Source: Nemertoderma westbladi (lineage: Eukaryota; Animalia; Xenacoelomorpha). Taken from it: a DNA stretch of 64,000 nt. Shown here piece by piece: positions 1-64,000 of the stretch. Each line of letters begins with the position of its first letter. Positions within the stretch are counted from its first letter, which is position 1. The position numbers were made by a program, and so were the translations under genes. The DNA is taken from assembly GCA_032718475.1 (NCBI GenBank), contig JAUCBJ010008566.1, positions 1-64,000 of the forward strand, given 5' to 3'. The notes beneath the pieces were generated by a model, which was not told the origin of the DNA, made no database searches, and worked only from the letters and a program-made list of their open reading frames with translations.

Positions 1-2399
1 TCTCCAACCTTTACCGCTTGCCGGGCTTCGGTTCTAGCCATTTGACGCGTAAAACTTTCTTGGGCCATCGTGCTATTTAATATCGAGTTATCGGTATATA
101 AATTTCTCGGATTATGATCAGTTCTATAGGGAATATCATTATCAACAGGTCTATAATTACCCTTAATAGGGTTCACTATAGGAGTTTCTACTTCGCTAGC
201 AGTATATATGCGTGTAGGCTCCACACCTTGCGCATGCAATACTTCAGACCTAACAGGTTGACACATTGTTACAGAGGATGGTGGTATACCTCTTTGTGTG
301 TTTACTAATTTATCGCGCTCTAGCGCGATACTTTGCTGCACTTCTTGCAACTCTAGCCTACTTTCCCTTACTGTGCCCTTGAATTGCTGGACAGTCTCCT
401 GCATCTGCCCGAGCAGGATATCCATCCCCCGCCATCTCTCGTCCACCCATTCGACCGCCGAAACGGGATCCGCCAACGTCGTAGCGGGCGGACGAGGGAC
501 AACGGGCGACAAATTTGGAATATTTCGCTCGGGGTCCAGGACCTGAACTGTCTCTTGGGCAGTTCTACGGGGCACAGGTAGCTTAGTGCTATGTAGAGGG
601 AATTTATAGGTAGTCTCAGGGAGCACAGGTATGTCTATCACCGAAGGGGTGATTTCAAGAACAGGCCTAATTATTTCAGGCTCATCTACTATAGTAGGGA
701 GTCTTTCTATTTTAATTATTTGGTCTGTGGGCTCTGTACTACCTAAGTTGGTGTTATTTAGTTGCCTTCTAACAGCTGGAGGCAAATCAGGCAATTTCTG
801 ACGGTGGAATGTTCTTTTACGTCTACTTAGACGAGATCTATTTCCCTTGCCTTCAGTATCGGTGGTATCACCTTCCTCAGATGATGTATATCCCTGTCGT
901 TTGGGAGTAGATCTATTCATCATCTGCATATTACTAGCTGTTAACTGTTTATTTATGCAGTCTTGATTCTCCTGAATGTTTTCCAATTCTAATTGGGTGG
1001 TTTCTTCGGAAGCTCTCCGTTCTGCTTCTGCTACTGCCTCGACCGCTGCGACAGCCGCCTTTCTTTCTGCTTCGGCCGCTGCTGCTGCCACTTTTCTTTC
1101 GGCTTCTGCCTCTGCCTCTGCCGCTGCCACTTTTCTTTTGGCTTCTGCCTCTGCCTCTGCCGCTGCCACTGCCGCTTTTCTTTCTGCTTCTGCCGCTGCC
1201 ACTGCTGCTGCCACTGCCGCTGTCTTTCTGTCTTCTATACGTTTTTTCTTGATTTGTTCTTCTTGGTCTCTAGCGATGCGGAGTTGTTCATCGAATTTAG
1301 CTTGGTTCGCCGCTAACCTATCCACATCAATTGCATCCAACACACGCTGGGCTCCTTCACTATTAGGGCTAAGCCCATCTAGTCTTCTCCGCAACTCTTC
1401 ATCACCTACGAAACGCTGATAGTCTGACAGATAGATGTCAATGGCATCCCTCTTATGCGGTTTCTCTGCCGTCGCTTCACTTTCCACTTGGGAAAAAGTA
1501 GCGTCTGTTGATTCTCCATGGGTTGAGCGCTCCTCCAACTGAGCTTTCCACTGAGCTGCTCCTTGAACCTGGCGACTCACCCTTTGAAACCAAGTCTTTA
1601 CGGCAACTTGCAACGACGTGTCTTGCTTTCGTTTAGAAGCCTCCTCAAAGGCGGATAAGATTAGCCTAATCCGCAGAACTCTTTCTCTAACTTGATAAAG
1701 CAGCGATCCCTGCTCTTGAGGTCCTGGAGGTTGTTGAAAAAGTTGCTTTTCTATTCGCTCCATAGAGCTGAAGAATCCCTGTGCGTATCCGGCTGCGGAC
1801 CTCTTCCACACAGCTGGATCGATGGTTTCCTTGGCTACTCCCATCCGGTGTATGTCTTCCCAGGCAGCTTCTGATAAATCAAACGGGAGTCCGGGTCCGG
1901 GGAAGTTCCATTGCGACTCGACAATAGACTTCAGTTCTTCACTAGTGTAGCCCGCGTAGCTATCTCTAGTTGTCCGTTGACTCCTCGCCCAATCGATCTG
2001 GTGTTCTTCCACCGCGATCAATAACCCAGCGAGCACGGCTGCAGGAAGGATGAGAAGGGGATCCGTATAAACCGCATCCGTCATCTCTGCTCCGCTCTCG
2101 GGTGTCAGCTCTACAGTATCCTCACTACTGGAGCTGCTGGGCCGCTGAGGAATAAGTTCTTGACTAGCGGGTTGTTGCTGTTCCGCCGCTTGTTGGTCCC
2201 GCTTGACCTGAGCTCGGGTGCCTATGATAGACCTACGATGTTGGACAAGCCTAGGTTCTGTTATTACTACTGGAGGGATGACCTTCCTCACAGTGGGAGG
2301 TGAACTGGATTTACGACCAGACAGTTGTACGTCTCTATCTGAGTCGCAGATAGTTACATCTAATAAACTGTCTGACAGGTTCTGCTTAGTATCAGACAT
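1..2399 (-). CDS. gag: Gag(-Pol) N-terminus of copy A, open to the window edge
   Basis: ATG at 2399 gives MSDTKQNLSDSLLDVT..., homologous to 33374..33997 (MADTKQTLSDSLLET). It is in frame with MQMMNRSTPKRQG at 929, which matches ORF 60439..63951. Ala/Glu/Lys coiled-coil repeat at ~1010-1250. Confidence 0.85.
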   Translation of the reverse strand, partial: MSDTKQNLSDSLLDVTICDSDRDVQLSGRKSSSPPTVRKVIPPVVITEPRLVQHRRSIIGTRAQVKRDQQAAEQQQPASQELIPQRPSSSSSEDTVELTPESGAEMTDAVYTDPLLILPAAVLAGLLIAVEEHQIDWARSQRTTRDSYAGYTSEELKSIVESQWNFPGPGLPFDLSEAAWEDIHRMGVAKETIDPAVWKRSAAGYAQGFFSSMERIEKQLFQQPPGPQEQGSLLYQVRERVLRIRLILSAFEEASKRKQDTSLQVAVKTWFQRVSRQVQGAAQWKAQLEERSTHGESTDATFSQVESEATAEKPHKRDAIDIYLSDYQRFVGDEELRRRLDGLSPNSEGAQRVLDAIDVDRLAANQAKFDEQLRIARDQEEQIKKKRIEDRKTAAVAAAVAAAEAERKAAVAAAEAEAEAKRKVAAAEAEAEAERKVAAAAAEAERKAAVAAVEAVAEAERRASEETTQLELENIQENQDCINKQLTASNMQMMNRSTPKRQGYTSSEEGDTTDTEGKGNRSRLSRRKRTFHRQKLPDLPPAVRRQLNNTNLGSTEPTDQIIKIERLPTIVDEPEIIRPVLEITPSVIDIPVLPETTYKFPLHSTKLPVPRRTAQETVQVLDPERNIPNLSPVVPRPPATTLADPVSAVEWVDERWRGMDILLGQMQETVQQFKGTVRESRLELQEVQQSIALERDKLVNTQRGIPPSSVTMCQPVRSEVLHAQGVEPTRIYTASEVETPIVNPIKGNYRPVDNDIPYRTDHNPRNLYTDNSILNSTMAQESFTRQMARTEARQAVKVG

Positions 2400-3729
2400 G
2401 ACTATGTGTACCGTTGAATGTCTACTGCTGTATTACAGTCTGGGTAAGTCTAGTAACTCAGTATTACCTGCTAGCCTAGTAATTAATTACCGGTACTGCT
2501 ACTCAGTGTAGCGTGATATATATAATATATTAAAATACCGGTATACTTATAGTATATATAACTATATAAGTATTATTACAGACTAGGTTTATCACAGAAT
2601 ACCGGTATAATTTTAGCACAAATGTATATAAATATATAATAGGCCTATCGGAATACCGGTATACAGCTTACAGTTTGTAGGATATATAATTCTGAAATAG
2701 AATTAATTACAAGTACCGGTATAATTTCAGCCAAAATTTATAGAAATAAAGATAATAGGCCTATCGAGAATACCGGTATATCAATTATTTTAAATAATTG
2801 AATTTCTGAATTTTAGGGTTACTTGGTTACTTTACTTACTTTATTACCGTTATTTGAGCAGTAATCCAACTGATATTGAGGCCTAATGGTTTTATGGTAT
2901 GCCTACTATTTATAAATCGTTGGATTTGATTTATAATATATATACCCGTTTTAATGGGTTTTGTCTATGTTTGAAATAAATGTTATTATTTCTGGGGAGT
3001 AATCACTACACAAAGCGGTGCGCTTTCAGTGAAGTGTTACGTATAGGACACTAAAACAAATAATTCTAATTTACCTAAGTTACTTAATACTACGAATTAC
3101 GTACAATTCGGGTTGAGATTACAATCTCTAAATAAACACAAAAATTTACAAAAACACAAATACGAATTTTTAGGGTATTTTTACAAGAAGTCTACAAACC
3201 AGCCTAACAAAGGGTTAGAAAACCGGTTATTATAACGGACAGGGTACTACGGTATTTGAAATAATAAGTAGTAGTAAATACACTGCGTTGTCTAGATAGG
3301 AAAATACCACCGCCTGACGACCTATAGCCGTATCGCTATAGGTTCTACGTTATGTATCACGGAGTGTTCCTACCTAGAAGTTAATAGAGCTAATCGAATG
3401 TGCCTATCAACCACTTTACAACACAAATATAATGTCTACAATAATTACTTCGGAAAGTACTGTACACTAAACCCTAAATTAGGTACGAGTACTTATATAA
3501 CAGACAATCAGTAGTTAAATATACTTGAACAGCTAAAAGAACCACGGCATCTGCTGGAGTGACCGATGCACAAAATCACCAGTCTTTACCTACGCCGAGC
3601 AGCCCGTGTAGTACCGGGGTTAATTTAACTATAGCGGTATGTATAACAAACACAATTACTGTAGGAACAAACTTGGGGAATGAATGTTGCGGATAATCGC
3701 ATAAACTCTGAATAATAAATATTACGCTA

Positions 3730-4290
3730 CGCGTACAAACTACTCAAACAAAATACAGACCGAACACTGACAGACTACTATCAAGCCTAAACAAACTACG
3801 GTATATGCAGACTCCGAAATGATTAGGGAGTATGCGCTCTAACCCAGTAGTGCGACTTATTCTTTAGTTGGGGGATTACCTTACAGCGTTCGCTGCCCCT
3901 ACTGCCTAATCGTACTTAATCGGACAGATGATCTACACACGCGGCAATCCGTTCAGACCTAATAACAGCCAGACAACTATCCAGCCTACAAATTATCTAA
4001 ATAAAATTATACGCTACCCGTACAGACTTACACAAACAAAGTACAGACTAAACGATGGCAGACCACTCTCAAGCCTAAATAAACCACAGGACATGCAGAC
4101 TCCGAAATGATTAGGGAGTATGCGCTCTAACCCAGTAGTGCGACTTATTCTTTAGTTGGGGGATTACCTTACAGCGTTCGCTGCCCCTACTGCCTAATCG
4201 TACTTAATCGGACAGGTGATCTACACACACTGCAATTCGTTCGGACTTAACAGCAATCAGACAACAGCTCAGCCTACAAATCGTCTGTAC
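3730..4290. repeat. ~290 bp direct duplication in the leader of copy A
   Basis: ATGCAGACTCCGAAATG...AATCGGACAG occurs at ~3806-3927 and ~4093-4216; the leader of copy D has a single copy. Confidence 0.85.
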
Positions 4291-4579
4291 TATCTGATCA
4301 GGCTTACACGCCTTCTGTTCAATACTGGCCTACAAATAAATAAACTTGACAGAAATAAGTAAACCATATAAAGGAATAAGGGGTGATCAATCCCTAATCC
4401 CCTAAACAGCCTACCGGTATACAACAATCAAATCGAATAATACTAGTGTACTTATACTGAAGTACCGGTTAGAACAGTTAGGCCTACTGACCTACAGAGT
4501 GTACCGGTTCAGGTTTACCGGTTGACCGGTACTTTCAACTTTATTGCTTACTGCAACAAAGAAGCTATATATCCTTTAA

Positions 4580-5789
4580 TGTTCGCGCTTTCAGACCTTT
4601 GGCAGTTTAACCCACCAAATTAAGATGTCTTCTAGATATTAAATCTGTTTTTAGTCTAGGACAAGTATTTGATTCACTACACTAGTCGAAACCAATCCGT
4701 GCGCGACCATTCACCCGCTGGAGATTCCCGGGAGATTGGGTTCGACGGTTTAATTTTGTTGCTATGTAAGCCTAATGTATTATTCGACTGACAGTACTAT
4801 ATAATCTCTGACAATAGTATTCACCTTCGGTAATATTAACAGTTCCTTTAGGACGTGGCGCTTTATCTACATAAACAGAGTTATGACTTAAACTACTCAC
4901 AACGATATGGCTTAATTATAATTCACATATATGGCGCATTCTTTAGGAATGCTTCTTTAACAGACTCACTCATACACAATGCTGCACAATACTGCACACT
5001 AATCTGCCGATCTTCACTGATTTTAGTCACATATAAAAGGAACACAGACTGGCTCATGTAGGGTCTATCAAATAACATTAGATTCACTTCAAACCACTTT
5101 AACATAAGTCACAATCGTTTATCTGTAACCCTTCTCTCTTACCTTCGGTATATCAAGAACATTGGGTTTCGGGGTTGTTTATCGTTATTCCAAATATAAT
5201 AATTCATCAACCATATTATGAAGAACTGACAGTAAATAGCAGTATAAAACAACAACTGAACACTGATTGTTATGAGTTTGCAATGTTTCAGCAGTCAGCA
5301 TGTATGATCAGTCATCAGAGTCTTTAGGTAGGTGCGTTAAAGGATATATGCCCTTTATAATTAAACCTACTAGTGTAAGACTAAAAACTAAAACACGGAG
5401 GTGCCAAAGCCGGTTCTTAGGCTCTGGACAAAAACATAACACTGAACTACTGAGTTTCTGTATATACCTCCAACACAGAGATCACAAACGCTCTGATTGG
5501 TCAACATGAACAACGAGAGAACAGAGAAACAAAGAAACGTCGACTTGGCAATATCAGCTGCTAGCCGTCGTCATGGTAGCGACACTGTTTTCAAGAGTAT
5601 CGAGCTTTTACGTCACGGAATTACGGATTATGTCCTCTAAAGTACAAATACAGAAGAAATAGCTTTTATGTCCGCTAAAACACCAGTACAGCAAGGACAC
5701 GGCCTTTTTATGCCTGGTAAACCAACTACAGAGTACTTTACGGGAAAAATAAGGAAAAATAACCGGACAATTCAGTAAAAGCTTTTACA
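4580..5789 (-). repeat. 5' LTR of copy A (1210 bp)
   Basis: Element-strand ends TGTAAAAGC...AAAGCGCGAACA. Homologous to LTRs at 10874, 28490, 36804 and 56246. CCAAT box (CCAATCAGAGCG) in U3. Confidence 0.92.
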
Positions 5790-5850
5790 ATTACATACTT
5801 CCGGAAACGATGCTGCGGATCCACAATCCCTCGCCACAAATAAGGCTGTC

Positions 5851-7575
5851 GTGGAAATTAGAGATAGAGATTGGAAATCTGGAATACCAGACGTCTCGCA
5901 AGGAATCTCACCCCTGCTGCAGAGAGCAATGCATCACTACAGTTCCTGGAATCGGCTCTGTAAAGCCGTCACATATTTAAGGCGATGTTTTCATCATCAC
6001 TACTCCAGGACGAAGACCACTAGTGATACCGCTCCATTGACATCTGCGCAAGTTCATGTTATTAAAAATTTACTCAAATATAAGACATCCGACCGGTTTC
6101 TAAAGGAGAAAATCAGTTACCAGGAGCATGAAGAAACCAATAAGCAGATACTGAGACTCCTGCAATGCTATGAGGATTCCGATAAGCATTTCCTGTTGTT
6201 GAGAAATCCGCAGATGCGCTTAAGGGATCGCTTCTCTAGCACAATGATAGATGGGTTAATGCGTGTTGGAGGAAGACTCACCAATGCGCCATTATCCTTT
6301 GACACTAAATTCCCCATACTCATTAGAAATCTTGAAGTACAAATCAAGATGATTGTAGATGTTCACAGTAAACTTTATCATGCTGGTAGAGAACGAGTTC
6401 TTAGCGAAATTCGAACTCGCTATTATTTTGATAAACCCCGTAGAGCTCTGAACCAAGTTCTTAGGAACTGCATACCCTGTAGGAAAGCATTCAGTAGGCC
6501 TTTAACACAGCGAGAGGCAGAATTACCTAGGGAACGAGTAAGCTTCTATGAACCACCTTTTACTAATACTGGTGTAGATTTATTTGGCCCTATTGAAGTA
6601 TATCGTGCTAGGACTATAGTCAAGAGATGGTGTGTCATCTTCGTATGCATGACTTGTAGAGCCATCCATCTCGATATGGTGAACGATCTATCTACCAACA
6701 GCTTCGTCTTAAGTTTACGCCGACAGATCGCTCGCTTCGGGACTAGTAATACCATGAGATCGGATAAGGGAACGAACTTCATTGGTGCCAACAACGAAAT
6801 CCAGGCTTACGTGAAGGACTGGAACCAAAGACAGGTGGACGATCAGCTAAGGATAACAGCGTCTAGCTGGACCTTCAACGCCGCCGACGCCCCTTGGTGG
6901 GGAGGAAGTTGGGAGAGATTAATTAGAAGTGTCAAGACCGCATTTCACTTTATAGTGCCATGCCGCGCATATCTCACCGACGAACTTTTGCGGACGTTAA
7001 TGGAGGAAATAGCTGCCTATCTCAACGAGAGACCGCTTATGCCAGTCTCATCGAGTCCCGATTCCCTGGAAGCGCTAACACCCGCGCACTTCCTACTGAA
7101 GAAACCTGTAGCCATGCTCCCACGATCGGAGATTGCCGACAGAGACGAATACTGCCGTCGAACTTGGCAACTTATGCAGTTGCTATCCCGTCGTTTTGCT
7201 GACCATTTCGAGAAACATTATCTGCCCATGCTACAACTTCGAACTAAGTGGTTTGCGCAGCAAGAAAACGTCAGCGCCGGAGATATGGTGCTTATTGTAG
7301 ATTCAGACCTTCCACGTAAACGGTGGCAGACAGGTCGTATCATCGAGACTCACATCTCGGATGATGGTTTAGTACGCTCGGTAGAACTCATCGTCATGCG
7401 GCGTAACTTCAAGAAGCCAGGCATAATCTTTGAGACGCAACAACTCAACCGCCCAGTTGGTCGTTTATGTTTACTGGAAAGAGACAGAGAACTCTCCGGA
7501 AACTATGGAAGGCAAGACACTCTTCCCACGACCACCTCCCTAATTCCTCAAACATCTAGGGACTCCCCAACGTGA
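5851..7575 (+). CDS. pol: BEL/Pao Pol C-terminal part: integrase (HHCC zinc finger, DDE core, BEL-type C-terminal domain)
   Basis: Motifs YSSWNRL, GLMRVGGRL, H-x4-H...C-x2-C, GVDLFGP, RSDKGTNF, APWWGGSWERLIRSVK, ALTPAHFL, YLPMLQLRTKW, DGLVRSV, RPVGRLCLL are typical of BEL integrases. Confidence 0.95.
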   Translation: MEIRDRDWKSGIPDVSQGISPLLQRAMHHYSSWNRLCKAVTYLRRCFHHHYSRTKTTSDTAPLTSAQVHVIKNLLKYKTSDRFLKEKISYQEHEETNKQILRLLQCYEDSDKHFLLLRNPQMRLRDRFSSTMIDGLMRVGGRLTNAPLSFDTKFPILIRNLEVQIKMIVDVHSKLYHAGRERVLSEIRTRYYFDKPRRALNQVLRNCIPCRKAFSRPLTQREAELPRERVSFYEPPFTNTGVDLFGPIEVYRARTIVKRWCVIFVCMTCRAIHLDMVNDLSTNSFVLSLRRQIARFGTSNTMRSDKGTNFIGANNEIQAYVKDWNQRQVDDQLRITASSWTFNAADAPWWGGSWERLIRSVKTAFHFIVPCRAYLTDELLRTLMEEIAAYLNERPLMPVSSSPDSLEALTPAHFLLKKPVAMLPRSEIADRDEYCRRTWQLMQLLSRRFADHFEKHYLPMLQLRTKWFAQQENVSAGDMVLIVDSDLPRKRWQTGRIIETHISDDGLVRSVELIVMRRNFKKPGIIFETQQLNRPVGRLCLLERDRELSGNYGRQDTLPTTTSLIPQTSRDSPT

Positions 7576-8120
7576 TACGTCTGGAGTGGGTGCATGACTA
7601 TATTATTCTATCTATTTTTATTATATTTTTATATGCGAACGTTATTATGTACTTTATTATAATCGTTTTATTTAATTTTATTTAGTAGAATGTTATTTTA
7701 GATTATTTAGTAGGTTAGTGCAATATATTAGTGTTTATTACGTAATTACACATAATATATATTTAATATGACGGCGAGAAATAATTCTTTCTTTTTCCTT
7801 ACTGTCCGTATTATATTATAAATACGAGACTACATGTAAGATGACATGTCAGTACTTATTAAAGTACAATAAAGCTCCTACTATATTTAAGTATTATTGG
7901 TAGGCAGAGTATTAGGAATGCAAAGTTCAGATCCTCGTGTCTCGGCTAAACCAAGCTCTGGGTAGACCTTGGAAACGACTTGCCTCTTCACACTGACATT
8001 GCTTCGTGCGATATTGCTCTTCTACTTTATATTAAATAATACATATAGTAGCGTGATGTCCCTATAACAGTAGCGTAAAACGCAAATAAATCTGTTAAAC
8101 CTTTTGACCATCTGTAATTT

Positions 8121-8385
8121 TAGTCGATTAAGATATCGCGGCACCCACCGATATACTTAAAAGACAAATTCTAGAATCAGTGGTTAACGTCCCCAGACAA
8201 GTTCTGGAATAAATCGGTGCCTATCTTAAATATTAATTTAATATTTATTAAAATCTGTAAAATACAGATCCTTTAAAATTTCTAGTCAATTAAGATATCG
8301 CAGCACTTACCGATACTCTTAAAAGACAATTTTATAGAATTAAGGATCCTAGGTCCCCAGACATGCTCTGGAATAAAATTGTGCC
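8121..8385 (+). repeat. Two-copy ~105-bp direct repeat in the 3' internal region of the BEL family
   Basis: TAGTCRATTAAGATATCGC...TCCCCAGACA..TCTGGAATAAA occurs at ~8121 and ~8283. Both copies are retained in D (~34001, ~34254) and E (~59620-59885, minus). Confidence 0.8.
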
Positions 8386-9011
8386 AATTTTACCATCAAA
8401 TAATAAAATTCACGGGAATAAAGTTAAATTCATATCTTAAATGAATTTCATAAATTGTCATTTTGTGCAATTTATAACATTCCCAAAATTCCATTAATTA
8501 ATAGATCATGGGAGCGGAGATTCATCCTATTGAGTGTATTAGAGTGCGAGAATCTCCAACATATAGTCAATAGCCGATAAAATTAATAAAATCATGTATA
8601 AAGAGGATATTGACAATTAAAGAATTACTATTAAATAGCATTCCAGATCTGTATACATGAGAATTACCCTAATTCTACCGCTAGCTTTCCATAATGTCAC
8701 CATAGCAACACCCACGCTAGAATTAGAAGCAAGTTAAAAGAACAATAGAAAGCTTGTCCCATTGCATAGCATAGAGAATACATAGCACACTGTTAGTATC
8801 CAAGGATACACAGTAATAACGTGACATTCTGGAAGGCACTGACCAACGGACAAATGGCCTGTATGTGTACAATTGGAGACAGTTGTGTGGAATTTGTGCG
8901 TTTATAGGTGAATGTTACTGCTAAAGTGTGTTTACAGTAGCTAGTCGCAATTGTGAAAGTAACCCTAACTCTACTATAGAAAGAACCTAAAGTGGATTCA
9001 AGCCTTTGGGA

Positions 9012-9116
9012 CGGACAGTGGAGTGACTTGTGCCGGTTATCGTTGTCGTGCTGTTGCTACATGTTGGCGTAAACACCGCGACAACGGTACATCGGCGCTG
9101 AGAATCCCACTGTCCG
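9012..9116 (+). ncRNA. Conserved cis-acting RNA stem-loop upstream of the extra ORF
   Basis: Stems CGGACAGTGG/CCACTGTCCG, GTGCCGGT/ATCGGCGC and CGTTGTCGTG/CGCGACAACG. Compensatory variants at 34982-35090 (+) and 58889-58996 (-). Confidence 0.75.
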
Positions 9117-9196
9117 GGGGCAAAGAAAGGTAGGCAGCGACGCCCGCTCGCCTAAACATAAACTCATTATAATATTAATAAACCCAAATAGCAGAT

Positions 9197-10796
9197 ATGA
9201 CGGAGTTGATAGAAGATGATCTTGGTATCAGGGAGCGATATACTCTACCTTTACAAGCATTTGTGGATAGCTTGATACGCGGTGAAGCCGATCCAACCAT
9301 TACGGAGGACGATGGTCGTTATATCGAACCGCCGATGTCCCAAGAGCAACTTACGCGTGAATTGGACTATCGAAAATTCACCGCTCGCTATACGCATCGT
9401 AATGGTACGTATATGGACTTCTTAACTACCGGCCATCCTATCGATTTACATGATACGGACGATGTAGACACCGAAAGGGAAATGGTTCTATTTAAATATC
9501 ATACCCAGCGGAGTCGTAACGATAAACCGAGAATAGAACACGAAAATTCTATTCGTAACAGACTGGAAAGAGAAAACGTTGAAGAACCGGATAAACGCAT
9601 CGACTTCAAAGACTACCTGGAATTTTTGAGAGAAACCTATCTCAACATCGCCAGTCAGCAGAACCTCGAGACTCTATATCCTCAAGGTATACATCATGAC
9701 CCCATGGTAGAACTCAAACGGCTCTATTTCACTATGATGTATCTTACCGCCGATCGTCCACTACCTGTTATCCCGGATAGTTTTGAACAAATGGAAGAAT
9801 ATTGCAAAACTGGAGAACGATCACCCGCGTTTCCTCTACAGGACGTACGTCTTTGGTGTTATTGTGACGAATGCCCTAGACCCAACCAACAAACTGAAGG
9901 ACACAAACGTCCGCTGTTCCTATTTCCACGAACAACCGGCGATGGAAATTTATTGTGCATATTGCAGACTCAATAACTTGCACATTTTTGCGGTTTGCCC
10001 TCAATTTATGACTCAATGTCACCATTGTCAACTAAAGGGACACGCCAGTTTCGATTGCCCTTTTAATCACGATTTGGAAAGCGTAGATGAAATGATTACA
10101 CTACGTTACATCAGAGCTTGGGAAGCGAACGCTGATTTACATTGTGATTCGCGCCATCGCTATTATCCTGGACGCGCTTACGAAGGAGTTTATGCGTTCC
10201 ATCCTTATCTATTCGCTTCTGTCGAACAGAAATCACGCATATCGAGTTACGAACTACTGAAGCGCGTCGGAGAATGTATTTCAACCAAATTCGTACGCAA
10301 ATTTCTCAGGAGTGTTAATCCTAGCGACCTTCATTCCTATAACTTAATCAATTTTATCCGTCAGGATCCGGGCTATGGAGACTTATTTGTTAACTCACAC
10401 CCCGAGTTACAGGAAGTCTATCGACGGCCTTACGAATACAGAGCCCACGAACGCGAGTTGGAAAGAACCATTAAACCCAGGAAGTTTCTGACTGCCTATG
10501 GTCCACCCACGGCTCTCGTTCAGACCACTCATAAAGGACCCGTAAGAGCGGCCGTCCTAAAACGCGCTCTAAAGGACGTTAGACGTTGATGTCTCTCCTC
10601 CGACGTTGATGTCAACCAACCCGGCACTTCGACCGGCGGATACACCGACCATAATCCTACACCCTCTGATGCAATCATATTGTACCCTTCACCCAGGAGT
10701 TATAGCCCTCCTTGTAAAGTGGCTCGCCCCAAAGAGAAAAAGACTCTGGCCAGCTTTAAAAAACTGCGTAAACGCCGTCCGCGCAAGAAAGACTAA
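9197..10796 (+). pseudogene. Extra 3' ORF of BEL copy B (multi zinc-knuckle protein), with one frameshift and one premature stop
   Basis: ORFs 9197..9976 and 9783..10589 plus a tail ending KKLRKRRPRKKD* at 10796. CHHCQLKGHASFDC is a C-x2-C-x4-H-x4-C knuckle. Homologs in C, D and E. Confidence 0.8.
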
Positions 10797-10873
10797 CTGT
10801 TTAGAGTATTTACGTATATTAGAAACTGTGATTTTGTATATTTATAGACTTGAATCCCATTTTCTGGGAGCGG

Positions 10874-12060
10874 TGTAAAAGCTTTTGCGGATATAATCAG
10901 TCCCCTTGCCCGCAAAGTACCGTGTGGGTGTTTTAACGGACATAAAAGTTGTTTTTCTATATGTGTGCTTTGGCGGACATGGCAAGACACAAAACCCGCA
11001 ATGCGTCAAATCCTCTAGCACAGTGTAGCCTTGATGATTCAGATTACGACATCTAACAGCTGGTTGCTGGCATGGAAACGGCCGTTGGACACATGGTTCT
11101 TTGTTCAGCTTAACAGCCAATCAGAGCGATTTTTACTTTAGACGTGGAGATATTCTACAGATCGTACTAGGCGTGTTCAGTCTTACTGTTTTCTGTGTTA
11201 CAGTTTTGTTGTTGCTTCTAGGCCAAGAACACCGGCTCTGGAGTCAATTTGTTTCAGACTTTAGAAGAAACATTAGTAGGCTTAGATTATAGAACGTATA
11301 ACTGTTATCAGTACAATCAGTGCTACATTAATGCACGGTGCAAGTCACTGCAACATACATTATTATACTGCTATTTACTGTTGTCATTATTTGTATCAGT
11401 TGGTTGAATATTATTACTTGGAGAACATCGATAAATAACCCAAATTTCCCAATTTTCTTGATACACTACAGGTTAGAGAGACAGGTTACATATAGCGATT
11501 GCGACTTATATTATCGTGGTTTGTAGTGAATTTAATGCTATTTGATAGGCACTACATGAGTCAATTGCTGTTCTCTTTATGTATGATAAAATTCATTGAC
11601 GGTCGGCAGATTAGTGTGCAGTATTGTGCTGTACCGGTAGTGTGCATGATTGTGGCTGATAACTAAGCATTTCCTAAAGAATGCGCCTCATACGTGAATC
11701 ATAAGCCTTACCTTCTTACCGTTGTGTTTAGTATAAGTCATATCTCTGTTTACCTAGATAGAGCGCCACGTCCTAAAGGAACTGTTAATATTTCCCGAAA
11801 GTGAATAATATTCGTCAGAAATTATTTATTAACGATCAATCGAATAATACAGTAAGCTTACACTGCAATAAAATCTAAGCCCTCCGAATCCAGTCTCCCG
11901 GGTATATCCAGCGGGTGAATGGACGCGCACTAGGCTGGCTTCGGCTAATGTTGTGTTTATTGGTATTAAATACTTGTCATATGTTGAAGTCTATTTATAA
12001 ACCAAAAGACATATAAATTTTGGCAGGTTAAACTGCTAAAGGTCTTCAAAAGCGCGTACA
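10874..12060 (+). repeat. 3' LTR of copy B (1187 bp)
   Basis: TGTAAAAGC...AGCGCGTACA, preceded by a short purine tract GGGAGCGG (putative PPT). AATAAA at ~11867. Confidence 0.9.
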
Positions 12061-12734
12061 AGGATCGTAAACTAATATAATGGCATTTAACTGCGAGGCA
12101 TACAGTAGTCAGCTCGTTCAACCTAATTTGTTCGGACCAGACCAGACTGCAGAGCTCAGACTCAGTTTGAGAGCCAGTACACTCAGGACAAGCAAGCGAA
12201 TCAACTATGACTGGGAGAAACTCAGAACTGACAATGCAGTAAAGGAAGCTCACACAGTAAAAAGTTCAACATCGCAAGAGAGAAAAGATGTTAAGATACT
12301 CCACTTGTGATTCGTTTATGGATTTGTTTTTCCCGAACACATTTACTGCCGTCAAGAAGACAACAGATTTATTGGACAATTCGTGCGCTTTACAACCAAA
12401 TCCCAGGTCATAACTCCCACAGAAGTTCTCTAAGAGTACAAGAGCTGCGTTACGATAGTGTTTCATACTTTCGAGATACTTTTCCACAGCTGATAGAACT
12501 TTGAAGCACATCGGGTTTATATTATTAAAATTTTGAAATTCATGAAAAGTCATAAAAATTGGTAAAATTTCAAATAAAATTTTCTATATTACATGGTGTA
12601 GTAAAGACATTAGGAATTTCATATAAATATTATTGGTTGGCTTAAATATCTCAAGATTTGCAGGCAAATAATAAATATTTTTGAGCCGTCCAGCATGCAT
12701 TCTTAAATTATTGAGAATGCATGCTGGATGGCTT

Positions 12735-14745
12735 CGAACTATTTGACCAACCGAACCATGATCCGAACAATTTGACCAACCGAACCATGATCCCAACAAT
12801 TTGACCAACCGAACCATGATCCCAACAATTTGACCAACCGAACCATGATCCGAACTATTTGACCAACCGAACCATGATCCGAACAATTTGACCAACCGAA
12901 CCATGATCCCAACAATTTGACCAACCGAACCATGATCCCAACAATTTGACCAACCGAACCATGATCCGAACAATTTGACCAACCGAACCATGATCCCAAC
13001 AATTTGACCAACCGAACCATGATCCCAGCAATTTGACCAACCGAACCATGATCCCAACAATTTGACCAACCGAACCATGATCCCAACAATTTGACCAACC
13101 GAACCATGATCCCAGCAATTTGACCAACCGAACCATGATCCCAACAATTTGACCAACCGAACCATGATCCCAACAATTTGACCAACCGAACCATGATCCG
13201 AACAATTTGACCAACCGAACCATGATCCCAACAATTTGACCAACCGAACCATGATCCGAACAATTTGACCAACCGAACCATGATCCCAACAATTTGACCA
13301 ACCGAACCATGATCCCAACAATTTGACCAACCGAACCATGATCCCAACAATTTGACCAACCGAACCATGATCCCAACAATTTGACCAACCGAACCATGAT
13401 CCCAACAATTTGACCAACCGAACCATGATCCGAACAATTTGACCAACCGAACCATGATCCCAACAATTTGACCAACCGAACCATGATCCCAACAATTTGA
13501 CCAACCGAACCATGATCCCAACAATTTGACCAACCGAACCATGATCCCAACAATTTGACCAACCGAACCATGATCCCAACAATTTGACCAACCGAACCAT
13601 GATCCCAACAATTTGACCAACCGAACCATGATCCCAACAATTTGACCAACCGAACCATGATCCCAACAATTTGACCAACCGAACCATGATCCGAACAATT
13701 TGACCAACCGAACCATGATCCGAACAATTTGACCAACCGAACCATGATCCCAACAATTTGACCAACCGAACCATGATCCGAACAATTTGACCAACCGAAC
13801 CATGATCCGAACAATTTGACCAACCGAACCATGATCCGAACAATTTGACCAACCGAACCATGATCCCAACAATTTGACCAACCGAACCATGATCCGAACA
13901 ATTTGACCAACCGAACCATGATCCCAACAATTTGACCAACCGAACCATGATCCGAACAATTTGACCAACCGAACCATGATCCCAACAATTTGACTAACCG
14001 AACCATGATCCCAACAATTTGACCAACCGAACCATGATCCCAACAATTTGACCAACCGAACCATGATCCCAACAATTTGACCAACCGAACCATGATCCCA
14101 ACAATTTGACCAACCGAACCATGATCCGAACAATTTGACCAACCGAACCATTATCCCAACAATTTGACCAACCGAACCATGATCCCAACAATTTGACCAA
14201 CCGAACCATGATCCCAGCAATTTGACCAACCGAACCATGATCCCAACAATTTGACCAACCGAACCATGATCCCAACAATTTGACCAACCGAACCATGATC
14301 CGAACTATTTGACCAACCGAACCATGATCCGAACAATTTGACCAACCGAACCATGATCCCAACAATTTGACCAACCGAACCATGATCCCAACAATTTGAC
14401 CAACCGAACCATGATCCGAACAATTTGACCAACCGAACCATGATCCCAACAATTTGACCAACCGAACCATGATCCGAACAATTTGACCAACCGAACCATG
14501 ATCCCAACAATTTGACCAACCGAACCATGATCCGAACAATTTGACCAACCGAACCATGATCCCAACAATTTGACCAACCGAACCATGATCCCAACAATTT
14601 GACCAACCGAACCATGATCCCAACAATTTGACCAACCGAACCATGATCCCAACAATTTGACCAACCGAACCATGATCCCAACAATTTGACCAACCGAACC
14701 ATGATCCCAACAATTTGACCAACCGAACCATCATCCGAACAATTT
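12735..14745. repeat. 29-bp minisatellite, ~69 copies, consensus CCGAACCATGATCC(C/G)AACAATTTGACCAA
   Basis: Head-to-tail units with no spacers; two main variants (CCCAAC and CCGAAC). Confidence 0.98.
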
Positions 14746-14829
14746 TTGAATATGAGGGGAGGAGAGTAAAATACTATTGAGTTTTTCAGCTGTATCACCA
14801 GTGATTACCGGTATTTAGATTAGAATTAA

Positions 14830-16193
14830 CCCTTTTAGGGCCGGGCGTTTTTTACCCCCGCTTAGGACCAGCAGGGGGGGGGGTCGAATCGACCCATCCT
14901 TAATATCTCGGCCCCGTTTTGGTCAATCGTCTTGACATTTGGTGCATATATACTATGATATGTCCTCTACAAGTTGGTGAAGTGGTAGCACCTAGTTACT
15001 GTCGGTTTGCCTAGTTACTTAGTTACTGCCTAGTTACTGGCTGTCTGTCTGTTGTCTGTTCTTTTGGATGTACATACAATACAGAAAAATTTTATCATGG
15101 CTTAGTTTCATTCAACAACATACTCACTGTATGTGGATAATGGTTTCTTTACCAACGCATGACGCTCTGGTCTGCTAGTCTGTAGGTCTGTTCAACTTTG
15201 TCTGTCTGTCCGACTGTCTGTCTGCTTGTCTGTCAATTAGAATTACAGTAATGCTTGTAAAGTTCTATATAATTTTGGAAAAAACACAATACAATTTCAA
15301 TAATTAGATATTATTGATTTACTCATATGAATTTTATGTTTATCGATGAGTGTAGCATTTACCTTAAATAATGAACAGATAGACCGACAAACAGACAGAC
15401 AGACATACAATAAATTACAGACACCACAGACGTCATAAAATGTCTGTTTGAACCAAATGTCTGTTCTTATACTGCAATTTAGTAGATAAATGTACTTGAC
15501 TAAAATGGACAGACGGACAGACCGACAAACAGACAGACAGACAGAAATTAATTTGCTGTCCACCACTTCTCTTCTCACCAGCCGGATACCACAGCTCATG
15601 GTTGTGTACAGGTTGATCCTGCCGGCGGAAACTGTGCCCAGCAAACATCAGGTGGAATTTCTGCAGGGTGATGCTGGGTTTTGGCAATGATATGTTACCA
15701 TTGTTGTATAACACATCATTGCTTATTTGTGCGTTATATGCAACGTTATGCAATTTATACAATTTATCCTTGAATTGTCTTGATTTACTTGTAAGAAATT
15801 TATATTTCATTGATAATTGTAGCATACCAGAGAAACAGACAGACGGCGGACAAACAGACAGACGGACATACAGACAGACAAGCAGACTGGCAGACAGACA
15901 GACATAAACGTCGTATAAATTTCAGAGACCTCATACGTTATAAAATATCTCAAGTAAGCAATTGAGGGTGCTTACACTGCAAAGTAATAGATACAATAAT
16001 ACTTACGTACCATATTTTTCATAGTTTGAAAATTGACAGACACATTTGACAGACAGCCAGACAGACATGAGCGTATATCTTTTTACAAGTTTATGTCCTT
16101 TCGGTAGAGCAACTATATTGGGAAATATATTCAGCAGCTCAAGTCTTTACATATTTTTACAGCACCAGCGCAAACACCAGGGGGTCGATTCGA

Positions 16194-16224
<31 letters not shown>

Positions 16225-16235
16225 CTCTAACAGGG
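14830..16235. mobile_element. Non-autonomous piggyBac-like element (MITE)
   Basis: TTAA at 14826-14829 and 16236-16239. Terminal inverted repeats CCCTTTTAGGGCC / GGCTCTAACAGGG match 11/13. Subterminal inverted motif GGGGTCGAWTCGACCC at ~14878 and ~16181. Confidence 0.8.
15570..15750 (-). pseudogene. Fragment of an RTE-like LINE C-terminus inside the MITE
   Basis: ISNDVLY...LMFAGHSFRRQDQPVHNHELW resembles the RTE C-terminal motif RLRFAGH...LVLW and the fragment at ~21790-22190. Confidence 0.6.
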
Positions 16236-16303
16236 TTAAGTAGTTCCTTGCTGTATGTACCTTTAATCTATAAAGTTGTACTACTTAATGTCACCTAAAT
16301 TAT

Positions 16304-16702
16304 TTGTACTGTAGTCAAAGAATGGATAGAACAATGGATAGAAGAACATGTGTTGTCAAGCGACGGTGTGTCAGTGGAGATAGAGATAATCGGGGTAGTC
16401 CCCGTTTGTTTCCTGAAATTCGAAATGGACGAAGTAGTGCGCAAGGGTCTCGTGTCACTAGTAACGGGTCGCCATCAATGGGAACCCGGTTTGTTAATAG
16501 AGTTCACGGGGTATACCGATCTGCGAGGAGTTGTGTGTCTGCGGATGATGATGGTGAGATGGTTGAAGATCCATCGAGAGAAGGCAATGATAAAATAGAT
16601 AGAACGGGGGGAGGTAGGCGAAAAGTTATGGAAGATACTATTAAATACACAAGAAATTCGCGACGGAGCGCGACGCCTTACAGGGAAATTATCCACCAAT
16701 AA
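16304..16702 (+). CDS. Short paralog (C-terminal module) of the orphan repeat protein at 22868
   Basis: RDNRGSPRLFPEIRNGRSS...IIHQ* matches the C-terminus of 22868..24796; the downstream non-coding sequence is also homologous. Confidence 0.4.
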   Translation: MYCSQRMDRTMDRRTCVVKRRCVSGDRDNRGSPRLFPEIRNGRSSAQGSRVTSNGSPSMGTRFVNRVHGVYRSARSCVSADDDGEMVEDPSREGNDKIDRTGGGRRKVMEDTIKYTRNSRRSATPYREIIHQ

Positions 16703-18565
16703 ATCGACAAAAAATAAAATATTCCAAAGTTTATAAGTTTAACATTTTGATTTTATACAGTAGTAGGAAGAACACCACTTATGGAAGCCAGACTTTTTTA
16801 TGCGAAAAAAGTATTAATTTAGCTTAATTAGGTCTTTAATTCTAAAAAAAATTAATACAGTTTACATACCGTACAGAAGGCACTGCGTAAACAGAATTCC
16901 TACTGGTATCCGGTACCGGAGTCCTAGAGTAGGCGAATCTAGTTATTTTAATTATTATTGTATAATTTGGTTATATTGGTCAGGCACAAACCCTAATTAA
17001 AACTGTAATGTAACTCTAACCCTAAGTCATGGGGCTCTAATCTAAGAAATTTTGTGGAATTTTGAACCATTACCAAAGGCCAAACTAAATCGCAAATAAT
17101 TACAAATAGGAAACGAAAATAAAAATAAGTGCGTGAAAAATATGATGAAAATGAACATGCTGGTTCCAAAAAATGTAGTATCGGATAATAAAAATGGAAA
17201 ATTACGGACAGACGGAGGAGTAGTCTTTATAGTGAATTTTTTAAAATCTCACGCAGGCTGCTAGGGGGCGACAAATTTTTTTTCATATTTTTATGTACTT
17301 TTGATAATTTTCTTTTTGATGGTACATCGTTTTCTATGCATTTTTTAACCACATTGGAGATATATACAAAATAAGAACAAAGCAGAGGTTGGGCTTCCCC
17401 CTTAATATATTGCGCAGTTTTTCGTATATTTAAATATCGCATGCTACTTCTAGTTACCGAGATATAAGTCATTCATGTGCGACAGGTTAGTGTAAATGTT
17501 TTTCCTTCCCCCGAGATTCCGATCACCTTATAGAATTAATTAAATTATTCTGGAACATCAATCTTTCTATCCTTATTTTCCCATCATTTAAATAATGATA
17601 TTTTTTCACTTTACGCGACACGACAAATATAACTCTACGATAATTGTTACATAATTATATAGTGACATATGTGGAAGTAATTAAAAAATAAAGCACAATA
17701 TTATCATTACCGAATATAATTCAGAGTATGTATTTATGTTGGGTGGGGGTCCAAGTCGTCTCGGTTTCTATGTTGTCTCTTTAGCACACATTGGGGTTTC
17801 CTTGAGTTTGATGATGGCAGCGAGTTAGAAGCTGGTTAACTCGTCACCCCGGGCTGCCTCATCGCCGAAGTCCAGGGCACGCCAGGGGCGTCGTCCCCCT
17901 CAGAGGCACAGACAGCTAGCTCGTAAGAGAGCAAATTGCAGCCTTCGACGTATGCCACGTAGCACTTTTCCTAGACCACGTTCCCGCATGCCTTCATTGG
18001 TATTTACTAGGGACTCTGCGATGTGGGATATAAATATGTCTGTCTGTTTACACCACACACCGACTGTTGTGCTGATGAGTGGTGGAAAGGAGATCCTCCA
18101 GGCCTCACATACGTCGCAGTAGTGGTCTTGCTTCGCGTGGACTTGTTGTTCTAGGATTCACTGACTGGTTGGTCTGGGCGTAGAAGGGTGCATTGGCATG
18201 TACAACAGCAATGTCGAAAGACGCAACCCTCTGATTGGCCCAGATCCCATGTGCAACAAGGTCCGCCTGAACCCCACCGACTGTCAGTCCCTGCTCATTG
18301 AGACCTGACTTGAGGGTTACCTCTCGTTCGACCATCGATTTCCCTACCACCACCGCAATGAGGACTACAAATACCTCTCTCACCTCATTATGCCTCTTGA
18401 TGACCAAGCCACCAGTCTTGCAGCTGAGGGCATGTGTACAGGTGGATGGCTGACCACATCCCTCACATCGCTGACCTGGTGGTGTAAGGCCATAGCAGAG
18501 AGCGAGTCCATCTCGGAATATTTCTAGGTCCAGGTCTGTGTTGTCGAGTGCAGAAGGTTGGGCAG

Positions 18566-20266
18566 TCAGCCAGCTGCCAGCTTGTTGGTAGCTGTCTGGG
18601 TAACTGTTCGACTGCAGTTGGTTGGGAGCGATTCAAGTGCAGACTTCATGGAAGCCTTGAAGGCTGCCTCCTGCTCTGTCCTGCACTGTGCCATGGCTGT
18701 TTTGAGGGTCGCCTGATGATCAGCCACTCGGAGGTCGTTACCAGTCATGATGGACTCGACAATCATCGCCGTTCCGGTGATAGAAGCTGCCCATGATGGT
18801 TCAATCCTCGCGACTAGATCCCGAATTCCTATGCCACCATGGCGGGAGGGCAGCAGAAACAGATTCGTTGGATTGGTGGCTGATGGAGTACCAAATAGTG
18901 CTGGAATGGAGTGCAAAGGAGTAGAAAAAGCGGTTTGCGCGGCAAAGGAGTGTGGATCGTATTGTGGCTCTACATCACTCGCTATTGTATTGACCACTTG
19001 GAGGAGGTAGTCCCACTCATGCTGTACGCATCGAGACATTCCTGTGTGGGCTGTCTGGGGGTACTCCCCTGTTACCTCACTGAGCTTGGTTATACTCTGT
19101 ACCCATCTCCCTACTTTGTCTTTCACGAATTGCTTGCACCCCTCTGAGTCGCCTATGAACCCACCAAGGAATTTGTGGCCAGTGACCACTTGTATATTCC
19201 ACTTTCTGAATATGGTACGAGCTTGCTCTTCCAGCCTGGGCTTTACCACCAGGAAGAATTTGGTGGGCTCTGGGTTGTAGCCTATTGTGGGGCCACTTGT
19301 GGTGAGCTGGATCCACAATTTGTACACAGCGGCTAGCTTGCCTGCAGTGGAGGAGTCATCTGTAAACCAGCATTGGCGACTTGTCTCAGTTGGACCTGAG
19401 GTGGTGATTAAGGTTTGCTGAGGCTTCGTGGTGTTGATGTCTACAGTGGCGTTGCTAGTGGTCGATGAAGCCGAGATGTTGCCTGGGATACGAGACTGAT
19501 TACGCAGGGGCTGTGGAGATGGTGCGGTGGTGCTCAAAGGGTCTGCATTGTCTTTCCTCTCAGACTGAGCTGGTTTGAGGGCACGGACTAGAGGCAAGGT
19601 GCCACACCCACACATTAGCATGGCAAGGGGATCGCTCTGAGTCATGCCCTCTGCACTCCAAAGTGGTTCCTCACTACCGTGGAGGTATAATGTGACATGC
19701 CCATTATAGGCATTATAAAGGAACCTGGAGCACCGGTGCCAGTAGTGATGGCAGTTCATGAAGGCAACTGGGCAACTAAGTGAGTTAAAGGCGTTTGTTG
19801 CATCAATGTGGAGCATACAGTCGGAAGATTGGTCATCGAATAATGCTGACATGGCATGGATTCCACCCTCGATGCCCGCTTTAACGTCTGCACACAGCTG
19901 ATCCACACCAAATTCTACGAAGAAATCCATATTGGTGGCTGAGGCGAGGCAGTTGGCAAGGAGGCGGTATAGAACCTCCCCGATGCCGATAGGGCGGACT
20001 CCTGGCTGTTTGTCAAGGGCTATAAATCTACAAGCCCTGAGTGCCCTGATCTCGCCCCAGGGAACTACGGAGTTTGCTAACCGCCATGCCAGCCCGGATA
20101 CTGCCTCACGGTATCGAGCACTGTGGGAATTGTATCTGGTCAGTACTGCATTCCAAAACTCGGCATCGTCTCCCATTGGTCCGGCTGACCCTTTGAGTAT
20201 ATGGGTGACTTTAAGGCCCAGCTGCCAAAGTGACATCCACACCCTCAAATGGAGGGAGAGGATCAT
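18566..20266 (-). pseudogene. Reverse transcriptase region of the CRE element
   Basis: 566-aa ORF with CRE-type RT motifs. The catalytic region reads FTDD, with a ~60-aa low-complexity insertion before it. Confidence 0.85.
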
Positions 20267-21789
20267 CGTTCTTGAGAATGTCTGAATAAATGGGCATCTG
20301 TGGAGGATGTTTTTGGGCCAACAAGTCTCTCACAGTGGTGCCTTGAGGTTGACCCTCGGTTTGTGACTCTGGATCCAAGACACCTCCGTTATCCCGATAT
20401 GTGACCCAATGAATGGTTGCTCAGTTCTGTCCTGCAAGTATCTTTCTGTTAAAGATCTTCGCTGTGTTGCCTGCCTTTGAGCCCTTGTGGGTTGGGAATT
20501 TGTTGCTGCTGCGCTCTGCTGCTGTTACCAGAAGGCTGCGTGATTAATCACTGGATGTCTGGGCCTTTTTCACATCAGGATCACGTTGGAACAAGGTGGA
20601 CATGAGAAACAAATGTCGCTCTGATGGGTGGTTGCCATTTGTCACATAGTTAAACTCATTTGCAAGCAACTCATTAGCTTTTCTGCCTATGTTACCTCCT
20701 GGAACGAGATAACGGCGACCTGGTAGCTTAATGAGGCAGGCATGGCGGCTCTGTTGATGTTCCAGGTGCATTAACCCAGTCCCCCTTGAAGGAGGATTCT
20801 AAGAATTCGGTGGTTGGGGGATTCTGCATTGTACCATACATATTGATATTCTGTATTCCTTATGTGGGCTGCTCACTGTCGCTGGGGTTCCCCTTGGCAC
20901 ATGTGTTTGGGCAAGCAAATGGAGAAAAGTCCCTGGCATCAGTGGAGATGTCTTCATCGCTAATTACGGGAGATGGTGGGGCATCTAATTAGAGTGATTT
21001 AGTGATGGCTGGAGTGGTCCTTGTTGGGTTCCTATACATACAGTCCCATTACCATGGGCATACAGTCTTTGCAGCCTGACTTTGATTTCACACAGCTACA
21101 TCTGCTGGTGGGGCTACATCCTCTTGCGTCATACCTGCAGCATCTATGTGGTTGTATGGATGACTGTGACAATTAGGCTCTCCCATGGTTTATTGAGTTG
21201 TTGCTTGGAATGCATTGACAGATCATCTGCTGAGCTTGGTTGATCGGCTGGGGTGGACAGACTGAGTACTGGGCGTGTCGGGTTGGCATAAGAACTGGAA
21301 CAGGCAAGAACATTTACCCCAGTTGCTGAACTGTCATTGTACATGATCGCTGAATCCGCCAGGGGTTGTGTGCCAAAGGCAGGGCTTGCAAGAATGGGCC
21401 AATCAACGGGTGGGTCAGCCGGGTCGGTTAAGCAGTCATTCTGGCTTGCTTGATTACGTAAATCAACAGTTCCCTCATTGGGGATGGATGGGTTGCACCT
21501 GGAGGTGCTGCTAGATGCTCGGAATTGGCTGACCCGGCGATTGCGGGCTTATTGTCGGAACTTGTGGCAGCCTGATCAGCTAGCAAAGAAGCTCCATCGG
21601 CTGGTTCAACAAGAGTGAACATCTGGGCATCGGGGCCATCTGTGGGTCTGGTTTCTGTGGGACTATCAGGCAGGGTCTCATCTGCATCCACAAGGGTATC
21701 CTCGTCCGCCAATATATCGCTAGGTTTGGGTGGATGTGAGAATGGGCTACTACTAGGATCGGCATGCTGCATTGCAGCTGCATTTTCAA

Positions 21790-22190
21790 GAATGCTGTGC
21801 CGGCTTATCGACAAAATTGCACAGCCACAACTCCCTATCACCCATGACATTTGCTAGATCATCGGCATCTTCAAGGCCAGTGTCCTTTAAGATATGTCTC
21901 AAGAAAGTCATGGGCTGTCCACCATGCTTATTCACTCCATGAGGCTGTCAAAGTACAAGATTATGCACTGGCTGGTCCTCACGGCGAAAGCAATGTCCTG
22001 CAAAGCGGAGGCGATTTTGTTCTAGTGTCAAGCTTGGGGGAACCAATGAGACACCTCCAATGTTATATAGTGTCTGGTTGGAGATGTGTGCATTGTACTT
22101 GACACAATGAACCCGGCGTAGCATTCTTGTGCATGTGCCATCCAGAGATTTGGTGTCCTCAGCAGTTAGAGCGCAGCATGGACTCCCATT
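21790..22190 (-). mobile_element. 5'-truncated RTE-like LINE fragment nested in the CRE element
   Basis: LDGTCTRMLRR...RLRFAGHCFRREDQPVHNLVL, then ...LKDTGLEDADDLANVMGDRELW, typical of RTE C-termini. Confidence 0.7.
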
Positions 22191-22867
22191 GTGCCGTTGT
22201 GAGAATGGGCTGGTCATTGAGGTATCCCTAGTATCTTGGACTGGTGAAGGTTCTAAGTAGCTGCTGGGTTGGATTAGCCTGGAACCTTGTATCATTCCCC
22301 CTTCAGCGCATAACCCGTATTTTGAAGGGGCACAGTTATGACACACTCGCTCAGGCTTGATGCAAGCGCATCTCAAACAACGGCCTGATTTGCCGTTGCA
22401 TCCGCAGCAGCTAGCATTTAGGGTAGAAGATAATCTTCCCTGAATGCAATTTTTGCATGTCCCCCCTGACGAGCAGTATGATGGATTTTCCCATCATACT
22501 CTACAGTTTGTTTGGAAATGCCCTACTAAATATATTTCTACAGCATGGGATTTTTGACGCCATTTACTCACAAAAATCGTTTTATCACATTTTAAAAAAT
22601 ATGATTTCGCTAAGCCTTTCCCACTGTAATATTTATGTTTTTTGTGAGAGGCCATACCGTAGTGACTTTAGTCACTAAATCCGGTATTAAATCTGCACTG
22701 CAAATTTTGAATTTTATAGATTATGAAGAATCCATATTTTTTGAATAGTTGATTATTTTTGGTCGGTTTATTGAATGATGTTTTACCTGTAAAGTGTTGA
22801 TAAAAGAGATCCACAGGAACGTAAAACGATAGGTTGCAAAGAATCGCAAAGAAACATACCCAGGACA

Positions 22868-24796
22868 ATGTGTGAAAGTGAAAGGCTGCTAGATTTATTA
22901 AAATGCGAACAAACTCCAGATAGTTCGCATGGGTCCCCTGTCACTGGTCATGGGTCACCATCAATGGGAACTCGGATTGTTGATAGAGTTCACGGGGTAT
23001 TTCGATCTGCGCGGAGTTGTGTGTCTGCTGATTGTGGTGAGATTTTTGAAGATTCATCGAGCGAAGGCAATGATGAAATAGATACAGCGAGGGAAGACAA
23101 TGCTAAAAGAGATCCACTAAGAAAATATCGAAATAAATGGGGTACTGCCCGCAATGGGTTCAGGTTCATTGGAGAAAGAGATAAACGGGTTAATGCCTGC
23201 CATGGTTCGAAGGTCATTGGAGAAAGAGATAAACGGGTTAATGCCTGCCATGGTTCGAAGGTCATTGGAGATAGAGATAAGCTGGGTAGTGGATCTCATG
23301 TCACTGGTCACAGGTCACCATCAATGGGGACCCAGATTGTTAATAGAGTTCACGGGGTATTCCGATCGGCGAGGAGTTGTGTGTCTGCTGATGATGGTGA
23401 GATGTTTGAAGATGCATTGAGCGAAGGGAATGATGAAATAGATACAGCGAGGGAAGACAATGCTAAAAGAGATCCACTAAGAAAATATCGAGATAAATGG
23501 GGTACTGCCCGCAATGGGTTCAGGTTCATTGGAGAAAGAGATAAACGGGTTAATGCCTGCCATGGTTCGAAGGTCATTGGAGATAGAGATAAACGGGGTA
23601 CTGCCTATGGGTCGAGGGTCATTACAGATAGCGATAAGTGGGGTACTGCCCAAGGGTCGCGAGTCATTGGAGATAGGGATAAATGGGGTACTGCCCAAAG
23701 GTCGCGGGTCATTGGAGAAAGAGATAAATGGGTTACTGCCCATGGGTCGAGGGTCATTGGAGATAGAGATAAATGGGGTACTGCCCAAGGGTCGAGGGTC
23801 ATTGGAGATAGAGATAAATGGGGTACTGCCCAAGGGTCGCGGGTCATTGGAGAAAGATATAAATGGGGTACTGCCCAAGGGTCGAGGGTCATTGGAGATA
23901 GAGATAAATGGGGAACTGCCCATGGGTCGAGGGACATTGGAGATAGAGATAAATGGGGTACTGCCCAAGGGTCGCGGGTCATTGGAGAAAGAGATAAATG
24001 GGGTACTGCCCATGGGTCGAGGGTCATTAGAGATAGAGATAAATGGGGTACTGCCCAAGGGTCGTGGGTCATTGGAGATAAAGATAATTGGGGAACTGCC
24101 CATGGGTCACTGGTCATTGGAGATAGAGATAAATGTGGTACTGCCCAAGGGTTGCGGGTCATTGGAGAAAGAGACAAATTGGGTACAGCCCATGGGTCGA
24201 GGGTCATTGGAGATAGAGATAAATGGGGTACTGCCCATGGGTCGAGGGTAATTGGAGATAGAGATACGCGGGGTACTGCCCATGGGTCGAGGGCCATTGG
24301 AGATAGAGATAAATGGGGTACTGCCCATGGGTCGAGGGTCATTGGAGATAGAGATAAATGGGGTACTGCCCATGGGTCTAGGGTCATTGGAGATAGAGAT
24401 AAATGGGGAACTGCCCATAGGTCACGGGACATTGGAGAAAGAGATAATCGGGGTAGTCCCCGCTTGTTTCCTGAAATTCAAAATGGACGAAGTAGTGCGC
24501 ATGGGTCTCGTGTCACTAGTAACAGGTCACCATCAATGGGAACCCGGTTTGTTAATAGAGTTCACGGGGTATACCGATCTGCGCAGAGTTGTGTGTCTGC
24601 TGATGATGATGGTGAGATGGTTGAAGATCCATCCGGAGAAGGCAATGATAGAATAGATACAGTTGTGGGAGATGTACAACATTCAATATGGGAAGAAAGT
24701 GATGTAGAAAGAATTATGGATGATCTTCCTATATACACAAGAGCTTCACAACGCAGCGCGACCATAAGGTCTTACAGGAAAATTATCAATCAATAA
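22868..24796 (+). CDS. Orphan 642-aa protein with 15-aa tandem repeats (GDRDKWGTAHGSRVI) and a module present three times
   Basis: Uninterrupted ORF built on a 45-bp repeat (~23120-24450) and a 360-bp duplication. The stop codon overlaps AATAAA, as in the paralog at 16702. Confidence 0.45.
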   Translation: MCESERLLDLLKCEQTPDSSHGSPVTGHGSPSMGTRIVDRVHGVFRSARSCVSADCGEIFEDSSSEGNDEIDTAREDNAKRDPLRKYRNKWGTARNGFRFIGERDKRVNACHGSKVIGERDKRVNACHGSKVIGDRDKLGSGSHVTGHRSPSMGTQIVNRVHGVFRSARSCVSADDGEMFEDALSEGNDEIDTAREDNAKRDPLRKYRDKWGTARNGFRFIGERDKRVNACHGSKVIGDRDKRGTAYGSRVITDSDKWGTAQGSRVIGDRDKWGTAQRSRVIGERDKWVTAHGSRVIGDRDKWGTAQGSRVIGDRDKWGTAQGSRVIGERYKWGTAQGSRVIGDRDKWGTAHGSRDIGDRDKWGTAQGSRVIGERDKWGTAHGSRVIRDRDKWGTAQGSWVIGDKDNWGTAHGSLVIGDRDKCGTAQGLRVIGERDKLGTAHGSRVIGDRDKWGTAHGSRVIGDRDTRGTAHGSRAIGDRDKWGTAHGSRVIGDRDKWGTAHGSRVIGDRDKWGTAHRSRDIGERDNRGSPRLFPEIQNGRSSAHGSRVTSNRSPSMGTRFVNRVHGVYRSAQSCVSADDDGEMVEDPSGEGNDRIDTVVGDVQHSIWEESDVERIMDDLPIYTRASQRSATIRSYRKIINQ

Positions 24797-25079
24797 ATCG
24801 ACAAAAAATTTCATAGGCCAAGTTTATAATCTTTAACATTTTGTTTTTTATGGTAGTTCTTTTTTTTTTATAGTAGCAAGAACGCCATTCATTTTTATAC
24901 GAAAAAATATTGATTTAGTTCATATTGATATTGTAACAAATGGTATGTGTTGGGATAGTCAGTCATACCGGTAACGACTACTGTATGAATCAATGTTGAC
25001 AGTGCAGTAAAAATTCACCAGCCGTATAATGTTCTCCATTTTGTACTTCCTTTTCTACTGCTTTTTTTTATTTTTTTTT

Positions 25080-26925
25080 ACTAGACTCTAGACTACTAGT
25101 ATCTCAGATTGTTGATAATGATAATAATTTACTATAACAATAACAATATTGAGGGATATCTGTGGAAATGTGAGTCTATAAATAAATAAAGTTCGAAAGT
25201 TTATAGCCCTGGCAAACCGGCACCATCATCCAATCTGAGTCCAGAGCGGGGGGCAAACCGGCACCGTCGTCCAAACCGAATCCAAAGCGGGCAAACCGGC
25301 ACCATCGTCCAAACCGAGTCCAAGGTGGGCAAACCGGCACTGTCATCCAAACTGAGTCCAGAGCGGGCAAACCAGCACCGTCGTCCAATCCGAGTCCAGA
25401 GCTGGGGGGCAAACTGGCACCGTCGTCCAAACCGAGTCCAAAGCGAGCAAACCGGCACTGTCATCCAAACCGAGTCCAGAGCGGGCAAACCGGCACCGTC
25501 GTCCAATCCGAGTCCAGAGCGGGCAATCCGGCACCGTCGTCCAATCCGAGTCCATAGTGCCACTTGATCCAGGATCCACAAAGGCAGTGAGAAGCGCCTC
25601 GAATTATAGCGAACTGGATTCACTGTCTGACCCACCCCATTACCATGCTGTATGGCTTCGCCCTTACCTGACTCAGACGGCATGCAAGGACACGAAGCAA
25701 CGAAGCAAGATGCCACAAATGACACTTCAGCTCCTTCTAGGACTGTCATTGGGGCGCGTCCCACATATGACTCGGCGCCAAGGTTAGTTAGCCTAACGTC
25801 AATCAACGCCTGAGTCAGGGGTTGAACATGCCCCGGATTGCCAGGTCGCAGCGGAGTCCGTTGGCCTCTCCAGAGGTGTCTGTGTGTCGCTCTTGGACAA
25901 CCGGTTCCCTTAAAACATTTGTCTGAATGCGAGGGCAGCTACATCACCGATTGTGTCCCAGAGCTCGTTGTGCTGCTGGATAACAAGGAGCCCTGATTTA
26001 CAATTCAACCCATGTTTGAGGTTGAAGGGGGCCCCACAGCCATCGCAGCAGCTGGGCACTCTTGCAAGTGGTTGGCCAGATTGAATGGCAAGGCTGTCGC
26101 GGAATTCGCCTGGGGATAGGTCGAATTCATATTTCGCAAATTGTAGTGTGTTAATCCAGCTACCGATCTTATTCTGTGGCCCACTGTATTGTGTTGATCC
26201 GATCCTCCGGAAGATCCTCCAGAATTTCCTCTACCTCTGTAGTGTTGGCAGCATTGCAACGAATGTTGGTGGTCTTTAGGGCCTCTCAAAGTTACTCATG
26301 GTGACTGACCAGGCTGAACTCCTCTTCGAGAAGTATTGCCCCCACAAGGTGTTTAGTAGAGGAGATTGAGTGGGCAACTCATGTTCGGTCTCCTTTGTTG
26401 GGTTACAGAGTCCCAGGCCACCTCTCCGAGGTGACAATGCTGATAGGCGGCGCTCTCTTCCGGTGATACTTCCATATCCGCTTTTCCGTCAAAGACTGCG
26501 GGAAGGTACAACTCCGCTAGAAACCTTGACCACCGTGGCCACCTAGAAACCGGTGCCCTGTTACCACCTCAATCTGGTGCTTCGCAAACATTTTGCGACC
26601 AACATCAACAAACTGGGGGCTCACTACGAGGTAACAATTACTCGGTTCGGGGTGGTATCCAAAAGAGGGTCCAAGTGACAGGAGCTTCTCAAACCATTCG
26701 AGTAGTGCACTGAGATCAGCCGACCCAGAATACTGTCAGAATACTGTGTCCGCGGTAGCCAAAATAGGAATGCTGAGCACCGTGGCCACAACCAACGCAC
26801 ATTCCAAAGTGCGGTGGTCCTATTGAGGGAGTTAAATGCATTCGCCACATTCACGAGCAGCACTCCCCAGCCGTCCTCAGATCGGCTTCCAAACAAAGTG
26901 GTCATGGAGTGCACTGCGGCCTCAA
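25080..26925 (-). mobile_element. Heavily deleted, 5'-truncated CRE-clade element
   Basis: EAAVHSM...[34 protein letters not shown] and the terminal GLGLDDGAGLP both match ORF 51715..56145. A-rich tail at ~25062-25079. Confidence 0.8.
25208..25556. repeat. ~38-42 bp tandem amplification (~9 copies) of the last CRE codons (SGLGLDDGAGLP)
   Basis: Unit GGCAAACCGGCACCGTCGTCCAAACCGAGTCCAGAGCG. Confidence 0.9.
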
Positions 26926-27026
26926 AAATGCAAAAAAAAGTGAATATGACATACTTTGCTGAGTCTAGCCGTTGGCGTATGGGAGACCAACCCCATCCTC
27001 GAGCCCCAGCCCACTGCTAGCGCCAC

Positions 27027-27510
27027 TTCCCCCGAGATTCCGATCAGCTTATGGAATTAATTAAATTATTCTGGAACATCAATCTTTCGATCTTTATTTT
27101 CCAATACTCTACAGTTTGTTTTGAAATGCCCCACTAAATATATTTCTTAGCATGGGATTTTTGACAACTGAACTGATCTGACAAAAAACGTTTGTCACAT
27201 TTTCATAAAAAGGATTTCGCTAAGCCTTTCCCACTGTAATATTTATGATTTTTGTGAGAGGCCATAACGTAGTGACTTTAATCACTAATTCCGGTATTAA
27301 ATCTGCACCGCAAATTTTGAATTTTACAGATAATGAAGAAGCCATATTTTTTGAATAGTTGATTATTTTTGTTGGTTTATTGAATGAAGTTTTACTGTAA
27401 AGTGTTGATGAAAGAGATTCTCCACAAAACCCTCGCGGAGATCGGAAAATAAAAGGAACACGGAGGATATTCAGTAGTAATAAACGGAAAGTGGAAGGTT
27501 GCAAAGAATT
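27027..27510 (+). repeat. Uninterrupted copy of the tandem-family upstream segment
   Basis: Matches 17506-17587 joined to 22485-22850, i.e. the empty-site equivalent of the CRE insertion. Confidence 0.85.
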
Positions 27511-28489
27511 ATTAGGTCCGATGACCGACAAGTTATGTCGTAAAGCCGATAGTTTGCTAGATAAAAATACGGGAAGTACAGATGGAAATACGAAAAAAAA
27601 CAAATCCATATCCCACAATTCACCACCCAGCAAATTTACACTTTCAAGAAATCCATGGGGGCCGAGCCCCAACACTCTTATAGCGAAGGAGTCTACTGGT
27701 GTGCACCACGGAGCTAGCCACAGAGGCGAGGACGTCTACTGGTGTGCACCACGGAGGTAGCCACAGAGGCGAGGAGGTCTACTGAATCGGATCGGGAATT
27801 CAATCGACGACTGACAAATGTTGAGAATACCACGGCAAAGCTGCTCGGGATTTTAAATATAACAAATATTAGTATGTAATTACGTTAGTACTTAAGTTAT
27901 TCAATATTTTCATATATGATGTAACTTATCATCTAATAAATCCATACCAACACAACACCTTTATGGACATTATTGTTTTCTCGCGACCTACTGAAGTTAT
28001 AAAATACCACCTGCCAGCCTGATCCGCTAATCCTAAAACCTTTGTAACATTATTCAATAATTAATTACTCATTTTCCAGGTTTGTGGTCCCCCCCCCCCC
28101 CCCCCCCCCCCCTCCGGCCAAGAAAGTCATTAAAAAGTCATTAAAAGCCTCAATTTACGTAGTGACTACTGTATTATTTCAACCAATCACAGCTTATTAT
28201 AGCTATTAATTCATAATTTACTAACCAATCTCAGGTCAATATTTGGACGACCCCACCCGTTACCATAGCATCATTACTTGTTCTTTGAATTCCCACTAGA
28301 CGTGTTAAAGGTGACCTCGAAAATTGAGTTCAGGCATTGGCTCAGTGTCTGGTGTAATAAGGTGTATGGTGTAACTGGTGTCTGGTGGTTGGTGTCTAGT
28401 GGCTGGTGGCTGGTGTCTGGTGCAGAAGGTAACTTCTACTACTTTTCAGTTCTTGCAGAACTTTTCTGTTTTCACGATCACGTGATCAG

Positions 28490-30725
28490 TGTTCGCGCTT
28501 TCAGACCTTTAGCAGTTTAACCTGCCAATTTTAGGTGTCCTCTTGTTTATAAATCGACTTTAGCCTATAACAAGTATTTAGTGCACATGAAGTAACATTA
28601 GCCGAAGCCAGTCTATGCGCGATCATTCACCCACAGTTAAGGGAGACTGAATTCGGGTGCTTTGAAGTTATTGCGTTGCAGACCTACTGTATTATTCGAT
28701 TGATCGTTACTATATAATCTCTGACAATATTATTCACTTTCGGGGAAATATTAACAGTTCCTTTAGGACGTGGCGCTTTAAGTATAAAACAGAGTTATGA
28801 CTTACACTAAACACAACGAGATGGTTACTGATTTTCGTAAATAGCGCATTCTTTAGGAGATGCTTTATTATCTGTCACACTGCTGCATACGACTTCACAC
28901 TGCTGCACACTGATCTGCCGACCGTCACTGAATTCGACCATATAGAAGGAGGATAGCAACTGACACATGTAGGGATTATGAAATAGCATTTAATTCACAC
29001 TAAAACCACTATAATGTAAGTCGCAATTGCTACCGGTAACCAGTCCCTCTTACCTTCAGTAATCAAGAAGATTGGGGGTTTTATGATTATTTATCGGTAT
29101 TCTCCAAATATAACAACATATCCAATATAACAATTAATAACAGACAGTAAACAGCAGTAAAATAATGCGGTGAATAGGATTGAGTGAGTGCAGTTTGATC
29201 AGTCAGGCCCAGTTGTTATGGTTTGTTGCACAGTTGCACAGTGCAGATAATAGATTTACGTTCTTATAATCAAAGCCGTCTAATGTTGGCCAAAGTCTGA
29301 AACTTCCAACACAGAAGTACAGAAGAATTTCCAAGCAGTTGTTCTCGCTCAGAAAGGTAAACAAAGACCGTAATGCATTGCGCGGTTTTCCATAGGCCTC
29401 TGTACAAGATAAAATGAAAATCGCTCTGATTGGCCGAGCCTGAACAAAGAGAGGCTCCACGTGTACAGTAAATCAGCTGACAGATTTCGTCATCGGAGTT
29501 CCAGTCTTTTAGAGTATTAGGCGTATTGCGGCAGAAAATGGCTTGTTATGTCCGCTAAAACACCTACAGGGTACATTGCGGAGAAAATGGCTTGTTATGT
29601 CCGCTAAAACAACTACACAGTTCATTGCGGAGAAAAATGACTTGTTATATCCGCAAAAGCTTTTACAAGGCTCCCAGAAAATGGGATTTAATTCTATAAA
29701 ATATAAAAAATCACAGTTTCTAAAATATAAAAATACTCTAAACAGTTAGTCCTTCTTACGCGAACGGCGTTTACGCAGTTTTTTGAGGCTAGCAAGAGTC
29801 CTTTTCTCTTTGGGGCGAGCCACTTTACTAGGAGGGCTATAACTCCTAGGTGAAGGGTGCAATACAATTGCATCAGAAGGTTTAGGGTTACGGTCGGTGT
29901 ATCCGCCGGTCGAGGTACCCGGTTGATCGGTATCAACCTCAGTGGAACGAGGTCGAACAACCTTGAGAGCGCGTTTTAAGACAGCAGCTCTTACTGGTCC
30001 CTGATGGGTCGTTTGCACGAGAGCGGTAGGTGGACCGTATGTAGTGAGAAATTTCCTCGGTTTGATGGTTCTTTCCGACTCGCGTTCTCGGGCTCTGTTG
30101 AAATCGATATGCTTCTCCTCGAGCTGATTTTCCTCAGCTTGTTGTTGGAGGCATTCGTCCAAAACTCTTTCAGAGAGTAGGGTCGTCCAAGTTCGATATC
30201 TTCTTAGAGGTCCTGGATTTCCCGATCGAGCTGAGATAAAGCTAATTCGTTTACCGCTTGGACTTGCTGCTGCAATTTACGTTTCTCTAAACAATCGTAG
30301 GTTCCTTTTCCGATCTTTTGTCGAATAGTGTCTAACGCATTGCGTACAACTTTCTCCTCCACCTCGGTGACAGGTTGTATCGGGGTTAAACCGGGTTGAT
30401 TATACGGGTTGAACGGCGATATTAAATGTCCGCGTCCCAATCCAGCTAGGTAGGATGGGCGAATATCTAGGGAGCCCACAACCGGAGTGCCACTGACTTA
30501 TTGTTCGGGTAACACTAGATCTTTGAACAATTAGTACAGTTCAGGAGGATCCGTCATACTATTAGGATCAAGAGTCTGAGGTCTCACCAGGGAATGAGGA
30601 GGTCTGACCGAGTATTCCGGAACTCCGATCATAAGTTCATCCAAGGACCATTTGAGTCGAGCGAGCGTAGGTAATACGTCGAACAAGTTTCGCTCGAAAC
30701 TCCCGTAAATATAGTGAGTAAAACT
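28490..30725 (-). mobile_element. BEL/Pao copy C: 3' fragment (extra-ORF remnant 29746-30725 and 3' LTR 28490-29667)
   Basis: LTR ends conserved; PPT-like CTGGGAGCCT next to the LTR; extra-ORF tail KKLRKRRSRKKD. Confidence 0.9.
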
Positions 30726-33373
30726 TTGCAACTGTCCAACTAACCATAACAACTGGTCACTTGGCACCTGCGGTACCGGTATTACCGATACTGGCTGAAT
30801 ATCACCACATTATTGTACTTCTGTTTACTGTCTGTTATTAATGGTTATATGTTGATGGATATGTTGTTATATTTGGAGAATATTGATAAATAATCATAAA
30901 ACCCCCAATCTTCTTGATTACTAAAGGTTAGAGGGACCGGTTACCGGTAGCAATTGCGACTTACATTACAGTGGTTTTAGTGTGCATTAAATGCTATTTC
31001 ATAATCCCTACATGTGTCAGTTGCTATCCTCCTTATATATGATCAAATTCAGTGACGGTCGGCAGATCAGTGTGAAGCAGTGTGAAGTCGTGTGCAGTAG
31101 TGTGACAGATAATAAAGCATCTCCTAAAGAATGCGCTATTTACGAAAATCAGTAGCCATCTCGTTGTGTTTAGTATAAGTCATAACTCTGTTTTATACTT
31201 AAAGCGCCACGTCCTAAAGGAACTGTTAATATTTCCCCGAAAGTGAATAATATTGTCAGAGATTATATAGTAACGATCAATCGAATAATACAGTAGGTCT
31301 GCAACGCAATAAATTCAAAGCACCCGAATCCAGTCTCCCTTAACTGTTGGTGAATGATCGCGCATAGACTGGCTTCGGCTAATGTTACTTCATGTGCATT
31401 AAATAATTGTTATAGGCTAAAGTCGATTTATAAACAAGAGGACACCTAAAATTGGCAGGTTAAACTGCTAAAGGTCTGAAAGCGCGAACAATAATAGATT
31501 TCTAGATTCTTTATTGCACCGTAGGCAATAAAGTCGAAGGTACCGGTCGAACGGTAAGCTGTAGGCCTAACTGCCCAACTGCCCGAACCGGTACTTACAG
31601 GTACAGCAGTATTATTCGATTTTGATAATTATATACCGGTAGGTCTTGATATTTAATCAGGGACGCCTGGTTTTTTATTGGGATTTTACTTATTTCTGTC
31701 AGTTTTATTTATTTGTAAGTGTAATATTGAGCAGAAGGCGTGTAAGCCTGCTCAGATTGTATAAATAATTTGTAGGCTGGATTGTTGTCTGACTGTTGTT
31801 AAGTCTGAAGAGATTGCAGTGTGTGTAGAGTGTATGTCCGATAAAGTACTAGTTAGGAAGGTGACAGCATCCAGTGCTGTAAGGTAAATCCCCCCCGAAA
31901 GAATAAGTCGTACTACTCGGTTAGAACGCATACTAACTAACCATTTCGGAGTCTGCATATACTGTAGTTTATTTAGGCTTGATAGTAGTCTGCCAGCGTT
32001 TGGTTTGTATTTTGTTTGTGTAGTCTGTACGGGTAGCGTAATATTTACTATTCAGAGTCTATGCTATTATTCGCAACCTACATAATCCCAAGTTTATTCC
32101 TACAGTAATTGTGCTTGTTATACATACCGTTATAGTTATATTAACCCCGGTACTACATCAGGGCTGCTTGGCGTAGGTAAAGACTGGTGATTTTATGCTC
32201 TAGTCACTCCAGCAGATACCGAGGTTCTCTTAGCTGTACAAGTATATTCAACTGCTGGTTATTTGTTGTATAAGTACTTGTACCTAATTTAGGGTTCAGT
32301 GTACAGTGCTTTCCGAAAGTAATTAGTGTGTAGGCAGTATATTTGTGTTGTAAAGTGGTTAATAGGCACGTTAGCTCTGGTTGGCTGCGGTAATTAACTT
32401 CTAGGTAAGAACACTCCGGGTACATAATGTAGTACTTATAGAGCTGTACAGCTAAAGACTATAAGTCATCAGACGGTGGTATTTTCTTATCTGGACAACG
32501 CAATTTATTTACTACTGCTTAATTATTTTTAAATACCGTAGTATCCTGTCCATTTGTAAGAACCAGAAATTCTAACTTCTTGTTAGGCTGGTTTGTAGAA
32601 AATTTGTACGTGTAACTTTTGTGTTTATTTAGAGATTGTAATCTCACCCAGTAATTGTACGTAATTTGTAGTAATAAGTAACTTAGTCAAGTAGAACTAT
32701 TTGTTTTAGTGTCCAACAAGTAGCACTTTACTGAGAGCGTACAGCTTCTGTGTAGTGACTCCTTACCAGAAATAATAACATTTATTTTAAATATTGTCAA
32801 AAACCCATTATAAGGGTATATATATATTATAAATCAACTCAAACCAATTTATAAAATAGTAGGCCTGTTATCCATCAATTAGGTCTTAATATCAGTTGGA
32901 CTACTGCTTAATATCAGTAATAAAGTAAAGAAAAGTAACCCTAAAATTCAGAAATTCAATTATTATAAAATAATTGACATACCGGTATTTACGATAGGCT
33001 TATTATATTTATTTCCATAAATTTAAGCTGAAATTATATACCGGTATTCTGTAATTAATTCAAGTCTATAATCATACTTATATATACTATAAGTGTAAGT
33101 TGTATACCGGTATTCACGGTAGGCTTATTATATATATTTCTATATATTTATGCTGAAATTATATACCGGTATTCTATGACAAACCCTAGTCTGTAATAAT
33201 ACTTATATATATACTATAAGTGGATACCGGTATTCTAATATATTATATATATATATCGCGTTACATTGAGTAACGATATCGGTAATTAATTACTAGGCTA
33301 ACAGTTGATACTGCATTACTAGACTTGCTTTAACTGTCGTTATATTAGTAGGCATTCAACTGTACAATCAAAC

Positions 33374-33997
33374 ATGGCTGACACAAAGCAAACTCTGTCA
33401 GATAGTCTCCTAGAAACAACAGTCTGCGACTCCGACAGGAGTACCGAACATTTGAGACCAAAGTTCAAGTCCCCTCCTACTGTAAGAAAAGTCATCCCTT
33501 CAGTAGTAGTATCAGACCCTAGGCTAGTAAAGCACCGTAGGTCTATCATAGGCACTCGGGCTCAAGTCAAGCGGGACCAAGAGGCAGCTGTTAAACAGCA
33601 GCAACACCCGAGCCGAGAACTTATTTCTCAGCGGCCCGATAGCTCCGGTAGTTCAGATACTGTAGAGTTGACACCCGAGCGCAGAGCAAAGATGGCAGAA
33701 GCAGTTTATTCGGATCCACTTCTCATTCTTCCTGAAGCCGTACTCACTAGAGTATTGATTGCGGTGGAGGAACATCAAATCGATTGGGCGAGAAGTAAGC
33801 GATCGACCAAGGACAGTTATGCGGGATACACAAAGGAGGAACTGAAGTCTATTGTCGAGACGCAATGGAACTTCCCCGGACCCGGACTCCCGTTTAACTT
33901 ATCGGAAGCTGCCTGGGAGGACTTATACAGGATGGGAGTAGTAAAGGACACTAGAGATCCAGCAATAGAGTCTGTTAAACCCTTTGACCATCTGTAA
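33374..33997 (+). pseudogene. gag: Truncated gag N-terminus of copy D
   Basis: Homologous to copy A gag for ~198 aa, then reads through the deletion junction to a stop. Confidence 0.85.
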
Positions 33998-35170
33998 TTC
34001 TAGTCGATTAAGATATCGCGGCACCCACCGATATACTTGAAAGACAAAATTCTAGAATCAATGGTTAACGTCCCCAGACATGTTCTGGAATAAATCGGTG
34101 CCCATCTTAAATATTACATAGTTAATATTTATAAAAATCTATTAAAACAAATGTTATAATAGAGTAAATGCATACAAATAAACTCTAAGGAGTTTGTAAA
34201 CCAAGAAAATCTATGAATCAAAATCTGTTAAATTTTAGATCCTTTAAAAATTCTAGTCGATTAAGATATCGTAGTACTTACCAATACCCTTAAAAGGACA
34301 AATTTCCTAGAATCAAGGATCCCAGTCCCCAGACATGCTCTGGAATAAAATTGCGCCTATTTAACATTAAATAATAAAATTAACGGGAATAAATTTAAAT
34401 TCATATCTTCTCATGAATTTGATAAATTGTATTTTATACAATTTATAATATTCCCAAACTTCCATTAATTAATAGATCATGGGAGCGGAGATTCACCCTA
34501 TTAAGTGTATTAGTGTGCGAGAATCTCCAATATATAGTCAATAGCCGATAAAATTCATAAAATCATGTATGAAGGGGAATATTGACAATTAAAGAATTAC
34601 TATTAAATAGCATCCCAGATCTGTATGCATGAGAATTACCCTAATTCTACTGCTAGCTTTCCATAATGTCACCATGGCAACAACCACGCTAGAATTAGAA
34701 GCGAGTTAAAAGAACAATATAAAGCTTGCCTCATTGAATAGCATACGGAATAAATAGCGCACTGCTAGTATCCAGGGATACATAATAATAACGTGGCATT
34801 CTGAAAGGCACTTGACTAACGGACAAATGGCCCGAATGTGTACAATTTGTGACAGTTGTGTGGAATTTGTGCGTTTATAGGTGAATGTTAATACTAAAGT
34901 GTGTTTACAGTAGCGAGTCGCAGTTGTGAAAGTAGCCCTACCTCTGCAGTAAGAACCTGAAGTAAATCTAAGCCCTTGGGACGGACAGTGGAGTGACTCG
35001 CGCTGGTTGTTGTTGTCGTTGTGTAGCTACTATGTTGGCGATAGACACAACGGCGACAGTACATCAGCGCTGAGGAACTTGCGCTGTCCGGGGGCATTGA
35101 GGTGGAGGCAGCAACGACCGCTAGCCTAAATTATAATTAATTATAATATCGATAAACTCATATAGCAGCT

Positions 35171-36725
35171 ATGACTGAGTTGATAGAAGATGATCTTGGT
35201 ATCAGGGAGCGATATACCCTACCATTGCAAGCGTTTGTTGATAGTTTAATACGCGGCGACGCTAGTCCACCCACTACGGAAGACGATGGCCGTTATATCG
35301 AACCGCCAATGTCAAAGGAACAGCTCACGCGTGAATTGGACTATAGAAAATTCACCGCTCGCTATACGCATCGTAATGGTACGTATACAGACTTCTTTAC
35401 TACTGGCCATCCTATCGATTTACATGATATGGACGATGTAGACACCGAAAGGGAAATGATCCTATTTAAATATCATACCCAGCGGAGTCGGAGCAATAAA
35501 CTGAGAATCGAACACGAAAATTATATTCGAAACTAACTCGAAAGAGAAGACGTTAAAGAACCAGATAAACGCAGTGACTTCAACGTATCTTTGGAATTAT
35601 TGAGAGAGACATTGTAAAACTGGAGAAAGATCACCAGCGTTTCCCCTACAAGACGTGCGTCTTTGGTATTATTACGATGAATGCCCTAGACCCAACCAAC
35701 ACACGGAAAGACATAAACATCCGCGGAGATGTTGCGCTAAACACAGTTTTTACTCGCTATACTTACGGGAGTTTCGAGCGAAACTTGTTTGCGTATCACC
35801 TACGCTCGCTCGACGCAAACGATCCTTAAATAAACCGATGATCAGAGTTCTGGAATACTCGGTCAGACCTTCTCATTCCCTAGTGAGACCTCAGACTCTT
35901 GATCCTAATAGTATGACGGAACCTCCTTAACTGTACTCATTGTTCAAAGATCTAGTGTTACCCGAACAATTAGTCGGTAGCACTCCGGTTGTGGGCTCCC
36001 TAGATATTCGCCCATTCTACCTAGCCGGATTGGGACGCGGACATCTAATATCGCCATTCAACCCATACAATCGTCCTGGGTTAACCCCGATACAACCCAT
36101 CACCGAGGTGGAGGAGAGAGTTGTACGCAACGCGTTAGACACTATTCGACAAAAGATCGGAAAAGGAACCTACGATTGTTTAGAGAAACGTAAATTGCAG
36201 CAGCAAGTCCAAGCGGTAAACGAATTAGCTTTATCTCAGTTTGATCGAGAAATCCAGAATCTCTAAGAAGATATCGAACTTGGACGACCCTACTCTCTAA
36301 AAGAGTTTTGGACGAATGCTTCCAACGACAAGCGGAGGAAAATCAGCTCGAGGAGAAGCATATCGATTTCAACAGAGCCCGAGAACGCAAGTCGAAAAGA
36401 ACCATCAAACCGAGGAAATTTCTCACTACACACGGTCCACCTACCGCTCTCGTGCAAACGACCCGTCAGGAACCAGTACGAGCTGCTGTCTTAAAACGCG
36501 CTCTCAAGGTTGTTCGACCTCATTCCACTGAGGTTGATGCCGATCAACCGGGTACCTCGACCGGCGGATGCACCGACCGTAATCCTAAAACCTTCCGATG
36601 CAATTGTATTGCACCCTTCACCCAGGAGTTATAGCCCTCCTAGTAAAGTGGCTCGCCCCAAAGAGAAAAGGACTCTTGCTAGCCTCAAAAAACTGCGGAA
36701 ACGCCGTTCGCGTAAGAAAGACTAA
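35171..36725 (+). pseudogene. Extra 3' ORF of copy D, with stops and deletions
   Basis: Starts MTELIEDDLGIRERYTLPLQAF and ends KKLRKRRSRKKD*, as in B. Confidence 0.85.
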
Positions 36726-38143
36726 CTGTTTAGAGTATTTTTATATTTTAGAAACTGTGATTTTTTATATTTTATAGAATTAAATCCCATTTTCTGGGAG
36801 CGGTGTAAAAGCTTTTGCGGATATAACCAGTCATTTTTCTCCGCAATGAACTGTTTAGTTGTTTTAGCGGACATAACAAGCCATTTTCTCCGCAATGTAC
36901 CCTGTAGGTGTTTTAGCGGACATAACAAGCCTTTTTATGCCGCAATACGCCAAATACTCTAAATAGAGTTTAGTTCAGATGACGAAATCTGTCAGCTGAT
37001 TTGCTGTCGATGTGGAACTTTCTTTGTTCAGGCTCGCTCGACCAATCAGAGCGATTTTCATTTTATTTTGCACAGAGGCCTACGGAAAAATGCGCAATGC
37101 ATTACGGTCTTTGTTTACCTTTCTGAGCGAGAACAACTGCTTGGAAATTATTCTGTACTTCTGTGTTGGAAGTTTCAGACTTTGGCCAACATTAGACGGC
37201 TTTGATTACAAGAACGTAAATCTATTATCTGGCCATCAACTGAATCACTGATGACACATCTGCACCTGTCAACTTGTCAACTGGACTGACTGGATGCATT
37301 ACTGGCCCTACTGCACTGTGCAACTGTGCAACTAACCATAACAACTGGTCACTTGGCACCTGCGGTACCGGTATTACCGATACTGGCTGAATATCACCGC
37401 ATTATTGTACTTCTGTTTACTGTCTGTTATTAATGGTGATATGTTGATGGATATGTTGTTATATTTTGAGAATATCGATAAATAATCATAAAAACCCCAA
37501 TCTTCTTGATTACTAAAGGTTAGAGGGACCGGTTACCGGTAGCAATTGCGACTTACATTACAGTGGTTTTAGTGTGCATTAAATGCTATTTCATAATCCC
37601 TACATGTGTCAGTTGCTATCCTCCTTATATATGATCAAATTCAGTGACGGCCGGCAGATCAGTGTGAAACAGTGTGAAGTCGTGTGCAGTAGTGTGACAG
37701 ATAATAAAGCATCTCCTAAAGAATGCGCTATTTACGAAAATCAGTAGCCATCTCGTTGTGTTTAGTATAAGTCAGAACTCTGTTTTATACTTAAAGTGCC
37801 ACGTCCTAAAGGAACTGTTAATATTTCCCCGAAAGTGAATAATATTGTCAGAGATTATATAGTAACGATCAATCGAATAATACAATAGGTCTGCAACGCA
37901 ATAACTTCAAAGCACCCGAATCCAGTCTCCCTTAACTGTGGGTGAATGATGGCGCATAGACTGGCTTCGGCTAATGTTACTTCATGTGCATTAAATAATT
38001 GTTATAGGCTAAAGTCGATTTATAAACAAGAGGACACCTAAAATTTGCAGGTTAAACTGCTAAAGGTCTGAAAGCGCGAACAGGGACATAGTATAATATA
38101 TCAGGTATACTCCAACCAAAGTATATTTGTATCCATCAAACTT

Positions 38144-39090
38144 TTGTATGAAACGTACCACCCACCGATGGACAACAATGATGAGATCAAAAACGAGTTA
38201 AAATTAAACGTTTCCTGTGAGAAATATTTGACTCTATTAAATACAAAGTGCAAGCCAACAAACATGGAGAATATTTTAACCAAACTTACAAAGAACGATA
38301 TGATTTTGTTGAGCCCAGGTACGTGTATAAACGAGGCACTAGTAAACTCCGTTCTCTACCTCCTAGAGGAAAGCACAAATTTTCGTGTAGGCATTTTACC
38401 TACAGAGTTTTCGACCAAGCTCAGTACACCACTAAGTGATATGTTTTCCTTGGTCAAATTTGCCAGTAGTAGATACAAACGACCAGACATAGAAATTTTG
38501 CTAATCCCAGACAATATTCTAATAATCCAATAGGGCACTTTGTATTACATGACGCTATCCATAAGGACAAAGAAATTTATACTCTCTGTCCAATGGGAAA
38601 CCCATATTACACAAACACAACAAAAGCAATATGCAATGTCCTTAACACAATTGATAACCTGATCCCCTGTACGAAAACTTTACCCTCAAGTCTAAACTTT
38701 GACCAATGGCGCCCAATACAAGCCCCAAACATGTCTCAATTTCCAAAGCAAACAAATAACGTCGACTGTGGGATTTTTGAGTGTTTGTATTCCTATATGC
38801 TTGCTTTCCCTAAAGAAAATAACGATTTTGTCAAGAATATGGCAACTAACGAATGTGCACAGGGTAGAGTTTGGATGGCAACTTCCATAGAAAGAAAATC
38901 GGTAATTAAAACAAATGCACCTCAAGATGAAAGATTCTTAAACCCTGGCCCAAACTGGCCCAACACTGAACCCAAGACCAGCAAACAACAAAAAACTAAA
39001 TCTGCAGAGAACACAACTGGACGAGTACCAACAATCCCAGGATCACCATGCCCCACACACCCGATCTCAAAACGAATCCACCCAGAATGA
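38144..39090 (+). pseudogene. Ulp1/C48-like cysteine protease region
   Basis: INEALVNSVLYLL, ILPTEF and ILLIP resemble the C48 N-terminal motifs; FPKQTNNVDCGIF matches the PxQxNxxDCGxF catalytic motif. Disrupted near the expected catalytic His. Confidence 0.7.
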
Positions 39091-39199
39091 AATCCACAAC
39101 GCTGGCTTCCAAGGGAGCCACACAAATTGCGAAAAGCAAACACAGCACTGGATGTATTAAAAATTCTAATCGACTCGAATATTCTAAGGAACCCTAAAG

Positions 39200-42100
39200 A
39201 CATACTTATTCGGGCACTATTACCTATAGGTGGAGCACTCCAAGCATCAACATAAGTGCAATAAACTGTCGCTCCATTGATGAACTAGCAGCTGACGTGG
39301 CTGAGTTTGCACTGGTTGCTGAAAGCTCCGCAATTACACATTTTTCAACAATTATAGAAACCCCCGACACCTTCAGCCTTTTCCAACTTGTGGACCTTGT
39401 AGCTCTGCAAGTCGAAGTGAAAACAATAAACAGCCAATTGCGAGTAACACAAAGTAAGGTGGATGCCATGGAAAACGGCCTAGACGAGTTACAGACACAA
39501 CAACCTACATCTACCTGCAAATTTTGCTGCAATTCGACCAATCCCAAGCAAGGAAAAGATCACAATGACTCAGACTCAGAGACTACTCAATCAGACAACA
39601 CACAACTAAGGAATGAAGGTATCACCAAAGAAACTATCTTGAATAATAACAAACACAGCAACAAAAAGTCAAAAAAGAAAAAGTCGAAACGTTACAAAAA
39701 GAAGAGCAGGAGCAGTAAATTCACCTTTGAGAGTGATACTGATGAAAGTACAGACTATGCAACTATAGATGCGTGTTCAATGTCCCCACAATCAGAAATA
39801 GCTGAACCACTGGACGGTCCACCCCATGAAAGATACCCCAATGGTAAACAAACTGCTTCGCTAACACATGAAAACCCAACAGCTAAGGATCCACCTAACA
39901 TAGAGAATACAGAACCAAGCATTGTCAACCCCAAAACCATAGAAGAAGTATTAAATAACGTAAACGTATGGAAATCAGACAAGCATACTACAAAGCCATA
40001 CTCAAACCATCTATCTCCATCAACAACCCCAGTTGACACCAGTAACTATTTTGAACACCTAGACCAAGACTCAAAACTAGCCACTGTGTTGGAAAACAAA
40101 ACGCCATACTGAAAGCACTAAAAGAAACCTTAAACAAGAATAATAGGGAAAAAACGGGTAATGGCGAAAGCACAACATCTAACTCAGAAGAAAAAAAGAA
40201 AAACACCAGGAGATCAATGGATGAAACAACTGAAACGAAAGAACCAGGGTCTACAAAACTACTGAAGAAAATAATAGTAAGTGGCCTACCTTCAAACACC
40301 AACTCAGTGGATCTCTCGTGCTTCTGTTACAAACAAACAGGGATGTACCCAGTCAATGTGTATGTGAGAGGATATAAATGTGAACAAAAAGAGGCAACTA
40401 TAACAATCGAGATGAAAGATCTTGAGACGTATCTCAACCCAAATATGTGGCCTGGTGACAAGCTCCGAACCAGAGAACTCGAACCTAACAACACTGGAAA
40501 ACGCTATAGGTCCACTGATTACACTCCCCCAACTCACAAAATACTCACCCTAACTTCAACTACAGTAAACAATCCGCCCCGTTTACCCTTTCATACATCC
40601 CAAGAGAGAGACACAACCCCATTTTCAGACGCAACCAACTTAATAATCGGGACAACAATGGCTTTAACAGACATCAATGGGATAGCAATAAAGACTAATG
40701 ATATAACCATGGAAATGAAACGCAAAACATACATCTAAACATGCCCTATAGCGCAACATCTACACACCAGAATGTAAACAATAATCAGGCCCACTATCGC
40801 AACAGGAAGTCAACCCGCAACATTGCAGCCCACTATAACCATGGCGATCTACACAGTCGTTTTTAAATACCAAACACAATCATTACCACCAGATGTAGGG
40901 CCTGCAGTAAATAGCAGATTAGATCATCTTAACCAAAAACCTGAATAAACAAACCAATGAAACCCCAACTATTACACCTAAAAAAGCCGAAACACCCCTG
41001 ATTGTCCTCACATATAAAACTGCACTGGCTATATAAGAAGTAAACATCATATAGAAATCCTCCTAAGAAAGACATCTCCAGACATACTAATCATTCAAGA
41101 ACACTGGCTTAGTGCTGGTGAATCAAAACACCACTTCCACAAGAAACAAATGATGAAAGGCTATACATGTGCAGATTACACAGTATCGGACGGTATGTTG
41201 GCCATTAAGGCAAGAGTGCGAGGGGAGGGTGGAGTAGCAATATTCCTCAAGTCAGCAATATCACCTTACTCCTCTGTGTTGAAGACATTATCAGACAGGG
41301 TAGTTGGGATAACAATAAAAGGCATCTTTAGCCAGGATATAACTGTTACAGGTATATAAGGAAAACAACCTGAAAGTCACATTGAAGATGATTCAAACAA
41401 CCAATCACACCATACGCCAGTACTAACCACTTTCTATCTCCATAGGCTAGAAAATATAAATTACAATGCCAGGTGGACCAAAACCTTGTGAAGGAAAGCT
41501 TACTTGTTCAAAAATGCATCAATGAAGCAATTAGATTCCTACAAGAAAGATATTGAAGCCTCCATACTATACTACTGAAGACAACACAATTGATACGGCA
41601 GCAGCAGAATCTTTCATAAAGGCTATCTTGACATCTGCCAATAAACATATCCCCTCTACCACACCAAGAAGAAGAAAGAACTGGAATCCGCAACTATCTA
41701 AAAGTAGAAACGCAAGCACCACCAACACCAATAATCGAGAAACGGTAAACCCTGAAAACAAACTCAGGCAGATGCAGAAAACGAGAGAACTATCAATGCT
41801 ACAACACAGGATATATCGATAACAAGTCACTACTCTTACTCAAGCATCTTCAACCAGCCCAAACACATTCTGGAACAAACTGAAAGAAAGAGATGCACAC
41901 AACAGCCACCAAATGTCACCAGGCAATGCAAATAACCTATATGACCACTACAAGAATTTCTATAATAACAACAATCGAAGCCAAATCGCAAAATATAAAA
42001 CTTCTGAACCGCATCCAAAGTTTCAAGCAGTACCTCATCATCAACAAAATAAAGATAACCATAATGATTTTAACCTATTGAGTACAGAAGATATAAACGA

Positions 42101-42990
42101 TGCAATTAAAAAACTGAATAAAGGAAAGGCTGCTGATTCAAACAACATCTCTGTGGAACACCTATGTTATGGAAACTCCGAATCTATGTGTAATTTTATT
42201 GCTTTTCTCTTTAATGAAATGCGAAGCACGGGATACTTTCCAAACCTTATGTGTTTAGGACTATTGCTCCCACAGTTGAAGAGCTATGATCGACAAAAAA
42301 ATCAAATGTCAAGTTACAGAGGTATTTCTATTGTATCGATACTACTGAAATTGTGGGAGCACACAGTGGTGAAGGAACTAACATCTATTGACACAAGTTC
42401 CCTACAAATGGCATACAAGAAAGGGATGTGCAATGAAACACCATATCTGACAGTTTCAAAACTGATCGAATGGTATAACAAGGGCTCATCTCCTTTACAC
42501 GTAGTATCTTTAGACCTAACATCAGCATTCGACTGCATCAACCATCACTCCTTGGCGTTGGATGCTATATATGTTGGACAACGTCCTAATGGACCTTTAT
42601 GACAGCCAATCTTTTGAACAAAAATGATGACCTTTTCAAAATGCCGTGCAATCAATAACCTGTTCAACTGCAACAACGATAAAGTTACACATCTGTTTTC
42701 AACCATTTTAACACATCATGTCGCAAAAACCTATCATGTTAATCTGATGGATGATTACAACCTTTTATCGTGGCAAGAAGGTCTCCAGACACTCACTAGC
42801 ATTGCTACCTGACAATAATGTGTGAAGAAGGTGTTAAAAGGAGCAAAGGTCAGAACTAAAGCTGGAAACATCCCCCTAACCTTCAAAGAAAAGTTTCACA
42901 GCTCTTATTTCCGATCAATCCTAAACAACTGCAATAATGACCATACATCCAAACATACTACAATATTATCGTTCTTTGGGCTAGAGTAAA
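39200..42990 (+). mobile_element. Decayed APE-RT LINE (CR1/L2/Jockey-group-like): ORF1 remnants, AP endonuclease, N-terminal half of RT
   Basis: Coiled coil and RRM-like KIIVSGLP...LNPNMWP. APE motifs PDILIIQEHWL (~41080) and RGEGGVAIFLK. RT motifs AIKKLNKGKAAD, YRGISIVSILLKLWE, LQMAYKKG, VSLDLTSAFDCINH. No YxDD motif seen. Confidence 0.8.
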
Positions 42991-43405
42991 CCTACACATC
43001 AAACTTTTACAGACTGATCTAGACACCGTTTCTAACCATAAGGTCTTATTTTGTCATATAATCTATGAGATTAATATATATTGTTAATGATATTGTTATT
43101 ATTATTTTATATTTGGTATATTGGTATAGATATATACAACAGTTTGTGCATCTAGCATCCAACATAACATACAGTACATGTATGCGTGCTTGTTTCATAT
43201 TTTATTTATTTTCTGATACAATTTAATCGAATTATGAATATTTTTATTAAGCCTCAATTTTTCTTGTTACTAACTATTACAGTTACTATTTGATTATTAT
43301 TTAGATTAATTACCATAAAAAATAACTAAGTGACTGATATTTTATGACACTATTTTCGACTTTAATTGTAATGGTAGGAAATCATATATGATATATGATA
43401 TATAT

Positions 43406-46400
43406 ACAGTGTACACACACAAGGGTAACGGTTGCATTCTGCGACAGTGTACACACACAAGGGTAACGGTTGCATTCTGCGACAGTGTACACACACAAGG
43501 GTAAAGGTTGCATTCAGTGACAGTGTACACACACAAGGGTAACGGTTGCATTCTGCGACAGTGTACACACACAAGGGTAACGGTTGCATTCAGTGACAGT
43601 GTACACACACAAGGGTAACGGTTGCTTTCAGTGACAGTGTACACACACAAGGGTAGCGGTTGCATTCTGCGACAGTGTACACACACAAGGGTAACGGTTG
43701 CATTCTGCGACAGTGTACACACACAAGGGTAACGGTTGCATTCTGCGACAGTGTACACACACAAGGGTAACGGTTGCATTCTGCGACAGTGTACACACAC
43801 AAGGGTAACGGTTGCATTCAGCGACAGTGTACACACACAAGGGTAACGCTTGCATTCAGCGACAGTGTACACACACAATGGTAACGGTTGCATTCTGGGA
43901 CAGTGTACAAACTAACAAACACAAGGGTAACGGTTGCATTCTGCGACAGTGTACACACACAAGGGTAACGGTTGCATTCAGCGACAGTGTACACACACAA
44001 GGGTAACGGTTGCATTCAGCGACAGTGTACACACACAAGGGTAACGGTTGCATCCTACTACAGTGTACACACACAAGGGTAACGGTTGCATTCTGCGACA
44101 GTGTACACACACAAGGGTAACGGTTGCATTCTGCGACAGTGTACACACACAAGGGTAACGGTTGCATTCAGTGACAATGTACACACACAAGGGTAACGGT
44201 TGCATTCTGCGACAGTGTACACACACAAGGGTAACGGTTGCATTCTGCGACAGTGTACACACACAAGGGTAACGGTTGCATTCTGCGACAGTGTACACAC
44301 ACAAGGGTAACGGTTGCATTCTGCGACAGTGTACACACACAAGGGTAACGGTTGCATTCTGCGACAGTGTACACACACAAGGGTAACGGTTGCATTCAGC
44401 GACAGTGTACACACACAAGGGTAACGCTTGCATTCAGCGACAGTGTACACACACAATGGTAACGGTTGCATTCTGCGACAGTGTACAAACTAACAAACAC
44501 AAGGGTAACGGTTGCATTCTGCGACAGTGTACACACACAAGGGTTACGGTTGCATTCAGCGACAGTGTACACACAGAAGGGTAACGGTTGCATTCAGCGA
44601 CAGTGTACACACACAAGGGTAACGGTTGCATCCTACGACAGTGTACACACACAAGGGTAACGGTTGCATTCTGCGACAGTGTACACACACAAGGGTAACG
44701 GTTGCATTCAGTTACAGTGTACACACACAAGGGTAACGGTTGCATCCTACGACAGTGTACACACACAAGGGTAACGGTTGCATTCTGCGACAGTGTACAC
44801 ACACAAGGGTAACGGTTGCATTCAGTTACAGTGTACACACACAAGGGTAACGGTTGCATTCTGCGACAGTGTACACACGCAAGGGTAACGGTTGCATTCT
44901 GCGACAGTGTACACACACAAGGGTAACGGTTGCATTCTGCGACAGTGTACACACACAAGGGTAACGGTTGCATTCAGCGACAGTGTACACACACAAGGGT
45001 AACGGTTGCATTCAGCGACAGTGTACACACACAAGGGTAACGGTTACATTCAGCGACAGTGTACACACACAAGGGTAACGGTTGCATTCTGGGACAGTGT
45101 ACACACACAAGAGTAACGGTTGCATTCTGGGACAGTGTACACACACAAGGGTAACGGTTGCATTCTGGGACAGTGTACACACACAAGGGTAAAGGTTGCA
45201 TTCTGGGACAGTGTACACACACAAGGGTAACGGTTGCATTCTGCGACAGTGTACACACACAAGGGTAACGGTTGCATTCTGCGACAGTGTACACACACAA
45301 GTGTAACGGTTGCATTCTGCGACAGTGTACACACACAAGGGTAACGGTTGCATTCTGCGACAGTGTACACACACAAGGGTAACGGTTGCATTCTGCGACA
45401 GTGTACACACACAAGGGTAACGGTTGCATTCTGCGACAGTGTACACACACAAGGGTAACGGTTGCATTCTGCGACAGTGTACACACACAAGGGTGACGGT
45501 TGCATTTTGCGACAGTGTACACACACAAGGGTAACGGTTGCATTCTGCGACAGTGTACACACACAAGGGTAACGGTTGCATTCTGGGACAGGGTACACAC
45601 ACAAGGGTAACGGTTGCATTCTGCGACAGTGTACACACACAAGGGTAACGGTTGCATTCTGCGACAGTGTACACACACAGGGTAACCGTTGCATTCTGGG
45701 ACAGTGTACACACACAAGGGTAACGGTGGCATTCTGGGACAGTGTACACACACAAGGGTAACGGTTGCATTCTGCGACAGTGTACACACACAAGGGTAAC
45801 GGTTGTATTCTGCGACAGTGTACACACACAAGGGTAACGGTTGCATTCTGCGACAGTGTACACACACAAGGGTAACGGTTGCATTCTGGGACAGTGTACA
45901 CACACAAGGGTAACGGTTGCATTCTGCGACAGTGTACACACACAAGGGTAACGGTTGCATTCTGCGACAGTGTACACACACAAGGGTAACGGTTGCATTC
46001 TGCGACAGTGTACACACACAAGGGTAACGGTTGCATTCTGCGACAGTGTACACACACAAGGGTAACGGTTGCATTCTGCGACAGTGTACACACACAAGGG
46101 TAACGGTTGCATTCTGCGACAGTGTACACACACATGGGCAACGGTTGCATTCTGCGACAGTTGTGTACACACACACAAGGGTAACGGTTGCATTCAGCGA
46201 CAGTGTACACACACAAGGGTAATGGTTGCATTCTGCGACAGTGTACACACACAAAATGGTAACGGTTGCATTCAGCGACAGTGTACACACACAAGGGTAA
46301 TGGTTGCATTCTGCGACAGTGTACACGCACAAAATGGTAACGGTTGCATTCTGCGACAGTGTACACACGCAAGGGTAAGGGTTGCATTCTGCGACAGTGT

Positions 46401-49400
46401 ACACACACAAGGGTAACGGTTGCATTCAGCGACAGTGTACACACACAAGGGTAACGGTTGCATTCTGGGACAGTGTACACACACAATGGTAACGGTTGCA
46501 TTCTGGGACAGTGTACAAACTAACAAACACAAGGGTAACGGTTGCATTCTGCGACAGTGTACACACACAAGGGTAACGGTTGCATTCAGCGACAGTGTAC
46601 ACACACAAGGGTAACGGTTGCATTCAGCGACAGTGTACACACACAAGGGTAACGGTTGCATCCTACGACAGTGTACACACACAAGGTTAACAGTTGCATT
46701 CTGCGACAGTGTACACAGACAAGGGTAACGGTTGCATTCAGTGACAGTGTACACACACAAGGGTAACGGTTGCATTCTGCGACAGTGTACACACACAAGG
46801 GTAACGGTTGCATTCTGCGACAGTGTACACACACAAGGGTAACGGTTGCATTCTGCGACAGTGTACACACACAGGGTAACCGTTGTATTCTGCGACAGTG
46901 TACACACACAAGGGTAACGGTTGCATTCTGCGACAGTGTACACACACAAGGGTAACGGTTGCATTCTGCGACAGTGTACACACACAAGGGTAACGGTTGC
47001 ATTCTGCGACAGTGTACACACACAAGGGTAACGGTTGCATTCAGCGACAGTGTACACACACAAGGGTAACAGTTACATTCAGCGACAGTGTACACACACA
47101 AGGGTAACGGTTGCATTCAGCGACAGTGTACACACACAAGGGTAACGGTTGCATTCTGGGACAGTGTACACACACAAGGGTAACGGTTGCATTCTGCGAC
47201 AGTGTACACACACAAGGGTAACGGTTGCATTCTGCGACAGTGTACACACACAAGGGTAACGGTTGCATTCTGCGACAGTGTACACACACAAGGGTAACGG
47301 TTGCATTCTGGGACAGTGTACACACACAAGGGTAACGGTTGCATTCTGCGACAGTGTACACACACAAGGGTAACGGTTGCATTCAGCGACAGTGTACACA
47401 CACAAGGGTAACGGTTGCATTCTGGGACAGTGTACACACACAAGGGTAACGGTTGCATTCTGCGACAGTGTACACACACAAGGGTAACGGTTGCATTCTG
47501 CGACAGTGTACACACACAAGGGTAACGGTTGCATTCTGCGACAGTGTACACACACAAGGGTAACGGTTGCATTCTGGGACAGTGTACACACACAAGGGTA
47601 ACGGTTGCATTCTGCGACAGTGTACACACACAAGGGTAACGGTTGCATTCTGCGACAGTGTACACACACAAGGGTAACGGTTGCATTCTGCGACAGTGTA
47701 CACACACAAGGGTAACGGTTGCATTCTGCGACAGTGTACACACACAAGGGTAACGGTTGCATTCTGCGACAGTGTACACACACAAGGGTAACGGTTGCAT
47801 TCTGCGACAGTGTACACACACATGGGCAACGGTTGCATTCTGCGACAGTTGTGTACACACACACAAGGGTAACGGTTGCATTCAGCGACAGTGTACACAC
47901 ACAAGGGTAATGGTTGCATTCTGCGACAGTGTACACACACAAAATGGTAACGGTTGCATTCAGCGACAGTGTACACACACAAGGGTAATGGTTGCATTCT
48001 GCGACAGTGTACACGCACAAAATGGTAACGGTTGCATTCTGCGACAGTGTACACACGCAAGGGTAAGGGTTGCATTCTGCGACAGTGTACACACACAAGG
48101 GTAACGGTTGCATTCAGCGACAGTGTACACACACAAGGGTAACGGTTGCATTCTGGGACAGTGTACACACACAATGGTAACGGTTGCATTCTGGGACAGT
48201 GTACAAACTAACAAACACAAGGGTAACGGTTGCATTCTGCGACAGTGTACACACACAAGGGTAACGGTTGCATTCAGCGACAGTGTACACACACAAGGGT
48301 AACGGTTGCATTCAGCGACAGTGTACACACACAAGGGTAACGGTTGCATCCTACGACAGTGTACACACACAAGGTTAACAGTTGCATTCTGCGACAGTGT
48401 ACACAGACAAGGGTAACGGTTGCATTCAGTGACAGTGTACACACACAAGGGTAACGGTTGCATTCTGCGACAGTGTACACACACAAGGGTAACGGTTGCA
48501 TTCTGCGACAGTGTACACACACAAGGGTAACGGTTGCATTCTGCGACAGTGTACACACACAAGGGTAACGGTTGCATTCAGCGACAGTGTACACACACAA
48601 GGGTAACGGTTGCATTCAGCGACAGTGTACACACACAAGGGTAACGGTTGCATTCAGCGACAGTGTACACACACAAGGGTAACGGTTGCATTCTGGGACA
48701 GTGTACACACACTAGAGTAACGGTTGCATTCTGGGACAGTGTACACACACAAGGGTAACGGTTGCATTCTGGGACAGTGTACACACACAAGGGTAAAGGT
48801 TGCATTCTGGGACAGTGTACACACACAAGGGTAACGGTTGCATTCTGCGACAGTGTACACACACAAGGGTAACGGTTGCATTCTGCGACAGTGTACACAC
48901 ACAAGGGTAACGGTTGCATTCTGCGACAGTGTACACACACAAGGGTAACGGTTGCATTCTGCGACAGTGTACACACACAAGGGTAACGGTTGCATTCTGC
49001 GACAGTGTACACACACAAGGGTAACGGTTGCATTCTGCGACAGTGTACACACACAAGGGTAACGGTTGCATTATGCGACAGTGTACACACACAAGGGTAA
49101 CGGTTGCATTCTGCGACAGTGTACACACACAAGGGTGACGGTTGCATTCTGCGACAGTGTACACACACAAGGGTAACGGTTGCATTCTGCGACAGTGTAC
49201 ACACACAACGGTAACGGTTGCATTCTGGGACAGTGTACACACACAAGGGTAACGGTTGCATTCTGTGACAGTGTACACACACAAGGGTAACGGTTGCATT
49301 CTGCGACAGTGTACACACACAGGGTAACCGTTGCATTCTGGGACAGTGTACACACACAAGGGCAACGGTGGCATTCTGGGACAGTGTACACACACAAGGG

Positions 49401-51393
49401 TAACGGTTGCATTCTGCGACAGTGTACACACACAAGGGTAACGGTTGCATTCTGGGACAGTGCACACACACAAGGGTAACGGTTGCATTCTGCGACAGTG
49501 TACACACACAAGGGTAACGGTTGCATTCTGCGACAGTGTACACACACAAGGGTAACGGTTGCATTCTGCGACAGTGTACACACACAAGAGTACCGGTTGC
49601 ATTCTGCGACAGTGTACACACACAAGGGTAACGGTTGCATTCTGGGACAGTGTACACACACAAGGGTAACGGTTGCATTCTGCGACAGTGTACACACACA
49701 AGGGTAACGGTTGCATTCTGCGACAGTGTACACACACAGGGTAACCGTTGTATTCTGCGACAGTGTACACACACAAGGGTAACGGTTGCATTCTGCGACA
49801 GTGTACACACACAAGGGTAACGGTTGCATTCTGCGACAGTGTACACACACAAGGGTAACGGTTGCATTCTGCGACAGTGTACACACACAAGGGTAACGGT
49901 TGCATTCAGCGACAGTGTACACACACAAGGGTAACAGTTACATTCAGCGACAGTGTACACACACAAGGGTAACGGTTGCATTCAGCGACAGTGTACACAC
50001 ACAAGGGTAACGGTTGCATTCTGGGACAGTGTACACACACAAGGGTAACGGTTGCATTCTGGGACAGTGTACACACACAAGGGTAACGGTTGCATTCTGG
50101 GACAGTGTACACACAAAAGGGTAACGGTTGCATTCTGGGACAGTGTACACACACAAGGGTAACGGTTGCATTCTGCGACAGTGTACACACACAAGGGTAA
50201 CGGTTGCATTCTGCGACAGTGTACACACACAAGGGTAACGGTTGCATTCTGCGACAGTGTACACACACAAGGGTAACGGTTGCATTCTGGGACAGTGTAC
50301 ACACACAAGGGTAACGGTTGCATTCTGGGACAGTGCACACACACAAGGGTAACGGTTGCATTCTGCGACAGTGTACACACACAAGGGTAACGGTTGCATT
50401 CTGCGACAGTGTACACACGCTATGGTAACGGTTGCATTCTGGGACAGTGTACACACACAAGGGTAACGGTTGCATTCTGCGACAGTGTACACACACAGGG
50501 TAACCGTTGTATTCTGCGACAGTGTACACACACAAGGGTAACGGTTGCATTCTGCGACAGTGTACACACACAAGGGTAACGGTTGCATTCTGCGACAGTG
50601 TACACACACAAGGGTAACGGTTGCATTCTGCGACAGTGTACACACACAATGGTAACGGTTGCATTCTGCGACAGTGTACACACACAAGGGTAACGGTTGC
50701 ATTCTGCGACAGTGTACACACGCAAGGGTAACGGTTGCATTCTGCGACAGTGTACACACACAAGGGTAACGGTTGCATTCTGCTACAGTGTACACACACA
50801 AGGGTAACGGTTGCATTCTGCGACAGTGTACACACACAAGGGTAACGGTTGCATTCTGCGACAGTGTACACACACAAGGGTAACGGTTGCATTCTGCGAC
50901 AGTGTACACACGCAAGGGTAAGGGTTGCATTCTGCGACCGTGTACACACACAAGGGTAGGGGTTGCATTCTGCGACAGTGTACACACACAAGGGTAACGG
51001 TTGCATTCTGCGACAGTGTACACACACAAGGGTAACGGTTGCATTCTGCGACAGTGTACACACACACAAGGGTAACGGTTGCATTCTGCGACAGTGTACA
51101 CACACATGGGTAACGGTTGCATTCTGCGACAGTTGTGTACACACACACAAGGGTAACGGTTGCATTCAGCGACAGTGTACACACACAAGGGTAATGGTTG
51201 CATTCTGCGACAGTGTACACACACAAAATGGTAATGGTTGCATTCAGCGACAGTGTACACACACAAGGGTAATGGTTGCATTCTGCGACAGTGTACACGC
51301 ACAAAATGGTAACGGTTGCATTCTGCGACAGTGTACACACGCAAGGGTAAGGGTTGCATTCTGCGACCGTGTACACACACAAGGGTAAGGGTT
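43406..51393. repeat. 38-bp minisatellite/satellite, ~210 copies, consensus GACAGTGTACACACACAAGGGTAACGGTTGCATTCTGC
   Basis: Head-to-tail array with recurrent diagnostic variants. Confidence 0.98.
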
Positions 51394-51544
51394 TCATACA
51401 ACAATGCTGCAAGGCTGTTATTTAAGATCCCTCATAGGAGTAGTAGTACTGTAGGTATTCTTTGTGGCTCATAATCTACCCTGTTTTATTCATTTACGGT
51501 ATAGGTCTATTTCTTTTATTTTTTTTTTTTTTTTTTTTTTTTTT

Positions 51545-54500
51545 ACCTCCCTCTTTTTATTGGCTGATAAATGTAATAGCAAAAAACAAATATTAGGCAC
51601 GAGACGAGATCACAAAATACGAATACAAACACAAAACACGCTTTGTTAATCAAGTATTTAGTATTTGATGTATATTGAAATGTTTTATTGCTTGAAGGGG
51701 CGGTTGCTGGTTGCCTAGTAATAGGCCATTGAGGGCAGCCCTGCGCCGTCCTCCAGGCCCAGTCCGCTGCGCCAATTCACCCGGGATCCACGGAGGCAGT
51801 GGGAAGCCCCGCGGATAATGGCGAGTTGGACTCGGGTCCGGATCCAGCCCATTACCACACTGTAGGGTTTCCCCCACGCGCGATGCAGCCTCTCCGCAAA
51901 GGTCCGGAGCAGTTTGTTGGCCTGTGGAGCCACGATCCCATCGCACGAGGCGACAAACGGGGAGAAGTTGCCACGACGATCAGAAACGGCGTCGGCATAG
52001 ATCCGCTTCTTAGCATCCTCAGTGGACTCAAGAACACTCATTGGGGCGCGGCTTGAGTAAGACCCGGCGTCAAGGTTCATTACCTTTATATCAATCAACG
52101 CCTGGGTCTGACTCTCAAACGCGCCCCGAATCCCGATGTCGCACCGTAGCCCCGCCTTGTCCTCAATCCAACACAGTCCTTGTTCCAACACCACGTTGCG
52201 TGAGCCGAACGCCTGGGCCGCGATGTTCCCCACGAGGTCCCGCAGCTCATTATGCCTCTGTATTACGAGGCCGCCTTTCTTACAATTTAACCCATGGTTA
52301 ATGTCGAAGGCGGCCCCGCATCCGTCACAGCGGCTTGGAACCGATGCTAAGGGACGGCCATACCGGATGGCCAGCGCGTCCCTGAACTCCTGCAGCGAAA
52401 GATCCAGCTGGTGTTCCGATATCGGGAGGGAGGAGATCCACCCACCCGAGCGGTAGTCCGCAGCGCGTTGGATAGTCCTTCGCCGGTCTTTAGGCATCTC
52501 CTCCACCGCTTCCTTATACTGGTCTTCCTCGCGGGCCAGCTGTTCTACCCGCCCAGCCTTCCTCGCATATTGGAGGCATTCTAGATGTCCCGCCAGAGAG
52601 AATTCGTCGTCGCCCAGGATTGCCCGTGATAGGGCTCGCGTTCCACTTTGTGATACCCTGTAGGAAATGGCGGCCTCTGCGACGGGGTTGCGTAGGCCCA
52701 TGCCGCCAGTGCGAGGGGACAGGGCAAACAAGCTACGTTCCTTCACTGACACATCTCCATTGAGAACGGCTGGGAGGAACTTCTCCGCGATGGCGCGCTC
52801 CAGGTCCTCAAACTCAAGGCTACAGTTAGGTGTGACCCGCTGGAGATATGCCCATTCTCTTTGCAGAGAACAGGCCATCGCTGCGAATGCAGCCTGCGGC
52901 TGGGTCTCAGCCATCTCAGACAGTTTATCGACAGAAGTGACCCACGCTGCTACCTTCGCCCCTACAAACGTCTTCTGGTCGTCCGTCCCACCAATAAACC
53001 CCCCGAGGAAGCGGTGTCCCGTTACGATGTTGATGGGGTGACCCGCGAAAACCCTGTTGGCCTCATCCAGAAAGGCTTCGTCAACTACAAGGAAGCATTT
53101 CGTAGGCTCTGGGTAGTAGCCGAGTGTGGGGCCGTGATGCTGCAGCAGGAGGAACCAGTCAAGAACATATTCTAGCTTTCCTGCTGCCACGGAGTCATCG
53201 GCATACCAGTTCTGGCGAGTCTTGGTGCTTCTAAGACGACGAATAAGAGGGAGTGCACCCGACGCGTAGAACGGCATTGCTAATGGGTCACCCTGCGTGG
53301 CCCCTTCCTCACTGAACAGCACCTCCTCTGTTCCGCGGACTATGAGGATGCTGTGACCCCGGTAACTGTTGAACAAGAACAGTGAACACCGGGGCCACAG
53401 TTGGCGGACGTTCCACAGAGCTGCCGTTCTGTTTAGTGCATTGAATGCATTTGATGCATCCACCAGGAGAACACCCCACCCATCATCGCGCCAATCCTCA
53501 AATATTGCCGCCATCGAGTGGATAGCCGCCTCAGCACCTGCAGAGGTGCCAGCCGACAACTGCTCCGCTCCGCACGTGTTGGTGATGTCGTCCCCGGTCG
53601 CCTCTGCCATGGCACGGCCCATGATCCGTCGCAGGCACTGACCAATTCCTATTGGCCGAACACCAGGACATTTATCCAGGGCGATGAGCCGTCCTGACTG
53701 TAATGCGCGAATCGACTCCCACGGAACTACTGAGTTTGCAATGGAGCGGGTAATACTGGCTATTGCATCCCGGAGGCGCTCGCTATGGGCCCCATAGCTG
53801 AGGAGGTAATCGCGCCACCTGGTAGAGTCCGATCCGGTCGGACCAGCGCCTCCATGTAGTTTACGGGCAGCGGATTCGATGTGTGACGCCGTGATATCCA
53901 CATCAACCCTGAGTGGAAAGTCTTCCTCGGGTTGTAGTACTGCCTCCGGTGGGGGTGGTGCTGCTGAGGGATTTTTATGCTCGGAGAACTCCAACACCCG
54001 CTGGTTACTTCCTCCTGATTGGATCTCGTCATTGGGGTCGAGGACCCCACCGGATTCTCGCCCCGTCACCCATCTGACTGCGCTTCTAACCTTTCCCTCC
54101 AGCATGAGCCGAGTGAAAATACGGATCGTGTGTTCCTTTTCCTCTCCTGGTGGTCGGCACCTCCTGGTACCCCGCTTGCCAGTTGAAAACTTTAAGGAGC
54201 AGCGTTCGGCTTCCACAAGCAGTGTCTCCAGGTGTCCAGAGCGCCATAACTCGACGCGTCTGGTGAGGAGTCGGCGAATATCGGCTGCTTTAATAACCTT
54301 GGGGTCCCTGTGGAGTAGCAATGAGTCAGCGAGGAGGATGCGCTCCGAACGAGCATTAGCAATGTTGTGCGTTAGTCCAGAGACAAAAGCACCGGCCTCA
54401 TCCGAGAGGAGGGAGACAACGTCCCTGCCCACAGCACCCCCAGGCAGCCTGTATTTTGAGCCGCATAGCTGGCTCACCCGTCTCCACTGGTGGAGAAGTT

Positions 54501-56245
54501 CGTCTGGCACTGCCCCCTTACCAACTAGAGGAGCTCCATATGCACGGTTCATCAACCCCTCCGGGTCTGAGTCGCGGTGACCCTCTGCAATGGGGTCCCA
54601 GAACGCTGCAAACGTGGAGGTGCCACCCCCGAACTGACCTGCTCCAACCCCGGACTGACCTGCTCTACCCCTGGACTGACCTGCACCAGCCCCAGACTGA
54701 CCGGCTCCAGCCATCCTGGACTGACCTGCTCCAACCCCGGACTGAACAGTTCCACCCGCGGACTGACCTGCTCCAACCCCGGACTGTACTGCTCCAACCC
54801 CAGACTGAACAGCTCCAACCCCGGACTGACCTGCTCCAACCTCGGACTGGCCTACTCCAACCCCGGACTGACCTGCTCCAACCCCGAACTGAACAGCTCC
54901 ACCCCCGGACTGATCTGCTCCTGCCCCAGACGGACCTGCTCCAACCCTGGGCTGACCGGCTACAGCCACCCCAGACTGACCTGCTCCAACCCCGGACTGT
55001 CCTGCTCCAGCCCCGGACTGTATTGCTCCAACCCCGGACTGACATGCTTCAACCCCGGACAGGCTGGGCTCAACACCGGACCAAACAGCTCCAACCCAGA
55101 ATTGACCTGCTCTACCCCTGGACTGAACAGCTCCACCCCCGGACTGGCCTGCTCCAACCCCAGACACGCTGGCTTCCACCCCCAAAACCCCGGACTGATC
55201 TGCTCCAATCCTGGATAGGCTGGCATCCACCCCCGACTGACATGCTCCAACCCCGGACTGAATAGCTCCAACCCCGGACTGACCTGCTCCAACCCCGGAC
55301 TGAATGGCTCCAACCCTGGACTGAAAGGCACCTGACGCTGCTGTAGGCCCCACACCTGATACAGACTGGGGGAAACACGGCATGGACTGGGGGGGACACA
55401 TTCCAGATTGCGGGACACACAACACAGACTGGTGGGCATCCGACACAGACTGGGGGGCGCCCAACTGGGAGGAACCCAACATAGACAGGGAGATTCCTGA
55501 CACAAACAAGGGTTCATCCGACTCAGACTGGGTGGCACTCGACATGGACTGATGGACATCAGGCACAGACAGAGGGACACACAACGTGGATTGCGACACA
55601 TACTGGGGGGCACCCGACACATACTGGGGCACACCTGACACATACTGGGGCACACCCGACACATACTGGGGGCCACCCGACACATACTGGGGGGCACCCG
55701 ACACATACTGGGGGGCACCCGACACATACTGGGGGGCACCCGACACATAGTGGGGGGCATCTGACACATACTGGGGGGCACCCAGCTGGTGTGAACCCGA
55801 TATAGATAGGGGAGCACCCGACACGGGTATGGGGAAGCACGACATGGATTGGGGGGCAACCAATACGGGCTGGGGAGCACCTGACTCAGACAGGGGGGAG
55901 CCGGGCACAGACTGGAAGACACCCGGTTCATATATGGGGACATCCATCACAGACTGGGGAGAGCCCGACGAGGATTCCATGAGGTAGTCGAGTTCATCCA
56001 GAGTTGAGTTTATTTGTGGTGTCTCACTTGGTGCCTGGACCCTGCCCTTTTTCGTTGTTGTAGCCTGACTCGTCCGCGGCGAGTTGGTTAGCATGTAGTC
56101 GAGTACGCCGTGGCCCACAGACCCGCTGTAACCGGGAGGCATCACGATGGGAACGGATTCTGAGGCTGTGTGAAACGGGGTCGCTGCCCTATTGGGTAGC
56201 TGAAACGGGGTCGCTGTCCTATTGGGTAGCTGAAACGACGAGCTG
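51545..56245 (-). mobile_element. Young CRE-clade non-LTR retrotransposon, 5' part cut by BEL copy E
   Basis: Intact long ORF; AATAAA in the 3' UTR (~51672) and poly(A) as a T-run at ~51519-51544. The frame stays open up to the LTR edge at 56245. Confidence 0.92.
51715..56145 (-). CDS. CRE-type polyprotein: Gly/Ser/Gln heptad repeats, RT, CCHC finger, restriction-like endonuclease
   Basis: LIALDKCPGVRPIGIG, VDASNAFN, GATQGDPL, WYADD, FLGG, CDGC..H..C, RHNELRD, RCDIG...IDIKV. Confidence 0.95.
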   Translation of the reverse strand: MMPPGYSGSVGHGVLDYMLTNSPRTSQATTTKKGRVQAPSETPQINSTLDELDYLMESSSGSPQSVMDVPIYEPGVFQSVPGSPLSESGAPQPVLVAPQSMSCFPIPVSGAPLSISGSHQLGAPQYVSDAPHYVSGAPQYVSGAPQYVSGAPQYVSGGPQYVSGVPQYVSGVPQYVSGAPQYVSQSTLCVPLSVPDVHQSMSSATQSESDEPLFVSGISLSMLGSSQLGAPQSVSDAHQSVLCVPQSGMCPPQSMPCFPQSVSGVGPTAASGAFQSRVGAIQSGVGAGQSGVGAIQSGVGACQSGVDASLSRIGADQSGVLGVEASVSGVGAGQSGGGAVQSRGRAGQFWVGAVWSGVEPSLSGVEACQSGVGAIQSGAGAGQSGVGAGQSGVAVAGQPRVGAGPSGAGADQSGGGAVQFGVGAGQSGVGVGQSEVGAGQSGVGAVQSGVGAVQSGVGAGQSAGGTVQSGVGAGQSRMAGAGQSGAGAGQSRGRAGQSGVGAGQFGGGTSTFAAFWDPIAEGHRDSDPEGLMNRAYGAPLVGKGAVPDELLHQWRRVSQLCGSKYRLPGGAVGRDVVSLLSDEAGAFVSGLTHNIANARSERILLADSLLLHRDPKVIKAADIRRLLTRRVELWRSGHLETLLVEAERCSLKFSTGKRGTRRCRPPGEEKEHTIRIFTRLMLEGKVRSAVRWVTGRESGGVLDPNDEIQSGGSNQRVLEFSEHKNPSAAPPPPEAVLQPEEDFPLRVDVDITASHIESAARKLHGGAGPTGSDSTRWRDYLLSYGAHSERLRDAIASITRSIANSVVPWESIRALQSGRLIALDKCPGVRPIGIGQCLRRIMGRAMAEATGDDITNTCGAEQLSAGTSAGAEAAIHSMAAIFEDWRDDGWGVLLVDASNAFNALNRTAALWNVRQLWPRCSLFLFNSYRGHSILIVRGTEEVLFSEEGATQGDPLAMPFYASGALPLIRRLRSTKTRQNWYADDSVAAGKLEYVLDWFLLLQHHGPTLGYYPEPTKCFLVVDEAFLDEANRVFAGHPINIVTGHRFLGGFIGGTDDQKTFVGAKVAAWVTSVDKLSEMAETQPQAAFAAMACSLQREWAYLQRVTPNCSLEFEDLERAIAEKFLPAVLNGDVSVKERSLFALSPRTGGMGLRNPVAEAAISYRVSQSGTRALSRAILGDDEFSLAGHLECLQYARKAGRVEQLAREEDQYKEAVEEMPKDRRRTIQRAADYRSGGWISSLPISEHQLDLSLQEFRDALAIRYGRPLASVPSRCDGCGAAFDINHGLNCKKGGLVIQRHNELRDLVGNIAAQAFGSRNVVLEQGLCWIEDKAGLRCDIGIRGAFESQTQALIDIKVMNLDAGSYSSRAPMSVLESTEDAKKRIYADAVSDRRGNFSPFVASCDGIVAPQANKLLRTFAERLHRAWGKPYSVVMGWIRTRVQLAIIRGASHCLRGSRVNWRSGLGLEDGAGLPSMAYY

Positions 56246-57520
56246 TGTTCGCGCTTTCAGACCTTTGGCAGTTTAACCCACCAAATTAAGATGTCTTCTA
56301 GATATTAAATCGGTTTTTAGTCTATGACAAGTATTTGATTCACTACACTAGTCGAAACCAATCCGTGCGCGACCATTCACCCGCTGGAGATTCCCGGGAG
56401 ATTGGGTTCGACGGTTTAATTTTATTGCTATGTAAGCCTAATGTATTATTCGACTGACAGTATTATATAATCTCTGACAATATTATTCACCTTCGGGAAT
56501 ATTAACAGTTCCTTTAGGACGTGGCGCTTTATCTATATAAACAGAGTTATAACTTAAACTACTCACAACGATATGGCTTAATTATAATTCACATATATGG
56601 CGCATTCTTTAGGAATTGCTTCTTTAACAGACTCACTCATACACAATGCTGCACAATACTGCATACTAATCTGCCAATCTTCACTGATTTTAGTCACATA
56701 TAAAAGGAACACAGACTGACTCATGTAGGGTCTATCAAATAACATTAGATTCACTTCAAACCACTTTAACATAAGTCACAATCGTTTATCTGTAACCTTT
56801 CTCTCTTACCTTCGGTACATCAAGAACATTGGGTTTCGGGGTTGTTTATCGTTATTCCAAATATAATAATTCATCAACCATATTATGAAGAACTGACGGT
56901 AAATAGCAGTATAAAACAACAAGTCAGTACCGGTATGTCAGCAATGAGATATAGGCATGTCCGTTAAAGGATATATGCCCTTTATAATTAAACCTACTAG
57001 TGTACGACTAAAAAGCAGTACAGCACAAAATACTTCCAAGCCGTTCTTTCTTTGGCTCAAGACTGAATGTAAACACTGCACATAGGCATTGCGTCATTTC
57101 TCGGAAATTTTCTGTACAAGGAGCCACAAAAACGCTCTCATTGGCTGACTGAACCGAGAGACGCCGTAGAACAAAGGAAATCAACACGTATGAATGTCAG
57201 CTGTTAACCGTAGTCATAGTAACTACTGTTCAAGAGTAGCTATCACCCTTTTGCGTCACGAATTGCCATAGAATCATAAAAATATGCCTTTCACAGTACA
57301 CATACGGAGGAAATAGGTCTTAGATCCTCTAAAAACACCGATACAGCAATAATACGGTCTCTTACACTTATTAAATCAACTACAGAGTATTTTAATGTAA
57401 AAGATAATAAAATAACGGGGCAATTCAGCAAAGGCTTTTACACCGCTCCCAGAAAATGGGATTTTCAGTCTATAAAATATAAAAATCACAGTTTCTAAAA
57501 CATAAAGATACTCTAAACAG

Positions 57521-58806
57521 TTAGTCTTTCTTACGCAGACGGCGTTTACGCAGTTTTTTGAGGCTAGCAAGAGTCCTTTTCTCTTTGGGGGGAGCCACTT
57601 TACTAGGAGGGCCATAACTCCTGGGTGAAGGGTGCAATATGATTGCATCAGAAGGTGTAGGATTGTGGTCGAGGTATCTGCCGTTTCGATATGCTTCTCC
57701 TCGAGCTGATTTTCCTCCGCTCGTAGCTGGATACGTTCATCCAAAAACTCTCGCAGAGAATAGGATCGTCCAAGTTCGATAACTTCTTAGAGATTCTGGA
57801 TTTCTCAATTGAATTGAGATAAGGCCAATTCGTTTATCGATTGGACTCACTGGTATAACTTACGTTTATCTGAACAAACGCAGGTTTCCCTTTTGATCTT
57901 TATAAAATAGCGTTTAACTCGTTTCGTACAACGCTCTCCTTCACCGTGATGAGGGGTTGTATCGCGTTAAACGTGGACGACCATACGGTTGGATAGTGAT
58001 ATTAGGTGTCCGCGTCACAATCTGGCTAGGTAAGATGGGCGGCTAGCTAGAAATCACTGCCGGAGTGTTACCGATTAATTGTTAGGGTAGCACTAGATCT
58101 TTGAACAGTGAATACAGTCCGCGAGGATCCGCGACACCACCAAGATCGCAGGTCTGAGGTCCAACTAAGGAATGAGGAGGTTTGACCGAGTATTCCGGGA
58201 CTCTGATCGTAGGTTTACTCCAGGATCGTTCGAGCCGAGTGAGCATAGGTGATACGTCAACAAGTTTCGGTTTACGTGGATGATTATGTCTTTCCGTTTA
58301 TTAGTTGGGTCTAGGGCATTTATCGTAATAATACCAAAGACGCACGTCTGATGGGGTAAACGCGGGCGATATTTATTTGTTGTTACAATGCTTCTATCAA
58401 GAATTCCAAATATACGTTGGAGTCACCGCGTCCATTTGTTTCTTAAGTGTCTTTTCTTTCGAGTCGATTTCGAATAGAATTTTCGCATTCGAATTTCCGT
58501 TTATGGTTCCGACTCCGCTGGGCAGGATATATAGTCGACATAGTCCGTATTATGTAAATCGATAGGATGACCAGTAGTTAAGAAGCCCATATACGTACCA
58601 TTACGCCGCGTATATCGAGCAGCGAATTTTCTATAGTCCAACTCACGCGTGAGCTGCTCTTGGGACATTGGCGGTTCGATATAACGACCATCGTCCTCCG
58701 CAGCAGTTGGACTAACGTCGCCGCGTATTAAGCTATCAACAAGCGCTTGTAAAAGTAGAGTATATCGCTCCCCGATACCAAGACCATCTTCTATCAACTC
58801 CGTCAT
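57521..58806 (-). pseudogene. Extra 3' ORF of copy E, degraded
   Basis: MTELIEDGLGIGERY start at 58806; basic tail ending at 57521. Confidence 0.8.
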
Positions 58807-60438
58807 ATCTGCTATATATGAGTTTATCCATATTATAATGAGTCCACATTTAGGCGAGCGGGCGTCGCTGCCTACTTCAATCAACCCCCGGACAGTACGA
58901 GATCCTCAGCGCCGATGTGTCGTCGCCGCTGTACTTTCGCCAACGACGTAGCCGCACAATGACAACGACAACCGGCACAAGTCACTCAACTGTCCGTCCC
59001 AAAGGCTTAGATGTACTTCAGGTTTCCTTGGAGAGTTAGGTTACTTTTACGATTGCGACTAGCTACTGTAAACACACCTTAGCAGTAACATTCACCTATA
59101 AACTCACAAATACCACACACTCGGGTCACTTGTCCGTTAGTCAATGCCTTCCAGAATGTCACTGTATTATTATGTATCCTTGGATACTATCAGTGCACTA
59201 TTTATTCCCTATGCTATTCAATGGGACAAGCTTTCTATTGTTCTTTTAACTCAATTCTAATTCTAGCGTGGTTGTTGCTATGGTGACATTATGCAAAGCT
59301 AGCGGTAGAATTAGGGTGATTCCAATGCATACAGATCTGGGATGTTATTTAATAGTAATTCTTTAATAGTCAATGTTCTGTTTTATACATGACTTTATGA
59401 ATTTTATCGGCTATTGACTATGTTTGGGAGACTTTCACACACTCATACGCATGATAAGATAAATCTCCGCTCCCTTGATCTATTAATTAATGGAATTTTG
59501 GGAACTTTATAAATTGCGTAAAAATGGCAATTTATTAAATTCATTAAAAGGCATGAATTTAAATTGATTCCCTGAAATTTTATTATTTGATAATTAAATG
59601 GACATATTTTGATTCTAGAACATGTCTAGGGACACAAGATCCTTAATTCTAAGAAAATTGTCTCTTTAAGAATATCGGTAAATGCTACGATATCTTAATT
59701 GACTAGAATTGTTGAAGGATCTGAATTTTACAGATTTTGACTTATTTGATTTGTAAATATTAACTAATTAATATTTGAGATGGGCACCGATTTATTCCAG
59801 AACTTGTCTGGGGACGTTAACCACTGATTCTAGAATTTGTCTTTCAAGTATATCGGTGGGTGCCACGATATCTTAATCGACTAGAATTACAGATGGTCAA
59901 AGGGTTTAACAGATTTATTTTGCGTTATACGCTACTGTTAAAGGGACATCACGCTACTATATGTATTATTTAATATACGGTATGAGAGCAATATCGCACG
60001 AAGCAATGTCAGTGTGAAGAGGCAAGTCGTTTCCAAGGTCTACCCAGAGCTTGGTTTAGCCGAGACACGAGGATCTGAACTTTGCATTCCTAATACTCTG
60101 CCTACCAATAATACTTAAATATAGTAGTGGCTTTATTGTACTTTAATAAGTACAGACATTTCATCTTACTGTAGTTACGTATTTATAACATAATACGGAC
60201 AGTAAGGAAAGAGAAAAATAATTATTTCTTGCCGTCGCATTAAATATAATATATACGTAATTAAGTAATAAACGCGAATATATATTGCACTAATCTACTA
60301 AATAATCGCTAAAATAACATTCTACTGAATAAAATTAAAGAAAACGATTATAATAGAATTACATAGTAATACATACAGAAATATAAAAATAATAAAATAA
60401 TATAAAATAATAGAGTCACACACCCACTCCATATGTTG

Positions 60439-63400
60439 TTACGTTATGGAGTCCCTAGATGTTTGAAGGATTAGGGAGGTGGTCGTGGGAAGAGAATCTT
60501 GCCTTCCACAGTTTCCGGAGAGTCCTCCATTCCCTTCCGATAAACACAAACGACCGACTGGGTGATTGAGTCGCTGCATCCTGAATACAATTCCAGGTTT
60601 CCTCTTTGTCCTGGAATAGTGACGATAGAAACATCGCTCAAAGTGTATGACGGCGTCACAAAGCCGATTCCAGGAGCTATAGTGGTCCGTCGCTCTCTGC
60701 AGGAGAGGTGAGAGTCCCTGCGAGACGTCTGATGTTCCAGAGCTCCAATCGCTCTCTCTGATCTTCATGAACGATCCACTCGCGGAGGGGAGGCCCAGAT
60801 CCACGGCGTCGTCCCTGGCAACATGTAATACCGACAGATCTATCCCGGGTTCAAATAACTCCGATCCACACGTCCGGGTTTCAGGTTCGACTTTCTCCGC
60901 TCCCTTGGCTGGTATAATCTCAGTCGGAGTAAGATGGGGAGGACATTCATTCTCCTTACTCAGGAAGTCGGGTTCACCTAATCGGTCTGTAGTATCTGTC
61001 AGTTCTTGAGGAGTTGCTCCTCTGGAAGCGATGTCCGTTGGTTTAAACTTCTTGGGGCAATATCTCCATTGATCTACATTGGAGCTAAGATTGTCATTAT
61101 CTGAGGAGTGTGGTGTTCCCTCAGTTGGGTCGTCTCCCTCACTAGTATCATCTTCCCATTTACTCCGCTGGCAGACGCGATCTTGAAGCAGTCTTTCTCT
61201 GAGCGTTCTACGGGAAGGTCCAGTAAGGTACCAACCTACTCTAGTTCTTACCGCATAGGGCTGAAGTGGTTGCGGTTGAGCAGGTCGTTTCTCTAATGTC
61301 TCCAGCGCCTCATGCGCGTTTTGGCCGATGAGTATTTGCACTCCAGGATAATCAGTCTGGAATCGAGGTATGTTAAGATGTTGGATGCTCTCATCCTCGT
61401 CCCAATTATAAAGGTCTGCTTGAGTAGTAGCGAAGTTCTTTATAGCCACCATTTTCACTGACCTGATGCTATGTTCTCCTAGTTCGTCTTGTGGGGTGGA
61501 CAACGCGCCTACATAATAATCAGCTGTTATTGTAGATTTCCAAACTTGCATAATGCCTGACATGTTGAGCTTAGTTTGGAACTTGGGTTGTCCAGCAAAT
61601 ATATCTTCGGCTAGCTCTTTATCGATGAATGTTCCTGTGCTGCCGGAGTCCAGGAGGGCGTTCACTACATAACTCCGTTTAGGTCCGTGCACCCTTACCT
61701 GCACCACAGGAAACTCTCGGATTCCTATATTGGAAGTTGGCGCTTTCCAAGATGGTTGTTGATCGGAAGTAGTTAAGGTAAGGTCGCTGTCTGTGTCTTT
61801 CTCATGTACGAGTGCTCGATACACTGCGGTGGTGTTTATTAGGTAACAGGATTCGTTTTGGTCGGAGAACTCGTCCGTATAGAATCCTTCCATCTCAGAT
61901 TGATCAGTGTCGTTCACATCACTGAATTGGACATGTAGTTCGGACTCACTTACCTGACTCGGGCTGTTTCGTTCGAATTCCGTGTGCAACAAGATATGAT
62001 GTTTTGCGCCGCACTGTGCACACCTTGCGTCGGAGTTACAGGTTCGCCGTTGGTGTCCTCGTCTGAGGCAATTATAACACAACCGCTTATCCCACATGAC
62101 TTCACGTCTATCCTCGAGTGATTTCCTCAGGAATTTATCACACGCATTTAAACGGTGGGGCCCGTCGCACAGCACACATTTTGGTTTGATGTTACTTACC
62201 TTATTTTGAGTCACATTGTGTACACTTGCCCTTTCTTCGGGTTTTCTCACCTGAATTCTCTTGGGAGACGTGGGAGGAGTTTTTCTTACCTGTTCCCTCC
62301 TGTCATTTGTTCGAGACTTAAATTTACTTACCTGATCTTTAGGCATTTTGTTCACGTAATAAGATCTATCCGTGTCTTTCCCGCTATCTTCTCCTTGAGA
62401 AGTCTGGCTTTCGCCGTCATCGGTATAACATACTGGTGTTACTTTTCTCCTAGAGACGGGTTTTTCACTTACCTTGTTTTCCGGTGTCTTCTCTCGGGAC
62501 TGCTTGAGGAGTTGCAATTTCACTTCTCCATCCAAGAATGACATGAGATCAGCCATGGTAGGGTCTCGTCGTTGTTGTTCCATCATATAAAGTACTTTCT
62601 TATCCCAGCGTGTGCCTACCCCACCTTTCGGTAAAGTAGAAGCCACAGCTCCAATGACCATAGAACTTTGGTATTCATGAGACTTACCTAACCAATCTAA
62701 TTGTCTACAGATCTCTTGAATCTCATCGGAAAACTCTATAATCCCGCTGCTAATAAACTTTCGGGGCGCTACTAATTTTGCATATAAATACTTAGCGATA
62801 TTATTCCTATTACCATACCTGATGTTTAGCGTGTCCCAAACTTGTCTTAATCCGTCTGGATGTCCAATAAACTTTAACGCCATTAACTTGGGAGATCCTT
62901 CCAAGCACTCGATGAGGTATCTAAGTTTTTCTCCATTAGATAGTACAGAGTTCTGTATGTTATCTTTGTAATATTCATTAAAAGGTAACCATTTCATCTC
63001 ATCTCCATTGAATTTGACTATCTCTCCCACCTTCACCGCTTGCCGGGCTTCGGTTCTAGCCATTTGACGCGTAAAACTTTCTTGGGCCATCGTGTTATTT
63101 AATATCGAGTTATCGGTATATAAATTTCTCGGATTATGATCAGGTCTATAGGGAATGTCATTATCAACAGGTCTATAATTACCCTTAATAGGGTTTACTA
63201 TAGGAGTTTCTACTTCGCTAGCAGTATATATGCGTGTAGGCTCCACACCTTGCGCATGCAATACTTCAGACCTAACAGGTTGACACATTGTTACAGAGGG
63301 TGGTGGTATACCCTTTTGGGTGTTTACTAATTTATCGCGTTCAAGCGCGATACTTTGCTGCACTTCTTGCAACTCTAGCCTACTTTCCCTTACTGTGCCC

Positions 63401-64000
63401 TTGAATTGCTGGACAGTCTCCTGCATCTGCCCGAGCAGGATATCCATCCCCCGCCGTCTCTCGTCTACCCAATCAACCGCCGAAACGGGATCCGCCAACG
63501 TCGTAGCGGGCGGACGAGGGACAACGGGCGACAAATTGTGAATATTTCGCTCGGGGTCCAGGACCTGAACTGTCTCCTGGGCAGTTCTGCGGGGCACAGG
63601 TAGCTTAGTGCTATGCAGAGGGAATTTAGAGGTAGTTTCAGGGAGCACAGGTATGTCTATCACCGAAGGGGTGATTTCAAGAACAGGCCTAATTATTTCA
63701 GGCTCATCTACTATAGTAGGGAGTCTTTCTATTGTAATTATTTGGTCTGTGGGTTCTGTACTCTCTAAGTTGTTGTTATTTAGTTGCCTTCTAACAGCTG
63801 GAGGCAAATCAGGCAATTTCTGCCGGTGGAATGTTCTTTTACGTCTGCTTAGGCGAGATCGATTTCTTCCGCCTTCAGTGTCGGTGGTATCGCCTTCCTC
63901 AGATGAGGTATACCCTTGTCTCTTGGGAGTAGATCGACTCATCATCTGCATATTGCTCGCTGTTAACTGTTTATTGAAGTTGTCTTGCCTCTCTTGAAGA
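60439..64000 (-). CDS. BEL Gag plus aspartic protease, with RT/RNase H and integrase deleted in frame
   Basis: FNGDEMKWLPF...KLRYL gag core; triple Cys-His CVLCDGPHRLNAC / CYNCLRRGHQRRTC / CAQCGAKHHILLH; ALLDSGSTGTFI; then QWRYCP..DIASRG, YSSWNRL and the Pol C-terminus. Confidence 0.92.
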   Translation of the reverse strand, partial: LQERQDNFNKQLTASNMQMMSRSTPKRQGYTSSEEGDTTDTEGGRNRSRLSRRKRTFHRQKLPDLPPAVRRQLNNNNLESTEPTDQIITIERLPTIVDEPEIIRPVLEITPSVIDIPVLPETTSKFPLHSTKLPVPRRTAQETVQVLDPERNIHNLSPVVPRPPATTLADPVSAVDWVDERRRGMDILLGQMQETVQQFKGTVRESRLELQEVQQSIALERDKLVNTQKGIPPPSVTMCQPVRSEVLHAQGVEPTRIYTASEVETPIVNPIKGNYRPVDNDIPYRPDHNPRNLYTDNSILNNTMAQESFTRQMARTEARQAVKVGEIVKFNGDEMKWLPFNEYYKDNIQNSVLSNGEKLRYLIECLEGSPKLMALKFIGHPDGLRQVWDTLNIRYGNRNNIAKYLYAKLVAPRKFISSGIIEFSDEIQEICRQLDWLGKSHEYQSSMVIGAVASTLPKGGVGTRWDKKVLYMMEQQRRDPTMADLMSFLDGEVKLQLLKQSREKTPENKVSEKPVSRRKVTPVCYTDDGESQTSQGEDSGKDTDRSYYVNKMPKDQVSKFKSRTNDRREQVRKTPPTSPKRIQVRKPEERASVHNVTQNKVSNIKPKCVLCDGPHRLNACDKFLRKSLEDRREVMWDKRLCYNCLRRGHQRRTCNSDARCAQCGAKHHILLHTEFERNSPSQVSESELHVQFSDVNDTDQSEMEGFYTDEFSDQNESCYLINTTAVYRALVHEKDTDSDLTLTTSDQQPSWKAPTSNIGIREFPVVQVRVHGPKRSYVVNALLDSGSTGTFIDKELAEDIFAGQPKFQTKLNMSGIMQVWKSTITADYYVGALSTPQDELGEHSIRSVKMVAIKNFATTQADLYNWDEDESIQHLNIPRFQTDYPGVQILIGQNAHEALETLEKRPAQPQPLQPYAVRTRVGWYLTGPSRRTLRERLLQDRVCQRSKWEDDTSEGDDPTEGTPHSSDNDNLSSNVDQWRYCPKKFKPTDIASRGATPQELTDTTDRLGEPDFLSKENECPPHLTPTEIIPAKGAEKVEPETRTCGSELFEPGIDLSVLHVARDDAVDLGLPSASGSFMKIRESDWSSGTSDVSQGLSPLLQRATDHYSSWNRLCDAVIHFERCFYRHYSRTKRKPGIVFRMQRLNHPVGRLCLSEGNGGLSGNCGRQDSLPTTTSLILQTSRDSIT

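Follow-up and report, generated by a model that had tools for sequence, protein, structure and literature searches.

Self-priming of reverse transcription has been shown for Tf1, an LTR retrotransposon found in Schizosaccharomyces pombe. The Tf1 RNA's initial 11 bases anneal to the primer-binding site, and the cut by RNase H falls between bases 11 and 12 (accessible text of PMC7175516), and about half of the Tf1 cDNA is described as ending, on its 3' side, in a retained single-stranded copy of the site (accessible text of PMC11042837). For related Ty3/gypsy groups and for one plant copia lineage the mechanism is predicted; in their accessible portions, the reports of self-priming cover Tf1/sushi elements, Tj1, Tcn1 and the TAR copia lineage (PMC6317226, PMC4600332, PMC5341516, PMC5006619, PMC5443660, PMC3601003), and one of them speculates on a self-priming precursor (PMC3601003). 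The signature used for prediction is a stretch of at least 10 nt that is complementary to the LTR and starts 0-5 nt past it (as given in the available part of PMC6317226).

Members of the Belpaoviridae are assigned an 18-nt tRNA-Arg/tRNA-Gly site and priming by host tRNA, and their replication is described as poorly understood (ICTV, PMC8742986). For the terms primer, PBS, tRNA and priming, the accessible text of the main BEL/Pao survey gives 0 occurrences (PMC3118150). A self-primed BEL/Pao element did not turn up in the literature searched, which did not extend to most subscription journals, to Repbase reports or to bioRxiv supplements. The BEL-type element Cer7 of Caenorhabditis elegans reportedly encodes its own tRNA-like primer; the family described here differs from it in having no tRNA-like gene and, as its complement, just an 11-mer within the LTR. 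An element-encoded tRNA-like primer was considered and rejected, since ARAGORN returned 0 genes and Rfam a single chance match (E 3.8).

The window, that is, the whole 64,000-nt stretch of a Nemertoderma westbladi contig that was analysed, holds five copies (A-E) of one LTR family, as delimited by self-comparison and alignment of LTR ends (Table 1). The LTRs of the family have TG...CA ends and are 1,178-1,279 bp long. Element A, on the minus strand, comprises a complete 5' LTR (5789 to 4580), a leader of 2.1 kb and the beginning of gag, and then runs into the window edge. Element B, on the plus strand, begins in the middle of pol at 5790 and extends to the end of its 3' LTR at 12060; because the clean LTR end of A adjoins the pol of B at 5789/5790, A was most likely inserted into the pol of B in the opposite orientation, and the 5' half of B should lie to the left of the window. 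Element C (minus) is a 3' fragment; element D (plus) has a 5'-truncated 5' LTR, a body with an internal deletion and a 3' LTR; element E has lost its reverse transcriptase (RT), RNase H and most of its integrase. Neither RT nor RNase H is found in any of the five copies within the window. The family is abundant in public contigs, with 65,859, 16,400, 837 and 361 records in four runs of four studies, one of which may be the source of the window itself.

Table 1. Positions of the elements, putative priming sites, candidate signals and predicted structures in the window.
Feature	Position	Strand	Remarks
Element A gag N-terminal ORF	3..2432	-	continues past window edge
Leader arm of stem in A, with internal hairpins	4315..4559	-	predicted
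A primer-binding site (putative)	4569..4579	-	directly after LTR, no TGG; 13-nt complement 4567-4579
Element A 5' LTR	4580..5789	-	TG...CA, 1210 bp, complete
U5 arm of stem in A	4756..4842	-	predicted
Splice-donor-like AG/GT(A/T)AG (candidate)	5137..5145	-	5/5 full LTRs, 165-301 nt past 11-mer start
A-type 11-mer, putative self-primer	5337..5347	-	complement reaches 5349 in the A copy
Conserved block upstream of 11-mer	5348..5379	-	31/32 identical A/E and C/D
CCAAT box CCAAT[C/G]AG	5493..5500	-	in 5/5 full LTRs
Element B pol end, integrase (H2C2, D-D-E, DUF5641)	5790..7575	+	element A interrupts it at 5790
Element B extra coding region past pol	9182..10793	+	several frames, Cys/His knuckle-like motifs, basic tail
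Element B 3' LTR	10874..12060	+	third 11-mer type at 11298-11308
Element C 3' LTR	28490..29667	-	D-type 11-mer at 29247-29257
Element D 5' LTR remnant	30723..31490	+	without U3 and without 11-mer
U5:leader stem region of D	31223..31734	+	predicted; arms about 31223-31291 and 31609-31734
D primer-binding site (putative)	31491..31501	+	directly after LTR, no TGG
Element D 3' LTR	36804..38082	+	11-mer at 37218-37228
Element E 3' LTR	56246..57442	-	A-type site at 56964-56976
Element E gag-protease ORF	60439..63999	-	DUF1759, triple Cys-His box, LLDSG

Several rearrangements mark the region. Elements C and D adjoin head to head at 30722/30723, where C is without its 5' part and D lacks the first part of its 5' LTR. 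The LTRs of A and E are 98% alike over their last 668 nt and 66% alike in the far U3, a contrast that suggests exchange of U3 between subfamilies. The leader of A contains a 288-bp tandem duplication (3707-4281), and 49-bp tandem repeats occur in the U3 of C (29525-29658) and of D (36813-36946).

The proteins place the family in BEL/Pao, as the earlier note on this DNA had proposed. Pfam models identify DUF1759 in Gag (E 7e-12) and Integrase_H2C2 together with DUF5641 at the end of pol (DUF5641, E 2e-20). The ORF of element E encodes a triple Cys-His box, with motifs at residues 608, 641 and 660, followed by the protease motifs LLDSG at 782 and, downstream, ILIG; the match to Asp_protease_2 (E 0.0017) falls under its cut-off. 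In element B the integrase, which comes last in pol, has the residues D267, D329 and E379 in a D(61)D(49)E spacing. Triple Cys-His patterns, LLDSG/LIG motifs and the D-D(49)-E spacing are given for Sinbad in the accessible text of PMC554778. The 120 homologues listed are animal or unnamed proteins of 30-44% identity, many with PF05380. By its Gag, protease and integrase motifs the family is thus of BEL/Pao type, and its proteins are not the Ty3/gypsy-type Gag and integrase by which membership of the Tf1/sushi group is recognized.

Compared with the Belpaoviridae (Tas, Pao, BEL, roo, Sinbad, Suzu), the family has the same triple Cys-His box, LLDSG/LIG motifs, D-D(49)-E spacing, DUF1759 and DUF5641, LTRs of about 1.2 kb and an extra ORF downstream of pol. 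It differs in the lack of the 18-nt site of the ICTV description, which pairs with the 3' end of host tRNA-Arg or tRNA-Gly (no TGG within 177 nt of either 5' LTR), in the lack of an envelope match for the extra ORF and in an integrase that sits on a long, unplaced branch. A tRNA site is a typical trait of the clade and not a defining one, as BEL/Pao rests on proteins. In a quick integrase tree of 56 of the 120 proteins (those named or among the top 40 matches and covering at least 280 residues, with no non-BEL outgroup) the branch joins no supported group, and identity to the 56 homologues is at most 42%. Relatives with flanking DNA were sought in viral contigs, which gave 0 loci by integrase and 0 by the LTR-end pattern; an alignment search of the same contigs gave one weak locus, at 22%. 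Two matches from a pattern scan of metagenomes were rejected as bacterial coding sequence with no similarity to the window.

The motifs quoted in the earlier note were all located where it had placed them, and its observation that no TGG follows either 5'-LTR junction is correct: in the A leader TGG is absent throughout the first 200 nt, and in the D leader it first occurs at +178. In A, the LTR ends at 4580 and is followed directly by TTAAAGGATATAT (4579 to 4567, minus strand), the complement of which lies at 5349 to 5337 in the 5' LTR of the same element and again in the LTR of E, at 56976 to 56964. In D, the remnant of the 5' LTR ends at 31490 and is followed directly by ATAATAGATTT (31491-31501), whose complement occurs at 37218-37228 in the 3' LTR of D and at 29257 to 29247 in C. 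The LTR of B carries a third type of 11-mer, ATAACTGTTAT, at 11298-11308. All five LTR sites, A to E, fall in one block of alignment columns, and the base preceding the 11-mer is T in all three types. The 5' copy of the site is missing in D, a limit that the note had pointed out; reading the site from the 3' LTR is reasonable because the two LTRs of D agree at 752 of 768 columns. At both junctions, then, complementarity starts at the first base past the LTR, over 13 nt of A's own 5' LTR and over 11 nt in D by way of its 3' LTR, in keeping with the signature from which self-priming is predicted (PMC6317226).

The complementarity is real and far from chance. In 20,000 dinucleotide shuffles of the LTR, a complement of the A 13-mer never arose (0/20,000) and complements of the 11-mers arose 17 times for A and 22 times for D, counts that leave the homologous position of the site out of account. 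Crossed pairs do not hold: with the LTRs of B, C and D the A junction has no match longer than 4-5 nt, with those of A, B and E the D junction matches 6 nt, and the flanks of the 3' LTRs (n=4) yield matches of 4-6 nt only. Calculated duplex energies follow suit, with -10.3 kcal/mol for the cognate pair of A and -8.0 kcal/mol, a weak value, for that of D, as against -0.5 to -4.3 kcal/mol for non-cognate duplexes (-1.1 and -2.6 for A and D crossed). The 13-nt match given in the earlier note stands for A, but the unit that co-varies is 11 nt long (5347 to 5337), as long as the Tf1 primer; a 13-nt primer unit was rejected in favour of 11 nt, positions 12-13 being unpaired in D. Contigs of three of the four runs (14, 3 and 1) contain an A-type junction shortened by 2 nt in an AT run, so that 12 bases remain complementary and the 11-nt core stays intact; the fourth run has no depth in that row. 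In the contigs of the four runs, no B-type junction was seen among the best 40 of 1,673 substitutions or the best 24 of 1,903 loose ends.

Between subfamilies the two sites vary in concert, as had been claimed, although the comparison is one of two 5' junctions from two subfamilies. Of the 11 positions, 4 differ between A and D, each with a matching change on the opposite side; three of the four changes are A/T swaps, which have no G-U route, and the 21 LTR bases preceding the binding site are identical. In the LTR, the 11-mer and the 32 nt that precede it are identical between A and E at 42 of 43 positions, against 66% in the far U3 and 44% in the linker that follows.

A feature missed by the earlier note is a long stem with interruptions between U5 (4842-4756 in A) and the leader (4559-4315 in A), which folds of A and of D each predict on their own. 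In the predicted structure the primer-binding site is free of pairs in A and almost free of them in D. A joint fold of A and D contains 68 stem pairs, of which 56 are unchanged, 10 have changed on one side via G-U and 2 on both sides. Fold z-scores are -4.82 (A) and -3.90 (D) for the U5:leader region and -0.19 for a U3 control, the regions having been chosen after the fold was seen. Double-sided changes account for 4/4 changes in the 11-bp helix and for 2/12 changed pairs in the U5:leader stem (Fisher p 0.008), a contrast between two sequences in which the pairs were chosen by RNAalifold since both can form them; it is no more than suggestive of a stem that drifts mostly via wobble pairs and a helix whose changes all come in matched pairs. 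The nested minimum-energy fold of A does not pair the 11-mer with the site; that pairing would cross the U5:leader stem and form a pseudoknot, which is beyond scoring by the fold program. Stems of this type are not specific to self-priming. An LTR-only alignment fold of six copies has 155 pairs, 8 of them with double-sided changes, and a modest covariation term of -1.49.

An AATAAA-like hexamer occurs in U5 (4756-4762, minus strand; AACAAA in A, AATAAC in C and in the 3' LTR of D). It is predicted to pair with the leader just past the primer site (4543-4559), where A and D differ by a change on both sides, and the leader bases opposite it can also form a local hairpin. The pairing may possibly occlude a poly(A) signal in the 5' LTR.

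Self-priming in some form is the probable explanation, as the complement starts at the LTR end and lies at a homologous LTR position in both subfamilies. The proposal of the earlier note to this effect gains from the complementarity at both junctions and the four double-sided changes out of four, and the enclosing predicted stem would fit it. That RNA starting at the 11-mer replaces the host tRNA primer, strictly as in Tf1, is a narrower reading towards which we lean only slightly. By analogy with Tf1, from which every step beyond the pairing is drawn, the RNA would start with the A that opens the 11-mer (5347 in element A), and the 11-mer would loop back onto the binding site over 757 nt in A, making a pseudoknot across the U5:leader stem. 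The element's RNase H would then cut after base 11 and free a 3'-OH, from which RT would make minus-strand strong-stop DNA, 718-854 nt long according to the LTR (757 in A), before jumping to the 3' LTR. Finally, plus-strand synthesis would copy the primer into a new binding site, so that both sites would change together without wobble intermediates; change in matched pairs only is the pattern expected from such direct copying. The RT-less copies in the window would need an intact relative in trans.

In its sequence tests the family appears to behave like a self-priming Tf1 element, yet it lies outside the Tf1/sushi group. With Tf1 and Tf2 of S. pombe, Tj1 of S. japonicus and the Tf1/sushi and Tcn1 groups it shares the lack of a tRNA site and 11 nt adjoining the 5' LTR that are complementary to part of the LTR (accessible text of PMC7175516 and PMC4600332); those elements also have RNA structure around the site, where the present family has a predicted stem. 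It differs from these groups in being BEL/Pao and not Ty3/gypsy and in a distance of about 720-850 nt from primer to site, and from Tf1 in that the start site and RNase H cleavage are demonstrated there and are proposed here by analogy. The TAR lineage of plant Ty1/copia elements (Houba, Osr-1) has self-priming predicted on the same signature (available part of PMC6317226), but has the copia domain order and plant hosts. Added here are a contiguous 11-mer, a site that varies three ways and a conserved enclosing predicted stem.

Self-priming might also dispense with a capped first 11 nt: the primer could belong to an RNA that starts upstream, be cis- or trans-spliced at an AG, or be supplied by the copy in the 3' LTR or by a second RNA molecule, and a cut 3' of the 11-mer would still give a 3'-OH. 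Such a route is rather unlikely, and the signals around the 11-mer point both ways. The CCAAT box, put at about 140-180 nt by the earlier note, does lie upstream of the site, at 153-181 nt, but as a pointer to a transcription start at the site it is weak, and its spacing counts for an upstream start. A CCAAT box at 153-181 nt is farther away than usual. The note also overlooked a TATA-like motif, ATTATA (ATTACA in D), 12-14 nt upstream of the 11-mer in five of five full LTRs. A working TATA box places the RNA start about 15-20 nt further on; ATTATA as a TATA box would therefore start the RNA past the 11-mer, a poor fit with a start at the 11-mer itself. In B, C and D, however, the motif makes a poor TATA box. 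It could alternatively be part of a splice acceptor, given the AG that ends 5 nt before the 11-mer in 5/5 full LTRs, or it could, as in some retroviruses, be a U3 poly(A) signal. The AG favours a spliced primer, whereas its context in A is purine-rich and not pyrimidine-rich, the 11-mer is contiguous in DNA and requires no splice, and none of the five LTRs has an AG/GTRAG-type donor upstream of the 11-mer. Nor do GT/GC..AG junctions give a spanning complement of at least 10 nt, whether among 11,076 combinations in A or among 9,990 in E; a 12-nt splice-junction complement in C and D (8,246 and 9,152 combinations) is unshared by A and E and was set aside as chance. Pairing that extends upstream of the 11-mer in A and E is mildly above controls (14-40 of about 1,150 windows; 14-40 of 1,000 shuffles) and would require an RNA that includes bases upstream of the 11-mer, which counts against the strict mode. 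An extended duplex was nevertheless rejected as a shared feature, since C and D do no better than other LTR windows, and this counts for an 11-nt primer. A bolder version, in which an unplaced deep BEL/Pao lineage primes with a processed leader RNA (spliced, trans-spliced or a second RNA) that docks across 750 nt into a pseudoknot, perhaps commonly across BEL/Pao, is quite unlikely; if true, it would be a route distinct from both tRNA priming and Tf1.

It is unlikely, too, that the 11-bp helix is structural or regulatory, serving packaging, dimerisation or 5'-3' circularisation, while a host RNA without a CCA end, for instance a tRNA half, primes at the site or close to it. The whole R-U5-leader region is predicted to be strongly structured, with compensatory changes, and a real TATA box would put the 11-mer in U3, transcribed at the RNA 3' end only; half-tRNA primers are moreover known in Ty1/copia lineages (available part of PMC6317226). 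Yet in both A and D the helix stops precisely at the edge of the LTR and all its changes are double-sided, unlike those of the neighbouring stem, and a host primer would keep the site constant, whereas 4/11 positions differ between A and D next to 21 identical LTR bases. An origin in chance, in a DNA-level event such as a short inverted duplication, or in an assembly artefact, without function, is highly improbable. The motifs are AT-rich, the region contains rearranged copies and the internal sequence has further LTR complements of 11-13 nt, two in A and three in D; but one of these in each element belongs to the conserved U5:leader stem, two different sequences at base 1 past the LTR match one LTR column, and the family is present in contigs of four runs from four studies, one perhaps the window's source.

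If self-priming holds for this family, tRNA-independent initiation would occur in all three LTR superfamilies, which bears on repeated as opposed to ancestral origin, and the element would presumably escape control via tRNA supply or tRNA fragments. Annotation tools that require a tRNA site would mis-score self-primed elements. Natural subfamilies with different primers leave the claim open to test from genomic DNA and RNA ends.

The extra coding region of element B has counterparts at 35156-36722 (plus), 29749-30722 (minus) and 57524-58905 (minus). It sits behind about 1.6 kb of non-coding DNA and has a basic tail of the KKLRKRR type; no Pfam family matches it, and its first frame is without a homologue among 458 candidates. 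As a guess, the donor-like site of the LTR could serve a spliced RNA for this region.

Other elements share the window. An open frame of 1,513 aa (51715-56256, minus) contains repeats and the non-LTR RT-like motifs QGDP and YADD, and the 3' LTR of element E adjoins its 5' end; related pieces lie at 18177-20768 and 25477-26923 (both minus). The frame has no match in Pfam or PDB, and it resembles non-LTR elements of the restriction-endonuclease type. Directly past the 3' LTR of D, broken frames at 38072-42602 (plus) match a Ulp1-type protease (E 3e-4) and RT (E 9e-7). Tandem arrays occupy 12737-14745 (29 bp x 69), 23490-24455 (45 bp x 21) and 43406-51397 (38 bp x 209).

Follow-up and report, generated by a model that had tools for sequence, protein, structure and literature searches.

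Extra putative ORFs in the Cer BEL elements of C. elegans were reportedly described by Bowen and McDonald in 1999. Overlapping ORFs in these elements are also cited in the accessible part of PMC9094657. The ICTV profile of the Belpaoviridae names no genes other than gag, pol, and one that is env-like (PMC8742986). According to the available text of de la Chaux and Wagner (PMC3118150), env is present in few BEL/Pao elements, and the third ORFs of nematode BEL/Pao elements encode fusion proteins according to the available portions of two further sources (PMC9094657, PMC554778). Among other LTR elements, Cer1 needs the accessory protein CERV, the product of a spliced mRNA, to export its gRNA, as stated in the accessible part of PMC10309623, and the terms BEL, zinc, and CCHC have 0 occurrences in the available text of the paper on bdelloid ORF3s (PMC5408684). 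In the literature that we searched, the third ORFs described for BEL/Pao are env-like, and none is a non-env zinc-knuckle ORF3.

Here, we analyzed a 64,000-nucleotide stretch of DNA from Nemertoderma westbladi (contig JAUCBJ010008566.1, positions 1 to 64,000; hereafter, the window), in which an original prediction made from the sequence alone had placed a zinc-knuckle ORF between pol and the 3′ LTR of an LTR element. We find that this extra ORF is a genuine non-env gene of the element and is under purifying selection.

RESULTS

The window contains five pieces of one LTR family, i.e., copy A (5789 to 1, minus strand), copy B (5790-12063, plus strand), copy C (30723-28490, minus strand), copy D (30723-38082, plus strand), and copy E (64000-56246, minus strand), and we assumed that these letters correspond to those of the original prediction. 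Copies A and B meet back to back at 5789/5790, while copy C is inverted and lies head to head with the truncated 5′ LTR of copy D at 30723; the identity of copy C to the 3′ end of copy D is 94%. The LTRs of the family are ~1.2 kb long. The 3′ LTR of copy B (10874-12063, plus strand) has a short purine-rich tract just before it, and the two LTR pieces of copy D are identical at 752 of 768 positions. The 5′ leader before the gag ATG is AT-rich, contains internal repeats, and is unusually long at 1.9-2.2 kb (31491-33340, plus strand; 4579-2400, minus strand).

We took the gag/protease layout that defines the Belpaoviridae from the available text of PMC554778. The gag-protease frame of copy E (60442-63999, minus strand), which is open for 1,186 codons, has this layout: it matches DUF1759 (E 7e-12) and Asp_protease_2 (E 0.003) in Pfam and contains a triple Cys-His box and, after it, an LLDSG protease, of which ALLDSGS is visible. 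The pol remnant of copy B (5790-7575, plus strand) is truncated at its 5′ end by the LTR of copy A and comprises the end of RNase H and the integrase (Integrase_H2C2, E 4e-7). As in Belpaoviridae pol, it includes the DUF5641 integrase region (E 2e-20), and its top matches are BEL/Pao polyproteins with PF05380 at 31-41% identity. No RT of this family lies within the 64-kb window. Based on these predicted domains, the host element family is BEL/Pao and is without a close database relative. Public DNA contigs span the whole of copy B at high depth (55,534 contigs in run X1), which supports that the family is highly repeated, with the summed contig depth being no measure of copy number.

A further Belpaoviridae criterion is a primer-binding site of 18 nt for tRNA-Arg/Gly downstream of the 5′ LTR. 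By eye, a TGG-type tRNA primer site was not seen after the 5′ LTRs of copies A and D. Immediately past the 5′ LTR, 11 nt in copy D (31491-31501, plus strand) and 13 nt in copy A (just below 4580, minus strand) can instead pair with a homologous site inside the LTR. The LTR partners are at ~415 in copies C and D and at ~441-468 in copies A and E, and both partners of the complement change together between the A/E and C/D types of LTR. These LTR-adjacent complements represent an apparent Tf1-like self-priming signature in a BEL element; on self-priming, the literature searched yielded only work on plant and fungal elements.

Several other features of the window were noted. A 1,513-codon open frame at 51715-56256 (minus strand) contains long GVGAGQS-type repeats followed by what by eye has the look of a non-LTR retrotransposon ORF, and a 587-codon frame at 18566-20329 (minus strand) has a similar look; searches of both frames against Pfam returned nothing at E 0.1. 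Fragments at 38473-42602 (plus strand) match a Ulp1-like C48 peptidase (E 3e-4) and RVT_1 (E 9e-7), and this region probably represents the decayed remains of a non-LTR element that carried a SUMO-protease-like domain. Tandem satellites at 12735-14745, 22930-24660, and 43405-51400 have periods of ~29/58, 45, and 38/76 nt, respectively.

Remnants of the extra ORF are present in sense orientation in all four copies for which they had been predicted (B, C, D, and E), with that of copy C being truncated at its 5′ end. In copy B, the remnant extends from an ATG at 9197 to a stop codon at 10794-10796 (plus strand). In agreement with the predicted distance of about 1.6 kb, this ATG lies 1,621 nt past the pol stop, from which it is separated by an AT-rich, non-coding spacer (7576-9196, plus strand; GC content 0.35). 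The predicted start MTELIEDD is found in copies B and D, while copy E reads MTELIEDG. The conserved sequence ATAGCAG ends the spacer 2 nt before the ATG in copies B, D, and E and is a possible splice acceptor. The KKLRKRRxRKKD-type tail is present in all four copies, as predicted, and the stop codon of copy B is followed after 77 nt by the LTR.

The remnant in copy B can be divided into three blocks (all plus strand). Block 1 (9197-9913) encodes an acidic N-terminal region of 239 aa with a net charge of −17 and includes a 164-nt stretch (9637-9800) that is gone from copies D and E at identical breakpoints. This gap is out of frame, and other, public contigs carry B-like sequence before position 35611 of copy D. 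We ruled out splicing as the origin of the gaps, as the 164-nt gap lacks GT...AG ends. After a frame break at 9913-9915, the knuckle segment (9915-10437), which within the window occurs only in copy B, is an open frame of 174 aa. The C-terminal block (10438-10796) contains the basic tail (10758-10793). In addition to the frame break, we identified a second lesion in copy B that was absent from the original prediction, i.e., an in-frame stop at 10587-10589 that severs the basic tail.

The other remnants are built differently. Copy C (29746-30723, minus strand) contains a segment that we refer to as the PEYSV segment, with three stops, and an open tail of 140 codons. The remnant in copy D (35171-36725, plus strand) consists of block 1 with the 164-nt gap, the PEYSV segment (35724-36370), and the tail, and has several stops and frameshifts. 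Copy E (57521-58806, minus strand) has the same dead form as copy D plus three further gaps. The PEYSV segment is thus missing from copy B and kept in copies C, D, and E, as originally proposed, and the two middles are without similarity to each other. The probability that an open frame arises by chance is ~1e-6 for a length of 239 codons and ~7e-6 for 224 codons, the length that is open at the knuckle segment. In public run X5, the ORF region is covered ~10-fold more deeply than pol, with depth being a quantity that does not rank genes.

The knuckle segment encodes a pair of zinc knuckles (9954-10058, plus strand). The first, CAYCRLNNLHIFAVC (9954-9998), is a C-x2-C-x5-H-x4-C variant of the CCHC motif, and the second, CHHCQLKGHASFDC (10017-10058), has the canonical C-x2-C-x4-H-x4-C spacing; the two are separated by a 6-residue linker. 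Three Cys/His clusters in a row had been predicted; only two knuckles are solid, and the first of the three clusters is weak. At this cluster, copies D and E read Y-Y-Y-D-E/K-C versus C-Y-C-D-E-C in copy B, and copy B departs from ~99% of the contig depth at base 9858, in the Cys that immediately precedes the cluster. A six-frame scan of the window for knuckles returned seven matches, comprising the copy B pair, two gag knuckles of copy E, and three in satellite sequence. Because Gag has its own knuckles, the pair in the ORF is an additional one. The second knuckle matches Pfam zf-CCHC at E 0.08 and 13.5 bits, under the curated cut-off of 20.8, and the ESM Atlas neighbors of the knuckle segment are zf-CCHC clusters at 0.78-0.83, which, like all of the ESM Atlas matches, lie below 0.9 and are leads only. 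Overall, the ORF combines an acidic N-terminus, a short-linker CCHC pair, a Pro/Ser-rich stretch, and a basic end.

The prediction that the ORF is not env-like was borne out in the five pieces scanned, in all of which the maximal 19-residue hydropathy is at most 0.84 (block 1, 0.46; tail, −0.01 to 0.19; overall, 0.84). As no hydrophobic segment exceeds 0.84, the blocks seen are not env-like, a verdict that covers the stretches kept by at least one copy. Also in line with the prediction, searches of Pfam, PDB sequences, and proteins returned no env or host-gene match and no similarity to a viral fusion glycoprotein. Specifically, Pfam returned nothing significant for the extra ORF, including no ORF1, RRM, nuclease, or DNA-binding domain. 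Block 1 had 0 homologs among 871 candidate longer proteins and 0 matches at E 0.001 among 1.84 billion representatives, and the knuckle segment had 0 among 446 candidate longer proteins at E 1. Against PDB sequences, block 1 and the PEYSV segment matched nothing; the best match overall, methionine synthase (E 0.059), was judged to be due to chance, and Air2 was among the matches at E 9.6. A comparison with 120 BEL polyproteins gave one match (E 0.27), located on the gag knuckle region. AlphaFold single-sequence models of the ORF had pLDDT values of 35 and 38. No related locus was found in metagenome or viral contigs, and the searches turned up no related element of another species. We note that the host proteome seems to be absent from the databases, the best pol identity being 31-41%, and that homology to cellular or LINE proteins was not detected in them; the ORF could conceivably be a recent capture from a host gene or a non-LTR ORF1.

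Between copies B and D, differences over 298 aligned codons are distributed 27/25/78 over the three codon positions, and dN/dS is 0.16 (297 codons without a stop; Fisher p 2.5e-21), not ~1. In control comparisons, shifted frames gave dN/dS values of 1.1-2.0, and the antisense frame that shares third positions gave 0.24, while non-coding spacers gave 0.67-1.05 with flat codon-position differences. Within block 1, stretches of 145 and 37 codons gave dN/dS values between copies B and D of 0.16 and 0.11, respectively. For the tail, copy B compared to copies C and D gave 0.06-0.11 in the first part and 0.26-0.28 in the second part. The pooled value of 0.16 is similar to those obtained for gag (0.20-0.21). 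For the PEYSV segment, dN/dS between copies C and D is 0.37 (differences 13/10/18 by codon position). Among the sites listed for this segment, third positions account for 8 of the 10 that are polymorphic among contigs (p 0.003), 3 of the 11 that are private to copy D, and 2 of the 8 that are rare (29 rows, among 40 listed of 238). The knuckle segment exists as a single copy in the window and, hence, has no dN/dS value; three contig pieces that are 14-17% divergent align to it with 0 gaps, and all seven pieces listed for the spacer contain gaps.

The pattern differs between copies D and E, which have the 164-nt gap with identical ends in common and, together with copy C, a stop in the PEYSV segment. 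Differences between copies D and E are flat over the codon positions (62/58/63; chi-square p 0.89), which speaks for neutral divergence of the ORF. Their count-based dN/dS is 0.60 (p 0.004), not 1, and the spacer controls also go down to 0.67-1.05. In copy E, RT, RNase H, and most of the integrase are deleted, and the gag-protease frame is open over its 1,186 codons. The gag of copy A is open for 806 codons, and gag dN/dS between copies A and E is 0.20 (55 differences in 325 codons). These copies are young insertions of lineages whose third ORF was already decaying during replication. Copy E (63999-60442, minus strand) belongs to a non-autonomous, gag-protease-only lineage, as does, probably, copy A (2399-1, minus strand). 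Such gag-protease-only copies are reminiscent of plant TR-GAG elements. As the ORF decayed in copy E despite a selected gag-protease, this lineage could do without it in cis, as would be expected of a product that acts in trans; its loss from a non-autonomous lineage would be compatible with any such role, of which RNA export is just one. We infer that selection acts on gag-protease in cis and that the product of the third ORF is either supplied to defective copies in trans or required by autonomous elements only.

Because the two middles occur in different copies, the order of the blocks was assessed using the public contigs. According to the original prediction, the frameshift of copy B at ~9914 resulted from the loss of 5 nt relative to copy D. 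The change of frame is evident; a small indel as its cause is unsupported. The proposed loss relies on a 4-base match to copy D that includes base 35730, which is the minority base in all four runs (the other letter is present in 88, 47, 2, and 4 contigs), and past the break no run of at least three matches between copies B and D occurs at offsets 0-69 from position 35724 of copy D. The junction between block 1 and the PEYSV segment is covered in all four runs (depth at D 35730 of 430,693, 340,747, 14.9, and 2,137), and the junction between the knuckle segment and the tail is bridged without gaps by the ~14% divergent contigs X3 record 14 and X5 record 32, with position 10440 of copy B having depths of 154,282, 192,868, 11.7, and 7,845. 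The junction between the PEYSV segment and the tail in copies C and D is thinly covered (depth at 36371 of 8,411, 2,721, 0, and 0), where B-type contigs may drop out since the contig match cut was 80% and the tail of copy D is 78% like that of copy B; the depth at 36366 may fall in large part because of an E-type junction. X4 record 23 aligns to copy B only from 9915, leaving 284 nt upstream unaligned; the key records of X4 are single low-depth contigs, and this run is labelled as a different organism. In the runs examined, we saw no contig joining the PEYSV segment to the knuckle segment.

Based on these data, we favor, with somewhat more than even confidence, an ancestral protein of ~750 aa or more in which the PEYSV segment would follow the N-terminus and the knuckle segment would precede the basic tail, perhaps with a stretch not seen here between the two segments. 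Copy B would then have lost the PEYSV part at 9914, and copies C and D the knuckle part at 36371. Because the contigs favor placing the PEYSV segment before the knuckles, the break in copy B at 9914 is likely a large-deletion junction. An ancestral length of over 700 aa, as originally proposed, is plausible if the non-overlapping blocks of ~239, 215, 174, and 117 aa (~745 aa) represent one protein. There is perhaps a one-in-four chance that they never did and that the knuckle and PEYSV segments are alternative middle modules of two subfamilies. The two middles are without overlap or similarity and both stop at the same point before the tail, copy C reads in frame through the point where the PEYSV segment meets the tail, and the lack of a linking contig would also be accounted for. 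The family is, moreover, mosaic, in that dS between copy B and copies C and D is 0.9-1.0 in the first part of the tail (10438-10584 versus 36371-36518) and 0.4-0.5 in block 1. The junction in copy B is, however, out of frame, and the 284 nt upstream in X4 record 23 match neither block 1 of copy B nor the listed pieces of the PEYSV end of copy D; X4 contigs with similar depths of 5.4-6.5 cover block 1, both PEYSV ends, and the knuckle segment, and this similarity in depth is weak evidence for one element. The order of the original prediction, in which block 1 runs straight into the knuckles to give three clusters and the PEYSV segment precedes the tail, we consider improbable. It draws on the adjacency of the copy B pieces in the window and on the 4-base match just after the break, but the anchoring base in copy D is the minority one, the first Cys of the cluster is present in neither copy D nor copy E, and both well-covered junctions would have to be deletion products. 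As a separate matter, copy E combines the LTR type of copy A with the dead ORF form of copy D, and this mixture together with the contrast in dS points to recombination between subfamilies.

DISCUSSION

Retroviral Rev and Rex are accessory proteins for nuclear RNA handling in trans. Our leading reading, to which we give an even chance, is that the extra ORF is a third, non-env gene of a high-copy BEL/Pao family and encodes a trans-acting nuclear nucleic-acid-binding helper working in the manner of Rev and CERV. In this model, the protein would be made from a subgenomic RNA that is spliced or internally started, the basic tail would take it into the nucleus, the knuckle pair would bind element RNA and promote its export or handling, and the product would be supplied in trans to other copies of the element. 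When a protein is translated from a separate RNA, it has no means of favoring its own genomic RNA, and defective elements could therefore borrow it; Gag, by comparison, can act in cis and would therefore stay selected. The nuclear RNA-binding role originally proposed for the ORF protein is plausible.

Two other functions deserve consideration. With a probability of perhaps one in five, the protein is a nuclear anti-silencing or chromatin factor that binds either the DNA or the nascent RNA of the element and maintains transcription throughout the family, defective members included. VANC proteins provide a precedent for anti-silencing. The basic tail, the Cys/His motifs, the dispensability in cis, and the very high coverage of the family are all compatible with such a factor; on the other side, Pfam detected no DNA-binding domain, and short-linker CCHC knuckles, as in nucleocapsid, Lin28, and Air2, mostly bind single-stranded nucleic acid. 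Extra ORFs of plant Retand elements have been proposed to bind DNA and regulate transposition in the available text of PMC11963269, which also speaks for this function. Slightly less probable still is an RNA chaperone that resides in the cytoplasm or associates with particles, may derive from a captured non-LTR ORF1, and would serve the folding or cutting of self-priming RNA or its packaging. In its favor, the family seems to carry a self-priming signature where a tRNA site would be expected, and short-linker knuckle pairs are typical of nucleocapsid and ORF1 proteins. Gag, however, already contains a triple Cys-His box, and neither an ORF1, an RRM, nor a nuclease domain was found in Pfam or the ESM Atlas.

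More speculatively, and with less confidence than in the helper itself, the family may represent a "complex" BEL/Pao lineage that combines tRNA-free self-priming with a new family of large zinc-knuckle accessory proteins licensing RNA export or primer formation in trans. If so, gag-protease-only parasites without pol or the accessory gene could reach very high copy numbers. A selected, non-env, knuckle-bearing orphan ORF would add a new family of accessory proteins to the LTR superfamily that has been studied least and offers a handle on how unspliced RNA exits the nucleus, or how silencing is evaded, in BEL/Pao. In the same vein, pol-less copies whose gag-protease is under selection and whose third ORF has decayed provide a natural cis/trans test of what retroelement genes do.

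The env-bearing Belpaoviridae (Tas, Cer7, Cer13, Atlas, and Roo) have the same gag-pol backbone and a third gene between pol and the 3′ LTR (PMC8742986 and the available parts of PMC554778 and PMC9094657). The present element differs from them in that no signal peptide, transmembrane helix, or glycoprotein match is present in the blocks seen, in that the third gene is a separate ORF 1.6 kb after pol with zinc knuckles and a basic C-terminus, and in that no tRNA-type primer site was seen by eye after the 5′ LTR of copy A or D. CERV of the C. elegans Ty3/gypsy element Cer1 likewise serves an LTR element as an accessory protein and has Cys-rich motifs, and nuclear RNA handling in trans is the role that we propose, by analogy, for the present ORF. 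According to the accessible part of PMC10309623, the gypsy-encoded CERV consists of M and G domains with a C4-type loop, whereas the present ORF has CCHC knuckles and a 3′ position; the likeness lies in the inferred mode of working. The non-env ORF3s of bdelloids also lie in sense orientation after pol in animal LTR retrotransposons, but carry GDSL esterase, DEDDy exonuclease, coiled-coil, and TM features in the available text of PMC5408684, while the present ORF matches no family. The additional ORFs of plant elements (Retand TRP28, Grande gene 23, and RIRE2) similarly occupy a long region between pol and the 3′ LTR, are conserved, and are possibly nuclear and regulatory; as far as the available parts of PMC7264820 and PMC11963269 describe them, they are mostly antisense and in gypsy elements, in contrast to the sense orientation, BEL/Pao context, and CCHC knuckles of the present ORF. 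The non-env knuckle ORF is, thus, a fresh variation on the known "ORF3" theme of LTR elements.
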